Assembly (NCBI GenBank): GCA_964019425.1 | Contig: OZ025804.1 | Span: 930,001-994,000, forward strand | DNA length: 64,000 nucleotides | Direction of reading: 5' to 3' | Source: Flectonema sp. DT1601 | Lineage: Eukaryota | Shown: positions 1-64,000 of the stretch, in pieces | Layout of the letters: every line of letters starts with the position of its first letter | Position numbering within the stretch: the stretch's first letter is position 1 | Notes under the pieces: model-generated | Told to the model about the DNA's origin: nothing | The model's database searches: none | The model's input: the letters and a program-made list of their open reading frames with translations, nothing else | Made by a program: the position numbers and the translations under genes

Positions 1-843
1 CACACACATGTAACGGCCTCCACCGGCGTGCCAACCCTCACAGCAGCTTAGTCGCCTTCCAAGCCCCCATGGCCAGGGAAGAGGTTGCCATGGTTTCGAA
101 CATGTGGGCTTCCGAAACGTCACAGGCATATCCACTCCCTGAAGCATGGCAACTCCCATCCGTTTGGGCAAGTTTGTTTTGACCAGCCCTGCCCCTGGAA
201 CGGCCTCCTGTCCCGTGGTTGCTTCGAGGCTCGTTGTCCCTCCCCAACCCCGTCCATGACCAACCTGGTCGGGCATTGCCAGCTGACTGTAGCCCCGGCC
301 CCGGCCGTTTTTTTTCACTGCCGACGCAGCCACCACCTTGCCTCCCATGAACGGCACTTCCGGTTTGTGTGCTTCTCCGCTGCCTTCCTTGCCTCGGGTG
401 TGGGAGACCTCCAAGAGCTTGCTTTCGTAGCCTCGCTGTTCTCGTGGCACCGATAATACCTAAGCATCTTGAGTATCTCGAGGGAACCCCGGTCCACTTG
501 TCACCGCGAGCACCGCCAGCCTCCTCGCATTCTCCCGTCCACTTCCCGTTTCCGGAGAACCCCCTCGATTGCTCATTGCAACGCCTCATAATCCTGCGCA
601 GCAAATCCAGCCCACATCTGGTGATTTGGTTCCCAGCCGCCTGAGTTGAATTTAGGTTGGGTTCGCACAACATATCAAAAAAAGAAAATGAATGGGAGGG
701 GACAGCAGGAAAGAAAAAGAAGGGAAAAAAACCGAATGGAAAATAATATCTAAATAAAAGTCTGTATAAGGAGAATTTTTATCTTTGCTGCCTGCTTGCA
801 TCTAACTGTTAGAATAGCCACGCTCTCGGATGACTAATTTTAA

Positions 844-960
844 TTAAGTGATTGCTCAACAAGCCCTCTTCTGTTTGGATTGTTTTTCAACAAGAAATTT
901 CCAAGAAAATCAACTGGGTTTTCAGGCCTCTCTTGTTAAGGCTGCAAGTCCTTGTAATAC
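844..960 (-). pseudogene. Dpy-30/RIIa-like dimerisation motif fragment (frameshifted)
   Basis: Manual translation gives VLQGLAALTRE, a frameshift, then RPENPVDFLGNFLLKNNPNR. This matches the Dpy-30 pattern LQGLxxLxKERPxNPIEFLAxYLLKN. Confidence 0.65.
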
Positions 961-1084
961 CAGAAATTGTTGGCTGGTTCCTTCTTCTTCTTGGCACCCA
1001 ACATCACCGACAAATTCGACAGTATGTCAGTCAATTCCCCTACCCCGTTGCCCGCAAAGGTAGGCGGCGACGCCGATGTTTGTA

Positions 1085-1270
1085 ATTGCTGTTGCTGTTG
1101 CTGTTGTTGCTGTTGCTGTTGTTGCTGTTGCTGTTGCAGTAGCTGATGTTGCTGCTGTTGCATTTGTTGCTGTTGCTGTTGCTGTTGTTGCTGATCTTGT
1201 TGTTGTTGCAGATGTTGTTGCTGTTGCCGTCTCAAATCCGCAAGCTCTTCGCTTGCAGTTGTTGCTGTTG
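1085..1270. repeat. Imperfect (TGY)n trinucleotide repeat encoding polyglutamine on the minus strand
   Basis: Directly visible tgttgc/tgttgt runs. Confidence 0.9.
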
Positions 1271-4200
1271 CATTTGGGCTTTCATTAAGTCTCGAAGCTC
1301 CGCCATACCAGACAATTCTTGTCCCTGTCGTTGCTGTTGCCCCAACTGTTCCTTTACAACTCCTTCCGGGTCTGTGTACTCCGCATTGTTCCGCCCGTTG
1401 CGACGCGATTTGTGCCCGGAGGTCCGCAACTTCCTTGTTGGTGTTGGTGTTGCACCTGCTGGCGTTGCTCCTGCACCTTCTGTTGTTGTTGCTGTTCTTG
1501 CAGCTTTTCTTGTTGTGTCCGTACCTCCGCTTCCACTGCGCCTTGGCGTTGTGCTACTTGCCCCAGTGCCTGCCCCGTCACAGCCTGCACCCCGGCTAAC
1601 CGTTGGTCCGTCCCAAACAGACCACCCATCCCCTGCTCTGTGTTCTCGTGCCTCGCCGCCAACCCACGCAGCCGAGGAGGCCAGCACTTCGCTGGCCTCC
1701 TCGGTACTAACATAGTCCGTCATGACTACGTCAACTGCGGCGGCGGGTGGGAAAACTGCCCCTTCTCGCACTACCAACTGACCGCGCGAATCAGACATCC
1801 CCACTAGGTATCCACAAAATACCTCTGGCTTTTTCTCGGCCACCGTCAAGAGCACAAACACCCCACGTGCCGATGCCCTGCTCACTACCTCCTTCGTCTT
1901 CAAAAGACGTGCCAACAGCACGTCGTTCATCCACCTCTCGGCGGAGTCGTCGCTACCCTCGTCGGTACCCACCAAAACGCCCCTTCGGCGGTTGCCATCC
2001 CACACGCCCGCAAACCCGCACCTTCCGTGTTCTTAAATCTACATTTCCCTTTTTAGGGTAACCCGGTCTGCTGCCACAAGCTGCCCAGACTTGTCGGCAT
2101 GCTGAACTCGTATGACATTTCAAAACTTTAACGTAAAAGTCTGAAAAACCCTGTGATAAAGCTAAAAGAATGATATTGTAGGAAAAATAAATCTTAAAAG
2201 TAATCTGATTTCTTTTCTGGACTTGAAAAGCCTAAGAAAGCCGTTTTAACAGGAACAGCTTGAATGCACTCTCCCTCCTTTTCGAATAGCTAACTGATCA
2301 ACATTTTCCACAAACACGGAATCACACTCCGATTGTTCGAATAGAAAAGAAATATAAATTCACAATCAGAACACTTGTGAGATCTCAGATTCACAACTCT
2401 GTCGTGTAAAGCAACTAGAGGCACAACAACTATTCATTTATTGATATCTGAGGGAAGACTGTTTGATTAGGTTCATACGAATATAAATCTCTTGTATTGT
2501 ATCAGGGCTCAATAATAAAATTAAAATAACTCATGACAGCGACTAGAATGGTAATACATTTATTGGTATCTGAGGGGGTTTAGAATTTACGATTACTGAG
2601 AACTGAATAAACTTAATTAAGAAACAGCAACAGTTTGTATTCAATTCTTACTACTGTTTTACCTGCAAGATGAGTAACGTTCTTCAGGGAGACGGATGTG
2701 GGGAGCTTCGCAGGAGTGATGGATAAGGAAGAAATTAAAAAGAAAAGGTAGAGAGAATAGAATCGAGGTTTCGCCGCGCTGAGGTTTACGCAGGTTGAAG
2801 ACCAATATGATAGAGAGTTAACTTATAAGTAAAATATAAAAAAACAGATGAAAAGACGTCAGGGAGGGAAATATCAAAAAAAAAGAAAAGAACTCCAACC
2901 AAATAAAGGAATTAAAAGAGGAAGAAGACGACAGATTATTTTGAACAAAAAGTACCACAAGAACCCTCGCTGGGGCAGTCTTATGAACAACAACAAAAAG
3001 AAAATAGAAAGCTCTGGAAGAAAAATCAACCAGTTTACGAGAGCTTCACAGAGAGCCATGAAGCCTGAGAAACAAAAAGAACGAAAGAAAGAACGACGAA
3101 GCTCTCCAACGAGAACCCTGCAGCAGTCTAAGAAGTTAAGGAACGAAAGAATTGAAAAAGGAAAAGGAAAAAGAATTGTTATGTGTTTGGAGTTCAAAAA
3201 GAACAAAACCAACCGACAGCAGTGACTGTGATGTGTTGTCACAATAGGGACGCCGCTGATTTCGTGAATATTTCAGAATACAAATATCACCAAAAACAGT
3301 TAATCCGCTCCGAGCCGTTGCTTTTGTAATAAAAAAATAAAATTTCGTTTGTTTGTCTTAACAACTCTTTTTTTTGTAAAAAACTATAGGAATACAAAAA
3401 GAACAACAAAGAATAAAAATAAAAGGATTATGCATCCGTTAACAAAAATAACGGATATTTCAATCGCAAAGGTAGCCCCCCCGATGAGGAGGTTAAGAAA
3501 GAGAGGTACACCTTCTTACCTTCACGGTGAAAAGAGACTTTTTATCCAGGTAGTCAATAATAAAAGCAACAACAGCTCTTGAGAAAAGGTGGGCGAGGGA
3601 AGGTCTCGCACTCACCGATTCAGAGAGGCTTTAACACAGTCTGGTCAACAGTACAACGACTAGGATTACATTTATATTAAGTAGTTCACAGGGTACCTAA
3701 TCTGTAAATGAGTTTTGGAAAAATAAACCATAAAGCAAAGCAACAGTTATCGCCTGCCACAATTCTCTTTGACTCGTAAAACTGGTCTCTGAGAAGGGAA
3801 ACAACACCGAAAGGGTAACTACATTGTGCAATAGTTTTTTTTTTTAATTTTAAATCAATATTTTGCTCTTAGTGGTTCGATAAATAAAAAAGAATAAAGA
3901 TGCGAATTGCATGGCCTTCATTTTATTTACTGAGAAGGTAGGAAAGAAGTGCTCTCCAATCCCCCCGAGAATGAAGCAGCGTGAAGATAGCGATTATCAT
4001 CTCGAAAAGAATTAAAATCGCATGTGCGCACAGTCTTGCATTCCGCAGGGGGCTCACAACGGCTGTCGTCAGCCGCATGATGGGAGATTTCAGGACGTCA
4101 TTTAGAAAGGAATAAACGACATTTTCTTTTCTAAAAATTTAATATAAAAAGAAATGTAAAATGAAAGGCTTTCCAACATTAAGGCTACCAGACTAGATAT

Positions 4201-6392
4201 TCACTTTACCTTGCACAAGAGAAACGCTTCCCCTAATCCAACTCTTAGATGTGATGCTACAGAAAAGATTCGGACACTAACCGAAATAGCAGTGGTGCCT
4301 CGGAGTCTGTACAACGACCATATTGACATATTATGAGGGTACACAAGGTAACCGAATTAAAGAAAAAGGGGGAAGACTATCCTCACCGTTCAAAACAGAA
4401 AACTAACTGAGAGAACGAGAGAGAGAATCCTCCGCATGTCATTGTGTGATCTACTGCAGGTTGTACGCAAGCAGCAAAAGAAATTTATAATAAAAAAAAG
4501 GATAAAAAGAACAAAATAGTTAAAAGCAGAAGTGGAATTGGAATTCTCACTTAAAACAGACTACCTTTTTCAACCCTCAATGTATAAAGCATTAAGTGCG
4601 TTGGCAAAGTTTTTTTTTTTGATCAACGAAAAAGAGGAAAAGAACAGAAAAAGTAAGAGCGCAAGAACCCAAACAGCTTAAATAAACAAGAAAGATAGAC
4701 ACTGCGTGAGTAGAGGAAAGATTCCCATTTTTTTTTTTTTTTTTTTTTAATTGTATTCGTCAGAACACCATGGCAACCCTTTTGGGAATGTAGAGCTAGT
4801 TGTCATACGCGTGTCGAAACAACTAATTAGAATCGAAAGTTTTTTTTTTAAAAAAAAAAGTTAACCCGCTTTCTGAAAACAGATCAGCGACTAACAAACA
4901 TACTATTATAAAGAAGGCATATATTCTTAAGATTTTTCTTTGAAGAGGATTCCCTCCACCATTTAAGATGGAGAAAGCTCGAACCACATCTAAAAAATTT
5001 ACCCTGCCAGTCCCAGAGACCTCGGCTGAGTAATCTAAGATTTGGAAGTTAATTTAATTGATTAGCGATAGTTCCCCAGACTCTTTATTGGTCTCGTTGT
5101 TGTTATTGTAACGTTTTATTTCCCTTTTTTTTATTATTTTATTTTATGTAGAAAACTCATCGGTAACCTGTTTAGCCACCTGAGAGTTACCAAATAGTTT
5201 TTAAACGATTAGAAAGAAAATGAAAAAAAAAAAAAAAAAAATTAGTAAGTTTTTTTGATATCCTTTAGAAAGGCAGACCTCATCTTTTACTCACCAACAA
5301 AATAGATGAGCGAGGATATAGTGATGTGGCGCTGAACTTAAGGGAAGATTCTACTTATTTACGAAGCCTAGAAAAGCCAAAAAAATCAGGAAAAGCTATT
5401 GTCACTCACAGACGATAAGAGACTTAAAACAACCTGAAAACAGATGACTACCTAGTTGCGGGAGTAAAACAATCCAATGCAGATACACAAGTCTCGAGTG
5501 TATCGAGTATTTCCGTGCGAGAATTTTTTTTTTTGTTTCACGGTGAAGGTTTAAAAAAGAATCGGCAAACTTCACTTTTTACTTACTCACTCACACTTTT
5601 ATTTTGTTTGTGCGCAACCGGTAGAAAATCCTAATGAAGGAATAGGTAGTTACGCTGCCACAATTCTCTTTCTACCGAACAATGGGTTTGTAGGTACAAA
5701 AAGAAATGAGAAATCTAAACATCGTCATCAGCGAGTTCAAACAGTTTTCCTGACTCATAGGAAGCATAACAAGAAAAAGTTTTTATCCTGTTAATTTTTT
5801 TTTCAGGAAAAAAACTGAAAAAAAACGAAAAACAGAAGAAGAAAAAAAAACGCAAAAGAGGATGATTCGTCACCACAGACAAGAGTAAAAAAAAAAAAAA
5901 AAAAAAAAATTCAGCAGAAAAAAACTACTGATGAAAACATTGATTCGCTTGGCTGACGAAATATTTAAACCCAGCAGCGAAACCTTACAATAATATCATT
6001 CCATTAAAATGGTATTTTATTTTTGAGAGGATTTCACTCATCGTTTAAGAACAAAACAAATCATCAGCAAGAATAGAATCAAAGATGAAATGATAAGACT
6101 TCATAGAAAGAAAGTAAAACAGTCAGTTTATGTATTTAGAAAGGAAAGATTGGTGTTGAGAATGGAAAAAGGATAGTTAGTATATTGTCTCATAACTTTA
6201 CAAAGGCAGCAAAGAAAATCAACTCACTCAAAAGGCCGCATTAATATTAGTAGCCTCCAGGTATTTTAATTTTTTTTTTTTTCTTTAACACACAAACTCA
6301 GGAACCTTCTTCTATCCTTTAACAGGCGACACATTGACGTAAATAGTACAAAACAATTCAATTACCTAGTTTGTGAAGTGGAGGCTGAGCTG

Positions 6393-9300
6393 TCAACGTA
6401 AGAAGTCAGGTCGATGGAGTCTATGAGCTGATGCCGGAGGAGGTGAGCGAGTTACTTGCGGAGGAGATAAAAGCGGAGTTGGCAGTAACCTACTACGTGG
6501 TGTTGCATGAAAATGTGAAGTGTTCGGCGTCACGTAATCACAAGGCTGAAGTAGACCTTCAGATGGCCTACTAACCAACTCACCAACACTTGTGAATATA
6601 GTTCCCACACATGTTACTTCAAACACTGGAATACCAGGAAGAGTACCTTCAGGATAAAGTGTTCTAAAAGTTGATAAAGTACTTTCTAACCACTTTGTAA
6701 AAGGTGATGCCTCATCACAATTAACAGTATTGGTGTAGCTACTCAAAGTCAACAACGCTTCTTCAAAACTGTTGGAATTTAGAAGAACGTGCATAGCTTT
6801 TTCAGGACCAGGTTCCGGTTGTAGTTCACGATCTTCTAACTCGTACATCCATTCCTTTGAGTTTAGTCTTACGAGAGCCTCACCTAACAGGGCTGCTACT
6901 TCTGTAGGTTTTCCTCCAAAGACAGATGCGACACTAAAGAATCTCGCAAATTTAAAAGTGTGTCCCCAAAGATCTAAACATCTTCCATACGGCAACAGGC
7001 ATCTAGCCTTTGCCGCTTGAGCGACCCTGCAAAGGTTGTCAGCTTCCTCGATGATACCTCCCATGATGTGAAAAGTTCTGATCTTGTCGTTTCCGAGTGA
7101 TCCACAATGTGCCAGCCCACTGTTAACACCGCAGTTGGCGTACGTGCATTTCTGTGTGATAATTATCGCGACTTGGCAGATTTTCTTAAAATCTGGATGA
7201 CGGCGTTGTTCAGTCATCGATCCCCAAGAACCAATAATTGCGTCCTCTGTAATTCTGTGAACTGTTCCGTGCATCAGTTCTATTTCATGAAGACAAACAC
7301 TTAAGAAGTCAGTTTGCATTTTTTCAGGTTCCTTTTCTGGAGGGCTTCTCGTTTCAGATTGATGTGCGAAAATTCTTCTGATCACTAAAACCGATACGCA
7401 TCGTACAGCGTGGTCTAGCTTTTTTCCAAGACCACTAGCAGCACGGGATGTGATGTCTGTAGAACCTGTTTTACTTGGTTGACGATCCTTGTTGTGATCT
7501 ACAGTCGTGAACTCTGTTGTATTTATTTGATTGGTGTCAATAGTGGCGGTTGCTTCATCGCTGTCGTCTTCACTTTCATTTCTGACAGCCTTTACGACTG
7601 ATTGTGGAATGTACTTTACGAACTCTTTCATCATAATAGTAATGTCTTTTATAGCCAATTGGATTCTATCTGGATTCTCAATCGTAAACACTTTCTCTAA
7701 TGAATTGAAGTCCAAAACAGCAACTGCTTCAGCCATTTCTGCTGCTAGAACTTGTGCTCCAAAAGCGCTTTCATAACGAAGTCTTTGATGTCTCCATTTC
7801 CAAGCAAAACCACCAAACAAACCCGCAGCTACAACAACTGTAACGCCACCAATCACTCCCACTAATATCCAAACTAGATTATTGCTGGCTGATGATTCTT
7901 GTTTTGGAAATATAAATTGATCATTACACATCAGTTCTGATAGTTTTCCATTTGTTCCATTCTCAGTAATGGGAAACATCAAATGCTTCTTCAGTGAATC
8001 GGTTGTCTTGTCAGGTGTTACTAACCACTGTGCAAGAAATGCATGTGCGTTGCTGCATTCCACTCCAGTGACTCTCTTTTTAACGTAGAAAAAGACTCTG
8101 TATATAAAAGGATAAAGAGAATAGTCATCTTCAGTATTAGGTATTTGAGATAAAACAGTCAAAGAAGGAACATAAGGAACACTATTGACTACCGGATACA
8201 TAAGTTGTAGATTCCATTGTGTCGCTAGAGTGTAGTCGACTACTGCTATGCTTCCGATGGTGTCTTTGACGTGTTGAAGGACGTCAGCGTTTGAATCGAA
8301 GACAACATCAGGTGAATTGGAAGAGTTTAACGAAAACTCAAATCGCTTGCTGAGTTGCCCGACTAGTCGTTTGTACAACACGAGACTCTTGTGAGCGATT
8401 ATCTGAATTGGAATATTTTGTTTTGGGACGTATGTTGACCTAGCTGAGAGTCGAGAATCGTTCCAGTACTTAAGTTTACCCGCAAATATATCAGAAATCA
8501 CCTCCACATCCAACTCCATTGAAGGAACTGGTATCCCAAAATTACATGCAATAGTCAACATCCCAGCAGCAAATCTAATTTTAATATATTCGTTTTCAAC
8601 GTCTTCAGGTAGAGAATCACTCTCCGACCTGAGCATTACATTCGCTTCCTCTGCAGCTGAAACTTGAACATAGTCTCTTATGTTTTCTTGATAGTATTTG
8701 TATCCCAATTCGTTAGCGATTCCTTTAAACTCCTGTTGATCTCCCGTATAAAGGGGTATTGGAGTACTTAGTCTTTGGGTTCCACAATTAATTGAAAGCT
8801 TGTCAAGGACTTCGTTAATAATTTTATTGTCAAGTGGTACAAGGTTATTAGCATTTATAATAGCACGTGAAACAGAAGACGTCAGCATCCAAACGATAAA
8901 CGAAACTATTTCACAAGTTTCGTTCCCAGGTGTAGTAAAAAATGCTAAATAAGAAATTCCCGCAATGGGATACCCGACCTCATCTACTAAATCACCAGTA
9001 AGTCTATTCGGTTCTAACGACAGTCCTGTTGTCGCTGTCTCACCATCACTCCATCCAGGGATTGTCAATGCCTCAGCTCTGTTTGCAACTGTCGCAAATG
9101 GCAGCCCTTCTTGTAAAACACCTGATATACCACTGTATCCTATACTAAATGGTGTTTCTGAAACATATTTAAGAACCCCACTACTTTTTGATCTCCTTTC
9201 TATTGTTGCTTTGTGTGGCCACGTGTTTGTAACTTGACCTTTCCAATAACCAAAACTCGCAAGAGCTTTAACCATAATTTCGGTTGTCCCACTGCTGTCA

Positions 9301-9755
9301 TCTCTGACTACAACTCGAATAGGTTCATCGGGAAGGTATTTCGAAGGATTGATGCGAGATATTTGAGGGTCTGACCACCTAGTAATATTTCCGATGAATA
9401 TTTTACCGACAGTCTCTCTGTCTAATATAAGTGATTTGTAGTCTCCGATATTAAATGTAATCGCAATTGGTGCTGCTACAACTGGAATCATCTGCAAGTC
9501 AGGTTTCTGAAGGTAAGATTCGTCATCGAATAGTGAATCAGTTCCTGCCATGGTTGCTGCACCAGATAATAATTTTCTCTTTCCACTTCCACTTCCGACA
9601 CAATCGTATGTTATCTTGCTTGGTTCTTCTCCAGTGATTTCATTATAGCTTTCTAAACAAGCTTGCATAACGGGACAGAGCAGACTGCTGCCTGCAGCAG
9701 TTAGGCATTCCGATGTTGGAACCATCCCAAGTATAATGATGATGAGTAGCCTCAT
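6393..9755 (-). CDS. Receptor-type protein, 1120 aa: signal peptide, two PstS-like phosphate-binding domains, one TM helix, degenerate class III nucleotidyl cyclase domain
   Basis: PstS motifs AAGSS, Y..VGSGSG, AGTDS, GNITRWSDP, RDDSSGTT, GYPIAG. Second PBP-like domain (IFAGKLKYWND). TM LVWILVGVIGG...; cyclase-like FVKYIPQSV, GTVHRITEDAIIGSW, GVNSGLAHCGSLG. Confidence 0.85.
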   Translation of the reverse strand: MRLLIIIILGMVPTSECLTAAGSSLLCPVMQACLESYNEITGEEPSKITYDCVGSGSGKRKLLSGAATMAGTDSLFDDESYLQKPDLQMIPVVAAPIAITFNIGDYKSLILDRETVGKIFIGNITRWSDPQISRINPSKYLPDEPIRVVVRDDSSGTTEIMVKALASFGYWKGQVTNTWPHKATIERRSKSSGVLKYVSETPFSIGYSGISGVLQEGLPFATVANRAEALTIPGWSDGETATTGLSLEPNRLTGDLVDEVGYPIAGISYLAFFTTPGNETCEIVSFIVWMLTSSVSRAIINANNLVPLDNKIINEVLDKLSINCGTQRLSTPIPLYTGDQQEFKGIANELGYKYYQENIRDYVQVSAAEEANVMLRSESDSLPEDVENEYIKIRFAAGMLTIACNFGIPVPSMELDVEVISDIFAGKLKYWNDSRLSARSTYVPKQNIPIQIIAHKSLVLYKRLVGQLSKRFEFSLNSSNSPDVVFDSNADVLQHVKDTIGSIAVVDYTLATQWNLQLMYPVVNSVPYVPSLTVLSQIPNTEDDYSLYPFIYRVFFYVKKRVTGVECSNAHAFLAQWLVTPDKTTDSLKKHLMFPITENGTNGKLSELMCNDQFIFPKQESSASNNLVWILVGVIGGVTVVVAAGLFGGFAWKWRHQRLRYESAFGAQVLAAEMAEAVAVLDFNSLEKVFTIENPDRIQLAIKDITIMMKEFVKYIPQSVVKAVRNESEDDSDEATATIDTNQINTTEFTTVDHNKDRQPSKTGSTDITSRAASGLGKKLDHAVRCVSVLVIRRIFAHQSETRSPPEKEPEKMQTDFLSVCLHEIELMHGTVHRITEDAIIGSWGSMTEQRRHPDFKKICQVAIIITQKCTYANCGVNSGLAHCGSLGNDKIRTFHIMGGIIEEADNLCRVAQAAKARCLLPYGRCLDLWGHTFKFARFFSVASVFGGKPTEVAALLGEALVRLNSKEWMYELEDRELQPEPGPEKAMHVLLNSNSFEEALLTLSSYTNTVNCDEASPFTKWLESTLSTFRTLYPEGTLPGIPVFEVTCVGTIFTSVGELVSRPSEGLLQPCDYVTPNTSHFHATPRSRLLPTPLLSPPQVTRSPPPASAHRLHRPDFLR

Positions 9756-9779
9756 CTTTTCTCCGAAGGTGGAGACACC

Positions 9780-10050
9780 TGTGGGGGGTTACGTAAATGT
9801 ATTGTATCATAAAATAACATAACGATAATTTAATTCCGAGATACAGTGACTAAAGTAATGTTAGTGTAGGTGTCTGTGGGGGGACTTGGATAAATAAGTT
9901 TCCGTCCACGTAAAATTATGCTCAAATAAACTACCAGAAAGAAATGCTAGCAAATGGGACCACGTGCTGTCAAGTTTTTTTTTGAGTCAAGTATGGGGAT
10001 TAGGGAGAACAGATCGAGCGCTCCGTGCCCTGTAGTCCGTTACAATGAAT
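9780..10050. repeat. Dispersed non-coding repeat, related copies at ~39500-39910 and ~49770-50190
   Basis: Shared blocks tgtattgtatcataaa..taacataacga, gggggacttggataaataag, aaataaactaccaga. Confidence 0.75.
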
Positions 10051-10254
10051 ACGGACCGAATGAAGCTCATTCGGTCCGTGATTCGTGTTAAGAGGGGTCA
10101 TTCCGCTGCTCTTCTGACGTCCACCACTTTCTCGTGTAAGGAATTTTTTTTTTTTTTTTTTTGAGTGTTTCACTACTGTGTTTCTCCTTCTTTTTGTTAC
10201 TACTATAATTGCTTAGGCGCTGCCCTTACTGGGTGGCCGTTCACTTTTTCGAGA

Positions 10255-10464
10255 CAATGGGGGATGCGACACGGAAACTGATTGCGCTGTGAGGCGCGGT
10301 GCGTACAGCGGGGTTCGAACCGAGGCCGATTGGGTGCGGGGGCACCACCCCATCCACTGCACTATGACGCCCCCTAAAATGAGGGGCGGGGCGGGTTTGA
10401 ACCCAGGCCGACCACGTGAAGCTGTATTGCGCTGTTAGGCGCGGCACCACTAGACCACCCACCC
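10255..10464 (-). ncRNA. Tandem tRNA-like (A-box/B-box) units of ~85-90 nt; one near-identical to 16175-16258, the rest diverged
   Basis: Minus strand GGGTGGG-TGGTCTAGTGG...GGTTCAAACCC...CATTTT, then TAGTGCAGTGG...GGTTCGAACCC. The cloverleaf is incomplete. Confidence 0.5.
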
Positions 10465-10968
10465 AAATGAGGGGCGGGGCTTTTTTTTTTTTTTTGGTTA
10501 CACTCGTCTGTGCTACCAAACTCTTTGTTTTTGTTCTTTTCACTTCTATGTTTTGTCTTTCTTTTATACTTTCTTTTGGTTTAAGTCTGACAAATTGGAA
10601 AACACGGGAAACATAGGTAGGCTCCGCCTGAGGACGTAAGAAGAGCGGCAACGGAAAAAAATAAATGGTCACGCGTCCTTGAAATTGGACACATGAAGCT
10701 AATTCGGTTACCATTCCTACCATCGATAAGGAAAACAAAGAATCGAGCATATAACTAGAGCGGTGGTCAAAGACCACTTGAACAGCCCGAAGGCCTGCCC
10801 TCAAGAGAAATTTAAAGGAGAATAGGAGAAGAAGGAGACAGGAGTGTTGGATGAGACACTGCGACAACACCGAAGGTGATGTGCAGTCACCCAACCAGGA
10901 GATGATTGATAATGATGGAAATACTAAAATAATAACAAATTGATATTGGCGACTACATGTCACCTACT

Positions 10969-13900
10969 TTATTTCCAAAGTCTAAGGTTAGATGTCTGTT
11001 CCATCCACCTTATGATCAACGCGAGTGATGGAAGCCACGCCAAAGTGAAGAGGGCTTCAAGGTTAGGAATTTCGTTGGCAATAATAAGTTCCCGATCGCG
11101 ATCCCACTTGCCGGTCAGTGTTGAGAAGCCCAGGATTTTGAACCTGGCCGAGTCGAGTTTGGGAGATTGACATCCCTGCAGCAGGTGAACCTGTGAGGAC
11201 GGTTCGCCACAAAATGGGCAGTCGATATTTTTGCGCCAGTTCTGAATTAGCGGGTGACATCCTGTCCGGAAGTTCGCTATCCGTATCTCGTCGGCTCTTT
11301 CCATCCCAGGAGGGTATTTAACGGAACGGCCTCCGATGAGGTGTTTGTAGCAGGTGTAGCCACTCACGTTAAGCAGATCCTTTTTGATGCAGCGCTTAAC
11401 ATGTGATGATCGCGAGAAGTAAGTGCCTTTGACTAGCACAGGTCGGATGTTCTTGTTGTGCGCTGCTTCCTTTGCAAGCGCGTCAACTTCATCGTGAAAC
11501 TCGATTCCAATGTGCGAGGGGATGAATTGCAAATGCACTTTCATTTCACACATGCGCAGGTATTCTAGTATCTTGAGGGACTCAGTATTCCTCTGTCTGC
11601 ACCTTCCACCCAGCAGTTCATCCAGAAGGGATTTTGAGTCCGTGAATAGCCTTACAGATCTCATTGAAGGATCTTTGCTAAACACTGTTCTCAGATGTCT
11701 AGCCGCGTTCTTCAGAGCATGTTGTTCAGCCCTGTAGCTGCAGTCAGCTTGATAGAGCCTAGACGCGTAAGCAGATCGAAGGCCGCTACGTGACTTGGCA
11801 ATATGAGCCGCTCCGGCCGCGCCGGAAGCAGAGTAGGAGCCATCGCAGTTGATTAACATGTCGACAGGAGGTAACGTTCCAATGTACGACATGAATTTTT
11901 CTTTGTCCACCGCAGGGTTCGCGGACTTCGGAAATCCGCAGCCGTTGCTAATCCTAAGGTTTGTCGGAGATACCCAGGGTTCCATCGAGTCAGGCTGTAC
12001 AAGGCACTGGCTTTCACGCTGGCTGTCAATGCCAGGAAGGAGGCCAGCCCAGTAGCTTTGGGTTGAGGCGAGTCTGTTGGTACTAGGTATCCAAGTCATG
12101 GCTTTATACCTGTAGTACGCTATCTTGGTTTGCTTTTCGATCTGACGTTTAAAGGGAAGCATGTCCGCTTCCCACAGTAGAAGTTCTCTCGGTGTGCACC
12201 TGCTGCATCCAGTAACCAGCCTGGCAACCTTCCTCAGTTCGAAATCAATACTATCAACGCTGTTGCTTATCAACCAACCAAAGCTATCGAGCGCATAAGA
12301 GATTCTCGCAGTTACGTAAAGGTTCTTGACCATATTTAGCGTTTTGTAGTCAAGATCATACGGTTGAAGGCATTGAAGCAGAGATATTCCCTTTTTCAGT
12401 TCTTCATGAATCTTAGCCACCTGTTTGTGGAAAGTGAGTCTGTCGTCGATGTGAACTCCGAGGTATTTCACTGAGTCCACGATTGGCAACAGAAATGCGG
12501 TTTTAAATCTGGCTTTCACCACCATCACGTTGTTTTCGAGAACAATATTCCGCAACATCACGTTGTCAAGTTCGTCTTGCGTTTTGATCGGAGTTCCATC
12601 AACCTCGAGAATAGTTTCGCCGCTTTGAAGCATGGGTCTAGAAGAGTTTAAGTTGATACTCTTTTCAATGTCACTATAGTCCATTTTGATAACGTTTTCC
12701 ACAACAGATCTGGAAAATAGTAATTCGCGATTGCAGGTGTCGTTGAGAATCGTATCCTTCGTACGGACTTTCATCTTAAGAGCACAGGTCTTTGAGACCG
12801 ACAGGGCCATGTCGTTGTCAGAACACCATTGATCCACTTTATCAAGTATTATTTGAGCATTTGAAAGAGCTTCTTCCATGTTATGTCCAGATACTACACA
12901 TGCTGTATCATCCGCATACAGAGCAGACGTCGTTGTTTCTTTCTCCAGTTCCAAAATCTTGCAGAGGTCATCAACGTAGATAAGATAAAGAAGAGGACCC
13001 AGGATCGATCCCTGTGGAACCCCCTTAGCCAGAGTACGGAATTCACTAAGATAACCATTCGCTTCAACTCTAACCTTCCTGTTTGTAAGAAAGTCTGTGA
13101 TCCATCTGATAATAACATTCGGAACACCCATCTTTACCAATTTTAATAAAAGTATCTTATGGTTGATCCTGTCAAACGCAGCAGTAAAATCAAACGATAA
13201 GAACACCGATCTCTTTCTCTTCATGTGCATCCTTACGACGGCATCTACCAAAACGGTGATCTGTTCGCAGGTATTTCTCCCCCTTCTGAATCCAGCCTGT
13301 AGTGGGCTGAGTGACGAATGTTTAGTGAGCCAGTGCATGAGTCGGTCATACACGAGCCTCTCCGCAAGTTTCCCAACAACCGATGTGAGCGTAATGGGTC
13401 TGAAACTCTTCAGTTCATTTCGAGGTTTTCCAGCCTTGAACATAGGCTTGATTAGTCCCTGTTTCCATTGGTACGGTACTTTTGAAGTCTTCCAGGAAGT
13501 GTTAATAATTCTCAGGAGGTATTCCACTGTTGCCGGAGTGAAGTTTTTGATCATCTCATTGTGAACTCCATCAGGTCCTGCAGCCTTGCGGGTCTTCAGG
13601 TTCTTAATCGCAGCTTTAATTTCAGCCATTGTGAAATCACAGCAAATATCTATTTCATTATCACCTTCTGAGAGTGCGGGGGCCTCTAGCGATAATATTT
13701 CCGATTTCGAGACAAACAGGTCCAAGAATGCTGATGGTAGGTCGCAGTCGGAGATGTTGTTGACACTGATATCTTTACCAGCATCTTGTTGCAGTTCTTT
13801 GATCTTCTTAAACGCGAAGGCAAAGTTGTTACCCTTGTCAAGTTGATCACGTAGGTGGACACCCTTCGATTTGGTAGAATCAGGTGTTGACGTCTTCCAC

Positions 13901-14880
13901 TTTCGTCTCCGTTTCCCTTTGAAAAGGACACGTCGACGAATGAATTTAGCCGCCACTTCATGCAGTATGTTGTTAAAGAGCTTAGCATTCGCAGTTGCAT
14001 CGTTGGAGAGTTTCGATTTTCTAATTCTCTTATCGAGCATATTTCCAAAGCAGTTCCAGTCCGTAGACTTGAAGTCCCACACCACACGTTTCTTAGAACC
14101 TATCGTGGCACGTGTAAGTTGACACATGGGATCCAGTACGGTGTAGAGAGGTCGGTGATCAGATCCATGTTTATTATCTTCTCTAATTACAGAGAATTCT
14201 TCCAGAATCATCGAGTTTTGAAAAAATACTACGTCCGGCGAGGTACCGCCCCCCGGGATATTAGGAAAAGGCCTTGTGATTGACCCCATCTTGTTGGCTA
14301 CCAGTAGATCATTGTGTGCTGCCCATTCATGTAGAGTAGAACCTGCTGGCGTCGATTTTGATGACCACACCGGATGATGGGCATTAAAGTCACCCGCGAC
14401 GATTGCTTTCGTTGAGACTGGAAGATCTGACTTTCTGATCTTGCATCCCGGGGGAGCATAAATATTTAAGATGTCAATCTTTCCACCTATGTTGACCTTT
14501 ACAACTTCAACATCATTTAAGTGAGGCGGAAGTACGATATCAGAACGCTGCTGAGTGTGGCATTTCTTCACCATAGTAATAACCCCACCACCCCGTGTTG
14601 CCCTATCATTCCGATAGGTAAAATAATCCGTGTGTGAGACTACATCTTTTGTCCAAGTTTCTTGCAGGCACAGTACGTCAGGCGCATAGGCATTGAGCAG
14701 CTTGTGTATGTAGGCACCTTTGTTCCCCATCGATCGACAGTTCCAGCTTAGTAGTGATATGAGGGAGTCGTCAGGGCCAGGGTTGCGTTCGACATCGCCT
14801 GCCTGAAGCAGCAGTTCACGAGCCGTATTCTTTTCTGTGAGTGAGTTGGTCGGATTTAAATCATCGTCATCTTCATCTAG
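10969..14880 (-). CDS. LINE ORF2 polyprotein: 2A-like peptide, AP endonuclease, reverse transcriptase, RNase H, C-terminal CCHC; frame is open 50 codons upstream of the first ATG (14730)
   Basis: APE: LLSWNCRS, LCLQET, AGDFNAHH, GSDHRP. RT: DFTAAFD, GVPQGSILGP, YADD, YLGV. RNase H: CDGS, AEQHA, TDSKS, HDEVD. Knuckle CPFC...HLLQGC. No internal stops. Confidence 0.93.
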   Translation of the reverse strand, partial: LDEDDDDLNPTNSLTEKNTARELLLQAGDVERNPGPDDSLISLLSWNCRSMGNKGAYIHKLLNAYAPDVLCLQETWTKDVVSHTDYFTYRNDRATRGGGVITMVKKCHTQQRSDIVLPPHLNDVEVVKVNIGGKIDILNIYAPPGCKIRKSDLPVSTKAIVAGDFNAHHPVWSSKSTPAGSTLHEWAAHNDLLVANKMGSITRPFPNIPGGGTSPDVVFFQNSMILEEFSVIREDNKHGSDHRPLYTVLDPMCQLTRATIGSKKRVVWDFKSTDWNCFGNMLDKRIRKSKLSNDATANAKLFNNILHEVAAKFIRRRVLFKGKRRRKWKTSTPDSTKSKGVHLRDQLDKGNNFAFAFKKIKELQQDAGKDISVNNISDCDLPSAFLDLFVSKSEILSLEAPALSEGDNEIDICCDFTMAEIKAAIKNLKTRKAAGPDGVHNEMIKNFTPATVEYLLRIINTSWKTSKVPYQWKQGLIKPMFKAGKPRNELKSFRPITLTSVVGKLAERLVYDRLMHWLTKHSSLSPLQAGFRRGRNTCEQITVLVDAVVRMHMKRKRSVFLSFDFTAAFDRINHKILLLKLVKMGVPNVIIRWITDFLTNRKVRVEANGYLSEFRTLAKGVPQGSILGPLLYLIYVDDLCKILELEKETTTSALYADDTACVVSGHNMEEALSNAQIILDKVDQWCSDNDMALSVSKTCALKMKVRTKDTILNDTCNRELLFSRSVVENVIKMDYSDIEKSINLNSSRPMLQSGETILEVDGTPIKTQDELDNVMLRNIVLENNVMVVKARFKTAFLLPIVDSVKYLGVHIDDRLTFHKQVAKIHEELKKGISLLQCLQPYDLDYKTLNMVKNLYVTARISYALDSFGWLISNSVDSIDFELRKVARLVTGCSRCTPRELLLWEADMLPFKRQIEKQTKIAYYRYKAMTWIPSTNRLASTQSYWAGLLPGIDSQRESQCLVQPDSMEPWVSPTNLRISNGCGFPKSANPAVDKEKFMSYIGTLPPVDMLINCDGSYSASGAAGAAHIAKSRSGLRSAYASRLYQADCSYRAEQHALKNAARHLRTVFSKDPSMRSVRLFTDSKSLLDELLGGRCRQRNTESLKILEYLRMCEMKVHLQFIPSHIGIEFHDEVDALAKEAAHNKNIRPVLVKGTYFSRSSHVKRCIKKDLLNVSGYTCYKHLIGGRSVKYPPGMERADEIRIANFRTGCHPLIQNWRKNIDCPFCGEPSSQVHLLQGCQSPKLDSARFKILGFSTLTGKWDRDRELIIANEIPNLEALFTLAWLPSLALIIRWMEQTSNLRLWK
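14773..14817 (-). other. 2A-like StopGo (ribosome skipping) peptide ELLLQAGDVERNPG|P
   Basis: In-frame translation matches the D(V/I)ExNPGP consensus with the usual upstream LLL..G helix, immediately before the APE domain. Confidence 0.9.
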
Positions 14881-14883
14881 TCA
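14877..14883 (-). promoter_or_regulatory. Candidate stop-codon readthrough signal UGA-CUAG at the end of ORF1
   Basis: Plus strand ctagtca = minus strand TGA CTAG. The frame continues without a stop into 2A and ORF2. Confidence 0.75.
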
Positions 14884-16174
14884 GTTGAGGTCAAAATCCG
14901 AGTCATCATCTTCCATTTCAACATCGCCGTTCTTATCACCTTCTTGTTTAACAGCAGATTCAGTGGGTGGTGGAGCTGATGCTGGTGTGGGTGCTGGCGC
15001 TGGTGTCGGTGCTGCTGCCGTCTGATGTGGTAGCTGAGTTGGTTGTTGTGGTTGAGGAGCTGTCTTCTGTCTCTTCAGGGTTCCTGTCAGTTTTTGAGCC
15101 GCGTCGCCTGGGTTGTAGGTTGGGCCTAGCGGTTTTCTGTCACTTTTCTTAACTTCCTTGTTTATCACAAGGTACTCATTGGTGCCTATGCTCACGAAGT
15201 TGGGAGGCTGCGTGTTTGAAATCGCCACAATCGTAGTGCTTCCACCTTTGTTAAACGATGCGACCACTGTGTGCTCCCAGTTGTGAGAGGACTTCATAAA
15301 GTCGCTGATCTGCGCTGTTGAGAATTTCCGTATCGCCATTGATTTTATAATGTACCTGTCACCGGAAGGCAGTGCAGGTTTGAGTGACGCGCTTAACTTA
15401 ATACGCACTTCAGTGTTGCAGTCGGGATGAACTCGGAGTCCATAACAGGTTTTGAACTTACACAGGTAGAATTTACCTTCGAAACCTTCCAGTATTGATG
15501 TCTTGGACTTTGCTGCCAAGAATCCAAGATCGTTATTGAATTGAAGAGTTGGCCAGACATCGCTTCCATTTGACCAGCTCGGGTTTCTGACAAATACATT
15601 CTTAGGTTTGTCGGTCTCCGGGTCGTTATTGTTAAACTCCAGAATCTTGTGTACTTGGTTTCTGGGAATTCTAATAGCCATTGAGGAATGTGAATCATTT
15701 CGTTTGTAACTGAAAGGGGCTGCATTAATCTTTTTCTTTTTTAGCAGTTCCTTTGTTTTGATCGTTAGATCTTTTTCACTTGATTTGCCCCAATCCTGAA
15801 CAAACAAGACGGGGTCGGGTGTCGGATGTTGAATTTCGGATGTGGCTTTGGAAAAATCTTCACCACAGATATGCGTGTAGAAGACTCGTCTGATTTCGCA
15901 GACACCACCCTTTTTGATCACCGGTATGGCGACAGGCACCGTGCTTTTGGTTAGCGGTACTTTGCTGATTGCAGCCCATCGACCACTCTTCTTTGTCTGA
16001 CGGAGAGCTTCCCAGTCCTGTTTAGAGCGTACTAAAACAAGACCCGATGCGAGATTGTTGGTAGCATTCGCTGCTACGTCGTAGTTGATTGTAGACACAG
16101 TGCCCGCCCACGCGCCGTGTACATGCCATTCCGGGTAGCTTGCTTTAGCATTCCCCTTTGTGGTTTGTTTGGGG
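14881..16174 (-). CDS. LINE ORF1 (basic, with Pro/Ala-rich and acidic C-terminus); 5' end apparently missing
   Basis: Open frame from the element junction to TGA at 14881-14883. First ATG is ~165 codons in. No recognisable domain. Confidence 0.75.
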
Positions 16175-16258
16175 CAAATGAGGGGCGGGCTTGAACCCAG
16201 GCCGACCACGTGAAGCTGTATTGCGCTGTTAGGCGCGGCACCACTAGACCACCCACCC
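16175..16258 (-). ncRNA. tRNA-like Pol III unit divergent from tRNA-Ala
   Basis: A box TGGTCTAGTGG, B-box-like GGTTCAAGCCC, complementary ends. 16191-16258 is identical to 10397-10464 (68 bp). Confidence 0.5.
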
Positions 16259-16353
16259 TCCAGGAAAGGAACAAAAACAAGAGTTTGTGCCTCACCTGAA
16301 AAGGCCGAGATCAGTAGACTACAGAAGAGGTAACGAGGGCTTTTTTTATTATC

Positions 16354-16425
16354 GGGGGATTAGCTCAGTGGTAGAGCGCCCGTTCTGCATACGGGAGGTC
16401 GAGGGTTCGAACCCCTCATTCTCCA
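16354..16425 (+). tRNA. tRNA-Ala(TGC)
   Basis: Full cloverleaf: acceptor GGGGGAT/ATTCTCC with G3:U70, D arm GCTC/GAGC, anticodon stem CCCGT/ACGGG with loop TCTGCAT, T arm GAGGG-TTCGAAC-CCCTC, then a T7 terminator. Confidence 0.93.
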
Positions 16426-16829
16426 TTTTTTTCGGTTATGTTTTTTTTGCAACCTGGTTCGCAGTCAATGTGTGAAAAATACTGGGCCGGAATTGAGTTT
16501 TTTATGGCGCATTTTTTCCGGGTGAAAATGAGGAGTAAAACTAATACCTGAATACGCATTTTAACTTTCACTTTGCACCTGATTTCATTCCCGCTGCGAT
16601 CAAGAAACTCTGATATTTTTGTGTGGTGAAAAATCCGAATAATGGAACTGGTGATGTCTAATCGGCCCTACCTGGGTGCTAAAATGATCTGTATATGGCA
16701 TCAGGCTCGGCCGCTGAAGAACTTTTTATCGAAGACATGTTTTACAAGCGAAAGAGAATTGTGGCAGGTAACGTTAACACCCTTTATAGGCTTGTTTCCG
16801 GTTGCGCACAAACAAAAACAAAGTGAGAA

Positions 16830-17399
16830 TTATTTAGTGAGGTGCCGATTCTTTTTATTATTAGGATTAGCTCTTTTAGCAACTTTTACTGCTGGCTTTC
16901 GTCGTTTTCCTACCGACAATGAACCGATAATAGAACTAGAACTAGAACTAGATTGACTAACAGAGCAAGAGCCAGTAGAAGACTCACCAGAATCTGAGGT
17001 GGGTTCAGTTGGATTGATCGGCTCTGCAGGGATGCTGACAGATGTGTAACGCGGATCACTAGTCAGCCTTTTTGCTCGCTGGTAGCAAGCGTTGCAGATT
17101 GAGCGCAGAGGAGCATACGCCGGGGATTTCAATACTACCGTAAAGTCACGGCAGGGTGGCTTAAGAAGCTTGTTGAACTTCGGGTTCCGTCTTTTCGCGT
17201 TAGTGTGCGAGGTGCAGTTGTAGTTGTCTGAGGAGCACGCCTTGTCGGTTCTTGTATTCCCGAAGTGCTTGTATTTCCGGAGGCATGCGATGCAGATGTT
17301 GCCTTTTCTCCCACTCCGATTTAGCGTCCTCATTACAGGTTCTGGTAAATTAGCGACGACATACTCAGCTGGCATTTCGTGGCACGTGTGACACTTCAT
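16830..17399 (-). CDS. Hypothetical Cys-rich basic protein (~189 aa) with CxxC pairs, Ser tract and NLS-like tail
   Basis: MKCHTC, CIAC, CNAC motifs; KRRKP. No family recognised. Confidence 0.45.
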   Translation of the reverse strand: MKCHTCHEMPAEYVVANLPEPVMRTLNRSGRKGNICIACLRKYKHFGNTRTDKACSSDNYNCTSHTNAKRRNPKFNKLLKPPCRDFTVVLKSPAYAPLRSICNACYQRAKRLTSDPRYTSVSIPAEPINPTEPTSDSGESSTGSCSVSQSSSSSSSIIGSLSVGKRRKPAVKVAKRANPNNKKNRHLTK

Positions 17400-17704
17400 T
17401 GTGACGTTTAAGCTGGTGCTGAAGGGAATAATAAGTGTAGTGACGAGAAAAAATGCCCATCTCTGATGCACTTACCTTTTTTTTCCAGCAAAAAAATTAA
17501 ATGCAGCAACAGGATTAACTTTTCCTTGTCGGCAGTGACATTCTCTTAGTACCAGCAACGCACCTGTCAGGTTCCAACGGTCAGTAAAAAAAGTGGGGAA
17601 CCTTTCCACCTCGTATTTTTTGACCAACGGCTGCTAGCAGCAAAACTGGTTTTCGCGGCTGGTTATTTTTCCCCACAAGAATATTTCCCTTTACAGTAAT
17701 ACAA

Positions 17705-17830
17705 AAGAATCGGCAAACTTCACTTTTTTACTTACTTACTCACACTTTTATTTTGTTTTGTGCGCAACGTAGGTAGAAAATCCTAATAAACTTTCTACCA
17801 AACAATGGGTTTGTAGATACAAAAATAAAA
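17705..17830. repeat. Dispersed repeat (aaagaatcggca..cttcact...gtttgtg.gcaac), also at ~5557-5700, ~40298-40340, ~50562-50620
   Basis: Direct visual match of blocks. Confidence 0.75.
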
Positions 17831-18459
17831 TAAAATGAAGAACACTGGTTAGATATTAATTTTGTTCTTTCCTCAAGTGGTGTGTTATCCAGAAATTCAG
17901 TTAGAAAACCTGAGGGGGTAATTTGATAGGTTGCACATCGGGTTAAGACATTTAATTGGCAAAGTCCAGAGCGGGGAATGAAAAGAAAACAATCATCCGT
18001 CCCTCTATGCTTTACGCGAACATCAGAATTGACCTTCATGGTTAAGGGTACCCCAGTGTTTCTACCTATTTTCATTTTGTTTCTTCAATAAAGAAACAAA
18101 ATGACGTAAGACAGTTAGATTCACATTATTTGAATTATACGAATTACAATAATATTTTCTGATTCTTAAATTACATTCTGTTCTTTATTTTTGTTTCATT
18201 AGATAAGTACCTTCTTTCGAGTTATCGCTCACGGCTCTATTTTTACACGAAGAGAACAAACAATTTAGAGATTGGCATTGGTACTCACTAGATAAATAAA
18301 AGAGAAGATTGTTTCTTTGAAATTATTCTGCACTTGTTGCATATATAAAAACATACCTAGTTTGAAGGAAAATCTCCTACTTCAGTCGCACTTTGAGAAT
18401 ACTAATTCATGATTACACTGCTTCGGGGAGCTGAACAGACCCATGGATAAACAGGAATC

Positions 18460-18840
18460 TTAGTCACACTTCTAAGACTTGAAAGGTCAAGAGCAGTGAG
18501 TTGTGAGCAACAGTTGTACTCTTTTTGTTCATGTATCCTGTTGGTCATGTCTGCTTTGCTTGGTTTCATCTGCTTCTGCACGGTCGGAATTCAAGACTGC
18601 TGCTGGTTTAGAGCAGTGGGTCTAATTAGTTGATAATAATTTGTTGAATGTGTGTTCCCATTATTTATTATCATCATCATCGTTCTTCCCTCAGTTCCTC
18701 TGCGAAGTCGCGGAGTGGTATGAGTAACAAGAAAATACGTTCAATAGTCGTTACACTACTAAGACACTGAGTCGAACAGGAAGACAAGAAATAATCTCCA
18801 ATAGTGGCGACGGTAATAAGGCCTGAAAGGTCAACAGCAT
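18460..18840 (-). pseudogene. Fragments of the LRR gene family seen at 45987-47375
   Basis: ctaagacttgaaaggtcaagagcagtgagttg at ~18471-18503; DLSGLITVATIGDYFLS at ~18780-18840. Confidence 0.7.
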
Positions 18841-18875
18841 ACCAAATAACCGAAACAACTTCTACGTATGCACTG

Positions 18876-19966
18876 AGACAACACCGAAGGTGATGTGCAG
18901 TTACCCAACCAAGAGATGAGTGATAAAATAAAATACTAAATATTGATAAAACACTTAAATGGCGACTACGTGTCACCTACACAATTCCAAAGTCTCAGGT
19001 TGGATGCTTGTTCCATCCACCTGATCAACATCGCTACTGAAGGAAGCCAGCTGGTGGCAAAGATTGAGCCAAGACTGGCAGGAATGCCGTTGAGGAGGAT
19101 TAGATCACTTGATCGGTCCCATTTGCCTGTCAATGTAGAAAAGCCAAGGATTTCATATCTGGCTGCATCGAGTTTCTGCGATTGACAGCCTACGAGTAGG
19201 TGGAGCTGGTTGGATGGAGCGCTTTGGCAGAATGGACATTTGATGGCTTTCCGACAGTTTTGCATCAGTGGATGACACCCCGTTCTGAAATTCGCAATTC
19301 TAATTTCATCGCTCCTTTTCATGCCGGGAGGATATTTTATTGCGGAACCTTTGGTGATGTTCTTGTAGCATGTGTATCCAATTCTGTTCCGAATGTCCTT
19401 TATGATCCCCCTCCTCACTCGAGATTTGTGATAGAAGAAGGATCCTCGGATTGGGATTTGAGGGAGGTATCTGTTGTGAGCCGACTTCTTAGCAAGTTCA
19501 TCAACTTCGTCGTGTGCTTCAATCCCCATGTGAGAAGGGATGAATTGAAGATGTACTTTCATACCGCAGTTCCGTAGGTTTTCAAGGATGCCAAGGGATC
19601 TGGTGTTTCTCTGTTTACACCTGCCACCCTTCAACTCGTCCAACAATGATTTTGAGTCGGTATAGATTCTGACTGACTTAGTTAGCCCGTCTTTCTGTAC
19701 CTTCCAGTTTAAATAGTTTGCCGCATTTTTCAAGGCATGTTGCTCAGTTCTGTAGCTGCAATCCGCACGCACACTATCTGGTCGCGTGAGCACGTTTCTT
19801 TCCGTCTCGTGACTTAGCAATGAGAGCGCCTGACGCACTCGAAGAGTATGAACCGTCACAGTTGATCACCATGTCCACCGAAGGAAGTGTCGCGTTGTAG
19901 GTAAGGAATTTCTCCCTGTCCACTGCGGGATCAGGAGATTTTGTAAAACCGCAGCTGTTGCTGAAA
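18876..19966 (-). mobile_element. 3' fragment (RNase H, CCHC, part of the 3' UTR) of a diverged relative of the 10481-16174 LINE; frameshifted near 19790
   Basis: ADCSYRTEQHALKNAA, TDSKSLLDEL, CPFC..HLLVGC and WMEQASNLRLW align with ORF2. UTR blocks match 10864-10968. Confidence 0.9.
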
Positions 19967-20394
19967 CACGTCGCTCAATCACCTAGGATATAATGCAGGT
20001 TTTTGAGTGATCTTGAATGTTTGAGTACCTGCCAAATTACTATTTGGTTAATGGATTGACCGGACCTTAATCTGACCACTCCTCACATATTTGATATCTG
20101 TTAGAGAAACTACTAACTGATATAGTGATGGCGACTGCAAGTCAGCAAAACACCATTTCGAGGAGTGCTCTTCTGCGCGATGGTTAGTTCATTAAAATTA
20201 ATTATTCATTTTCCTGTTTTAAAAAAAAAACAGGAAGAAAAATAATAAATAACCATCGAAAAACAAAGTTCTACTTATCTATAACACGAATGCTATTATC
20301 TAACTTTACAACAACTTGAAGTAATCAAGTCATCTAAATTAATGCTTCGATGGTAATATTAACAAACATACAAAAAGAAGGTAGCCTATCTAAT

Positions 20395-21738
20395 CTACTG
20401 AACACTATTTTGGTATCTGTTGATTCGAGTCAGCAAAGTTCGCATCTTTCCAGAAGCAGCTATTCCAAGTCCCTTTGCACACAGTTGTAGCTCACGGTAA
20501 GTCATTTCTCTAAGTGGTGGTTTTGATACATTCCCAACTAATGACCCTTCTTCATAAGATAATCTCATCATTGGTGTCGCAATTGAAACAGACGATTCAT
20601 CAGCAGGCGATCTGAAGACTACACTTTTACGGTCAGAAGTTGGATTCACGCTGAGACGAGAAACTAAATTCGGAGTACTCGAAACAACAATATTCGATTC
20701 CTCATCAGGAGAAGGTTGAATTCCACGTAAAGACATTCTGGTTACATATGGTGATTGGGATACTTCAATCTCATGAACTGTTTCTGGAAGAGAAATGTTA
20801 TCATCAGCGTCTCTCATTATAACGTCGCTACCTGTCGGTGATGATTGTTGAGGAGAACTACTCATTCTCGCTTTGGTACTTCTGATACTAAATCTCATTA
20901 AAGAGTTCTCAGGTTGTGAATCCATCTCAGAAGGTTGGTATGTGAAAGGAGACACAAGAGGAGGAGCGCAGACTAGACAATCTTTATCAGATGATTTCAT
21001 GTTCTTAATACTTGACATCCTTTTCTCCATCTCATCCAACCCAATTGATTTCCTTGAATGTGGTGTACAGTTAGCACCATTACTGCGAGCTCTGTCTGCT
21101 AAGCAACTGAGTCGATTTTCAACCTCTCTTACCTCAGGACAGGTTGAAGGAGTAGCAATCGTGCTCTCTCCTTCATCGTCCATTGGATCGTCGTCCCTTG
21201 GAACACTCCCATCATAAAATTGTTTCTGGAGAGGTGTTAACAACAATTGCATTTGCGGACCCCCAGCAGATGCATTCTCACCTTCCGAGCGGTTTTGCTT
21301 GGAGATTGGAGTCACACAAACAATCTTTGTTGGTGTTTTTGTTGTGCTCAAACGACCAACATTTTCCTCACCAGCATCGTCGTTCAATTGTTGTTGTTGT
21401 TCAGCCGTCAACACAAGTTGGAGTTGCATTGAACTCGTGGAAGGTTTCTTTTGTTTTATTATTGGGATCCTTGCGGGTCTCGGTGTTGTAATCATCTTTA
21501 CGGTGGTTTGCCTTTGTAAGACAATTTTCCGTGTTGTTGGTTTTACGGTTGTTTTTTGTTTCAATACCATCGCTCTACTCATCCCAGAGGACACCTTTGA
21601 CTTTACATTTTTCGATGTTTTCATGAGGTTTTTATTCACTTCTGGCAAACCGAATCCAACCTTGCCTGCATAAGGAGAACGAGTAGCGCTGCACCACTGC
21701 GGTCCTCGAACTGGAGTTCTTGGTGTGCTCTTCACCAT
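20395..21738 (-). CDS. 447-aa low-complexity S/T/P-rich protein with C-terminal SAP-like motif
   Basis: Long ORF, many SP/TP sites, MTYRELQLCAKGLGIAASGKMRTLLTRI. Confidence 0.75.
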   Translation of the reverse strand: MVKSTPRTPVRGPQWCSATRSPYAGKVGFGLPEVNKNLMKTSKNVKSKVSSGMSRAMVLKQKTTVKPTTRKIVLQRQTTVKMITTPRPARIPIIKQKKPSTSSMQLQLVLTAEQQQQLNDDAGEENVGRLSTTKTPTKIVCVTPISKQNRSEGENASAGGPQMQLLLTPLQKQFYDGSVPRDDDPMDDEGESTIATPSTCPEVREVENRLSCLADRARSNGANCTPHSRKSIGLDEMEKRMSSIKNMKSSDKDCLVCAPPLVSPFTYQPSEMDSQPENSLMRFSIRSTKARMSSSPQQSSPTGSDVIMRDADDNISLPETVHEIEVSQSPYVTRMSLRGIQPSPDEESNIVVSSTPNLVSRLSVNPTSDRKSVVFRSPADESSVSIATPMMRLSYEEGSLVGNVSKPPLREMTYRELQLCAKGLGIAASGKMRTLLTRINRYQNSVQ

Positions 21739-22026
21739 TGCTTGTGGAATATCTGAGATAGAAAAAAATTGGTTTTGATTTTCTTATGTTCTACTCAGAA
21801 CAGTAGCGATGAAATAATAAGGCAAATAGTCATTTAGGAAGTTTAGGGAGCTCCGGTTAACTAAAAGCGTAAAAAGTAATTTTGTGCCGTCAGACTGTCC
21901 CCCACTTGCTTGCTGTGAATTTCCTGAGAGAGAAAAAAAAAGAACTGGATAATAAATTGATCAAACAGAACGTAAAAAGAAGTGTCAACAATATGCTAAA
22001 AATCGCTTGTAAAAGCGTAAATTGTG

Positions 22027-22446
22027 TTAGTTGCCCCAGAGGTGGCCGCCTGGTCCACTTCCTAAGTCAGGGATACCATCGCAAGGCTTCTTTGAATCTC
22101 GACAAGCGTTTTCTCTCTTTTTAACTCTGTTCGCAGAGTCGTCGATATCTTTATTTCGATAAGGGACTTCAAAACCAGGTTTCACGCCATCTCCTTGGTA
22201 GTAATTCCCTCTCAGTCTCATTCTATCGGCTTCGTAACTTCGCCATCTCTCACTTCGTTGTTTTTCAAAGTCAGTCAGCTTGATTTTAAAGTACTCACTT
22301 TTATCGCCTCGATTCTTGTTACCTTCAAGCCTTCTGAATCTCTGATTCTTTTCGCTCTTCTTTGAACCAGTGTGATCTTTATCATCAACTCTAATACCTC
22401 CGACAGAAAGCAAAGCAAGAGTCAATATAAACAATTGTTTGAACAT
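22027..22446 (-). CDS. 139-aa hypothetical secreted protein
   Basis: Signal-peptide-like MFKQLFILTLALLSVGG; hydrophilic body; coding-like composition. Confidence 0.6.
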   Translation of the reverse strand: MFKQLFILTLALLSVGGIRVDDKDHTGSKKSEKNQRFRRLEGNKNRGDKSEYFKIKLTDFEKQRSERWRSYEADRMRLRGNYYQGDGVKPGFEVPYRNKDIDDSANRVKKRENACRDSKKPCDGIPDLGSGPGGHLWGN

Positions 22447-25400
22447 TTAATTTATTTGTCCCGTTTCCTGAAAGTTTTTTTATTTTTTTTTGATTCTCTT
22501 ATTTGTCCAACACACGAAACTCGGCTGCGTCTGCGGGGGAGTTAATTTTTTTTGAATTATTTGTTAAAATAAAAACACCACTACAAATACAATGATAACT
22601 TACGACAAGAGAGATCTTGAAGCAACTCATAGGTTTCGAGAGTAATCCATAATTTGTTGATGACCTGTCACTTTGAAAGGGGAGAGAGAGAGAGAGAGAG
22701 GGGGGAAAAAAAAAAATAAAAGTCAACATCATCATAACACTCATCTTAAATCTTTTCAAAAAGTTCAAAAGGATATGAAGACGGGTTATTTTATAACAAG
22801 AGGGAAAGAAGAGTATTTTAGTTTTTTTTTTTTTTTTTTTTGGGAAGTGGTGGAGCGATTGGAGGGGGTATTTGGGAATAGTGTGGCGATGGATGAGTTG
22901 TGTGCAGCAATTAAAATAAGTAAAGGTGTACGGGGATGGAACTCAGCTCATGGAAGCACAATAAATCAAAAAAAAAATAAATAAATAAAAAAAAAATAAA
23001 TCAATACTAAACATTATAAAGGTCTCATCCATTCACACGCAGGACTGCAGCCTTTGTCTTGGCTACTTTAGTGCGGTAATGGATCACACACAGAGCTGTA
23101 AAAAGAATAGAAGCACAGAAAGAAAGTGAGTCCCCCTCACCCTCCTGCGTCCCTTGTCTGCTTTCTGTTGCCGAATATAATTATAAACTTTTGCTACATA
23201 CCCTTTATGACTTGCTTTTTGGGCATGTGCTCAATGGCAATTTTTTCAATGAAGGGGAAGGTGTGTCAATTTTCTTTCTTTTTATTTTCTTCCTTCTATT
23301 CGATAATTTCATTCAAAAAAAAAAAAGAGAAAAAAAGAAGAAGAAGAACAGTACTCTTCCTCGTACTTGAGATCAAAGTGAACATCCGTAGTGGTGTGGG
23401 TTACTTTAATCAAGAAAAAAACAAAAAGAAAAAAAAAAGAAAGAAAGAAAAAATATCCTAACTCGGTCTTGAGGGTAACTTTTTTTTTTTTTTTTTCACT
23501 CTTATTTTTCTTTGTTCTTTTCTTCTTTTTCTGGGGGATTGGTGTGGAACGAGCTCGTGTGACTCCAAGCGAAAACAGACGACGAAAACTGCTGTTTCAC
23601 TGAGAGAGTCCAGGACAACGGATATGATGGGTGTCTCAATTTAGAAGGGGATCAAAAAAAAAAAAAAAAAAAAAAAAGCACTATTAAGAAAAAAGCACTA
23701 TTCTCGTGTTCGTGCGCATGTTGTGTAGATAATCTCCCCTTTTAGGGCTGACGTAGGCTGCAATTATTATTATTTATTTATTTTTCTTACCTCATCTTAC
23801 CCATCCCCCTCCCTTTCGTTCTTTTTTTTAAAACTCTTTTTCTTTCTTTTCCCTACTTCTCATACTCACCTCATAGTACTTCTCGTGGTAACTTGGCGAA
23901 AGGTAAAAAAAAAAAAAAAAAAAAGTAGAGATAAAAAATATTTCAAGGTGGATGGAGAAGGGGAAAAAAAAAGAGAGAACCAAGCACTGAATTGATGCTA
24001 AGGAGGGGCCTGTTTCTCAGGATATACACCTCCCCCACCCCCCTACTTCAGGTAGTAGTATGTTTAACTTCGAACAAAGAAATATAAAGATTAGGGGGAG
24101 GAAAGGGGAGGGGAGAAATTGTATACTATTCACAATAAAAAAAAACAAAAAAAAAAGGAACTGGGACCCCATTTCTCCCAAGGCTTTTCTCTTTTTTTTT
24201 TTCTGGTTTGCTTCAATTTTTTTTTTTTTTTTTTTTTTTAATTTTAATTTTACTTTGTATCACAAAACATAACCTAAGAATATAATTTTTTTTTATTTTT
24301 TTTTTATAATTTTCTATTTTCATTTTTGTTAAGGATACAGCCATGCTATTTTTTTTTACCTCAAAAAAATGCTATTTACAAAAAAAAAAAAAAAAAATAC
24401 TTGAGGAGGGTGATAAAGTGAATTGGCGATGTTACTTATTTATCTTAATCAAGAGTCATCAATGGCGCCCTTTGCCTCATCGTTAGAAAGGTGTAGAAGC
24501 AGTCAGTCAGATTTAATGTGGACTCACTAATACTAATTAGCATTCCGCAATTTTTTTTTTTTTTTTTTTTTTTTTCCCCTCTCAAACAGAATTTATTTTT
24601 TTCTCTCATCAGTATTGAGTCAGTCTTATGATGCGAAAAAAAATTTAAAAAAAAAAAAAAAAAAAAGCAGCTAGGTATAACCACCTAGTTCTGATTCTTT
24701 TTTTTTTTTTTTTTTTTTGAACGAAAAAAAATTTGGTGGGGAAATGCGCGTAGTAAATCAACACAATTACAAAGCGGGAAATCACCTGTCGATAACCTGA
24801 CTAAAACAAGGCACCTCAATATCACTTCAGGGATGTAATGTTTCCCTTTTTTTTTTTTTCCCTCCCCCTGTAACATTAGTTATTTGTGCTATAAAAAAAA
24901 AGAATGGAACGACGTGCTTTCTGACATTCTTTCCGCTTGTCAAAAAAAAAAAAAACAAAAAAAACTAACTAACTATTTAATTTTCATCTTGCTCTCGTAT
25001 TCGATCCCAGAAAAAAGTAGCCCAGGGAAGGGGATGAAAAAAAAAAAAAAAAAAAGGGAGATCACGATGAAGAACAGATTAAACAAAAAATAAAAAAAAA
25101 TAAGAAAAAACTGCCGTACAAACCAGAAGGTTTGACAGTCAACGTGGTCGCTTTTTTTTTTTTTTTTTTTTTTTTGTGTTGTTGCCGTTGTGTTTTTTTT
25201 TTATAAAAAATTGAATTGGGCATACAGACGTTTTAATGTTTTTGTTGTGTGATCTTCTTATTTACGCTGAGCCACTCTGATTCGCAAAATAATTCAAGCA
25301 ATATAAATACGTGGCCTCATTTTTTGTTTGTTTTTTTTTGGTTTTTTTGAAGATCTTAACTTAGTAACAATTCTTGGACAACAACTACGTCATCCACAAG

Positions 25401-25952
25401 AAAAAAAGAAGAAAAAAAAGGAAATGAAATGAAAAAAGAGAAAAGAGAGTGACGCTGGGGGGGATGAGCAAGGAGAGAACGTAACTTTTTTTTTTTTTTT
25501 TTTTAAAAATTCATTTATTTTTCTCTTCTTTTCTTTCATGCAGTGTTCGGGGAGAGGGCAGAGGGTGTGCTAGGCTGTGAGAGGTTTTTTCTTGATTTGG
25601 GTTCATTTGGGCAGTTCCACTGGTGAATTTTGTGCACTTCAAAAAAAAAGAAAAAGAAATATTTTTTTGTTGTTTTTGCTGGGGGTATCGTTATGGTGTT
25701 TTGTTTTCCTTGTTGGGAGCAGGGTTTTTTTTTTTTTTTTTTTCCTTCCGTTTTCGAAACCTCCCCCCGTTTCGGGGGGCGACCAATTTTCCAGGCAGTG
25801 CCTTTACTTTTTTCTTTTTTCTCAATAATTATTGACCACGGCTGGTGGAGTTTTTTGTGAAGTAGATGAAATGCAGAAGAAGACTTCCAGCTGCGGGGGG
25901 GGGACCTTGCGGCCCTCTGTGACAATACCATATTGATTGAACTGCAGTAATG

Positions 25953-28900
25953 TTACCAATCCTCGTGTTCTTGCCAGAAACCTTTATTTTCATCAACTAT
26001 GCCGGTGGCCATTTGCATGTGATCAAGAAACTCACCCATACATTCGAATAAAGGCATAACTATGTAGTTCATGAATCCAATCTGTCCCTTGGAAACGACT
26101 GACGTGAATCGATCCATGAAAGGAGAGACAGCCATTCCGTGAAGTCTTTCTCTGTCTCCTTGTTGATAGAATTCATCAACGATTACATTACACCATCCGT
26201 GATATAATTTCTTTGGACGACCACAGTTCGAGATGTCAGCCATCTTTATTGACATTGTTATTGCTAAGTTTCGATCTTGTTTTGTTTTGTACATTTTGCT
26301 ATCAACTAATTCGATTCTCTTTTTAAACCTCGCAACGAACATGCTGTGTAGTCCCATGTCAGTACCAAGAACGAACTCAATAATGTCTTCTCTCATTCTG
26401 ACATAAGTTTCTCCTTCGAATGCTTTCAGAATGTTGAATTCATCTATTCTCATTAGCTCAAATACACTTGAGGCGTGAATGTTTTCATTGACAGATCTAT
26501 CATTGAATAAAACCGCGAGGTAGTTTTGTGATTTAGTGTGGAACGCGTTATTAATTCCTGGATGATTGTAGTCATGAATCGCTGCAGCGAACAGTGCTCC
26601 GAATATCTCTTGATCAGATGCTTTAATCTTTGCCTGATGGAGGAGGAGAGTTTTTTTTTTTTTTTTTTTCAATACTCAAACAAGAAAAAACAACAACATA
26701 CCCTACAACCACCTGAGTACAATATGTAATAAGTAACGTGAAGAACATCAGCTGCGTGCATACTATTATGATATGGATTCGGATGGTATCCAGCCTCTAC
26801 TACCGACAACCAGTTAATAAGAACCTGCTCATCGATGTTAAACTGTTTTTTTCATATTGTTGTCTTGTTGTTGTAATCACAGAATACAAACATTAATATA
26901 AAATAGCATACCTTCTGCATAAACTGACACTTAAAACAGAGAGCGTACATCGTAATGAACAGAGCTCCGCCGTGGGGTTGTTCTCTGAGGCATTCTCCTG
27001 AGATGCCACCAGACATTGCTGTTTGTAGTTCGAAGACATCGAAATCCCAATCATCCAATTTTGAGACACAATCATAAATAAGTTGCCGTTTATCATTATC
27101 TATACTGGAAGTGACCTGTGTGTGAGAGTTTTTGTTTTGTTTTTTTGTTTTGTTTTTTTTATAATTTTCATAAAAGAATCAATCCATACCTTGGCAAACT
27201 CTGAAGAAAGATATGGCTGAATCACATTGCAATATTTCTGATCTGGAGTACATTCTTCAGTAGCACCCCCATCAGGCGATAAGTATCGAGACTTGAGAAC
27301 TTTCAAAAGTTCTTTATCGACATCTTTGCAATCAGGTGGAGTTAATACTCCAGGTGGAAGTGGTGCTTTTAGAGGGTTTCGTACCTTTGATTTGGTTTGT
27401 GATTTTTTGTTGGAAAAAAAAAAAAAAAAAAAAAAAAAGACATTTTAATAAAACAAATACAAACCTTGATTGCCAACGCGTCTTCAGTTTGTAATTTTAT
27501 TCCGTCAACACAACCACCTGCGGCTCTGACTTGTTCTTCAAGTTTTGCGAGTTCCTCTTTGAGGTCTTGTTCTTTAGTATTGCAACAGGCAATACAAGCA
27601 TGAAGAGCCTGTTGATTTATTTGTAGTTGATTTAAAGTAAAGCTAATGTATTACACTCGAAAATAATATAAATATAAGTATCTACAAAATCGTTGTTGAA
27701 TCTGGAAAAAAAAAAAAAGAAGAAGAAGAAGAAAAACACACCGATTCCTCACTGTATGCTACGATGCTTTTATTGCCACAGCTTTCAGCTTTTGATTTGA
27801 TGTCGTTAATCTTTTTTTCTAAATTTGATTTTTCAGTCTGCCGAATGTCAAGACTGCTATGGATACCTCTTACAATGATTCCATCAATATCAGAGTCATT
27901 AGCAATAGGAAGATTAAGGGTGTTATTCTCGATTGTGATTGAGCAGCTGTCGGAGGATATGGTGGCGGAAATCGACGGATTGTCCTCAAAGTCAAGTATC
28001 AGTTGTTTTAATTTTATCTCTTTCTTATCAAGACTGGCATCATCAAATTTCATATGATATCGATTACCTTGTGTGTCAACAACCATTATCCAAATTGAAG
28101 CAGAGTCTGGACCAGGTCTAGCACATACTACAGCGTTTTCATTATCAGTCAGTGATACAATCTTACCCATCGACTGTAAAGCGGATTTTACTTGAGCGGC
28201 GTCAGATCCTCCGTCGGCTTCCCAGTTCTCACGATTTACATTTGTTTGGTCCATTATAAACTGGAGTTCTGGAGCCATTGAAACAAATTCTTTTGCGATT
28301 GGAGAAACAATGTTATCAATCACAGTAATCATTCCGTTAGCGAACTCATATTCATGTCGGGAAGGGTCAGTTGACCAAGTGCTCCCAGCGATGTATGGAC
28401 TTGGAGAAAGACCCAATCCAACTTCTAGTTCTCCTTGTTTATAGAATTCATCAGCCATTAGTCTCGTCCATTTACGTTGGAGTTCATCAGTTTGTGAGAG
28501 AGATGAGTAGTGGCAAAGTCGTATTGCGTGGGTTAGAATAATCCTCACGTTGTCTTTTGATGACCTCTCGGTATCGGATGATTTGATATGTAAGAAATCA
28601 GCAAGCCTCTCAGAGTAATGAACCATCTGAACGTTGGCTTTAATCACCAAACATTCTCTAACAGCTTCAGTTATATCACGAGCACCATCAACCGACAGAG
28701 ATGCTAATAAATTTGTTTTTGGGCTGCTCATTAACTCAAATGCCGCAGTGCAGATATTCTGAGCAACAGCATACAAATCCGAGTACAACATCGAAAGCAT
28801 TGAACCAGCTCTTTTAATGAACGTATCAGAGACTCCCTCGTTACCTAAATTGTAAACACCACATGTGAAAATCATCGTGAATATATCTTCAGGGGCCAGC

Positions 28901-30054
28901 TGTAATGGTGCCTTTAGCGCTTGAAGCATCGTATGAGCACAAAATAACATCTGAACAGACTGAGTGTGGTTGTGGAATTTTGACGACGTGTCAACCGCTT
29001 GAACTGCATTCCAATAGTTGCGAAGGATATCTCCGTCTATACAAAACTTTTCAACCAATCCATAGTGATGGAACATAGCAACAGCTACATCTGCGAGACT
29101 GGCTTCTGTTTCAAATGCTGAAGAATTCCAAGTAATTTCTTCCAAGTTTAAAGCGTGTTCGGGTTTTTCAGACTGTTTCACACTTTGATCATACATTGAG
29201 TCTAATGGATGAGACGGAACAATTCCGTTCTGTCGGTCAAGTTCTTGATGAAGAATCTTAATTTTACCTTCCAACTTACCACAAGCTCTCCTCGCAGCGT
29301 TTGCATCTGATCTTAGATTTGGTAAGATGTTTAAAATCCGACTTGATTCTTCTGCTGCTTCGATAATACCTTCAGAGACTGCATAAAGAGCGTCTTTCAC
29401 ATTGTAGTCGGGTTCTTTAGACTTGACGTCTTTCTTTTCTGATTCTTTTGCAGCTGCTTGCGAAGCCTTCTTAATCTTTGGATAGCTCAGTAGGAACCCG
29501 AGAGACGCTTGTTTTGATCCATTTTTCTGGAGGTCGAGTTTCCAGGTTAGAGTGTCCATTCCCTTCGATTTAAATTTAATTTCGAGAACGCTTTCTGAAA
29601 ACGAAAGTTGATTCTTACTTAAAGCTGTTGCTAACATTTTCCAGAAGGCTGGCCATTCAAAGTCTCCTAATCCTTTCTTCATCGTTGATAATTTATCATG
29701 AGTTATATCTGCCGAATAGACTTCTTTTACTTTTGTTTTATAACACGAGAAGCTAATACCTGACGGTATTGGTGAATACAAATATAAAGCCCTTGATCCG
29801 ATGTTCAGTCTCGGTTCTCCACAAGACTTGTTTCTCTCCGAAATCCAATCATCATCTTCTGACTTTGCGTCACCTCTGTCGACGGTGTTTGGTTGGTTGC
29901 TTCTCGCTTCAGCTTGATAATCTTTTTTTCCATCGTCTTTTACATTTTGATCTGTTTTCTTTTCATTAGTACCCGAGTGTACTTCAGGTCGCTTATCTGC
30001 AGGTGTGGCATCAGCAACTCTTTGATCTTTAGCGGTAGAACTACCGCAACCCAT
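25953..30054 (-). CDS. Class I cyclic nucleotide phosphodiesterase, 6 exons (30054-27742, 27608-27465, 27384-27190, 27115-26912, 26842-26702, 26633-25953)
   Basis: Splicing at GT-AG sites gives a continuous frame with YHNSMHAADV, HDYNHPG, ENIH, GTDM, ADISN, EFYQQGD, QIGF. N-terminal MGCGSS acylation-type motif. An upstream degenerate PDE-like domain is also present. Confidence 0.92.
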
Positions 30055-30139
30055 ATCATACTTGTACCCCTTTAAGGGGGAAAAAATAAAAGGGAAAATA
30101 AAGGGCTATAAAGGTGCACTCCAAAGCTCAAAGGAACAG

Positions 30140-30483
30140 TCTGTCGGCAGCGTAGAATGACTGCAAATAAATAAATAATACCACTTGGAGGCCACGTGAA
30201 CATAGTTGAGCGCCACTTGCCTATGTTACCGTAACAGCTTCTTATAAAACTCATGAGTACCTAATTAATAATTATATTGTCTTGAAAATGTAACCATAGT
30301 AAAGAGACGAACACCAGGAAGGGGCGGCTCTTTGTCGATAGCCGTATATAACAGTAGTTCAAGATGGCGAAACACGTTATGAAATATTTAAACGCAGCAC
30401 ATCTCACTACTAACAAAAAACCTAAAACAAAAAGGAAACGTGATAACCCGCATTTACGGTCAACAGCCGGTAAGTGGCAAAGT
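30140..30483. repeat. Structured dispersed element, copy A (copy B at 62113-62480)
   Basis: Shared blocks gttgagcgc..cacttgcctatgttacc, aagatggcgaaacacgt, catctcactactaacaaaaaa, gtgataacccgcattt, aagtggcaaagt. Confidence 0.8.
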
Positions 30484-32706
30484 GCCATTCCCTCGCTAAG
30501 CGGAATAAAGGGGGTGGGAATGCCCTTTATTTCCGCTTTATTTACTAAGTCCCAAGGCATCATACTAGGAAGGAAAATTACTCGAAAGTCGGGGCAGTTC
30601 GAACGTCAGCATTCACATAAGCAAGCAACCGGTCTTTAGTACTTAAAGAACCCAACCATTACGTGTATCAGTCACAGTCACACTTAGTATAGCGTTAGTA
30701 CAGAGGACACGGATCTGCTATGTAGGGAAGTGACTTGAACTCGTTCAACTAATTGATGTGCGTAAATGTAAGCGCCGCGAATTGAGGTCTGAAGTTATGC
30801 TCTCCGAAGAGAGCAACCCACGCGAGTATTATTTTGACGCTATAACCTGCGACTTTCAACACGTAATAACCAGGGATAATTCTCAGTAAAGCCGCCGTCA
30901 CCGTGAAGCTGCCACGAACAGAACTCAACGAACTAGCAATTCCTCCAATTTATTTCATATGTCGTCACCTCTGACACTCATCCAGAGAGCTTGCCAACAG
31001 AACAGAACGCAAGGTTACTTTCGGGTCCAATCTTCGCCGTGGTATTATGTGCTGGCATGCACACAAACACCTGGATGGGATGATTGAAGGAATCAGCCAA
31101 GCCGAGAACTGAACCGGAAGGATAGGCTTACAAGACTAACCTGAAGTAAACTTCAGAGCTTCGCTTTCCAGCATGCCGAAACAGAGCCATGGAAGGGGAT
31201 TACAACGACCTCATTAAACCCACTGGCCGCCAATGGTTATTACTATCCAAAGCGCTAACACGAGGCACCACATCATTCGTAAGAAGGGAGCCCTACCGGA
31301 ACGGACCACGCATCTGATTCTACTGGTTAAAGCAACTCTGAAGGAATGTATTCTCCATGAGTTCAGACATGTAACTTTTGGATATCACGCTCCTGTTTTA
31401 TTGTTCCCACATAAGCTTTTGCCCAATTGTTCACATAAAAGTTTTTTTTCTTTTGTTATCTGGAAGAATAAAATAGTGGTATTACTGTACATAAAACTAA
31501 TAGATGCCTAAGTGCACAACCAGTGGAATGGTTAATAAAAAAAACAACACGAGAGGAATTAAAATACTTACTAGACGATGATGACATCACTCTGTGTTCA
31601 TCAACGTCTGAAGCCCAGTCGAGTTTACCAACATCGTCTGACCCAACAACAACGGTGATGTCTTTGTTGATGAAAGTTGTACTCTCATCATCAAATACTG
31701 GGTTGTGAGTAGTTTTCGGCGGTTGTTCGACAGGATCAGTTATATGTTACTGAAAGCACTGTCTACCACAGTCACAACCGGTCTCGTATATTGTTATAAT
31801 ATTTTATATAATCACAAGCATATATATTTATAACTTGAATACTCACTGCAGAGGGAATTAAATATTAGACTCGCAAGTTATTTAAAAACAAAATACTACC
31901 TTTGAGTTTACATCCTGATGCCCACTTGCACATTTTGTTTTCTCGGGGGTGGTACTGGGTCTTGGGATGCTGTTGAGGGAAGTGAACGAGAGATGAAAAA
32001 GGTTTGAACAGCGCTTCACCACACACATTATCAAGAGAGAGAGACAAACACGGTCGGAGAGTTTCCGCATCAGGTGCTTGAGAAGATAAGAGAGAGAGGG
32101 ACGGAAACGAGCGATAGTTGTTCGAGTGAACACTCACAAGTATTGTGAGCAGCAGAAGATCAAAGAAAACAGTCGGTGTGTTTGACAGAGAGGACAACGG
32201 ACTAAATACAAAAACAGTGGTGCTCACCGCACCTCACCGAGGAATCAATCAATGATCCCCTCGTCTCACCAACCGACTGCAAATAGTGGAAGCTGTCAAC
32301 ATCACTCAATTTGAACAAATATCTCAATTTCAGAATAAAAAGAAATGCGATTTTTGGAAGCAAATCCGAATAAATAAATTCAAAAAATGAAGAAAAAAAA
32401 ACAAGAAATCTTTTTTATTACCCGAAAAGCAGGCAATCGATTGCACTGCACAGGCTGTTACGGGAAACTCAACATTCTGAGTCCGTTAGTTGAATAGAAT
32501 TAATTTTGAACAACAATGAAATCAGACGGATGTCTGTACTGTTGTTGAATGCTGGTAGTGGGTGTCAGCAGGCAGATCTGTTCGGTGTTTCCTCGATTGA
32601 TTTTGGTGCTTAAATGAAAAATAAAAAACCTGTTTTCCCAGAATCGATGGTTAAAAGAAGAGGTCAGCTTACTTCATCATTCGAAATCCCCTTCTCATTT
32701 CACATT

Positions 32707-32868
32707 TTAACGGTAGTTCTTGCCGCACTCTCCGCAGTTCGCGGCGTTGCCAGACGGGGTCGGGTTCCCGCTTCCCACGTTTCTCTTACACCCAGAACAC
32801 ATCGCCGTGCCACAGTTCTTGCAGCTGATGGTCGAGCTGGTTCCACATCCTGATGCCCACCTGCACAT
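32707..32868 (-). CDS. 53-aa 8-Cys microprotein, copy 1
   Basis: MCRWASGCGTSSTISCKNCGTAMCSGCKRNVGSGNPTPSGNAANCGECGKNYR; AAAACAAAATG start context after pyrimidine tract/AG. Confidence 0.6.
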   Translation of the reverse strand: MCRWASGCGTSSTISCKNCGTAMCSGCKRNVGSGNPTPSGNAANCGECGKNYR

Positions 32869-34430
32869 TTTGTTTTCTCGGGGGTGGTACTGGGTCTTGG
32901 GATGCTGTTGAGGGAAGTGAACGAGAGATGAAAAAGGTTTGAACAGCGCTTCACCACACACATTATCAAGAGAGAGAGAGAGAGACAAACACGGTCGGAG
33001 AGTTTCCGCATCAGGTGCTTGAGAAGATAAGAGAGAGAGGGACGGAAACGAGCGATAGTTGTTCGAGTGAACACTCACAAGTATTGTGAGCAGCAGAAGA
33101 TCAAAGAAAACAGTCGGTGTGTTTGACAGAGAGGACCTTAATACCGCACCTCATATGGATTTGGAGACTTTTTATACACCATGATATTTATAATTACGGT
33201 AAATAAAAAGCTTGAAATGATTTCATACTACTTTGAGTATCCAAGGATTCCAAAAGTTATTTCATTTTTTAGTTTTGTAGTCACACCGATAATTTATAAT
33301 AGCGATGAGTTTAAAAAAAAAAAAAAATCGAGGGTGATCAGGACGACTACACATCGACAAGAAAAATGTAAATAAGGCAGCAAATACAACTACTAAAAAT
33401 TAAAAATATAAAGCAACCAAGACCACCTAGAAATTGAAACAAAATAAAGTTATTTTACCTTCGGATATAAGGCGGTGACTAATAGAAACAAAAGCACACC
33501 GTATAAAAAGTTCTAATAAGAATAGATTGCCCGAAGTAAACGTATTTCGTACCTCTGATGAATTTCATACTTCTTTTGAACAAAGAAGACCTTCACGTGT
33601 CAACAGGAAGGTAAGGGTAAGAAGATAGGAGGAGGGGGGAGGGTTGGTTTTGTTTTTTTAAAAAAAACAAAAAAATAAAGAACCATACAAATAAAAAATA
33701 TAACCTGAAATTATGAAAAACAGAATTCACAGAAATGAAACTTGTCGTTGTTGTTTTTTTTTTATAAACCAACAAACGTCTTATGGGAATATTAATAATA
33801 TTTCACCACAGCTTCTTTCCATTGTTGATCAAAGGCATCTCCTGCTAAGCCTCGTCCCAACTTACAAAAGATGCGACATTGTCTTGCGCCCCACTGGATG
33901 TTATCAATGTTGTCCTGGGCATCTTTGTCAGAAATTCCTGCAGTTGTAGTTATTCCCTCAGGTTTAAGTAAATTCTTTCCTTCAAACACCTCATTACCTG
34001 TGGGGTGGCACTAAAATGAATAGATTGAGGGAATCATATTTTTATACAATCAACTTCATAGTAGTTCACTTTTAACAAAAAACATTAATTAAAACAACGA
34101 AACAAATATTTAAGAATCGATTCACTACTTCTCTTTTTATAACACTGCTCGAAGACAGCCCTATTATTACCAGGCAGCTGAACAGACTCAAGGACGGTGG
34201 TTTTGGTCAGGAATCTTTCTCCTATTACAGTCACACTACTAAGACTTGAAAGGTCAACAGCAGTGAGTTGCGAACACTGATACAAGAAATAATCTCCAAT
34301 AGTAGTGACACTACTAAGACCAGAAAGGTCAAGAGCAGTGAGTTTTGAACAGGAAAACAAGAAGCTACCTTCAATAGTGGTGAGATTACTAAGACCTGAA
34401 AGGTCAACAGTAGTGAGGCTTGAACAGTCA

Positions 34431-37115
34431 TATATGTACCATTTTGAGTGCTGTCATTCAGGCTTGCTAGCACGGTGAGATGACGAGGCACTGGTTCGGC
34501 CAACCTAAGTTAACCCCTTGTCCTGTGGTTCCCTTTCCGGGGTTTCCTCTGCTTTCGGTTTCATTTGTTTGGTGAAACCTAATTTTAGAAGAGATGTGCT
34601 GGTTTGCATATCATGCTTCGTCGGCTGCTTCGCCCTCCTCGTCAACGTCCTTATAATTGGCCCGTGATGCTTTTTGTTGCAGCATTTCGTGGCAGTCCGT
34701 TGTTCCGGATCCGGATTCCGCTTGCAGTCGTTGCAGGGAGCCATCTCGTGGTGACGGCATCGGTGGTGGCTGTTTCTGCAACATTGCTCAGATCCTCTGC
34801 CGATAACTATGCAGACTGCACATGGAGTAAGCTTGTGCTTGCTGCAAAAGTCCCATATCGGTATTTGTCCATCTTCATCCCCCAGAGTGTGATGGTTGTG
34901 GCAGCACTGGTAGATGGTGTTTCCGGCCCGTCGACAACTATTGCATTTTTTCTTGAAGTGTCCGTAGCACGTCGAGTTCATCGTTCCTTGTCCTTCCGCG
35001 ATGCCCGGTCTCTTGACGACCTCGGGTGGCGGGCGTGTCGGTCCTCGCTCGCAGAGCTCCCTCCTCAGCTGTACGTCTTTTTCCTTTGATGGGAAAAGTC
35101 GTGCCGCGGTTATCCATTTCTCCGCTCTCCCTTCCCTCTCGCTCGAGTGCCTGCACTCAGTCTCGAAGCCGAATCTGATTTTGTCAGCTTTTCCGTCGTT
35201 CGCCTCTTGGACCGTCCTCCGAATTGTGTCTACTGTTTCGTCTCCCATCAGAAAAGCTGGTCGTTTCTTCAAACCTTTCAGTACCGGGGCTCCTAGCGGA
35301 CGTAAGGCTTTGTTGCTTCCTACGCAGTAGTCGGGAAAGGTTCTTTGTTCCTCGCCTTCTAAATGCTTGTGAACCAAGTTCAATCTTAGCATCAGTCCAC
35401 ACATGACGTCAGCTTTCTTCCCGGCGGCTCTGTCTTTGGTGCACTTCGCTACGTGGCCTTCGTGGACTGTGGTCGGTATGTCAACCCCCGCATACGCTTC
35501 GAAGTCGATCGCTAATTCCAGGAAGGTGACTCCGACTCCGTCTGGCTGTCGAGGCCACTTCAGTTCCCTCAGGTAGCTCGCAAGCGCCAAGTACAAGGTC
35601 AATCCAAGGGCTTCGGGCCATTGGGTGTATACTGGCATGTACTTTTCCAGTTTGTTGTTGTATCGCATAACCACTTCCGGTTCCTTGTTCCCAGCGTATT
35701 CCACAACCGTCAGCCGTCTTTCCTCCAGTTGTTGGTAGTCGTCCCTGCGGAGCCTGATCCGTGCGAACATTCGTTGTAGGTCTCCGGTGAGCCCCGCCGG
35801 CAGTTCCACATTGTCGGGCTTGATGCCGAGTAGCCTCAGGCAATTGGGCCAATCGCTTCGAACTTGTAGCATCACTTGCGGGTATTCCTGTCGGATTGTG
35901 TCATAAGCTCTGCAATCCCAGTTCACGTGCTCGAGGGTCTCCGTCCTCTCTACGTCGTCAACCTCCTCGCAGTGCGCGCAGTTCTTGTTTCCCGCCTTCA
36001 TCGAGCCAGTGTACACGTTGTCCAGGAGGCAGTGCTTCACTACTCCGCGCAGGTAGGGGTCGCCCTTTCCTTCCTTCAGGACCTTCAGGGTCTCTTTCCG
36101 GTCGATGCCCGCTTCAATACCTCTCAGGTTTACCCGTCTCGTTTCCGCAATTGTTTTGTTCCAGGTGAAACGTCTGCACGCCTCTCTGACATCGTGCCGC
36201 CAGCGCCCCGCATCCAGCCTTCCGTGTTCGGTCGTCCCTCCCGGACCTTCGAAGACCGAGAAAGTTGACCATTCCCATCCAAGTTCCTTCAGAGTACTCA
36301 GGGCGAGGCCGACTGGTCCTCTCGTCGCTTCAGTGTGCTCTTGCAGGTGTTCCCATACCCTGCGTATCCTCTCAGTTAGCTTCGGTAGCATTCTGGTGAG
36401 TGCAAGGAGTCTGTTGTACCTAATGTACGTCGCGGGATCCACACAATGTCCCTTGCAGAGTAGCGTTAGGCCCATGGTGTGCGACATCTTAGTTCTTTTC
36501 CCTCCAAGTTTGCGGAAAATCCCCGTTGCCATTGCTCTTCTCAGCAGTCCGAGTCGCGTCGCATCGGGATCGTACAGTGCCGTTCCGAAGAGCGCCTTGG
36601 GCATGACACTAGCTGCAGCTATCTGTTCCTTCGCTTGATATCTGAGCGGAAGTAACCGGATTCGCCTCGCTCTATCGAGCACTTCTTCCGTGATCCTCCC
36701 AATCTGCTTGGTGGTTCCTTTCATACTGAGGTGGCATCCCACGATATCGACACTGTCATCGAAGTCCAGTGTTGTGTCCCCCATTGTGATGTTGGTCTGG
36801 CCCTGGTCTCTGTTCGAGAACCACTTGCACTTCTGAGGTGCGAGTTCTTGTCCGGTCAGGGTGCAGAACTCCGCAACGACTTCTACGCCTTCTTGTAGCT
36901 TCGTTCGTGATCCAAACAACGTCAGGTCGTCCGCATACGATCCGGGCGTCACATCGGCTTCCCTCTCGATTGCTTTGCTGAGTATCGAGCTCAGCGCATT
37001 GAAGAGCACCACGCTGAGCGGACATCCTTGCAGTATTCCGTTGGTGGTGGCAAATTCTTCTCCGACGCCGCTCGGGAACTTGAATCTCCTTCTGAGTCGC
37101 CGGTAGACATCCGTC
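34431..37115 (-). mobile_element. 5'-truncated non-LTR retrotransposon of a second family, 2685 bp, 20-bp TSD, no poly(A)
   Basis: TSD tagtgaggcttgaacagtca at 34411-34430 and 37116-37135. GC-richer than the host. Frame open from the junction with NGILQGCPLS, SYADD and CAHC...HVNWDC. Confidence 0.92.
34505..37114 (-). CDS. Truncated RT ORF: C-terminal half of RT, CCHC knuckle, unknown domain, three Cys/His repeats
   Basis: ORF-track 835 aa plus 34 in-frame upstream codons (TDVYRRLRRRFKFPSGVGEEFATTNGILQGCPLS). Confidence 0.85.
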   Translation of the reverse strand, partial: TDVYRRLRRRFKFPSGVGEEFATTNGILQGCPLSVVLFNALSSILSKAIEREADVTPGSYADDLTLFGSRTKLQEGVEVVAEFCTLTGQELAPQKCKWFSNRDQGQTNITMGDTTLDFDDSVDIVGCHLSMKGTTKQIGRITEEVLDRARRIRLLPLRYQAKEQIAAASVMPKALFGTALYDPDATRLGLLRRAMATGIFRKLGGKRTKMSHTMGLTLLCKGHCVDPATYIRYNRLLALTRMLPKLTERIRRVWEHLQEHTEATRGPVGLALSTLKELGWEWSTFSVFEGPGGTTEHGRLDAGRWRHDVREACRRFTWNKTIAETRRVNLRGIEAGIDRKETLKVLKEGKGDPYLRGVVKHCLLDNVYTGSMKAGNKNCAHCEEVDDVERTETLEHVNWDCRAYDTIRQEYPQVMLQVRSDWPNCLRLLGIKPDNVELPAGLTGDLQRMFARIRLRRDDYQQLEERRLTVVEYAGNKEPEVVMRYNNKLEKYMPVYTQWPEALGLTLYLALASYLRELKWPRQPDGVGVTFLELAIDFEAYAGVDIPTTVHEGHVAKCTKDRAAGKKADVMCGLMLRLNLVHKHLEGEEQRTFPDYCVGSNKALRPLGAPVLKGLKKRPAFLMGDETVDTIRRTVQEANDGKADKIRFGFETECRHSSEREGRAEKWITAARLFPSKEKDVQLRRELCERGPTRPPPEVVKRPGIAEGQGTMNSTCYGHFKKKCNSCRRAGNTIYQCCHNHHTLGDEDGQIPIWDFCSKHKLTPCAVCIVIGRGSEQCCRNSHHRCRHHEMAPCNDCKRNPDPEQRTATKCCNKKHHGPIIRTLTRRAKQPTKHDMQTSTSLLKLGFTKQMKPKAEETPEREPQDKGLT

Positions 37116-38781
37116 TAGTGAGGCTTGAACAGTCACACAAGAAATAAAAACCAAAAGTGGTGACACTACTAAGACTTGAAAGGTCAACAGCAGCGAGTTG
37201 TGAACAACGATACATGAAATTATTTCCAATAGTTTTGAGACTGCTAAGACCAGAAACGTCAACAGTAGTTAGGCGTGGACAGGAATGCAAGAAACGTTCT
37301 CCAATAATTGTGACACTACTAAGACCTGAAAGGTCAACAGCAGTGAGTTGCGGACAGGAATACAAGAAATTACTTCCAATAGTTCCGAGAGTGCTAAGAC
37401 CTGAAAGGTCAAGAGAAGTGAGGCGCGGACAGGAATACAAGAATTGTTCTCCAATAATTGTGACACTACTAAGACCTGAAAGGTCAACAGAAGTGAGTTG
37501 TGAATAAAACAAGAAATAATCTCCAATAGCTGTGACACTACTAAGATTTGAAAGATCAAGAGAAGTGATTGAACATCCCCGCATGAAATATGGTGAGATG
37601 ATTGTGATGTCGGAATTTGAATTGCGGAAAGAAATCCGTTCGGCGACAGAAGGCAGTATATCATTACTAACACTGAGGCAACCATCTTCTGAGAATGTAG
37701 GGGTGTCTAGGTTTAAGTATTCCTCATTGTGGTTTCCAAGCCATTGAAGCAGCTTCTCCCGCTTCGATTCATCAACAAACCAGCATTTACCAAATAACTG
37801 AAACAACTTCTTCCGCATTTCCATCTCGCTGTCTGCACCCAATCCATGATCTGCCAGACGCTCAGTTTCGTCAAGGGTGTCACCAGCGAACGAGAGTTCA
37901 ACTTCCTCCGGATCGACATCCCACTCAACAGCCGCCCCCTTCAACACGTCGCTCACAAGGGAATCAACACCAACTGTGACTGACACAGCAGCGAGTTCCA
38001 ATTCAGGGAATGTCACAAAAACCTGCATTGTTTTGAGTGATCTGCTGAAAGACAAGAAAGGATGTTAAATGCCATGCAGTAACAACAATTCACACATTCT
38101 ATCAAGAGAGAGAGAGAGACAAACACGGTCGGAGAGTTTCCGCATCAGGTGCTTGAGAAGATAAGAGAGAGAGGGAGGGAAACGAGCGATAGTTGTTCGA
38201 GTGAACACTCACAAGTATTGTGAGCAGCAGAAGATCAAAGAAAACAGTCGGTGTGTTTGACAGAGAGGACAACGGACTAAATACAAAAACAGTGGTGCTC
38301 ACCTCACCTCACCGAGGAATCAATCAATGATCCCCTCGTCTCACCAACCGACTACAAATAGTGGAAGCTGTCAACATCACTCAATTTGAACTAATATCTC
38401 AATTTCAGAATAAAAAGAAATGTGATTTTTTTGGAAGCAAATCCGAATAAATAAATTCAAAATGAAGAAAAAAAAACAAGAAATCTTTTTTATTACCCGA
38501 AAAGCAGGCAATCGATTGCACTGCACAGGCTGTTACGGGAAACTCAACATTCCGAGTCCGTCAGTTGAATAGAATTAATTTTGAACAACAATGAAATCAG
38601 ACGGATGTCTGTACTGTTGTTGAATGCTGGTAGTGGGTGTCAGCAGGCAGATCTGTTCGGTGTTTCTTCGATTGATTTTGGTGCTTAAATGAAAAATAAA
38701 AAACCTGTTTTCCCAGAATCGATGGTTAAAAGAAGAGGTCAGCTTACTTCATCATTCGAAATCCCCTTCTCATTTCACATT

Positions 38782-38943
38782 TTAACGGTAGTTCTTGCCG
38801 CACTCTCCGCAGTTCGCGGCGTTGCCAGACGGGGTCGGGTTCCCGCTTCCCACGTTTCTCTTACACCCCGAACACATCGCCGTGCCACAGTTCTTGCAGC
38901 TGATGGTCGAGCTGGTTCCACATCCTGATGCCCACTTGCACAT
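38782..38943 (-). CDS. 53-aa 8-Cys microprotein, copy 2
   Basis: Same ORF as copy 1, with K at residue 3. Confidence 0.6.
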   Translation of the reverse strand: MCKWASGCGTSSTISCKNCGTAMCSGCKRNVGSGNPTPSGNAANCGECGKNYR

Positions 38944-41119
38944 TTTGTTTTCTCGGGGGTGGTACTGGGTCTTGGGATGCTGTTGAGGGAAGTGAACGAG
39001 AGATGAAAAAGGTTTGAACAGCGCTTCACCACACACATTATCAAGAGAGAGAAAGAGACAAACACGGTCGGAGAGTTTCCGCATCAGGTGCTTGAGAAGA
39101 TAAGGAGAGAAATATGTTCGTCTTCTTTTCTCATTTTAATTCCACATAAATCAGTCTCTACGGATTCTTTTTGAAATATGTGAGATAGCTCATTGTTTAC
39201 ATTTATCATCCGACTGACTGAATATCAATATTAATATTTAAAAGACCAAAACATTCCATGAAGCGAGAAGAACGTGACAAGACCCCCTCCGGAAGAACCA
39301 AAGAGATCTAACGTAAATAGGAACTAATGGAAACTCTCAATAGTCTTCTTCTAATTAATATAAAAAGTGTAAATTAAAACATCTTCCCTGAAGTATAAGT
39401 AAACACCTCAGATGTCGTAAGAGACTTTATATTATAATTAAATGTTTCTAACCCAGTTGCATGCACACATCTAATTTTCAGCTGTTGTATAGAATGTGGA
39501 GGGGTTAGTTGTTCTATTTTGTACGTAAAATACAAATGTATTGTATCATAAATAACATAACGACAATTTAACATTAGTTCTGAGAAACAGTGACTAAAGG
39601 TAATGTTAGTGTAGGTATACATTCTGCAATTAACGTAAATACTGTATAGACTGTGTGGGGGTAATTTGATATTGCATTAGTAAGCTCAAAGGAACAACAA
39701 TTTCTTAGATAAATAAATCAAGGTGTGGGGGGACTTGGATAAATAAGTCAAGGCTAACACACAACAAAGAGACTAGACATGAATCATCATAACTGGACTC
39801 TGTCCACACAAAATCGCATGCTTCAAATAAACTACCAGAGAAGGAAATGCTGTCAAGTCAAATTGACCTCGGGACCACGCACGAGCATCTCATGCCCTGC
39901 AGGTCGTTACAGCTTGAAAACATAAATGTTTTCAAATGAATCAATTTGTGGGGGGACTTGGATAAATCAAGGTGTGGGGGTGTGGAGATGGGAAGTAATA
40001 AATAAAATATCTTTTCTTTTCTTTGACAGTCGGTTTTGCGGACCTCTGAATTCAGGTTGCGGAATGTTCACGCATTCCCTCTTCGACAAAACCCCCACAG
40101 AAACACAAGTGTTCCCATGAAGGCTTTAATGCACACGTTTCTTTCATCACCTGAGCAGACCAGAGCCACTAGTAAACCCAAACGAGTGCACGTTGTAGTG
40201 TAGAGTTAGTATTAACTCAGTTAGTTAGAGGGATAGAATGAAAAGAAATACTTTCCATTCTGAGAGTTTCTCCATGCTTTTTAGAACGGATAATAAAAAA
40301 AGAATCGGCACTTCACTAAATAATTTTCGCACTTTGTTTTTGTTTGTGTGCAACCGGAAACAAGCCTATAAAGTAAAAGGTGTGTTTACTTCAACGTTGC
40401 CACAATTTTCTTTCGCTCGTAAAATATGTCTTCGAGATGAAAAAAAAAAAAAAAAAAAAAAAAAAATTGGCTTTATCTTCAACTATACAGAAAATAGTAA
40501 TATAACACTGTAATTTTTTGTTTGCGCACGAAACCGCGAACCGACTTAAACTGATAAAGCTAAAGGAGGTTTACGTGTGCTGCCCAACATTTTTTTTCGT
40601 TCTTACAATACTTGTTAAATGCAAAAAAATAAACCATCACCGATAATATTATTAATCAGGTACTACTTGACTGAAAAACAAGAATATTCGCCATTCAACG
40701 AATGTCAACGGTGGGTAAACACTCCGAAGTTGAAGTAAAGACTTCACATTATAATTAATGTTTCTAACTTCGCTGCATACACAAGAAGGGGGGAGAGAAT
40801 GGAACAAGAAATATGTCTAAATTCCAAAGCGGGAAAACTAAAGCAGGGGAAGGGAAGGTCGTTCGATTAAAATGAAAAGTAATTTTTTTTTTTTTTTTTT
40901 TTGTGTTATTTTCACTCAATACATATCCTTTGATACACTTTTTCACAATTGTTGAAGAAATAAAGTTTTGAAAAAAAAAAAAAAAGAATCGGCCGAACCA
41001 AGTGATGATCATCGTTCCACCGAACAACGGGTTGCAAATGCAAGTCTTTTGGTTGTTTGTTATAACTTCGGTACAACCTTGACATCTGAGTTTCTGAGTT
41101 GGGATTTTTATTAAAAATA

Positions 41120-41602
41120 TTACTCACCAGCCCTGGGATTCTTTTTGGTGTTAGATCCATCCTCAGCCACCTTTTTAACACTTACCGCATCAATGTTGGG
41201 TCTACCGTTTGTTATTCCTTTCTTGGAAAAAATCCTTTTAGCGGCCGCTTGTAGTTTTACATGTGCAGTCCAAAAGGGAGCAAATGGCCCAAAGTATTTC
41301 TTGAAGTTAAGACCGTCAACACCAAATGTTACTTTGGTACCTTTAGCAAGATTGTTTTGAAGTTCCATAAGCCAGCTATTTTGTTTGTCATTACCACATG
41401 AATGTCACGGAGAAACTGAATCTGCTGTGTTTTCCTTAATTTCACTTTTTCGAAGATTCGTAGTTACTTCATCGTTTTCCTGAAGCTTACATGATACACT
41501 GAATGTATTTTCCGCACTAATTCTGTAGAATACATCAGCTGAAGAAGCCTGCCTTCCATTGATAACAGATTGGTGGTCGTGACTTCCAGTTCGTAGCTCA
41601 TC
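41120..41602 (-). pseudogene. Orphan alternative C-terminal (REase-fold) module of the Crinkler-like gene, frameshifted
   Basis: INGRQASSADVFYRISAENTFSVSCKL ... GVDGLNFKKYFGPFAPFWTAH, with frameshifts. Confidence 0.75.
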
Positions 41603-41818
41603 TACCAGCGGAGCAAACTTCTTACACTTCTTTACAACAGAATGTTGATTACTATAACTTTGAAGGTTAGTTGTTCTTGAAGCTCCTTATTAGATGCAAG
41701 TCTTTTGATTGTTTGTTTTAACTTCGGTACAGCGTTGACATCTGGATTTCTGAGTTGGGATTTTTATTAAAAATATTACCTACCAACCCTGGGTTTCTTT
41801 TTGGTGTTAGTTTTATTG

Positions 41819-44040
41819 TCAGTCTGATTCGCTGTTAGTGTCTGGGTTCATATGTGCAGTCCAAAAGGGAGCAAACGGCCCGAAGTATTTCTTGAAGTTA
41901 ATACCGTCGACAACACCAAATGTTACATTGGTACATTCTGGAGGAAGACAGCATTGAAGTACATGTTTCCACCCTTCTGTGACAACTTTGTTTGTCATTA
42001 TCACATGAATGTCACCACTAGAAACTGAATTCAGTGTGTTCTTCTCAAGTTTTTTTTCATTAAGTGTCAAAACGTTTCCCTCCTTTTCCTGAAGCTTACA
42101 TGATACACTGAATGTATTTTCCTCACTAATTCTGTAGAATAGATCAGCTGACGAAGCACCCTTTGCATTGAGAACACATTCGTTGGTAATCCTAACCTTT
42201 CCGTCGTTAATGGTCCATTTCCCGGCACACTCATTTATCTTCGCAGCCTTCCACTCACTCGCTGAGCTGATCTGATGCGTACTCTGGGCTACATATAGGG
42301 CTCGGTTGAAGAATTTTAAATCTTCAATATCACTATCCCAGTCAATCCCAAAGTGTATGTCTCCGAGAGGCATTTCATCTTGTGACAGTACTTCTGAGCG
42401 GATCGAGAGAAATTGTGACACAAATACCTCAAAATCTTGCGCATTCATGGATGGTGCACAGTCCCAATTTCGAAGAATGGTGGAACCAAGACTTTTTTGA
42501 ATAGCAAGCCACAATGGAGCAATCTCTAAAAAGTTCTCAAGAACACCCTCAGAATCCTTCCTACGAGAAACAGTCATAAACCCAGAGGCCATTGTTGGAT
42601 CGAGATCGGATATTTCTTCTTTTGTCAAAGCCTTGAAGCACTTTCCCAACAGAATCCGGAACTTAGGATCCGGTGTTTTCATGCCATACCTAGCAGCAAG
42701 GCTGAACTTAGTCAGGTCACACAAATCCTTAAAGGAACACCTGGATTCCTTGATGTTAGCAATTGCTTCCATGGCACGTGGATGCCCAAGTGTTAAAGAC
42801 ATCGCTCTATCTGCATGTTGCTGGATCCCACGAGGCATTTTAGTTAGTCGTGGTGGATGCATCAAAACCCCATTAAATGTAGTTAGCGAGTCCTTCATTG
42901 CTTCGCGAACTGCGTGTGAAACTGTTGCACTTACCACAGGAAACAGTTTATAATCTTTACTCCGCATTGCACTTGAAAGGGTGTCGAGAAGAGTCTTCAT
43001 GTTGCTCTCCTGATACGAACCTTCCTCGAGATCGATGTTGTGAACACCATCGACAAGCAGCAGAATAAGAGAATCTTTCTTTGCAGTGTTGCAGATTGCT
43101 TCCGCAACGTTTTCTACTTCTATGCCACGCCAATCCTTCATAAATTCATCAAAATTTCCCACCTGGCCCTTCAGCTGCCACATCATTCGCACTGCAATTG
43201 AACTTGCATCCTTCACACTATCATTTTCAAGGGAAACATTCACTACAATCAACCAGTCTTTGACATTCGGAAACCATTTCTTGAATAATCTGGGCACTTC
43301 TGTCAATGTGCGACTCTTTCCAGTGCCCATCCCACTTGCAAAGATTGGAAGAGAACACCCCCCGGATTTGTAAAAACTTTCAAAAGAGTTATGAAGCTTC
43401 AACATATCGACTTCGTCACATTGGAAATCCCACCCTGCGCCAGTGTCATTGGATGTAAGGAGGGGATACCTATCCCTGTTCAGATCATCTTCTGTAAGCA
43501 CTATTTTAGATTGTCCCTGTGTTGGTTAAGTGTGAACAGCAAATATGAGAACAAAGGATTCTCACAGATCAAATTCTGATGATGTTAAAAAAGGTCAACA
43601 ATTCAGAAATAGTACGAAATTCTGATGGCAGATCAAATTCCGGTGATGTTACTTTTGAGTTTGTTAACGCAATCACCTCACCTCACGTGAGATTTATTAT
43701 TTAGGGAAAATAATCATTTGTTTTAACCCTGTCAGTCACCAACACAGAAACTTCTAAATTTCTATTTCCTGAGTTTCTAAATAGCAAAGCGGAAAGTAAA
43801 GGATATTTAAAAAGGCGAATCTACTGTTCAACGCAGTCTGGTGAGTTGGATTTCACATCACTCTAAACCATAACAGTAACTTTAGGGATGTCAGTGGCCA
43901 ATACAACAAAAAAGGTCGGACTCGTCAAGACAGGGCTACACCGAAATGTGTTAAAAAAAATGTAAAAAGCATACTTCAGGTTCTATGCGTGTATTCTTCA
44001 TATTCCTCTCTATATTGTTAAACTCCTCTGAATTACTCAT
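41819..44040 (-). CDS. Crinkler-like P-loop NTPase + restriction-endonuclease-fold protein, copy A (exons 44040-43975, 43516-41819)
   Basis: Walker A SGMGTGKS, Walker B LLLVDGVH, GHPRAME, FEVFV...NAKGASSAD...SCK. ATG exon with GTATG donor joins in frame to a CAG acceptor. Confidence 0.78.
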
Positions 44041-44633
44041 GTTTTTGTGTTTTGGTTTATGCTGCAAGAAGAAGTATCAGATGCAATAATAATATTCATC
44101 ACTCTCTACTACTCAACTACCTCTAAAAGAGTTGTATCGAATCCTAAATACCAATAGTATTAACTTATCGAGTTCTCCATCTTTATCAGGTCTCTTGAAG
44201 GATATCAACATCGTCGTCTCTCTTGGAGCCTTTATTTTCTATTTATAATTAATCAAACAACAATAAGCGCTACAACTTTGTTTTCACAATTCTACAGCAC
44301 AATTTCCATGTGCCATAATGATAGACCTGTCATGTGAAGAATATTTGTAAATACTTCCAAACCTTGTCAGGCAAAACAACTTAAGAAGCAGACGGTAGTA
44401 AGAATCTAAAATTCAAGAGGTTGATCATTACTGTATTTATAAATAACATCGAGTATAACAATTCTCCCAAATCTCCAAAAAAAAAAAAGAGAAATCCTCC
44501 GTTTCAGTTCTCACCCGGCACTAAAACATAAAACCAGAGAAGGAAACTAATATTTTACCTTTATACGAAGTCTCCAAATCTCCTAAAAATGGCGTATCAG
44601 TATTCTCATACTTACAATGGTTTATTAACTTGC

Positions 44634-44780
44634 TTAGTTGGAACTGTTTTCAACGTCTTTGCCAGACGGGGTCGGGTTCCCGCTTCCCACGTTTCTCTTA
44701 CACCCCGAACACATCGCCGTGCCACAGTTCTTGCAGCTGATGGTCGAGCTGGTTCCACATCCTGATGCCCACTTGCACAT
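44634..44780 (-). CDS. Microprotein variant lacking the last CxxC (48 aa, ends KDVENSSN)
   Basis: Identical to the full form to residue 40, then a cassette junction. Confidence 0.4.
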   Translation of the reverse strand: MCKWASGCGTSSTISCKNCGTAMCSGCKRNVGSGNPTPSGKDVENSSN

Positions 44781-45986
44781 TTTGTTTTCTCGGGGGTGGT
44801 ACTGAGTCTTGGGATGCTGTTGAGGGAAGTGAACGAGAGATGAAAAAGGTTTTAACAGCGCTTCACCACACACATTATCAAGAGAGAGAGAGAGAGAGAC
44901 AAACACGGTCGGAGAGTTTCCGCATCAGGTGCTTGAGAAGATAAGAGAGGGAGGGAAACGAGCGATAGTTGTTCGAGTGAACACTCACAAGTATTGTGAA
45001 CAGCAGAAGATCAAAGAAAACAGTCGGTGTGTTTGACAGAGAGGACCTTAATACCGCACCTCATATGGATTTGGAGACTTTTTATACACCATGATATTTA
45101 TAATTACGGTAAATAAAAAGCTTGAAATAATTTCATACTACTTTGAGTATCCAATGATTCCAATAGTTATTTCATTTTTTAGTTTTGTAGTCACATCGAT
45201 AATTTATAATAGCGATGAGTTTAAAAAAAAAAATCGAGGGTGAGCAGGACGACTACACATCGACAAGAAAAGTGTAAATAAGGCAGCAAATACAACTACT
45301 AAAAATTAAAAATATAAAGCAACCAAGACCACCTAGAAATTGAAACAAACTAAAGTTATTTTACCTTTGGATATAAGGCGGTGACTAATAGAAATCAAAG
45401 CACACCGTATAAAAAGTTCTAATTAAGAATAGATTGTCCGAAGTAAACGTTTTTCGTACCTCTGATGAATTGCATACTTCTTTTGCACAAAGAAGACCTT
45501 CACGTGTCAACAGGAAGGTAAGGGTAAGAAGATAGGAGGAGGGGGGTTGGTTTTGTTTTTTTAAAAAAACAAAAAAAAATAAAGAACCATACAAATAAAA
45601 TATATAACCTGAAATTATGAAAAACAGAATTCACAGAAATGAAACTTGTCGTTGTCGTTTTTTTTTATATGCCCAACAAACGTCTTCTTGAATATTAATA
45701 ATATTTCACCACAGCTTCTTTCCATTGTTGATCAAAGGATCTCCTGCTAAGCCTCGTCCCAACTTACAAAAGATGCGACATTGTCTTGCGCCCCACTGGA
45801 TGTTATCAATGTTGTCCTGGGCATCTTTGTTAGAAATTCCTGCAGTTGTAGTTATTCCCTCAGGTTTAAGTAAATTCTTTCCTTCAAACACCTCATTACC
45901 TGTGGGGTGGCACTAAAATGAATAGATTGAGGGAATCATATTTTTATACAATCAACTTCATAGTATTACACTTTTAACAAAAAACA

Positions 45987-47375
45987 TTAATTAAAACAAC
46001 GAAACAAATATTTAAGAATCGATTCACTACTTCTCTTTTTATAACACTGCTCGAAGACAGCCCTATTATTACCAGGCAGCTGAACAGACTCAAGGACGGT
46101 GGTTTTGGTCAGGAATCTTTCTCCTATTACAGTCACACTACTAAGACTTGAAAGGTCAACAGCAGTGAGTTGCGAACACTGATACAAGAAATAATCTCCA
46201 ATAGTAGTGACACTACTAAGACCAGAAAGGTCAAGAGCAGGGAGTTTTGAACAGGAAAACAAGAAGCTACCTTCAATAGTGGTGAGATTACTAAGACCTG
46301 AAAGGTCAACAGTAGTGAGGCTTGAACAGTCGCACAAGAAATAAAAACCAAAAGTGGTGACACTACTAAGACCAGAAAGGTCAAGAGCAGGGAGTTTTGA
46401 ACAGGAAAACAAGAAGCTACCTTCAATAGTGGTGAGATTACTAAGACCTGAAAGGTCAACAGTAGTGAGGCTTGAACAGTCACACAAGAAATAAAAACCA
46501 AAAGTGGTGACACTACTAAGACTTGAAAGGTCAACAGCAGCGAGTTGTGAACAACGATACATGAAATTATTTCCAATAGTTTTGAGACTGCTAAGACCAG
46601 AAAGGTCAACAGTAGTTAGGCGTGGACAGGAATGCAAGAAACCTCCTCCAATAATTGTGACACTACTAAGACCAGAAACGTCAACAGCAGTGAGTTGCGG
46701 ACAGGAATACAAGAAATTACTTCCAATAGTTCCGAGAGTGCTAAGACCTGAAAGGTCAAGAGAAGTGAGGCGCGGACAGGAATACAAGAATTGTTCTCCA
46801 ATAATTGTGACACTACTAAGACCTGAAAGGTCAACAGAAGTGAGTTGTGAATAAAACAAGAAATAATCTCCAATAGCTGTGACACTACTAAGATTTGAAA
46901 GATCAAGAGAAGTGATTGAACATCCCCGCATGAAATATGGTGAGATGATTGTGATGTCGGAATTTGTATTGCGGAAAGAAATCCGTTTGGCGACAGAAGG
47001 CAGTATATCATTACTAACACTGAGGCAACCATCTTCTGAGAATGTAGGGGTGTCTAGGTTTAAGTATTCCTCATTGTGGTTTCCAAGCCATTGAAGCAGC
47101 TTCTCCCGCTTCGATTCATCAACAAACCAGCATTTACCAAATAACTGAAACAACTTCTTCCGCATTTCCATCTCGCTGTCTGCACCCAATCCATGATCTG
47201 CCAGACGCTCAGTTTCGTCAAGGGTGTCACCAGCGAACGAGAGTTCAACTTCCTCCGGATCGACATCCCACTCAACAGCCGCCCCCTTCAACACGTCGCT
47301 CACAAGGGAATCAACACCAACTGTGACTGACACAGCAGCGAGTTCCAATTCCGGGAATGTCACAAAAACCTGCAT
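45987..47375 (-). CDS. Ubiquitin-like domain + BspA-like 23-aa leucine-rich repeat protein (462 aa), intact copy B
   Basis: Ubl-like MQVFV...LSFAGDTL...LADHGL; repeats CxxLTxVDLSGLSSVTxIGxxFL. Confidence 0.9.
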   Translation of the reverse strand: MQVFVTFPELELAAVSVTVGVDSLVSDVLKGAAVEWDVDPEEVELSFAGDTLDETERLADHGLGADSEMEMRKKLFQLFGKCWFVDESKREKLLQWLGNHNEEYLNLDTPTFSEDGCLSVSNDILPSVAKRISFRNTNSDITIISPYFMRGCSITSLDLSNLSSVTAIGDYFLFYSQLTSVDLSGLSSVTIIGEQFLYSCPRLTSLDLSGLSTLGTIGSNFLYSCPQLTAVDVSGLSSVTIIGGGFLHSCPRLTTVDLSGLSSLKTIGNNFMYRCSQLAAVDLSSLSSVTTFGFYFLCDCSSLTTVDLSGLSNLTTIEGSFLFSCSKLPALDLSGLSSVTTFGFYFLCDCSSLTTVDLSGLSNLTTIEGSFLFSCSKLPALDLSGLSSVTTIGDYFLYQCSQLTAVDLSSLSSVTVIGERFLTKTTVLESVQLPGNNRAVFEQCYKKRSSESILKYLFRCFN

Positions 47376-48120
47376 TGTTTTGAGTGATCTGCTGAAAGAC
47401 AAGAAAGGATGTTAAATGCCATGCAGTAACAACAATTCACACATTCTATCAAGAGAGAGACAAACACGGTCGGAGAGTTTCCGCATCAGGTGCTTGAGAA
47501 GATAAGAGAGAGAGGGAGGGAAACGAGCGATAGTTGTTCGAGTGAACACTCACAAGTATTGTGAGCAGCAGAAGATCAAAGAAAACAGTCGGTGTGTTTG
47601 ACAGAGTTGGACAACGGACTAAATACAAAAACAGTGGTGCTCACCGCACCTCACCGAGGAATCAATCAATGATCCCCTCGTCTCACCAACCGACTGCAAA
47701 TAGTGGAAGCTGTCAACATCACTCAATTTGAACAAATATCTCAATTTCAGAATAAAAAGAAATGCAATTTTTGGAAGCAAATCCGAATAAATAAATTCAA
47801 AATAAAGAAAAAAAAACAAGAAATCTTTTTTATTACCCGAAAAGCAGGCAATCGATTGCACTGCACAGGCTGTTACGGGAAACTCAACATTCTGAGTCCG
47901 TTAGTTGAATAGAATTAATTTTGAACAACAATGAAATCAGACGGATGTCTGTACTGTTGTTGAATGCTGGTAGTGGGTGTCAGCAGGCACATCTGTTCGG
48001 TGTTTCCTCGATTGATTTTGGTGCTTAAAAGAAAAATAAAAAACCTGTTTTCCAGAATCGATGGTTAAAAGAAGAGGTCAGCTTACTTCATCATTCGAAA
48101 TCCCCTTCTCATTTCACATT

Positions 48121-48282
48121 TTAACGGTAGTTCTTGCCGCACTCTCCGCAGTTCGCGGCGTTGCCAGACGGGGTCGGGTTCCCGCTTCCCACGTTTCTCT
48201 TACACCCCGAACACATCGCCGTGCCACAGTTCTTGCAGCTGATGGTCGAGCTGGTTCCACATCCTGATGCCCACTTGCACAT
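48121..48282 (-). CDS. 53-aa 8-Cys microprotein, copy 3
   Basis: Same ORF as copy 2. Confidence 0.6.
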   Translation of the reverse strand: MCKWASGCGTSSTISCKNCGTAMCSGCKRNVGSGNPTPSGNAANCGECGKNYR

Positions 48283-49057
48283 TTTGTTTTCTCGGGGGTG
48301 GTACTGGGTCTTGGGATGCTGTTGAGGGAAGTGAACGAGAGATGAAAAAGGTTTGAGCAGCGCTTCACCACACACATTATCAAGAGAGAGAGAGAGAGAC
48401 AAACACGGTCGGAGAGTTTCCGCATCAGGTGCTTGAGAAGATAAGAGAGAGAGGGAGGGAAACGAGCGATAGTTGTTCGAGTGAACACTCACAAGTATTG
48501 TGAGCAGCAGAAGATCAAAGAAAACAGTCGGTGTGTTTGACAGAGAGGACAACGGACTAAATACAAAAACAGTGGTGCTCACCGCACCTCACCGAGGAAT
48601 CAATCAATGATCCCCTCGTCTCACCAACCGACTGCAAATAGTGGAAGCTGTCAACATCACTCAATTTGAACAAATATCTCAATTTCAGAATAAAAAGAAA
48701 TGCGATTTTTGGAAGCAAATCCGAATAAATAAATTCAAAATGAAGAAAAAAAACAAGAAATCTTTTTTATTACCCGAAAAGCAGGCAATCGATTGCACTG
48801 CACGGGCTGTTACGGGAAACTCAACATTCTGAGTCCGTTAGTTGAATAGAATTAATTTTGAACAACAATGAAATCAGACGGATGTCTGTACTGTTGTTGA
48901 ATGCTGGTAGTGGGTGTCAGCAGGCACATCTGTTCGGTGTTTCCTCGATTGATTTTGGTGCTTAAATGAAAAATAAAAACCTGTTTTCCCAGAATCGATG
49001 GTTAAAAGAAGAGGTCAGCTCACTTCATCATTCGAAATCCCCTTCTCATTTCACATT

Positions 49058-49219
49058 TTAACGGTAGTTCTTGCCGCACTCTCCGCAGTTCGCGGCGTTG
49101 CCAGACGGGGTCGGGTTCCCGCTTCCCACGTTTCTCTTACACCCCGAACACATCGCCGTGCCACAGTTCTTGCAGCTGATGGTCGAGCTGGTTCCACATC
49201 CTGATGCCCACTTGCACAT
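49058..49219 (-). CDS. 53-aa 8-Cys microprotein, copy 4
   Basis: Same ORF as copy 2. Confidence 0.6.
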   Translation of the reverse strand: MCKWASGCGTSSTISCKNCGTAMCSGCKRNVGSGNPTPSGNAANCGECGKNYR

Positions 49220-51224
49220 TTTGTTTTCTCGGGGGTGGTACTGGGTCTTGGGATGCTGTTGAGGGAAGTGAACGAGAGATGAAAAAGGTTTGAACAGCGC
49301 TTCACCACACACATTATCAAGAGAGAGACAAACACGGTCGGAGAGTTTCCGCATCAGGTGCTTGAGAAGATAAGGAGAGAAATATGTTCGTCTTCTTTTC
49401 TCATTTTAATTCCACATAAATCAGTCTCTACGGATTCTTTTTGAAATATGTGAGATAGCTCATTGTTTACATTTATCATCCGACTGACTGAATATCAATA
49501 TTAATATTTAAAAGACCAAAACATTCTATGAAGCGAGAAGAACGTAACAAGACCCCCTCCGGAAGAACCAAAGAGATCTAACGTACATAGGAACTAATGG
49601 AAACTCTCAATAGTCTTCTTCTAATTAATATAAAAAGTGTAAATTAAAACATCTTCCTTGAAGTATAAGTAAACGCCTCAGATGTCGTAAGAGACTTTAT
49701 ATTATAATTAAATGTTTCAAACTCAGCTGCATGCACACATCTAATTTTCAGCTGTTGTATAGAATGTGGAGGGGTTAATTGTTCTATTTTGTACGTAAAA
49801 TACAAATGTATTGTATCATAAATAACATAACGACAATTTAACATTAGTTCTGAGAAACAGTGACTAAAGAGGTAATGTTAGTGTAGGCATGCACTCTGCA
49901 ATTGATGTAAATACTGTATAGACTGTGTGGGGGTAATTTGATATTGCATTCGTAAGCTCAAAGGAACAACAATTTCTTGGATAAATAAATCAAGGCGTGG
50001 AGGGACTTGGATAAATAAGCCAAGGTTAACACACAACAAATTAGACATGAATCATTATAACTGGATTCTGTCCACACAAAATCACATGCTTTAAATAAAC
50101 TACCAGAAAGAGATGCTGTCAAGTCAAATTGACCCGGGGACCACGCACTACAGGTTGAGCATGTTATGCACTGCAGGTCGTTACAGCTTAAAAACATAAA
50201 TGTATTAATGTTTTCAAATAAATCAATATGTGGGGGTGTGGAGATGGGAAGTAATAAATAAAATATCATTTCTTTTCTTTGACAGTCGGTTTTGCTCAGG
50301 AGCTCTGAATTCAGGTTGCGGAATGTTCACGCATTCCCTCTTCGACAAAACCCCCACAGAAACACAAGTGTTCCCATGAAGGTTTTAATGCACACGTTTC
50401 TTTCAGCACCTGAGCAGACCAGAGCCACTAGTAAACCCAAACGAGTGCACGTTGTAGTGTAGAGTTAGTATTAACTCAGTTAGTTAGAAGAATAGAATGA
50501 AAAGAAATACTTTCCATTCTGAGAGTTAGTTTCTCCATGCTTTTTAGCACGGACAATAAAAAAAGAATCGGCACTTCACTAAATAATTTTCGCACTTTGC
50601 TTTTGTTTGTGTGCAACCAGAAACAAGCCTCTAAGGTAAAGGTGTGTTAACTTCAACGTTGCCACAATTTTCTTTCGCTCGTAAAATATGTCTTCGAGAT
50701 GAAAAAAAAAAAAAAAAAAAAAAGGCTTTTATCTTCAACTATACAGAAAATAATAATATAACACTGTGATTTTTTTGTTCGTGCACGAAACCTTGAACCG
50801 ACTTAAACTGATAAAGCTAAAGGAGGTTTACGTGTGCTGCCCAACATTCTTTTTCGTTCTTACAATACTTGTTAAATGCAAAAAAATAAACCATCACCGA
50901 TAATATTATTAATCAAGTATTACTTGACTGGAAAAAAGAATATTCGCCATTCAACGAATGTCATAACGGTGGGTAAACACTCCGAAGTTGAAGTAAAGAC
51001 TTCACATTATAATTAATGTTTCTAACTTCGCTGCATACAAAAGAAGGGGGGAGAGAATGGAACAAGAAATATGTCTAAATTCCAAAGCGGGAAAACTAAA
51101 GCAGGGAAAGGGAAGGTCGTTCGATTAAAATAAAAAGTAAATTTTTTTTTTGTGCTATATTCACACACTACATATCCTTTGATACACTTTTTCACAATTG
51201 TTGAAGAAATAAGGTTTTGAAATT

Positions 51225-51474
51225 ATTTTGTGAAGTTCTATAAGCCAGCGATTTGTTTGTCATTACCACATGAATGTCACGGAGAAACTGAATCTGCTGT
51301 GTTTTCCTTAATTTCACTTTTTCGAAGATTCGTAGTTACTTCATCGTTTTCCTGAAGCTTACATGATACACTGAATGTATTTTCCGCACTAATTCTGTAG
51401 AATAGATCAGCTGAAGAAGCCTGCCTTCCATTGATAACACATTTGGTGGTCGTGACTTCCAGTTCGTAGCTCAC
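51225..51474 (-). pseudogene. Orphan REase-fold C-terminal module, copy B (further deleted)
   Basis: CVINGRQASSADLFYRISAENTFSVSCKL; homologous to 41350-41602. Confidence 0.7.
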
Positions 51475-51624
51475 CTACCAGCGGAGCAAACTTCTTACAC
51501 TTCTTTACAACAGAATGTTGATTTTGAAGCTCCTCATTAGATGCAAGTCTTTTGATTATTTGTTTTAACTTTTTGGTACAACCTTGACATCTGGATTTCT
51601 GAGTTGGGATTTTTATTAAAAATA

Positions 51625-54065
51625 TTACCTACCAGCCCTGGGATTCCTTTTGGTGTTAGTTTTATTGCCAGTGTCTGATTCGCTGTCAGCGTCTGATACG
51701 CTGCCAGTGTCTGATTCGCTGTCAGCGTCTGATTCGCTGTCAGCGTCTGATTCGCTGTCAGTGCCTGACACGCTGCCAGTGTCTGATACGCTGCCAGTGC
51801 CTGATACGCTGCCAGTGTCTAGGTAACTTATATGTGCAGTCCAAAAGAGAGCAAACGGCCCAAAGTATTTCTTGAAGTTACGACCGTCGACAACACCAAA
51901 TGTTACTTTATCTTTAAGGTCACAATTTTCAAGACAGCCCCCAAGTATTTTTTGCCACTTTTCTGTGACAACTTTGTTTGTCATTATCACATGAATGTCA
52001 CCTTTAGAAACTGAATTCAGTGTGTTCTTCTCAAGTTCTTTTTTATCAAGTTCCAAAACTTTTCCCTCCTTTTCCTGAAGCTTACATGATACACTGAATG
52101 TATTTTTCTCACTAATTCTGTAGAATACATCAGCTGACTGAGCACCTTTTCCATTGATAACACATGTGTCGGTCATAATATTAACAAGTGGTTTGCTAAT
52201 GGTCCAATCCCCAACTTCTTCTGGTATCACAACCTTTTTGCGACCTGATTCAGCTTTTTTGCGTAGTAGTACCGCAGCCTTCCGGTTACTCGCTGAGCTG
52301 ATCCGACGTGCACTCTGGACCACACTTAGTTCTCGGTTGAAGAAACTTAAATTTTCAATATTACTACCCCAGACAATCCCAAAGTGCATGTTATCGAGAG
52401 GCATTTCATCTTCTAGCAGTACTCGTGAGCGGATCCTGAGAAATTGTGACACAAATACCTCAAAATCTTGGCTATTCATGGATGGTGCACAGTCCCAATT
52501 TCGAAGAATGGTGGAACCAAGACTTTTTTGAATAGCAAGCCACAATGGAGCAATCTCTAAAACACCAGAAGAAACAGTCATAAACCCAGAGGCCATTGTT
52601 GGATCGAGACCGAGTATTTCTTTGTTTGTCAATTTCTTGAAGCACATTCCCAACAGACTCGGGAACATAGGATCCGGTGTCTTCATGCCGTACCTAACAG
52701 CAAGGCTGATCTTAGTCAGGTCACACAACTCCTTAAAGGAACAGTTGTGTTTCTCGATGTCAGCAATTGCTTCCATGGCACGTGGATGCCCGAGTGTTAA
52801 AGACATCGCTGTATTTGCATCTTGCTGGATCCCATCAGGCATTTTAGTTAGTTGTGGTGGATGCATCAAAACCCCATTATCCTTCATTGCTTTGCGAACT
52901 GGGTGTGAAACTGTTGCACTTACCACAGGAAACAGGTGATACTTTGTCGTCTGCATCGCAATCAAAAGGGTGTCGAGAAGAGTCTTCATGTTGCTCTCCT
53001 GATACAAACCTTCCTCGAGACCGATGTTGTGAACACCATCAACAAGCAGCAGAATAAGAGGGTTGAACCAACCTGCATTCTCTGCAGTTTTGTGGATTGC
53101 TTCCGCAACTTTTTCTACTTGCATAACTTTTTCTACTTGCATGCAGTCCTTCATAAATTCATCAAAATATCCCACTTGGCCCTTCAGCTGCCACATCATC
53201 CGCACTGCAACTGAACTTGCATCCCTCACTAATCTTTTTTCTTCAGGTAACACTGCTGTATCATTTTCAAAGGAAACATTCACTACAATCAACGGATGGT
53301 CTTTGAAGTATCCCGGAAACCATTTGTAGAGTAATATGGGCACTTCTGTCAATGTGCGACTCTTTCCAGTGCCCATCCCACTTGCAAAGATTGGAAGAGA
53401 ACACCCCCTGGATCTGTAAAAACTTTCAAAAGAGTCACCAAGCTTCAACATATCGTCGACTTCGCCCTGTCGTTCGCATTGGAAATGCCACTCTGCGCCA
53501 GTGTCATTGGATGTAAGGAGGGAATATCTATCCCTGTTAAGATCATCTTTTGTAAGCACTTCAGGTCCCTGTGTTGGTTAAGTGTGAACAGTAAATATGA
53601 GAACAAAGGAGTCTCACAGATCAAATTCTGATGATGTTACAAAAGGTCAACAATTCAGAAATAGTACGAAGTTCTGATGGCAGATCAAATTCCGGTGATG
53701 TTACTTTTGAGTTTGTTAACGCAATCACCTCACCTCACGTGAGATTTATTATTTAGGGAAAATAATCATTTGTTTTAACCCTGTCAGTCACCAACACAAA
53801 AACTTCTAAATTTCTATTTCCTGAGTTTCTAAATAGCAAAGCGGAAAGTAAAGGATATTTAAAAAGGCGAATCTACATCACTCTAAACCATAACAGTAAC
53901 TTTAGGGATGTCAGCGTCCAATACAACAATAAAAAGGTCGGACTCGTCAAGACAGGGTTTACACCGAAATGTGTTTAAGAAAAAAAGCAAAAAGCATACT
54001 TTTGTGGCGCTCATCTTCGCCTTCAACTCATCGCTCGTCGGTCTTCCACTTCTCTGTTTACCCAT
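51625..54065 (-). CDS. Crinkler-like NTPase + REase-fold protein, copy B (exons 54065-54000, 53568-51625)
   Basis: Same motifs and same splice geometry as copy A. Confidence 0.78.
51665..51820. repeat. 18-bp coding minisatellite (DTGSVS/DADSES hexapeptides)
   Basis: Repeats of gtgtctgat(t/a)cgctg(t/c)ca; only about one unit in copy A. Confidence 0.9.
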
Positions 54066-54712
54066 GTTTTTGTGTTTTGGTTTATGCTGCAAGAAGAAGT
54101 ATCAGATGTAATAATAATATTCATCACTCTCTACACTCTACCACCTGTTGTATCGAATCCTAAATATCAATAGTATTAACTTATCGAGTTCTCCATCTTT
54201 ATCAGGTCTCTTGAAGGATATCAACATCGTCGTCTCTCTTGGAGCCTTTATTTTCTATTTATAATTAATCAAAGAACACTAAGCGCTCCAACTTTGTTTT
54301 CACAATTCTCATGCCCTTCCTGATCACCCTATTTACTCACTCCATCGTTCTACAGCACAACTTCCATGTGCCATAATGATAGACCTGTCATGTGAAGAAT
54401 ATTTGTTAATACTTCCAAACCTTGTCAGGCAAAACAACTTAAGAAGTAGACGGTAGTAAGAATCTAAAATCACCTCAAGAGGTTCAAGAGGTTGAACATT
54501 ACTATATTTATAAATAACATCGAGTCTAACAATTCTCCCAAATCTCCAAAAAAAAAAAGAAAAAATGTCCAAATCCTCCGCTTCAGTTCTCACCCAGCAC
54601 TAAAACATAAAACCAGAGAAGGAAACTAATATTTTACCTTTATACGAAGTCTCCAAATCTCCTAAAAATGGCGTATCAGTATTCTCATACTTACAATGGT
54701 TTATTAACTTGC

Positions 54713-54859
54713 TTAGTTGGAACTGTTTTCAACGTCTTTGCCAGACGGGGTCGGGTTCCCGCTTCCCACGTTTCTCTTACACCCCGAACACATCGCCGTG
54801 CCACAGTTCTTGCAGCTGATGGTCGAGCTGGTTCCACATCCTGATGCCCACTTGCACAT
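54713..54859 (-). CDS. Microprotein variant lacking the last CxxC (48 aa)
   Basis: As 44634-44780. Confidence 0.4.
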   Translation of the reverse strand: MCKWASGCGTSSTISCKNCGTAMCSGCKRNVGSGNPTPSGKDVENSSN

Positions 54860-55638
54860 TTTGTTTTCTCGGGGGTGGTACTGGGTCTTGGGATGCTGTT
54901 GAGGGAAGTGAACGAGAGATGAAAAAGGTTTGAACAGCACTTCACCACACACATTATCAAGAGAGAGAGAGAGACAAACACGGTCGGAGAGTTTCCGCAT
55001 CAGGTGCTTGAGAAGATAAGAGAGAGAGGGAGGGAGGGAAACGAGCGATAGTTGTTCGAGTGAACACTCACAAGTATTGTGAGCAGCAGAAGATCAAAGA
55101 AAACAGTCGGTGTGTTTGACAGAGAGGACAACGGACTAAATACAAAAACAGTGGTGCTCACCGCACCTCACCGAGGAATCAATCAATGATCCCCTCGTCT
55201 CACCAACCGACTGCAAATAGTGGAAGCTGTCAACATCACTCAATTTGAACAAATATCTCAATTTCAGAATAAAAAGAAATGCGATTTTTGGAAGCAAATC
55301 CGAATAAATAAATTCAAAATAAAGAGAAAAAAAAAAGAAATTTTTTTTATTACCCGAAAAGCAGGCAATCGATTGCACTGCACAGGCTGTTACGGGAAAC
55401 TCAACATTCTGAGTCCGTTAGTTGAATAGAATTAATTTTGAACAACAATGAAATCAGACGGATGTCTGTACTGTTGTTGAATGCTGGTAGTGGGTGTCAG
55501 CAGGCAAATCTGTTCGGTGTTTCCTCGATTGATTTTGGTGCTTAAATGAAAAATAAAAAACCTGTTTTCCCAGAATCGATGGTTAAAAGAAGAGGTCAGC
55601 TTACTTCATCATTCGAAATCCCCTTCTCATTTCACATT

Positions 55639-55800
55639 TTAACGGTAGTTCTTGCCGCACTCTCCGCAGTTCGCGGCGTTGCCAGACGGGGTCGGGTTCC
55701 CGCTTCCCACGTTTCTCTTACACCCAGAACACATCGCCGTGCCACAGTTCTTGCAGCTGATGGTCGAGCTGGTTCCACATCCTGATGCCCACCTGCACAT
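55639..55800 (-). CDS. 53-aa 8-Cys microprotein, copy 5
   Basis: Read directly (below the ORF-track size cutoff); R at residue 3 like copy 1. Confidence 0.6.
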   Translation of the reverse strand: MCRWASGCGTSSTISCKNCGTAMCSGCKRNVGSGNPTPSGNAANCGECGKNYR

Positions 55801-56022
55801 TTTGTTTTCTCGGGGGTGGTACTGGGTCTTGGGATGCTGTTGAGGAGAAAAAGAAAGTTTGAACCGCCTAGATGAAAAAAGTTTTAAATAACAGTTTTAA
55901 TGAAAAAAAAAAAAAAGAAAACTAAAGTAACATTGAGCATAAGTACCCAACAGGGTACAGAAAAGATTGAGATCATAATAACAAACACGAAGATAGAAAA
56001 TGAATGTCATTTCACTATTTAA

Positions 56023-56553
56023 TTACTTTTTACTTCTCGATAATAATAATCCTAACCCAACAGCACCAAGACTTGTTAGGATCAATCCGGTAGTAAGTTT
56101 TATGTCGTCAGTTTGTTCAGTTTTTAGACCAATCTCAGCGAGACTTTTTAAATCAGTGGCTTGATGATGAGTAGGAAGGAGTCTTAGAAGTTTATCACAA
56201 GAGGCGATACATTTTTTAAATGATTTTTGTTTATAGTTTGAGAGTGAGATGAAGTACAAACACTGAAGTAATTGAGCATCTGCCTTGTCATCAACGTCGC
56301 TTAAAGAGTTGGATGGAATACGAAGTTTATCAGAACAATTTTTTGATATTCTCGTTGCTATTTTCGGAAATAACTTTTCAAGAGTTAGTAAAGCCTCATC
56401 AATATTGACTTCTCCTCCTTGTTTGACTAACATGGTTCCAAGGTTTAGACTGGGTTCGATCCCCCCAATTGATTTTTGTAACTGTCTTTGTTCATAAATC
56501 TGTTCTCCCCAATCCATTTCACTTTCCATTCGGATCTGTTCTTCGAATGTCAT
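56023..56553 (-). CDS. FIS1: Mitochondrial fission protein FIS1-like (TPR + C-terminal tail anchor)
   Basis: QCLYFISLSNYK...LLRLLPTHHQATDLKSL matches the Fis1 TPR-C pattern; C-terminal TM followed by basic residues. Confidence 0.75.
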   Translation of the reverse strand: MTFEEQIRMESEMDWGEQIYEQRQLQKSIGGIEPSLNLGTMLVKQGGEVNIDEALLTLEKLFPKIATRISKNCSDKLRIPSNSLSDVDDKADAQLLQCLYFISLSNYKQKSFKKCIASCDKLLRLLPTHHQATDLKSLAEIGLKTEQTDDIKLTTGLILTSLGAVGLGLLLSRSKK

Positions 56554-56777
56554 TTTTATTATTATTTTTTTTTTTTTCTTCAAGTTACCTGGTTGGAGTT
56601 TTAGTTTCTTATAAAAATAAACTGAAAAGTGTCAGCGAGCCAATAACTCAAAAAAAACCAAAAAAAAAAAAAAAAATACTCCCCTATAAAGATCTATTGT
56701 AGAAATAAAACGAAAAATCACAGCAACTAATAAAAACTAAAATAATAAGAAGAAGAAGGGAATACAATTATAGCGCC

Positions 56778-57263
56778 CTACGTGATAGCATTTCTCACAG
56801 CTTCTTTGTACTTTTTGTGAAGCTGCATCCCCCTCTTGGGTCTCGACACAAAGTGAATAGGATTTACAACATAAGAATAATAAAATACAAAATAAATAGT
56901 CAGAGAAGTCATAAACACAGAAATCACCAACAAAGCAATTCTAAAGTTCGCAGTCGTGTCTGTTTTGATTGAACGGCGATCGACAGCTTCACGTTCAGCG
57001 TAAGTTGGACATTGGCTTAGGAAAACTGTGATGACAGTTACTATTAGGATATTCGTACCTCCGACAACCCATGGATACCTCGTAAACATAATTGAGAATA
57101 TCGTAGTCACGAACCCGATTACAATTAATAATAATATAACAAACATTCCCCACCCGAGTCCCATCACCAGACTTGTTGGTTCTCCAGCATCCGCATTCAC
57201 AGTTGGTGACGGTGTTACCGCACCTATTATAGTAACAGACGACAGTAGAGTTGTCGCTATCAT
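56778..57263 (-). CDS. TMEM218-like three-TM membrane protein with N-terminal hydrophobic leader
   Basis: VMGLGWGMFVILLL, TM2 ending in P, D...R..LL, TM3 ending YVVNPIH resemble TMEM218 as I recall it. Confidence 0.6.
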   Translation of the reverse strand: MIATTLLSSVTIIGAVTPSPTVNADAGEPTSLVMGLGWGMFVILLLIVIGFVTTIFSIMFTRYPWVVGGTNILIVTVITVFLSQCPTYAEREAVDRRSIKTDTTANFRIALLVISVFMTSLTIYFVFYYSYVVNPIHFVSRPKRGMQLHKKYKEAVRNAIT

Positions 57264-58332
57264 TTCTTGTTATGTTCCTTCTCTTGAGAAATAAATGTGG
57301 AAATAAATTACAATTATACACAAGGACATCGACAATACGGGAGATTCATCTGAGAAAAACAAAATAAAAGGAGGTTTATAATTCACGTCAAGCTCGACCT
57401 TCAACTGGTGTCGTCATAATAATAGTTCACGTGTACTGATGAAAATAAAAATAACTATTTAAGCAACAGATACAAACCACAGCTTCGTTCTGTTAAGAGA
57501 GAAATGATAAAAACGGAACAACAAGTAAGTCTCTCTGAAATGTGAGAATACATTTGAAGTAATTTCAAATCGATCAGGTCAGGTCAGGTCAGGTTGAAAA
57601 CTGCTATCCATCCCCTTACTCACTACAGCTGACCTGCAAAGGAGAGAGGAACAAGAAAACCATTCAGATTAGCCTTATATTTCGTTGAACGCAGACAGAA
57701 TCCTGTCGTATGGGGAAAATTAATCATGAGCATAAGAAATAAACGGCTTTCAATCTGAATAGTTTCCTCTCCGACTATGTCAGTCGGTACAAAAAAAAAA
57801 AGAAAAAATAATAATAATAAATAATACAACAAAACTGGTACAGAGTATGATTGGCAATAGAGACAAGCAAATAAAAATAAAAAAAAACAACAAAACATAT
57901 TTTTTGGATAACAAGTAGCAAATGTGTGAGGGAAATACATTTCCTCAACTTACAGGATTTTATCCCAAGTTACCTTCGATCAAAATAGAAAAAGAAAAAA
58001 ATTGAAAGCAGTATTTTTCTTCAAATTCATAAGTTCTTAAAAACTCCCTCCTACAATACAATAAACTAGACAGTCGGAATGTGTGTTGCTATTTCCTTTG
58101 TTGTTTAGTAACTTTATAGCATTCGATTATCCACAAAATAATGCACAAAAAAAAAAACTACAATACAAAAAAAAAAAAAAAAAAACTATTCAAATGAAAA
58201 CTCATGTCTTGTTAATCACAGACTAGTATTACTGGCGCACGGGGAAATAGATCTGTGCAAAAAAAAGATTGTACAAATTTGTTGTATAATGAGAAAGGAC
58301 AAAGAAAGTAGTTTCCATTTTATCTTCCCGAA

Positions 58333-58403
<71 letters not shown>

Positions 58404-58652
58404 TTTTTTTTCTGCTACACCCTTCGGGTTTTCGATTCAGTAAGTTTCGGGAACGGCAGAGCAAAATTATTTTTGATCAGCTGAGTTCGATCTTTTCAAT
58501 TGCAGTATATTTGTTAATAATTAGTAAGCAACCAAAGGAATCAAGCTGTCCCCTCATCGGGGGCTAATACAGCAGAATATAGAACTCTAGTAGTATTCGG
58601 TGTGAAACAACACACGGCATTAGAGTAAAAAAAAAAAATATAAAAAAAAAAT

Positions 58653-59451
58653 GGGCAAACTAGCGTTTACTACACAAATAGTTTCAGAACGGGCGTTTAT
58701 TACAAAATCCAAAATGGCTGGGGGGGCCCGAAAAACCATATACGGGATGCATCGAGACCCCCAGCTGTATTTAAGAGCGGATGTGGTTCAGAGGTGGGAG
58801 CACTGACTTTGGATACCGGACGCCCAGGCTCAATCCCGACCAACGTCATTTTTTTTTCACCGGATTTTTTCACCCCAGAACGGGGTATTAAGCTGGGAAG
58901 AGTGCAAGCCCCCCCCCCAACCCCCCCCCAAGGGGGGGGAGCCCCTAATAAAAGCCAACCTCTCCCGTACAAAGTCCAACCTCAAAAAACAAATTTGCTA
59001 CTAATGGATATTAAGCTGGGGAAGAGTGCAAGGGGGGCTTGCGTTCCGCCAAGTTCTTGGCGGAACGCAAGCCCCCCCCCCAACCCCCCCCAAGGGGGGG
59101 GAGCCACTAATAAAAGCCAACCTCTCCCGTACAAAGTCTGCCTGTCCCGTACAAAGTCCAACCTCAAAAAACAAGTTTGCTACTAATGGATGTTAAGCTG
59201 GGGAAGAGTGCAAGGGGGCTTGCGTCCGCCAAGAACTTGGCGGGACGCAAGCCCCCCCCCCAACCCCCCCCAAGGGGGGGGAGCCACTAATAAAAGCCAA
59301 CCTCCCCCGTACAAAGTCCAACCTGAAAAAAAAATCCAGGAAAAAAAAAAATGCCCTCACCCAGGATCGAACTGGACGGTTTACAGCCATTTTGGATTTT
59401 GTAATGAATGGCCGTTCTGAAACTATTTGTGTAGGAAAGACCCCTTTACCC
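58653..59451. mobile_element. Non-autonomous TIR element (MULE-like MITE), 799 bp, ~70-bp TIRs, 9-bp TSD AAAAAAAAT
   Basis: Left gggcaaac...ctacacaaatagtttcagaacgg...caaaatccaaaatggctg (58653-58720) is the inverted complement of ~59383-59451. aaaaaaaat flanks both ends. Confidence 0.8.
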
Positions 59452-59995
59452 AAAAAAAATCAACAAAAGTATCGACACACCAGTTGCTGTATTATAGAAT
59501 CGTGGAAGAAAAAAAAAAATGTCAACAAAAATCAAATTAAATTAAATCAACCTGAAACGTGTTTTTTTTTTTTTTTAATTATTAGTTGGGCATTCAGAAA
59601 AGAAAGGAATATAAGAAATAAAAATAAATAAATAAGAATAACTTTATTATTGGTTTAATGAAAATCAGATTCCCCTGATTTTTAGTAGTGGGTGGGCTGT
59701 TACCGAGTGAGGTAAAGAAACGAAGTAAAAAAATTCCACCCACAAGTGAAAATCTGTATCTGATTTTGCATCAAAAAACCGTCGTTTTATTTTACGATAG
59801 GAGGCTTCGATGGGAAAATTTACACCCCGGCAGTCTACAGGCCTTCTCCAAGAATTCATCCTTGGCTGCTTCGGTGAACTCTCTTGACCATATGATGAGT
59901 CCCTGGCACGTTCCTAACCCAGGAGTGAATATCCTCCGTAAAAGAAGCCAACCAAAGGAGTAAAATAAAAGAATTAATTTAATAAACATTTCAAT

Positions 59996-61495
59996 TCACT
60001 CTTCATGAACTCTGTACACGGGAGGAATTCTTACTCGAGGTTCAGGACAACCGTCAGTGACATCAGGTATCTCAAAGACGTCTTCAACGCTGAAGTCTTC
60101 CGCAAAGTTTGGATCATCTTCGCGAACAGAAGCTCCCACTACTGGAGAGTGATAACTAGGAAAAGACGATGGAACGGTAACAGTTGGTCTGCCGACTGTA
60201 TTATAAATATTTGGTGATGGCGAAGGTGGTGATTGTGATCTCCGATCATGTTGCGGCGTCTGTTCCACAACAGATACAGTACTCTGTTCTGCTATTCTCG
60301 TTGTGGGAATTGATGCGATTCCTTGAGAAGTTGAATCTGCGTACAACTTTGGAAAACTATTCATATAGCTGCCATCATTCGAACTCTTTATTCTAACTTG
60401 AGTGATTTCGTTATGAATTGGAAGCGGTGAATCGATTTCCATCCTTCTGGCTTGTTCTAAAATTCTTAAAAACGATGGAACATTATCAACACTGTTCCTC
60501 TTATCAGAGAGTACCGTAAACAACCAATCATTACCTGCAGAGTCCTTAGTCGTTTGCCTCCTTGAGATTACGAGAATCTTACCAGTTTTTTTATTCCACT
60601 GGACACTCATAATGTCCTCAAGTTTGATGAAGTGGAGTACCTTGACACCTTTTAATTGGAGTAGGAATCGGGAGACGACCATAATGAGACGTTCTTTTCC
60701 TCCGAACATTTGACCTTCTTTACGAACCATCATCGCGCAGAAGACGGGTTTACTCGGATCTATCTTAAGTTTAAAGTCGGGATGTGGTAATATCGCTGTG
60801 AGTGGTTCATTATAACTACTCACCCCGCTGGGAGAACCGTTTTCAATAAGTGGGTGGGCAGACCTCGGCGACTGACTTGCGATTGTTGCAGTAGGCGATC
60901 CATAATAAGCGGCAACACCAGATGCTAATTCACTGACTTGACCATCTTCTGGGGGTTGCTTTATCATTGAAGATGGTGGTGGTGGAGTACTAACGACATT
61001 AACATTGTTTTCCTTTGCCGTATATACCTTTGAAAAACTACTCATGTCGTTTACGCTATTATTACTCTTGGCTCTAACTTTGGTGATTTCGTTTTGTATT
61101 GGAAGAGGTGAATTGATTTCCATCCTTCTGGCTTGTTCTAAAATTCTTAAAAACGATTGAACATTATCAACACTGTTCCTCTTATCAGAGAGTGCTGTAA
61201 ACAACCAATCATTACCTGCAGAGTCTTTGGTTGATTCTTTCTTTGATGCTATGAGAATCTTACCTGTTTTGGGATCCCATTGAACGTTTGTGATATCCTT
61301 AAGTTCGATATAGTGTAAAACTTTAACTCCACTCAACTGTACTAAAAGACCCGGCGTTATCATAATTAGACGTTCTTTTGCTCCAAAATTCTGTCCTTCC
61401 TTCTTAACCATCAACGTGCAGTAAATTGGTTTGCTTGGATCACTTTTTAACTTCAATCCCGGATGGGGTGATATTACGGGAGGGGGATGTGACAT
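59996..61495 (-). CDS. 499-aa hypothetical protein with two tandem ~140-aa PH-like repeats
   Basis: Internal duplication (VKKEGQ.FG.KERLIM...DSAGNDWLFT.LSDKRNSVDNV.SFLRILEQARRMEI). Confidence 0.8.
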   Translation of the reverse strand: MSHPPPVISPHPGLKLKSDPSKPIYCTLMVKKEGQNFGAKERLIMITPGLLVQLSGVKVLHYIELKDITNVQWDPKTGKILIASKKESTKDSAGNDWLFTALSDKRNSVDNVQSFLRILEQARRMEINSPLPIQNEITKVRAKSNNSVNDMSSFSKVYTAKENNVNVVSTPPPPSSMIKQPPEDGQVSELASGVAAYYGSPTATIASQSPRSAHPLIENGSPSGVSSYNEPLTAILPHPDFKLKIDPSKPVFCAMMVRKEGQMFGGKERLIMVVSRFLLQLKGVKVLHFIKLEDIMSVQWNKKTGKILVISRRQTTKDSAGNDWLFTVLSDKRNSVDNVPSFLRILEQARRMEIDSPLPIHNEITQVRIKSSNDGSYMNSFPKLYADSTSQGIASIPTTRIAEQSTVSVVEQTPQHDRRSQSPPSPSPNIYNTVGRPTVTVPSSFPSYHSPVVGASVREDDPNFAEDFSVEDVFEIPDVTDGCPEPRVRIPPVYRVHEE

Positions 61496-62112
61496 ATGTA
61501 ATGGGTCGGTGTATGTCTTTTTCTTCTTTTCTTAAACTGAAAAAAATCCTGGAGGAAAGAAATAATAATTTGTGTGACAACATTCGACTTCACTAATGAG
61601 AAACGAAGAAAAACAGTTACGACAGTAACACCTGTCAGGTTAGTTTACATCTCTTTTTCTCTCTCCCTCTCTCTCTCTCTAGGTCAGTGATATGTATTCG
61701 TTTTTAACCTCAAGCATTCTCAACCATTCTCCAAGAAGAATAACGTAGCTACAAAGTTTTTTTTTTTTTTTTTTTTTTGACTCGTTTTCTTTTCCCCCCC
61801 CCCACTTTGCCAGTAAATTGACAACAATAATAGTGAGGAGGAAAAAAAAAAAAAAAAAAAAAGTTACAAACCAGAAAGAAAAAAATAAATAATAACCCCC
61901 GATTAGATTAAGGGAACAAAAGAAATCGAAATACCAGCGTGTGTGACACTCCGACATTATTTTTTTCCCTCACAAGGAGTTCAGTTTTAATTAATAAAAA
62001 AAAAAAGGGAAAGAAAGAACGCCACATCGGAAAAAGACTTTTATGCGAAAAGAAAAAAACAGAAAAAAGAGGGGAGGTAACAAGGAACAACATTCTATCT
62101 CAGACAACCTTG

Positions 62113-62480
62113 ACTGTCAGTGGTAGCGTAGTAAATGACTGTGAACACAGTTGAGCGCCCACTTGCCTATGTTACCACAACAGTTTTATAAAAAAAAACC
62201 CAACGAGTATATATAAATTTAACTAAAAAAAAAAGAAAACGTCTTGAAAACATAACTATAGCCAACGAACACTAGAGAGGTAAATTGACGGTTATTAAAT
62301 GATACGAGATCTGCAATGAATGAAAGTACAAGATGGCGAAACACGTCATGAACATGTTATAACTTCGCGCATCTCACTACTAACAAAAAATAACAACCCG
62401 CAAAAAAAAAAAAAAAAAAGGAAAGGAAAGGAAAGGTGATAACCCGCATTTTACGGTCAACAGCCCATAAGTGGCAAAGT
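62113..62480. repeat. Structured dispersed element, copy B
   Basis: See copy A at 30140-30483. Confidence 0.8.
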
Positions 62481-63409
62481 ATCGCTACACTCCACTCCCC
62501 CCTCCGCTGTCACAAATGTAAATCAAAATACCCTCCTCGCTAGTCACTATAATTAAACTTCCCCTGGGGCGACGGGATTAGAATTTAAAAGAGGGAAAAG
62601 AAAGATTGTCTTCGATCATGCTGCTCCAAAATTAAAAAAAGGGGCGAGCAGAACAACTCTCATAATTGGGGGGAAAGATCACACACAGATATATTCATCG
62701 TGATTTTTGAGTCACTTTTAAAAAAAAAAAAATCTCACATTCTCTTCATAATGTTAAAGAGTTACAATGTAAGTGTTTTGTTATAAAATAGTACGCACTG
62801 AAATCAAAGATTTATAAAAAAGAAAAAAGAAGAACAAAAACTATATCCATGTTACATGTCATCCTTAGGCTTCTTGTCAGTAATTTTCTTTCACATCTAC
62901 TGCTCGAGCCGGTCGGTAACACAATTAACAGATACTAATAACAAATGGAAAGCTCGAGGGTTCCTAATTTTTTTTTTTTTTTTTTTTTTTTGTGCTGTTA
63001 TAAAACAAAAATTCCACGACTCTCTCCTCCGAGTTGCAATATGAGTTTATTATAAAAAAGTGCACTAAAATAAAATATAAAAAAGAAAATTTATAAAAAC
63101 ACATTGTTCTGCTGTTCCATAATACACTTGTGGAATACGTAGTTTCAGGAGCCTTAATCTTATACTACTTCACTCTCCTCCGAGTTGCTTATATTCGTTG
63201 AATGGGGCAGTCTTAACATCATATTAGAAAAAAGAGAGAAAAGAACTTATAATTATGGTACTTTTAAAAAAAAAAAAAAACACACATTACACCGACGTTT
63301 TTTTGTGTTCGTTTTTTTTTTTTTTTTTTTTTTGTTTGTCGAAAAATGCTTAAAGCAAAACAAAACAAAACAAGAATAGTTTTTATATTTAAAATAAGAA
63401 AAAAGAATA

Positions 63410-63710
63410 ATCCCTATGTGTCCATGCCAATACGATTGACGTAGAGCTGAGAGGGTAGGAGTCCACACAGAACGCCTTAACAAAGTAAATCCACAGCCTG
63501 CTGCAACACCACAACAAAGAAAAAGATTGAGATTTGCAATAGATCGTTTTTTTTTTTAATCCGTCAGCGAGCATCAATTGGTACACAAGTCCAACAGCAG
63601 GGCCCCACTACCACCGAGGAAACCCGATGTGAACTTGTACTCTGGATCCAACTACGAGCTTTTTAACAGCAGCAATATTTATATACGCTATTGATGCTGT
63701 AAATACCGTC
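63410..63710 (-). pseudogene. Degenerate 18S rRNA fragment (conserved block preceding V4, plus probable V4 remnants)
   Basis: Minus strand CAATAGCGTATATAAATATTGCTGCTGTTAAAAAGCTCGTAGTTGGAT (63645-63692). Weaker GCAGGC and GCATGG blocks follow. No full rDNA. Confidence 0.75.
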
Positions 63711-64000
63711 TTCATGATATTCAGGAAGAGAGTCCAGAGGAAAAAGAGGGTCGCAAAAAAAAAAAAAAAAAAAACAACAACAACGCAAGAAGAGAGCATT
63801 TTAAAGGAAAAGCGCGAGTGTGCTTTTTTTTTTTTTTTTTTTTTTTTCTGAAAAAAAACAACAGTTTTTGTCATAGAAAGACTTCCCCTCCCCCCCCCCT
63901 CTCTATATAAGGCAAGATCCAGTAATTGATTTGAATGACTTTCCTTCACAAATACTAAAGAAGTTGTTTTCACAATACAGGAACAGGAGAGAAATATATT

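Follow-up and report, generated by a model that had tools for sequence, protein, structure and literature searches.

How can a LINE retrotransposon translate its second open reading frame (ORF) when that frame opens directly behind the ORF1 stop codon and its first in-frame AUG lies inside the endonuclease? LINE ORF2 translation has been called an open question (PMC3894237, PMC3708506). It arises here from a two-ORF element in a 64,000-nucleotide stretch of the Flectonema sp. DT1601 genome (contig OZ025804.1, positions 930,001 to 994,000; hereafter the window), which lies on the minus strand and runs from about 16170 down to its poly(A) tail at 10495–10481 (Table 1). The junction codons on this strand are GAT TTT GAC CTC AAC TGA CTA GAT GAA. 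An earlier note on this DNA had described an ORF1 end DFDLN-TGA-CTAG continued by 50 codons without stop or ATG, and the minus-strand reading is exactly that: the frame behind the ORF1 stop reads LDEDDDDLNPTNSLTEKNTARELLLQAGDVERNPGPDDSLISLLSWNCRS, passing through GDVERNPGP and SWN, before the first ATG at 14730 (codon 51 after the stop). On balance we think it probable that ORF2 of this APE–RT element is reached by UGA-CUAG readthrough and that ORF2p is then released by a 2A peptide.

Table 1. Features of the LINE in the window; positions are those of the forward strand and codons are counted from the ORF1 stop.
Feature	Position	Strand	Evidence
ORF1, 5′-truncated; disordered tail ends DSDFDLN	14881..16170	-	P0196 100% identical over shared part
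Last ORF1 codon AAC (Asn), P-site codon during stop decoding	14884..14886	-	Sequence
TGA stop and CTAG context, candidate readthrough site	14877..14883 (TGA 14883-14881)	-	Sequence
+1-frame mini-ORF ATG AAG ATG ACG ATG ATT TAA (MKMTMI)	14856..14876	-	Frame translation
2A-like peptide PTNSLTEKNTARELLLQAGDVERNPG/P, codons 10-36 after stop	14773..14853	-	Sequence
SWN, first APE endonuclease strand	14740..14748	-	Pfam and sequence
First in-frame ATG, codon 51	14730-14728	-	Sequence
APE endonuclease domain	14146..14751	-	PF03372 codons 44-242, E 2e-12; PF14529 codons 137-245
Reverse transcriptase domain (YADD)	12760..13422	-	PF00078 codons 487-707, E 4e-34
RNase H-like region, approximate limits	11446..11856	-	Acidic motifs by eye; PF00075 in relatives P0003/P0004
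ORF2 frame, stop to stop, 1303 codons, intact	10969..14880	-	Ends TAA 10971-10969
3′ UTR and 15-nt poly(A) tail (10481-10495)	10481..10968	-	Sequence
Candidate target-site duplication, 3′ copy	10465..10480	.	Equals 16176-16190 except one G
Candidate target-site duplication, 5′ copy	16176..16190	.	Sequence; duplication 15-16 nt

The element is of the APE type, with an endonuclease followed by a reverse transcriptase (RT) in ORF2, and shows the hallmarks of a LINE: a poly(A) tail, a short target-site duplication, 5′ truncation and many copies. Its ORF2 matches P0001, which stands for a cluster of 101 members, at 99%. All eight differences listed between 13308 and 13494 against a record of run X2 are synonymous third positions, as expected under purifying selection. 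The RNase H region of the window copy has no Pfam match at E ≤ 0.1; a fragment of a sister family at 18969–19865 matches PF00075 (RNase H) with an E value of 0.0014. The window copy is 5′-truncated at about 16170 and lacks approximately the first 120 of 549 ORF1 codons (full-length ORF1 is P0196, 549 aa), and a record of run X1 extends beyond 16170 as these missing codons. The mechanism proposed here therefore applies to the full-length copies of the family. ORF1 matches no Pfam family. A six-sequence model of P0196 (mean pLDDT 50) contains three small α/β domains, whose best Z scores of 7.0–7.4, a weak match, are to RRM/KH chains; Foldseek against the PDB gave no match at E ≤ 0.001 and the ESM Atlas no usable match. 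ORF1p is thus predicted to bind RNA through RRM/KH-like domains, a prediction that the model fits, short of proof.

That initiation at 14730 would cripple the endonuclease, its SWN motif lying upstream of the first ATG, had also been claimed, and the domain alignments bear it out. Position 1 of the Pfam Exo_endo_phos model aligns at codon 44, seven codons ahead of this ATG, so a start at codon 51 would lose the first strand and its Asn. Likewise ExoIII, although a weak match (E 0.39), aligns from codon 43 onward, with its first-strand Asn opposite the Asn of SWN. Upstream, codons 1–16 of the window copy include neither AUG nor any start codon with one mismatch; the first such codons in the linker are AAG17, ACG19, CTG23/24 and ATA41. 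An out-of-frame AUG sits directly behind the CTAG and opens the mini-ORF MKMTMI, and a U-UUA-AAU heptamer in the linker has the register of frame 0, such that slippage there would leave ORF2.

Family A, to which the window copy belongs, thus has the anatomy of UGA-CUAG readthrough: a UGA, the CUAG and an open frame beyond. On the two strands of the window, CTAG comes next after only 4 of 2553 TGA trinucleotides, and CTA after 30; by itself, this rarity is suggestive, not decisive, for one junction taken from many LINEs scanned. One 151-letter record of run X2 covering 14800–14950 is identical at the junction (depth 2, records that may not be independent), and among the records of runs X1 and X2 one crosses the junction, with no joints. 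Alphavirus-type readthrough is stimulated by a stable stem-loop 3′ of the stop. No such stem-loop is predicted locally here (z of +1.37 over 151 nt and +2.17 over 86 nt), and the RNA on either side of the ORF1 stop folds no better than shuffles. Rfam over 9500–20500 finds a tRNA-Ala alone, with no ribozyme and no SECIS element at E ≤ 1. In human cells, UGA-CUAG readthrough amounts to about 1.5–17%, with the P-site codon as a main determinant (PMC9841425), and UGA-CU leaks in fungi and mammals (PMC4207609). Our literature search retrieved no test of UGA-CUAG leakiness in euglenozoans with the standard code.

The 2A peptide is the second element of the junction. The core of class A 2As is GD(V/I)ExNPGP (PMC3708506), and the window copy has it together with a hydrophobic upstream tract, RELLLQAGDVERNPGP; the predicted skip falls between G35 and P36 (14775). 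Over codons 15–36 this segment is identical to family B at 19 of 22 positions and to family C at 17 of 22 (77%), whereas the endonuclease next to it is only 52–62% identical between A and C. GDVERNPGP and the Leu-rich helix upstream are intact in A, B and C; the motif of the Flectonema protein P0004 is GNVEVNPGP, off consensus by a D-to-N change, and the called P0003 and family F proteins show no 2A. It should be noted that canonical or near-canonical 2A motifs are not always active, several of those in LINEs being inactive (PMC3708506). Further upstream, PTxSx[ST]E (codons 10–16) is common to the window copy, family C and P0004, which belongs to the other branch of the clade. As the conserved peptide begins at codon 10 and codons 1–16 hold no start codon, ribosomes must either enter from upstream or start without a start codon.

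Is the stop a property of this copy or of its family? The closest named relatives are Flectonema neradi transcripts (42–53% for ORF2, 53–54% for ORF1) and the distant ones are Diplonema papillatum proteins, which makes a diplonemid host probable. ENA proteins on long contigs form six families, of which A (that of the window) and B share the 101-member ORF2 cluster, and the ORF2s of C, D, E and F have 37, 42, 74 and 26 members. Between A and B, ORF2 codons 701–800, a variable insert between the RT and the C-terminal part, are 71% identical in surroundings of 94–99%. An RT tree was built from the window, 59 further top-ranking matches and 8 chosen extras, which left 67 rows after one was dropped for its short alignment, none of them a named Ingi reference. 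In it, the Flectonema rows and families A–F form one clade of 11 rows, with support of 100/99. The pairing of ORF1 with ORF2 families is inferred from identity to the window for A, from contigs of the same size for B (241439, 36248) and C (549332, 1452864, 608294), and from a shared Trinity gene for P0003 and P0198. ORF1 is conserved in at least five families. In family A, 8 of the 13 ORF1 proteins listed reach the family terminus DFDLN and stop there, and the rest are broken earlier (13 members, one probably being the window copy and one standing for five contigs). Likewise, 13 of 15 listed family B proteins (20 members) end at DFDLN, the rest being broken earlier, and all 15 listed proteins of family C (18 members) end at its terminus SN. 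The earlier note had asked for TGACTAG, the frame and NPGP to be followed across copies: a fixed ORF1 end and a retained 2A are indeed found in A–C, and TGACTAG with its frame was read for family A, the only one known at the DNA level, the other families being represented by proteins.

The residue ahead of the stop is itself recurrent. Asn ends seven of nine related ORF1 families (A, B, C, two from Flectonema, P0241 and P0244); P0242 and P0247, the most distant pair, are the exceptions. Counting A and B as one gives six of eight, against a background of 3–4.5% (binomial probability of about 2e-7 under independence, an assumption that these families violate). Across the Asn-ending families the tails cannot be aligned; between A and B the last seven residues are identical in a tail that is 68–78% identical as a whole. 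P0198, the ORF1 partner of P0003, whose called ORF2 start precedes SWN, ends in Asn too, so the terminal Asn is not confined to families that have no upstream start, and it may reflect a constraint on the protein. Outside these families, scanning metagenome, viral and prokaryote contigs with ORF1 profiles returned no relative, and a 26-residue Streptomyces match to the ORF1 profile (E 1e-4) was set aside as chance. The pattern TGACTAG-N62-92-2A matched two viral and four metagenome sequences, two of which are the same. The TGA is out of frame with the 2A in all six, which we attribute to chance; there is thus no second in-frame case among them.

The starts called for ORF2 proteins differ between families. 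Among the 15 ORF2 proteins listed for A and B, six begin at codon 51 and hence within the endonuclease; none is fused to ORF1. The called start lies within the endonuclease in four of nine families (A at codon 51, D at 55, E at 103 and the Flectonema protein P0008 at 195; for D and E, starts lying further upstream are possible, and P0008 may be disrupted). In the other five it precedes SWN, at no common position (B 15, C 2–3, the P0004 group 3–5, P0003 40 and F 41). In family C, 5 of 15 listed proteins are called from codon 2 and one from codon 3. Codon 2 is the position at which UGA-CUA-G permits a GUG, and the gene caller does use GTG starts (P0205). On the other hand, the mini-ORF peptide MKMTMI and the family C N-terminus MKPTTV agree at three of six residues, whereby family C may start at an AUG out of frame with ORF1.

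According to the mechanism we favour, most ribosomes would terminate at the UGA and produce ORF1p, and a few percent would insert a residue at AAC-UGA-CUAG and read on into the AUG-less ORF2 frame. These would meet the 2A 35 codons further on and skip at its G/P bond, yielding ORF1p with a 36-residue extension ending NPG, and free ORF2p starting PDDSLISLLSWN (PDDSL). Readthrough would thereby hold ORF2p well below ORF1p while tying its synthesis to the same mRNA; thanks to the 2A, the endonuclease would begin with a short N-terminus that stays constant whichever way the ribosome had entered the frame. We infer the readthrough and its rate, the 2A activity and the ORF2:ORF1 ratio; the shared frame, the missing start codon, the conservation of the 2A and the conserved Asn ahead of the stop, all features of sequence, agree with readthrough followed by StopGo.

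Other routes to the same protein may be considered. Termination–reinitiation without an AUG, which we hold to be unlikely while granting it real weight, supposes that a few ribosomes restart in the linker, at ACG codon 19 (in an A-3/G+4 context), CTG 23/24, ATA 41 or no defined codon, that the 2A trims the variable leader, and that the CUAG is incidental or slows termination. AUG-independent initiation of L1 ORF2 and the coupling in SART1 are documented (PMC5972666, PMC5009743), the linker does contain near-cognate codons in frame, and the 2A would tolerate the scattered starts called upstream of SWN in five sister families. However, the conserved PTxSx[ST]E lies upstream of ACG19, and reinitiation needs neither the in-frame placement nor the CUAG nor a fixed P-site codon, all three of which are seen. 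Less probable again, and in our view quite unlikely, is an ancestral stop-CUAG-AUG arrangement, with reinitiation or leader trans-splicing at the AG and an AUG four bases past the stop; family A would have lost the frame by a 1-nt deletion and now use a frameshift at the mini-ORF stop or accidental leakage. Diplonemids do trans-splice their mRNAs. An ATG AAG stands directly behind the CTAG, MKMTMI recalls the MKPTTV of family C, and the conserved Pro follows at 23 nt in A and at 8 codons in C. Yet the AUG frame of family A closes after six codons with no canonical slippery site in register, the start in family C may be an in-frame GTG, and family A is young, high-copy (the cluster of 101) and intact, so that it needs a working route to ORF2.

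Readthrough could also be real and the 2A weak, or a relic of a single-ORF ancestor, in which case the main product would be an ORF1–ORF2 fusion like retroviral Gag-Pol. The inactivity of several near-canonical LINE 2As (PMC3708506), the D-to-N change in P0004 and the lack of a visible 2A in P0003 and family F as called speak for this, but the intact GDVERNPGP and Leu-rich helix of A–C, conserved better than the adjoining endonuclease, make it very unlikely. As for the TGA being a private nonsense mutation in a single-ORF element, which the earlier note had named as what would overturn its proposal, or a sense codon in this host, the common frame of ORF1 and ORF2 and the existence of single-ORF ORF1p–2A–ORF2p elements (PMC13405545) would allow it. 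It is nevertheless extremely improbable: 36 of the 43 listed ORF1 proteins of A–C stop at the family terminus, seven are broken earlier and none runs on, which makes the stop position family-wide in all three. A fused ORF1–ORF2 protein was found neither among 7986 scored long candidates nor among 10 profile matches, which is weak evidence for absence. TGG encodes all 31 Trp residues in both frames, and TGA closes many long ORFs of the window, which speaks against a sense TGA.

The proposed route, readthrough followed by 2A release, can be set beside known systems. Ingi/L1Tc and five further clades have a 2A ahead of the APE, an arrangement that has been linked to the loss of ORF1 (PMC3708506, PMC3894237). 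The window family resembles Ingi/L1Tc in its 2A directly upstream of the APE, its APE–RT layout and its euglenozoan host; by analogy, the arrangement would work like a readthrough-fed version of the Ingi 2A layout. In contrast, the Ingi clade is stated to be without ORF1 (PMC3708506, PMC3894237), whereas the window family has a conserved 549-aa ORF1 joined in frame by a single stop. Since it does not share this feature and the RT tree holds no named Ingi members, we do not file the family as Ingi; a literature search for an Ingi-clade element with ORF1 and RNase H gave no match. The exceptions with both ORF1 and 2A are CR1-26_BF, CR1-53_BF and CR1-1_LG, and the portion of PMC3708506 available to us does not mention readthrough for them. 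In the group 3 LINEs of Paramecium, ORF1 and ORF2 likewise share a frame and readthrough of the ORF1 stop was proposed from the consensus (PMC5405496), but in another clade and host, and the available text mentions no 2A, leaky context or experiment. The Cordylochernes scorpioides protein likewise has a 2A between its ORF1p and ORF2p domains, but in one open frame with no stop, hence with no ratio-setting readthrough step (PMC13405545). Mammalian L1 and silkworm SART1 share the bicistronic mRNA and the low ORF2 output, and L1 needs no AUG (cited via PMC5972666, PMC5009743), AUG-independent reinitiation being the accepted model for L1. They differ in using termination–reinitiation with no 2A, across a 63-nt spacer and an AUG in L1 and a UAAUG overlap in SART1. 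The same extended UGA-CUAG signal operates in OPRL1, MDH1, AQP4 and LDHB, where it adds short C-terminal extensions (PMC9841425, PMC12233894). Cardioviruses also combine two nearby recoding events, but with StopGo first and the frameshift second (PMC5009743). The D. papillatum genome paper gives, in its available text, no detailed description of its elements (PMC10161547).

The earlier note had presented the tandem as a strategy not described for non-LTR elements, and this holds for the series alone: readthrough followed by 2A in a LINE was not found in passages from open-licence papers, nor in the accessible part of 10.64898/2026.09.24.754024, whereas readthrough (PMC5405496) and ORF1 with a 2A-bearing ORF2 (PMC3708506, PMC13405545) are each known. 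Were the mechanism correct, it would provide a case of readthrough in a LINE, add Euglenozoa to the groups in which UGA-CUAG leaks, and give the 2A the task of detaching ORF2p from the readthrough product; the 2A has so far been thought to replace ORF1 as the means of keeping ORF2p low (PMC3894237, PMC3708506). A young, intact family with an ORF1, a 2A, one in-frame leaky stop and no AUG offers a 150-nt cassette for which readthrough and reinitiation predict opposite outcomes. We may wonder whether the cassette extends to the whole clade, as a diplonemid LINE module of Asn codon, leaky stop, about 35 codons and 2A formed by grafting an ORF1 onto an Ingi-like 2A–APE–RT gene, in which readthrough would set the stoichiometry, StopGo would free the enzyme and ORF2 would need no start codon; this wider idea we advance tentatively, regarding it as rather doubtful. 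Gene callers, for their part, would then be mis-starting ORF2 in families of this kind.

The surroundings of the element contain further repeats. On either side of the LINE lies a 77-nt unit that has motifs resembling an A box and a B box, at 16182–16258 and 10388–10464 (minus strand; copies 98.7% identical), with a weaker copy at about 10262–10352. The unit has no ARAGORN or Rfam call and folds no better than shuffles, and relaxed ARAGORN on the LINE flanks returned only noise among the matches listed. A tRNA-Ala(TGC) gene on the plus strand (16354–16425), about 180 nt away from where the LINE is truncated, is oriented divergently from the 5′ copy, whose start is 96 nt upstream of the gene. 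The unit is a candidate SINE of tRNA origin or a candidate small Pol III gene; the LINE would have inserted into tandem copies of it, and targeting of the LINE near tRNA genes is possible. In P0208, P0248 and P0172, a start made of the translated 3′ UTR and poly(A) of family A passes into family A ORF1, the family C 5′ end or the family E RT; these chimeras indicate that copies insert head-to-tail and into one another. Many families sit on contigs of the same size, suggesting element clusters. Within the window, the 3′ part of a copy of sister family C, from the RNase H onward, lies at 18871–19962 on the minus strand, in the orientation of the LINE, with a frameshift near 19770. An unrelated RT-bearing frame at 34505–37114 (minus strand; PF00078, E 1e-11) is apparently another retroelement that integrated beside or into a ubiquitin-like/BspA-LRR gene (36991–38064), a second copy of which lies at 45987–47411. 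Two related long ORFs at 41819–43525 and 51625–53577 (both minus strand), with no Pfam match and a possible P-loop-like ‘ASGMGTGK’, are perhaps a repeat family. The minus strand also carries a periplasmic-binding-protein-domain ORF of 1131 codons at 6393–9788 and two cyclic nucleotide phosphodiesterase frames at 25953–30105.
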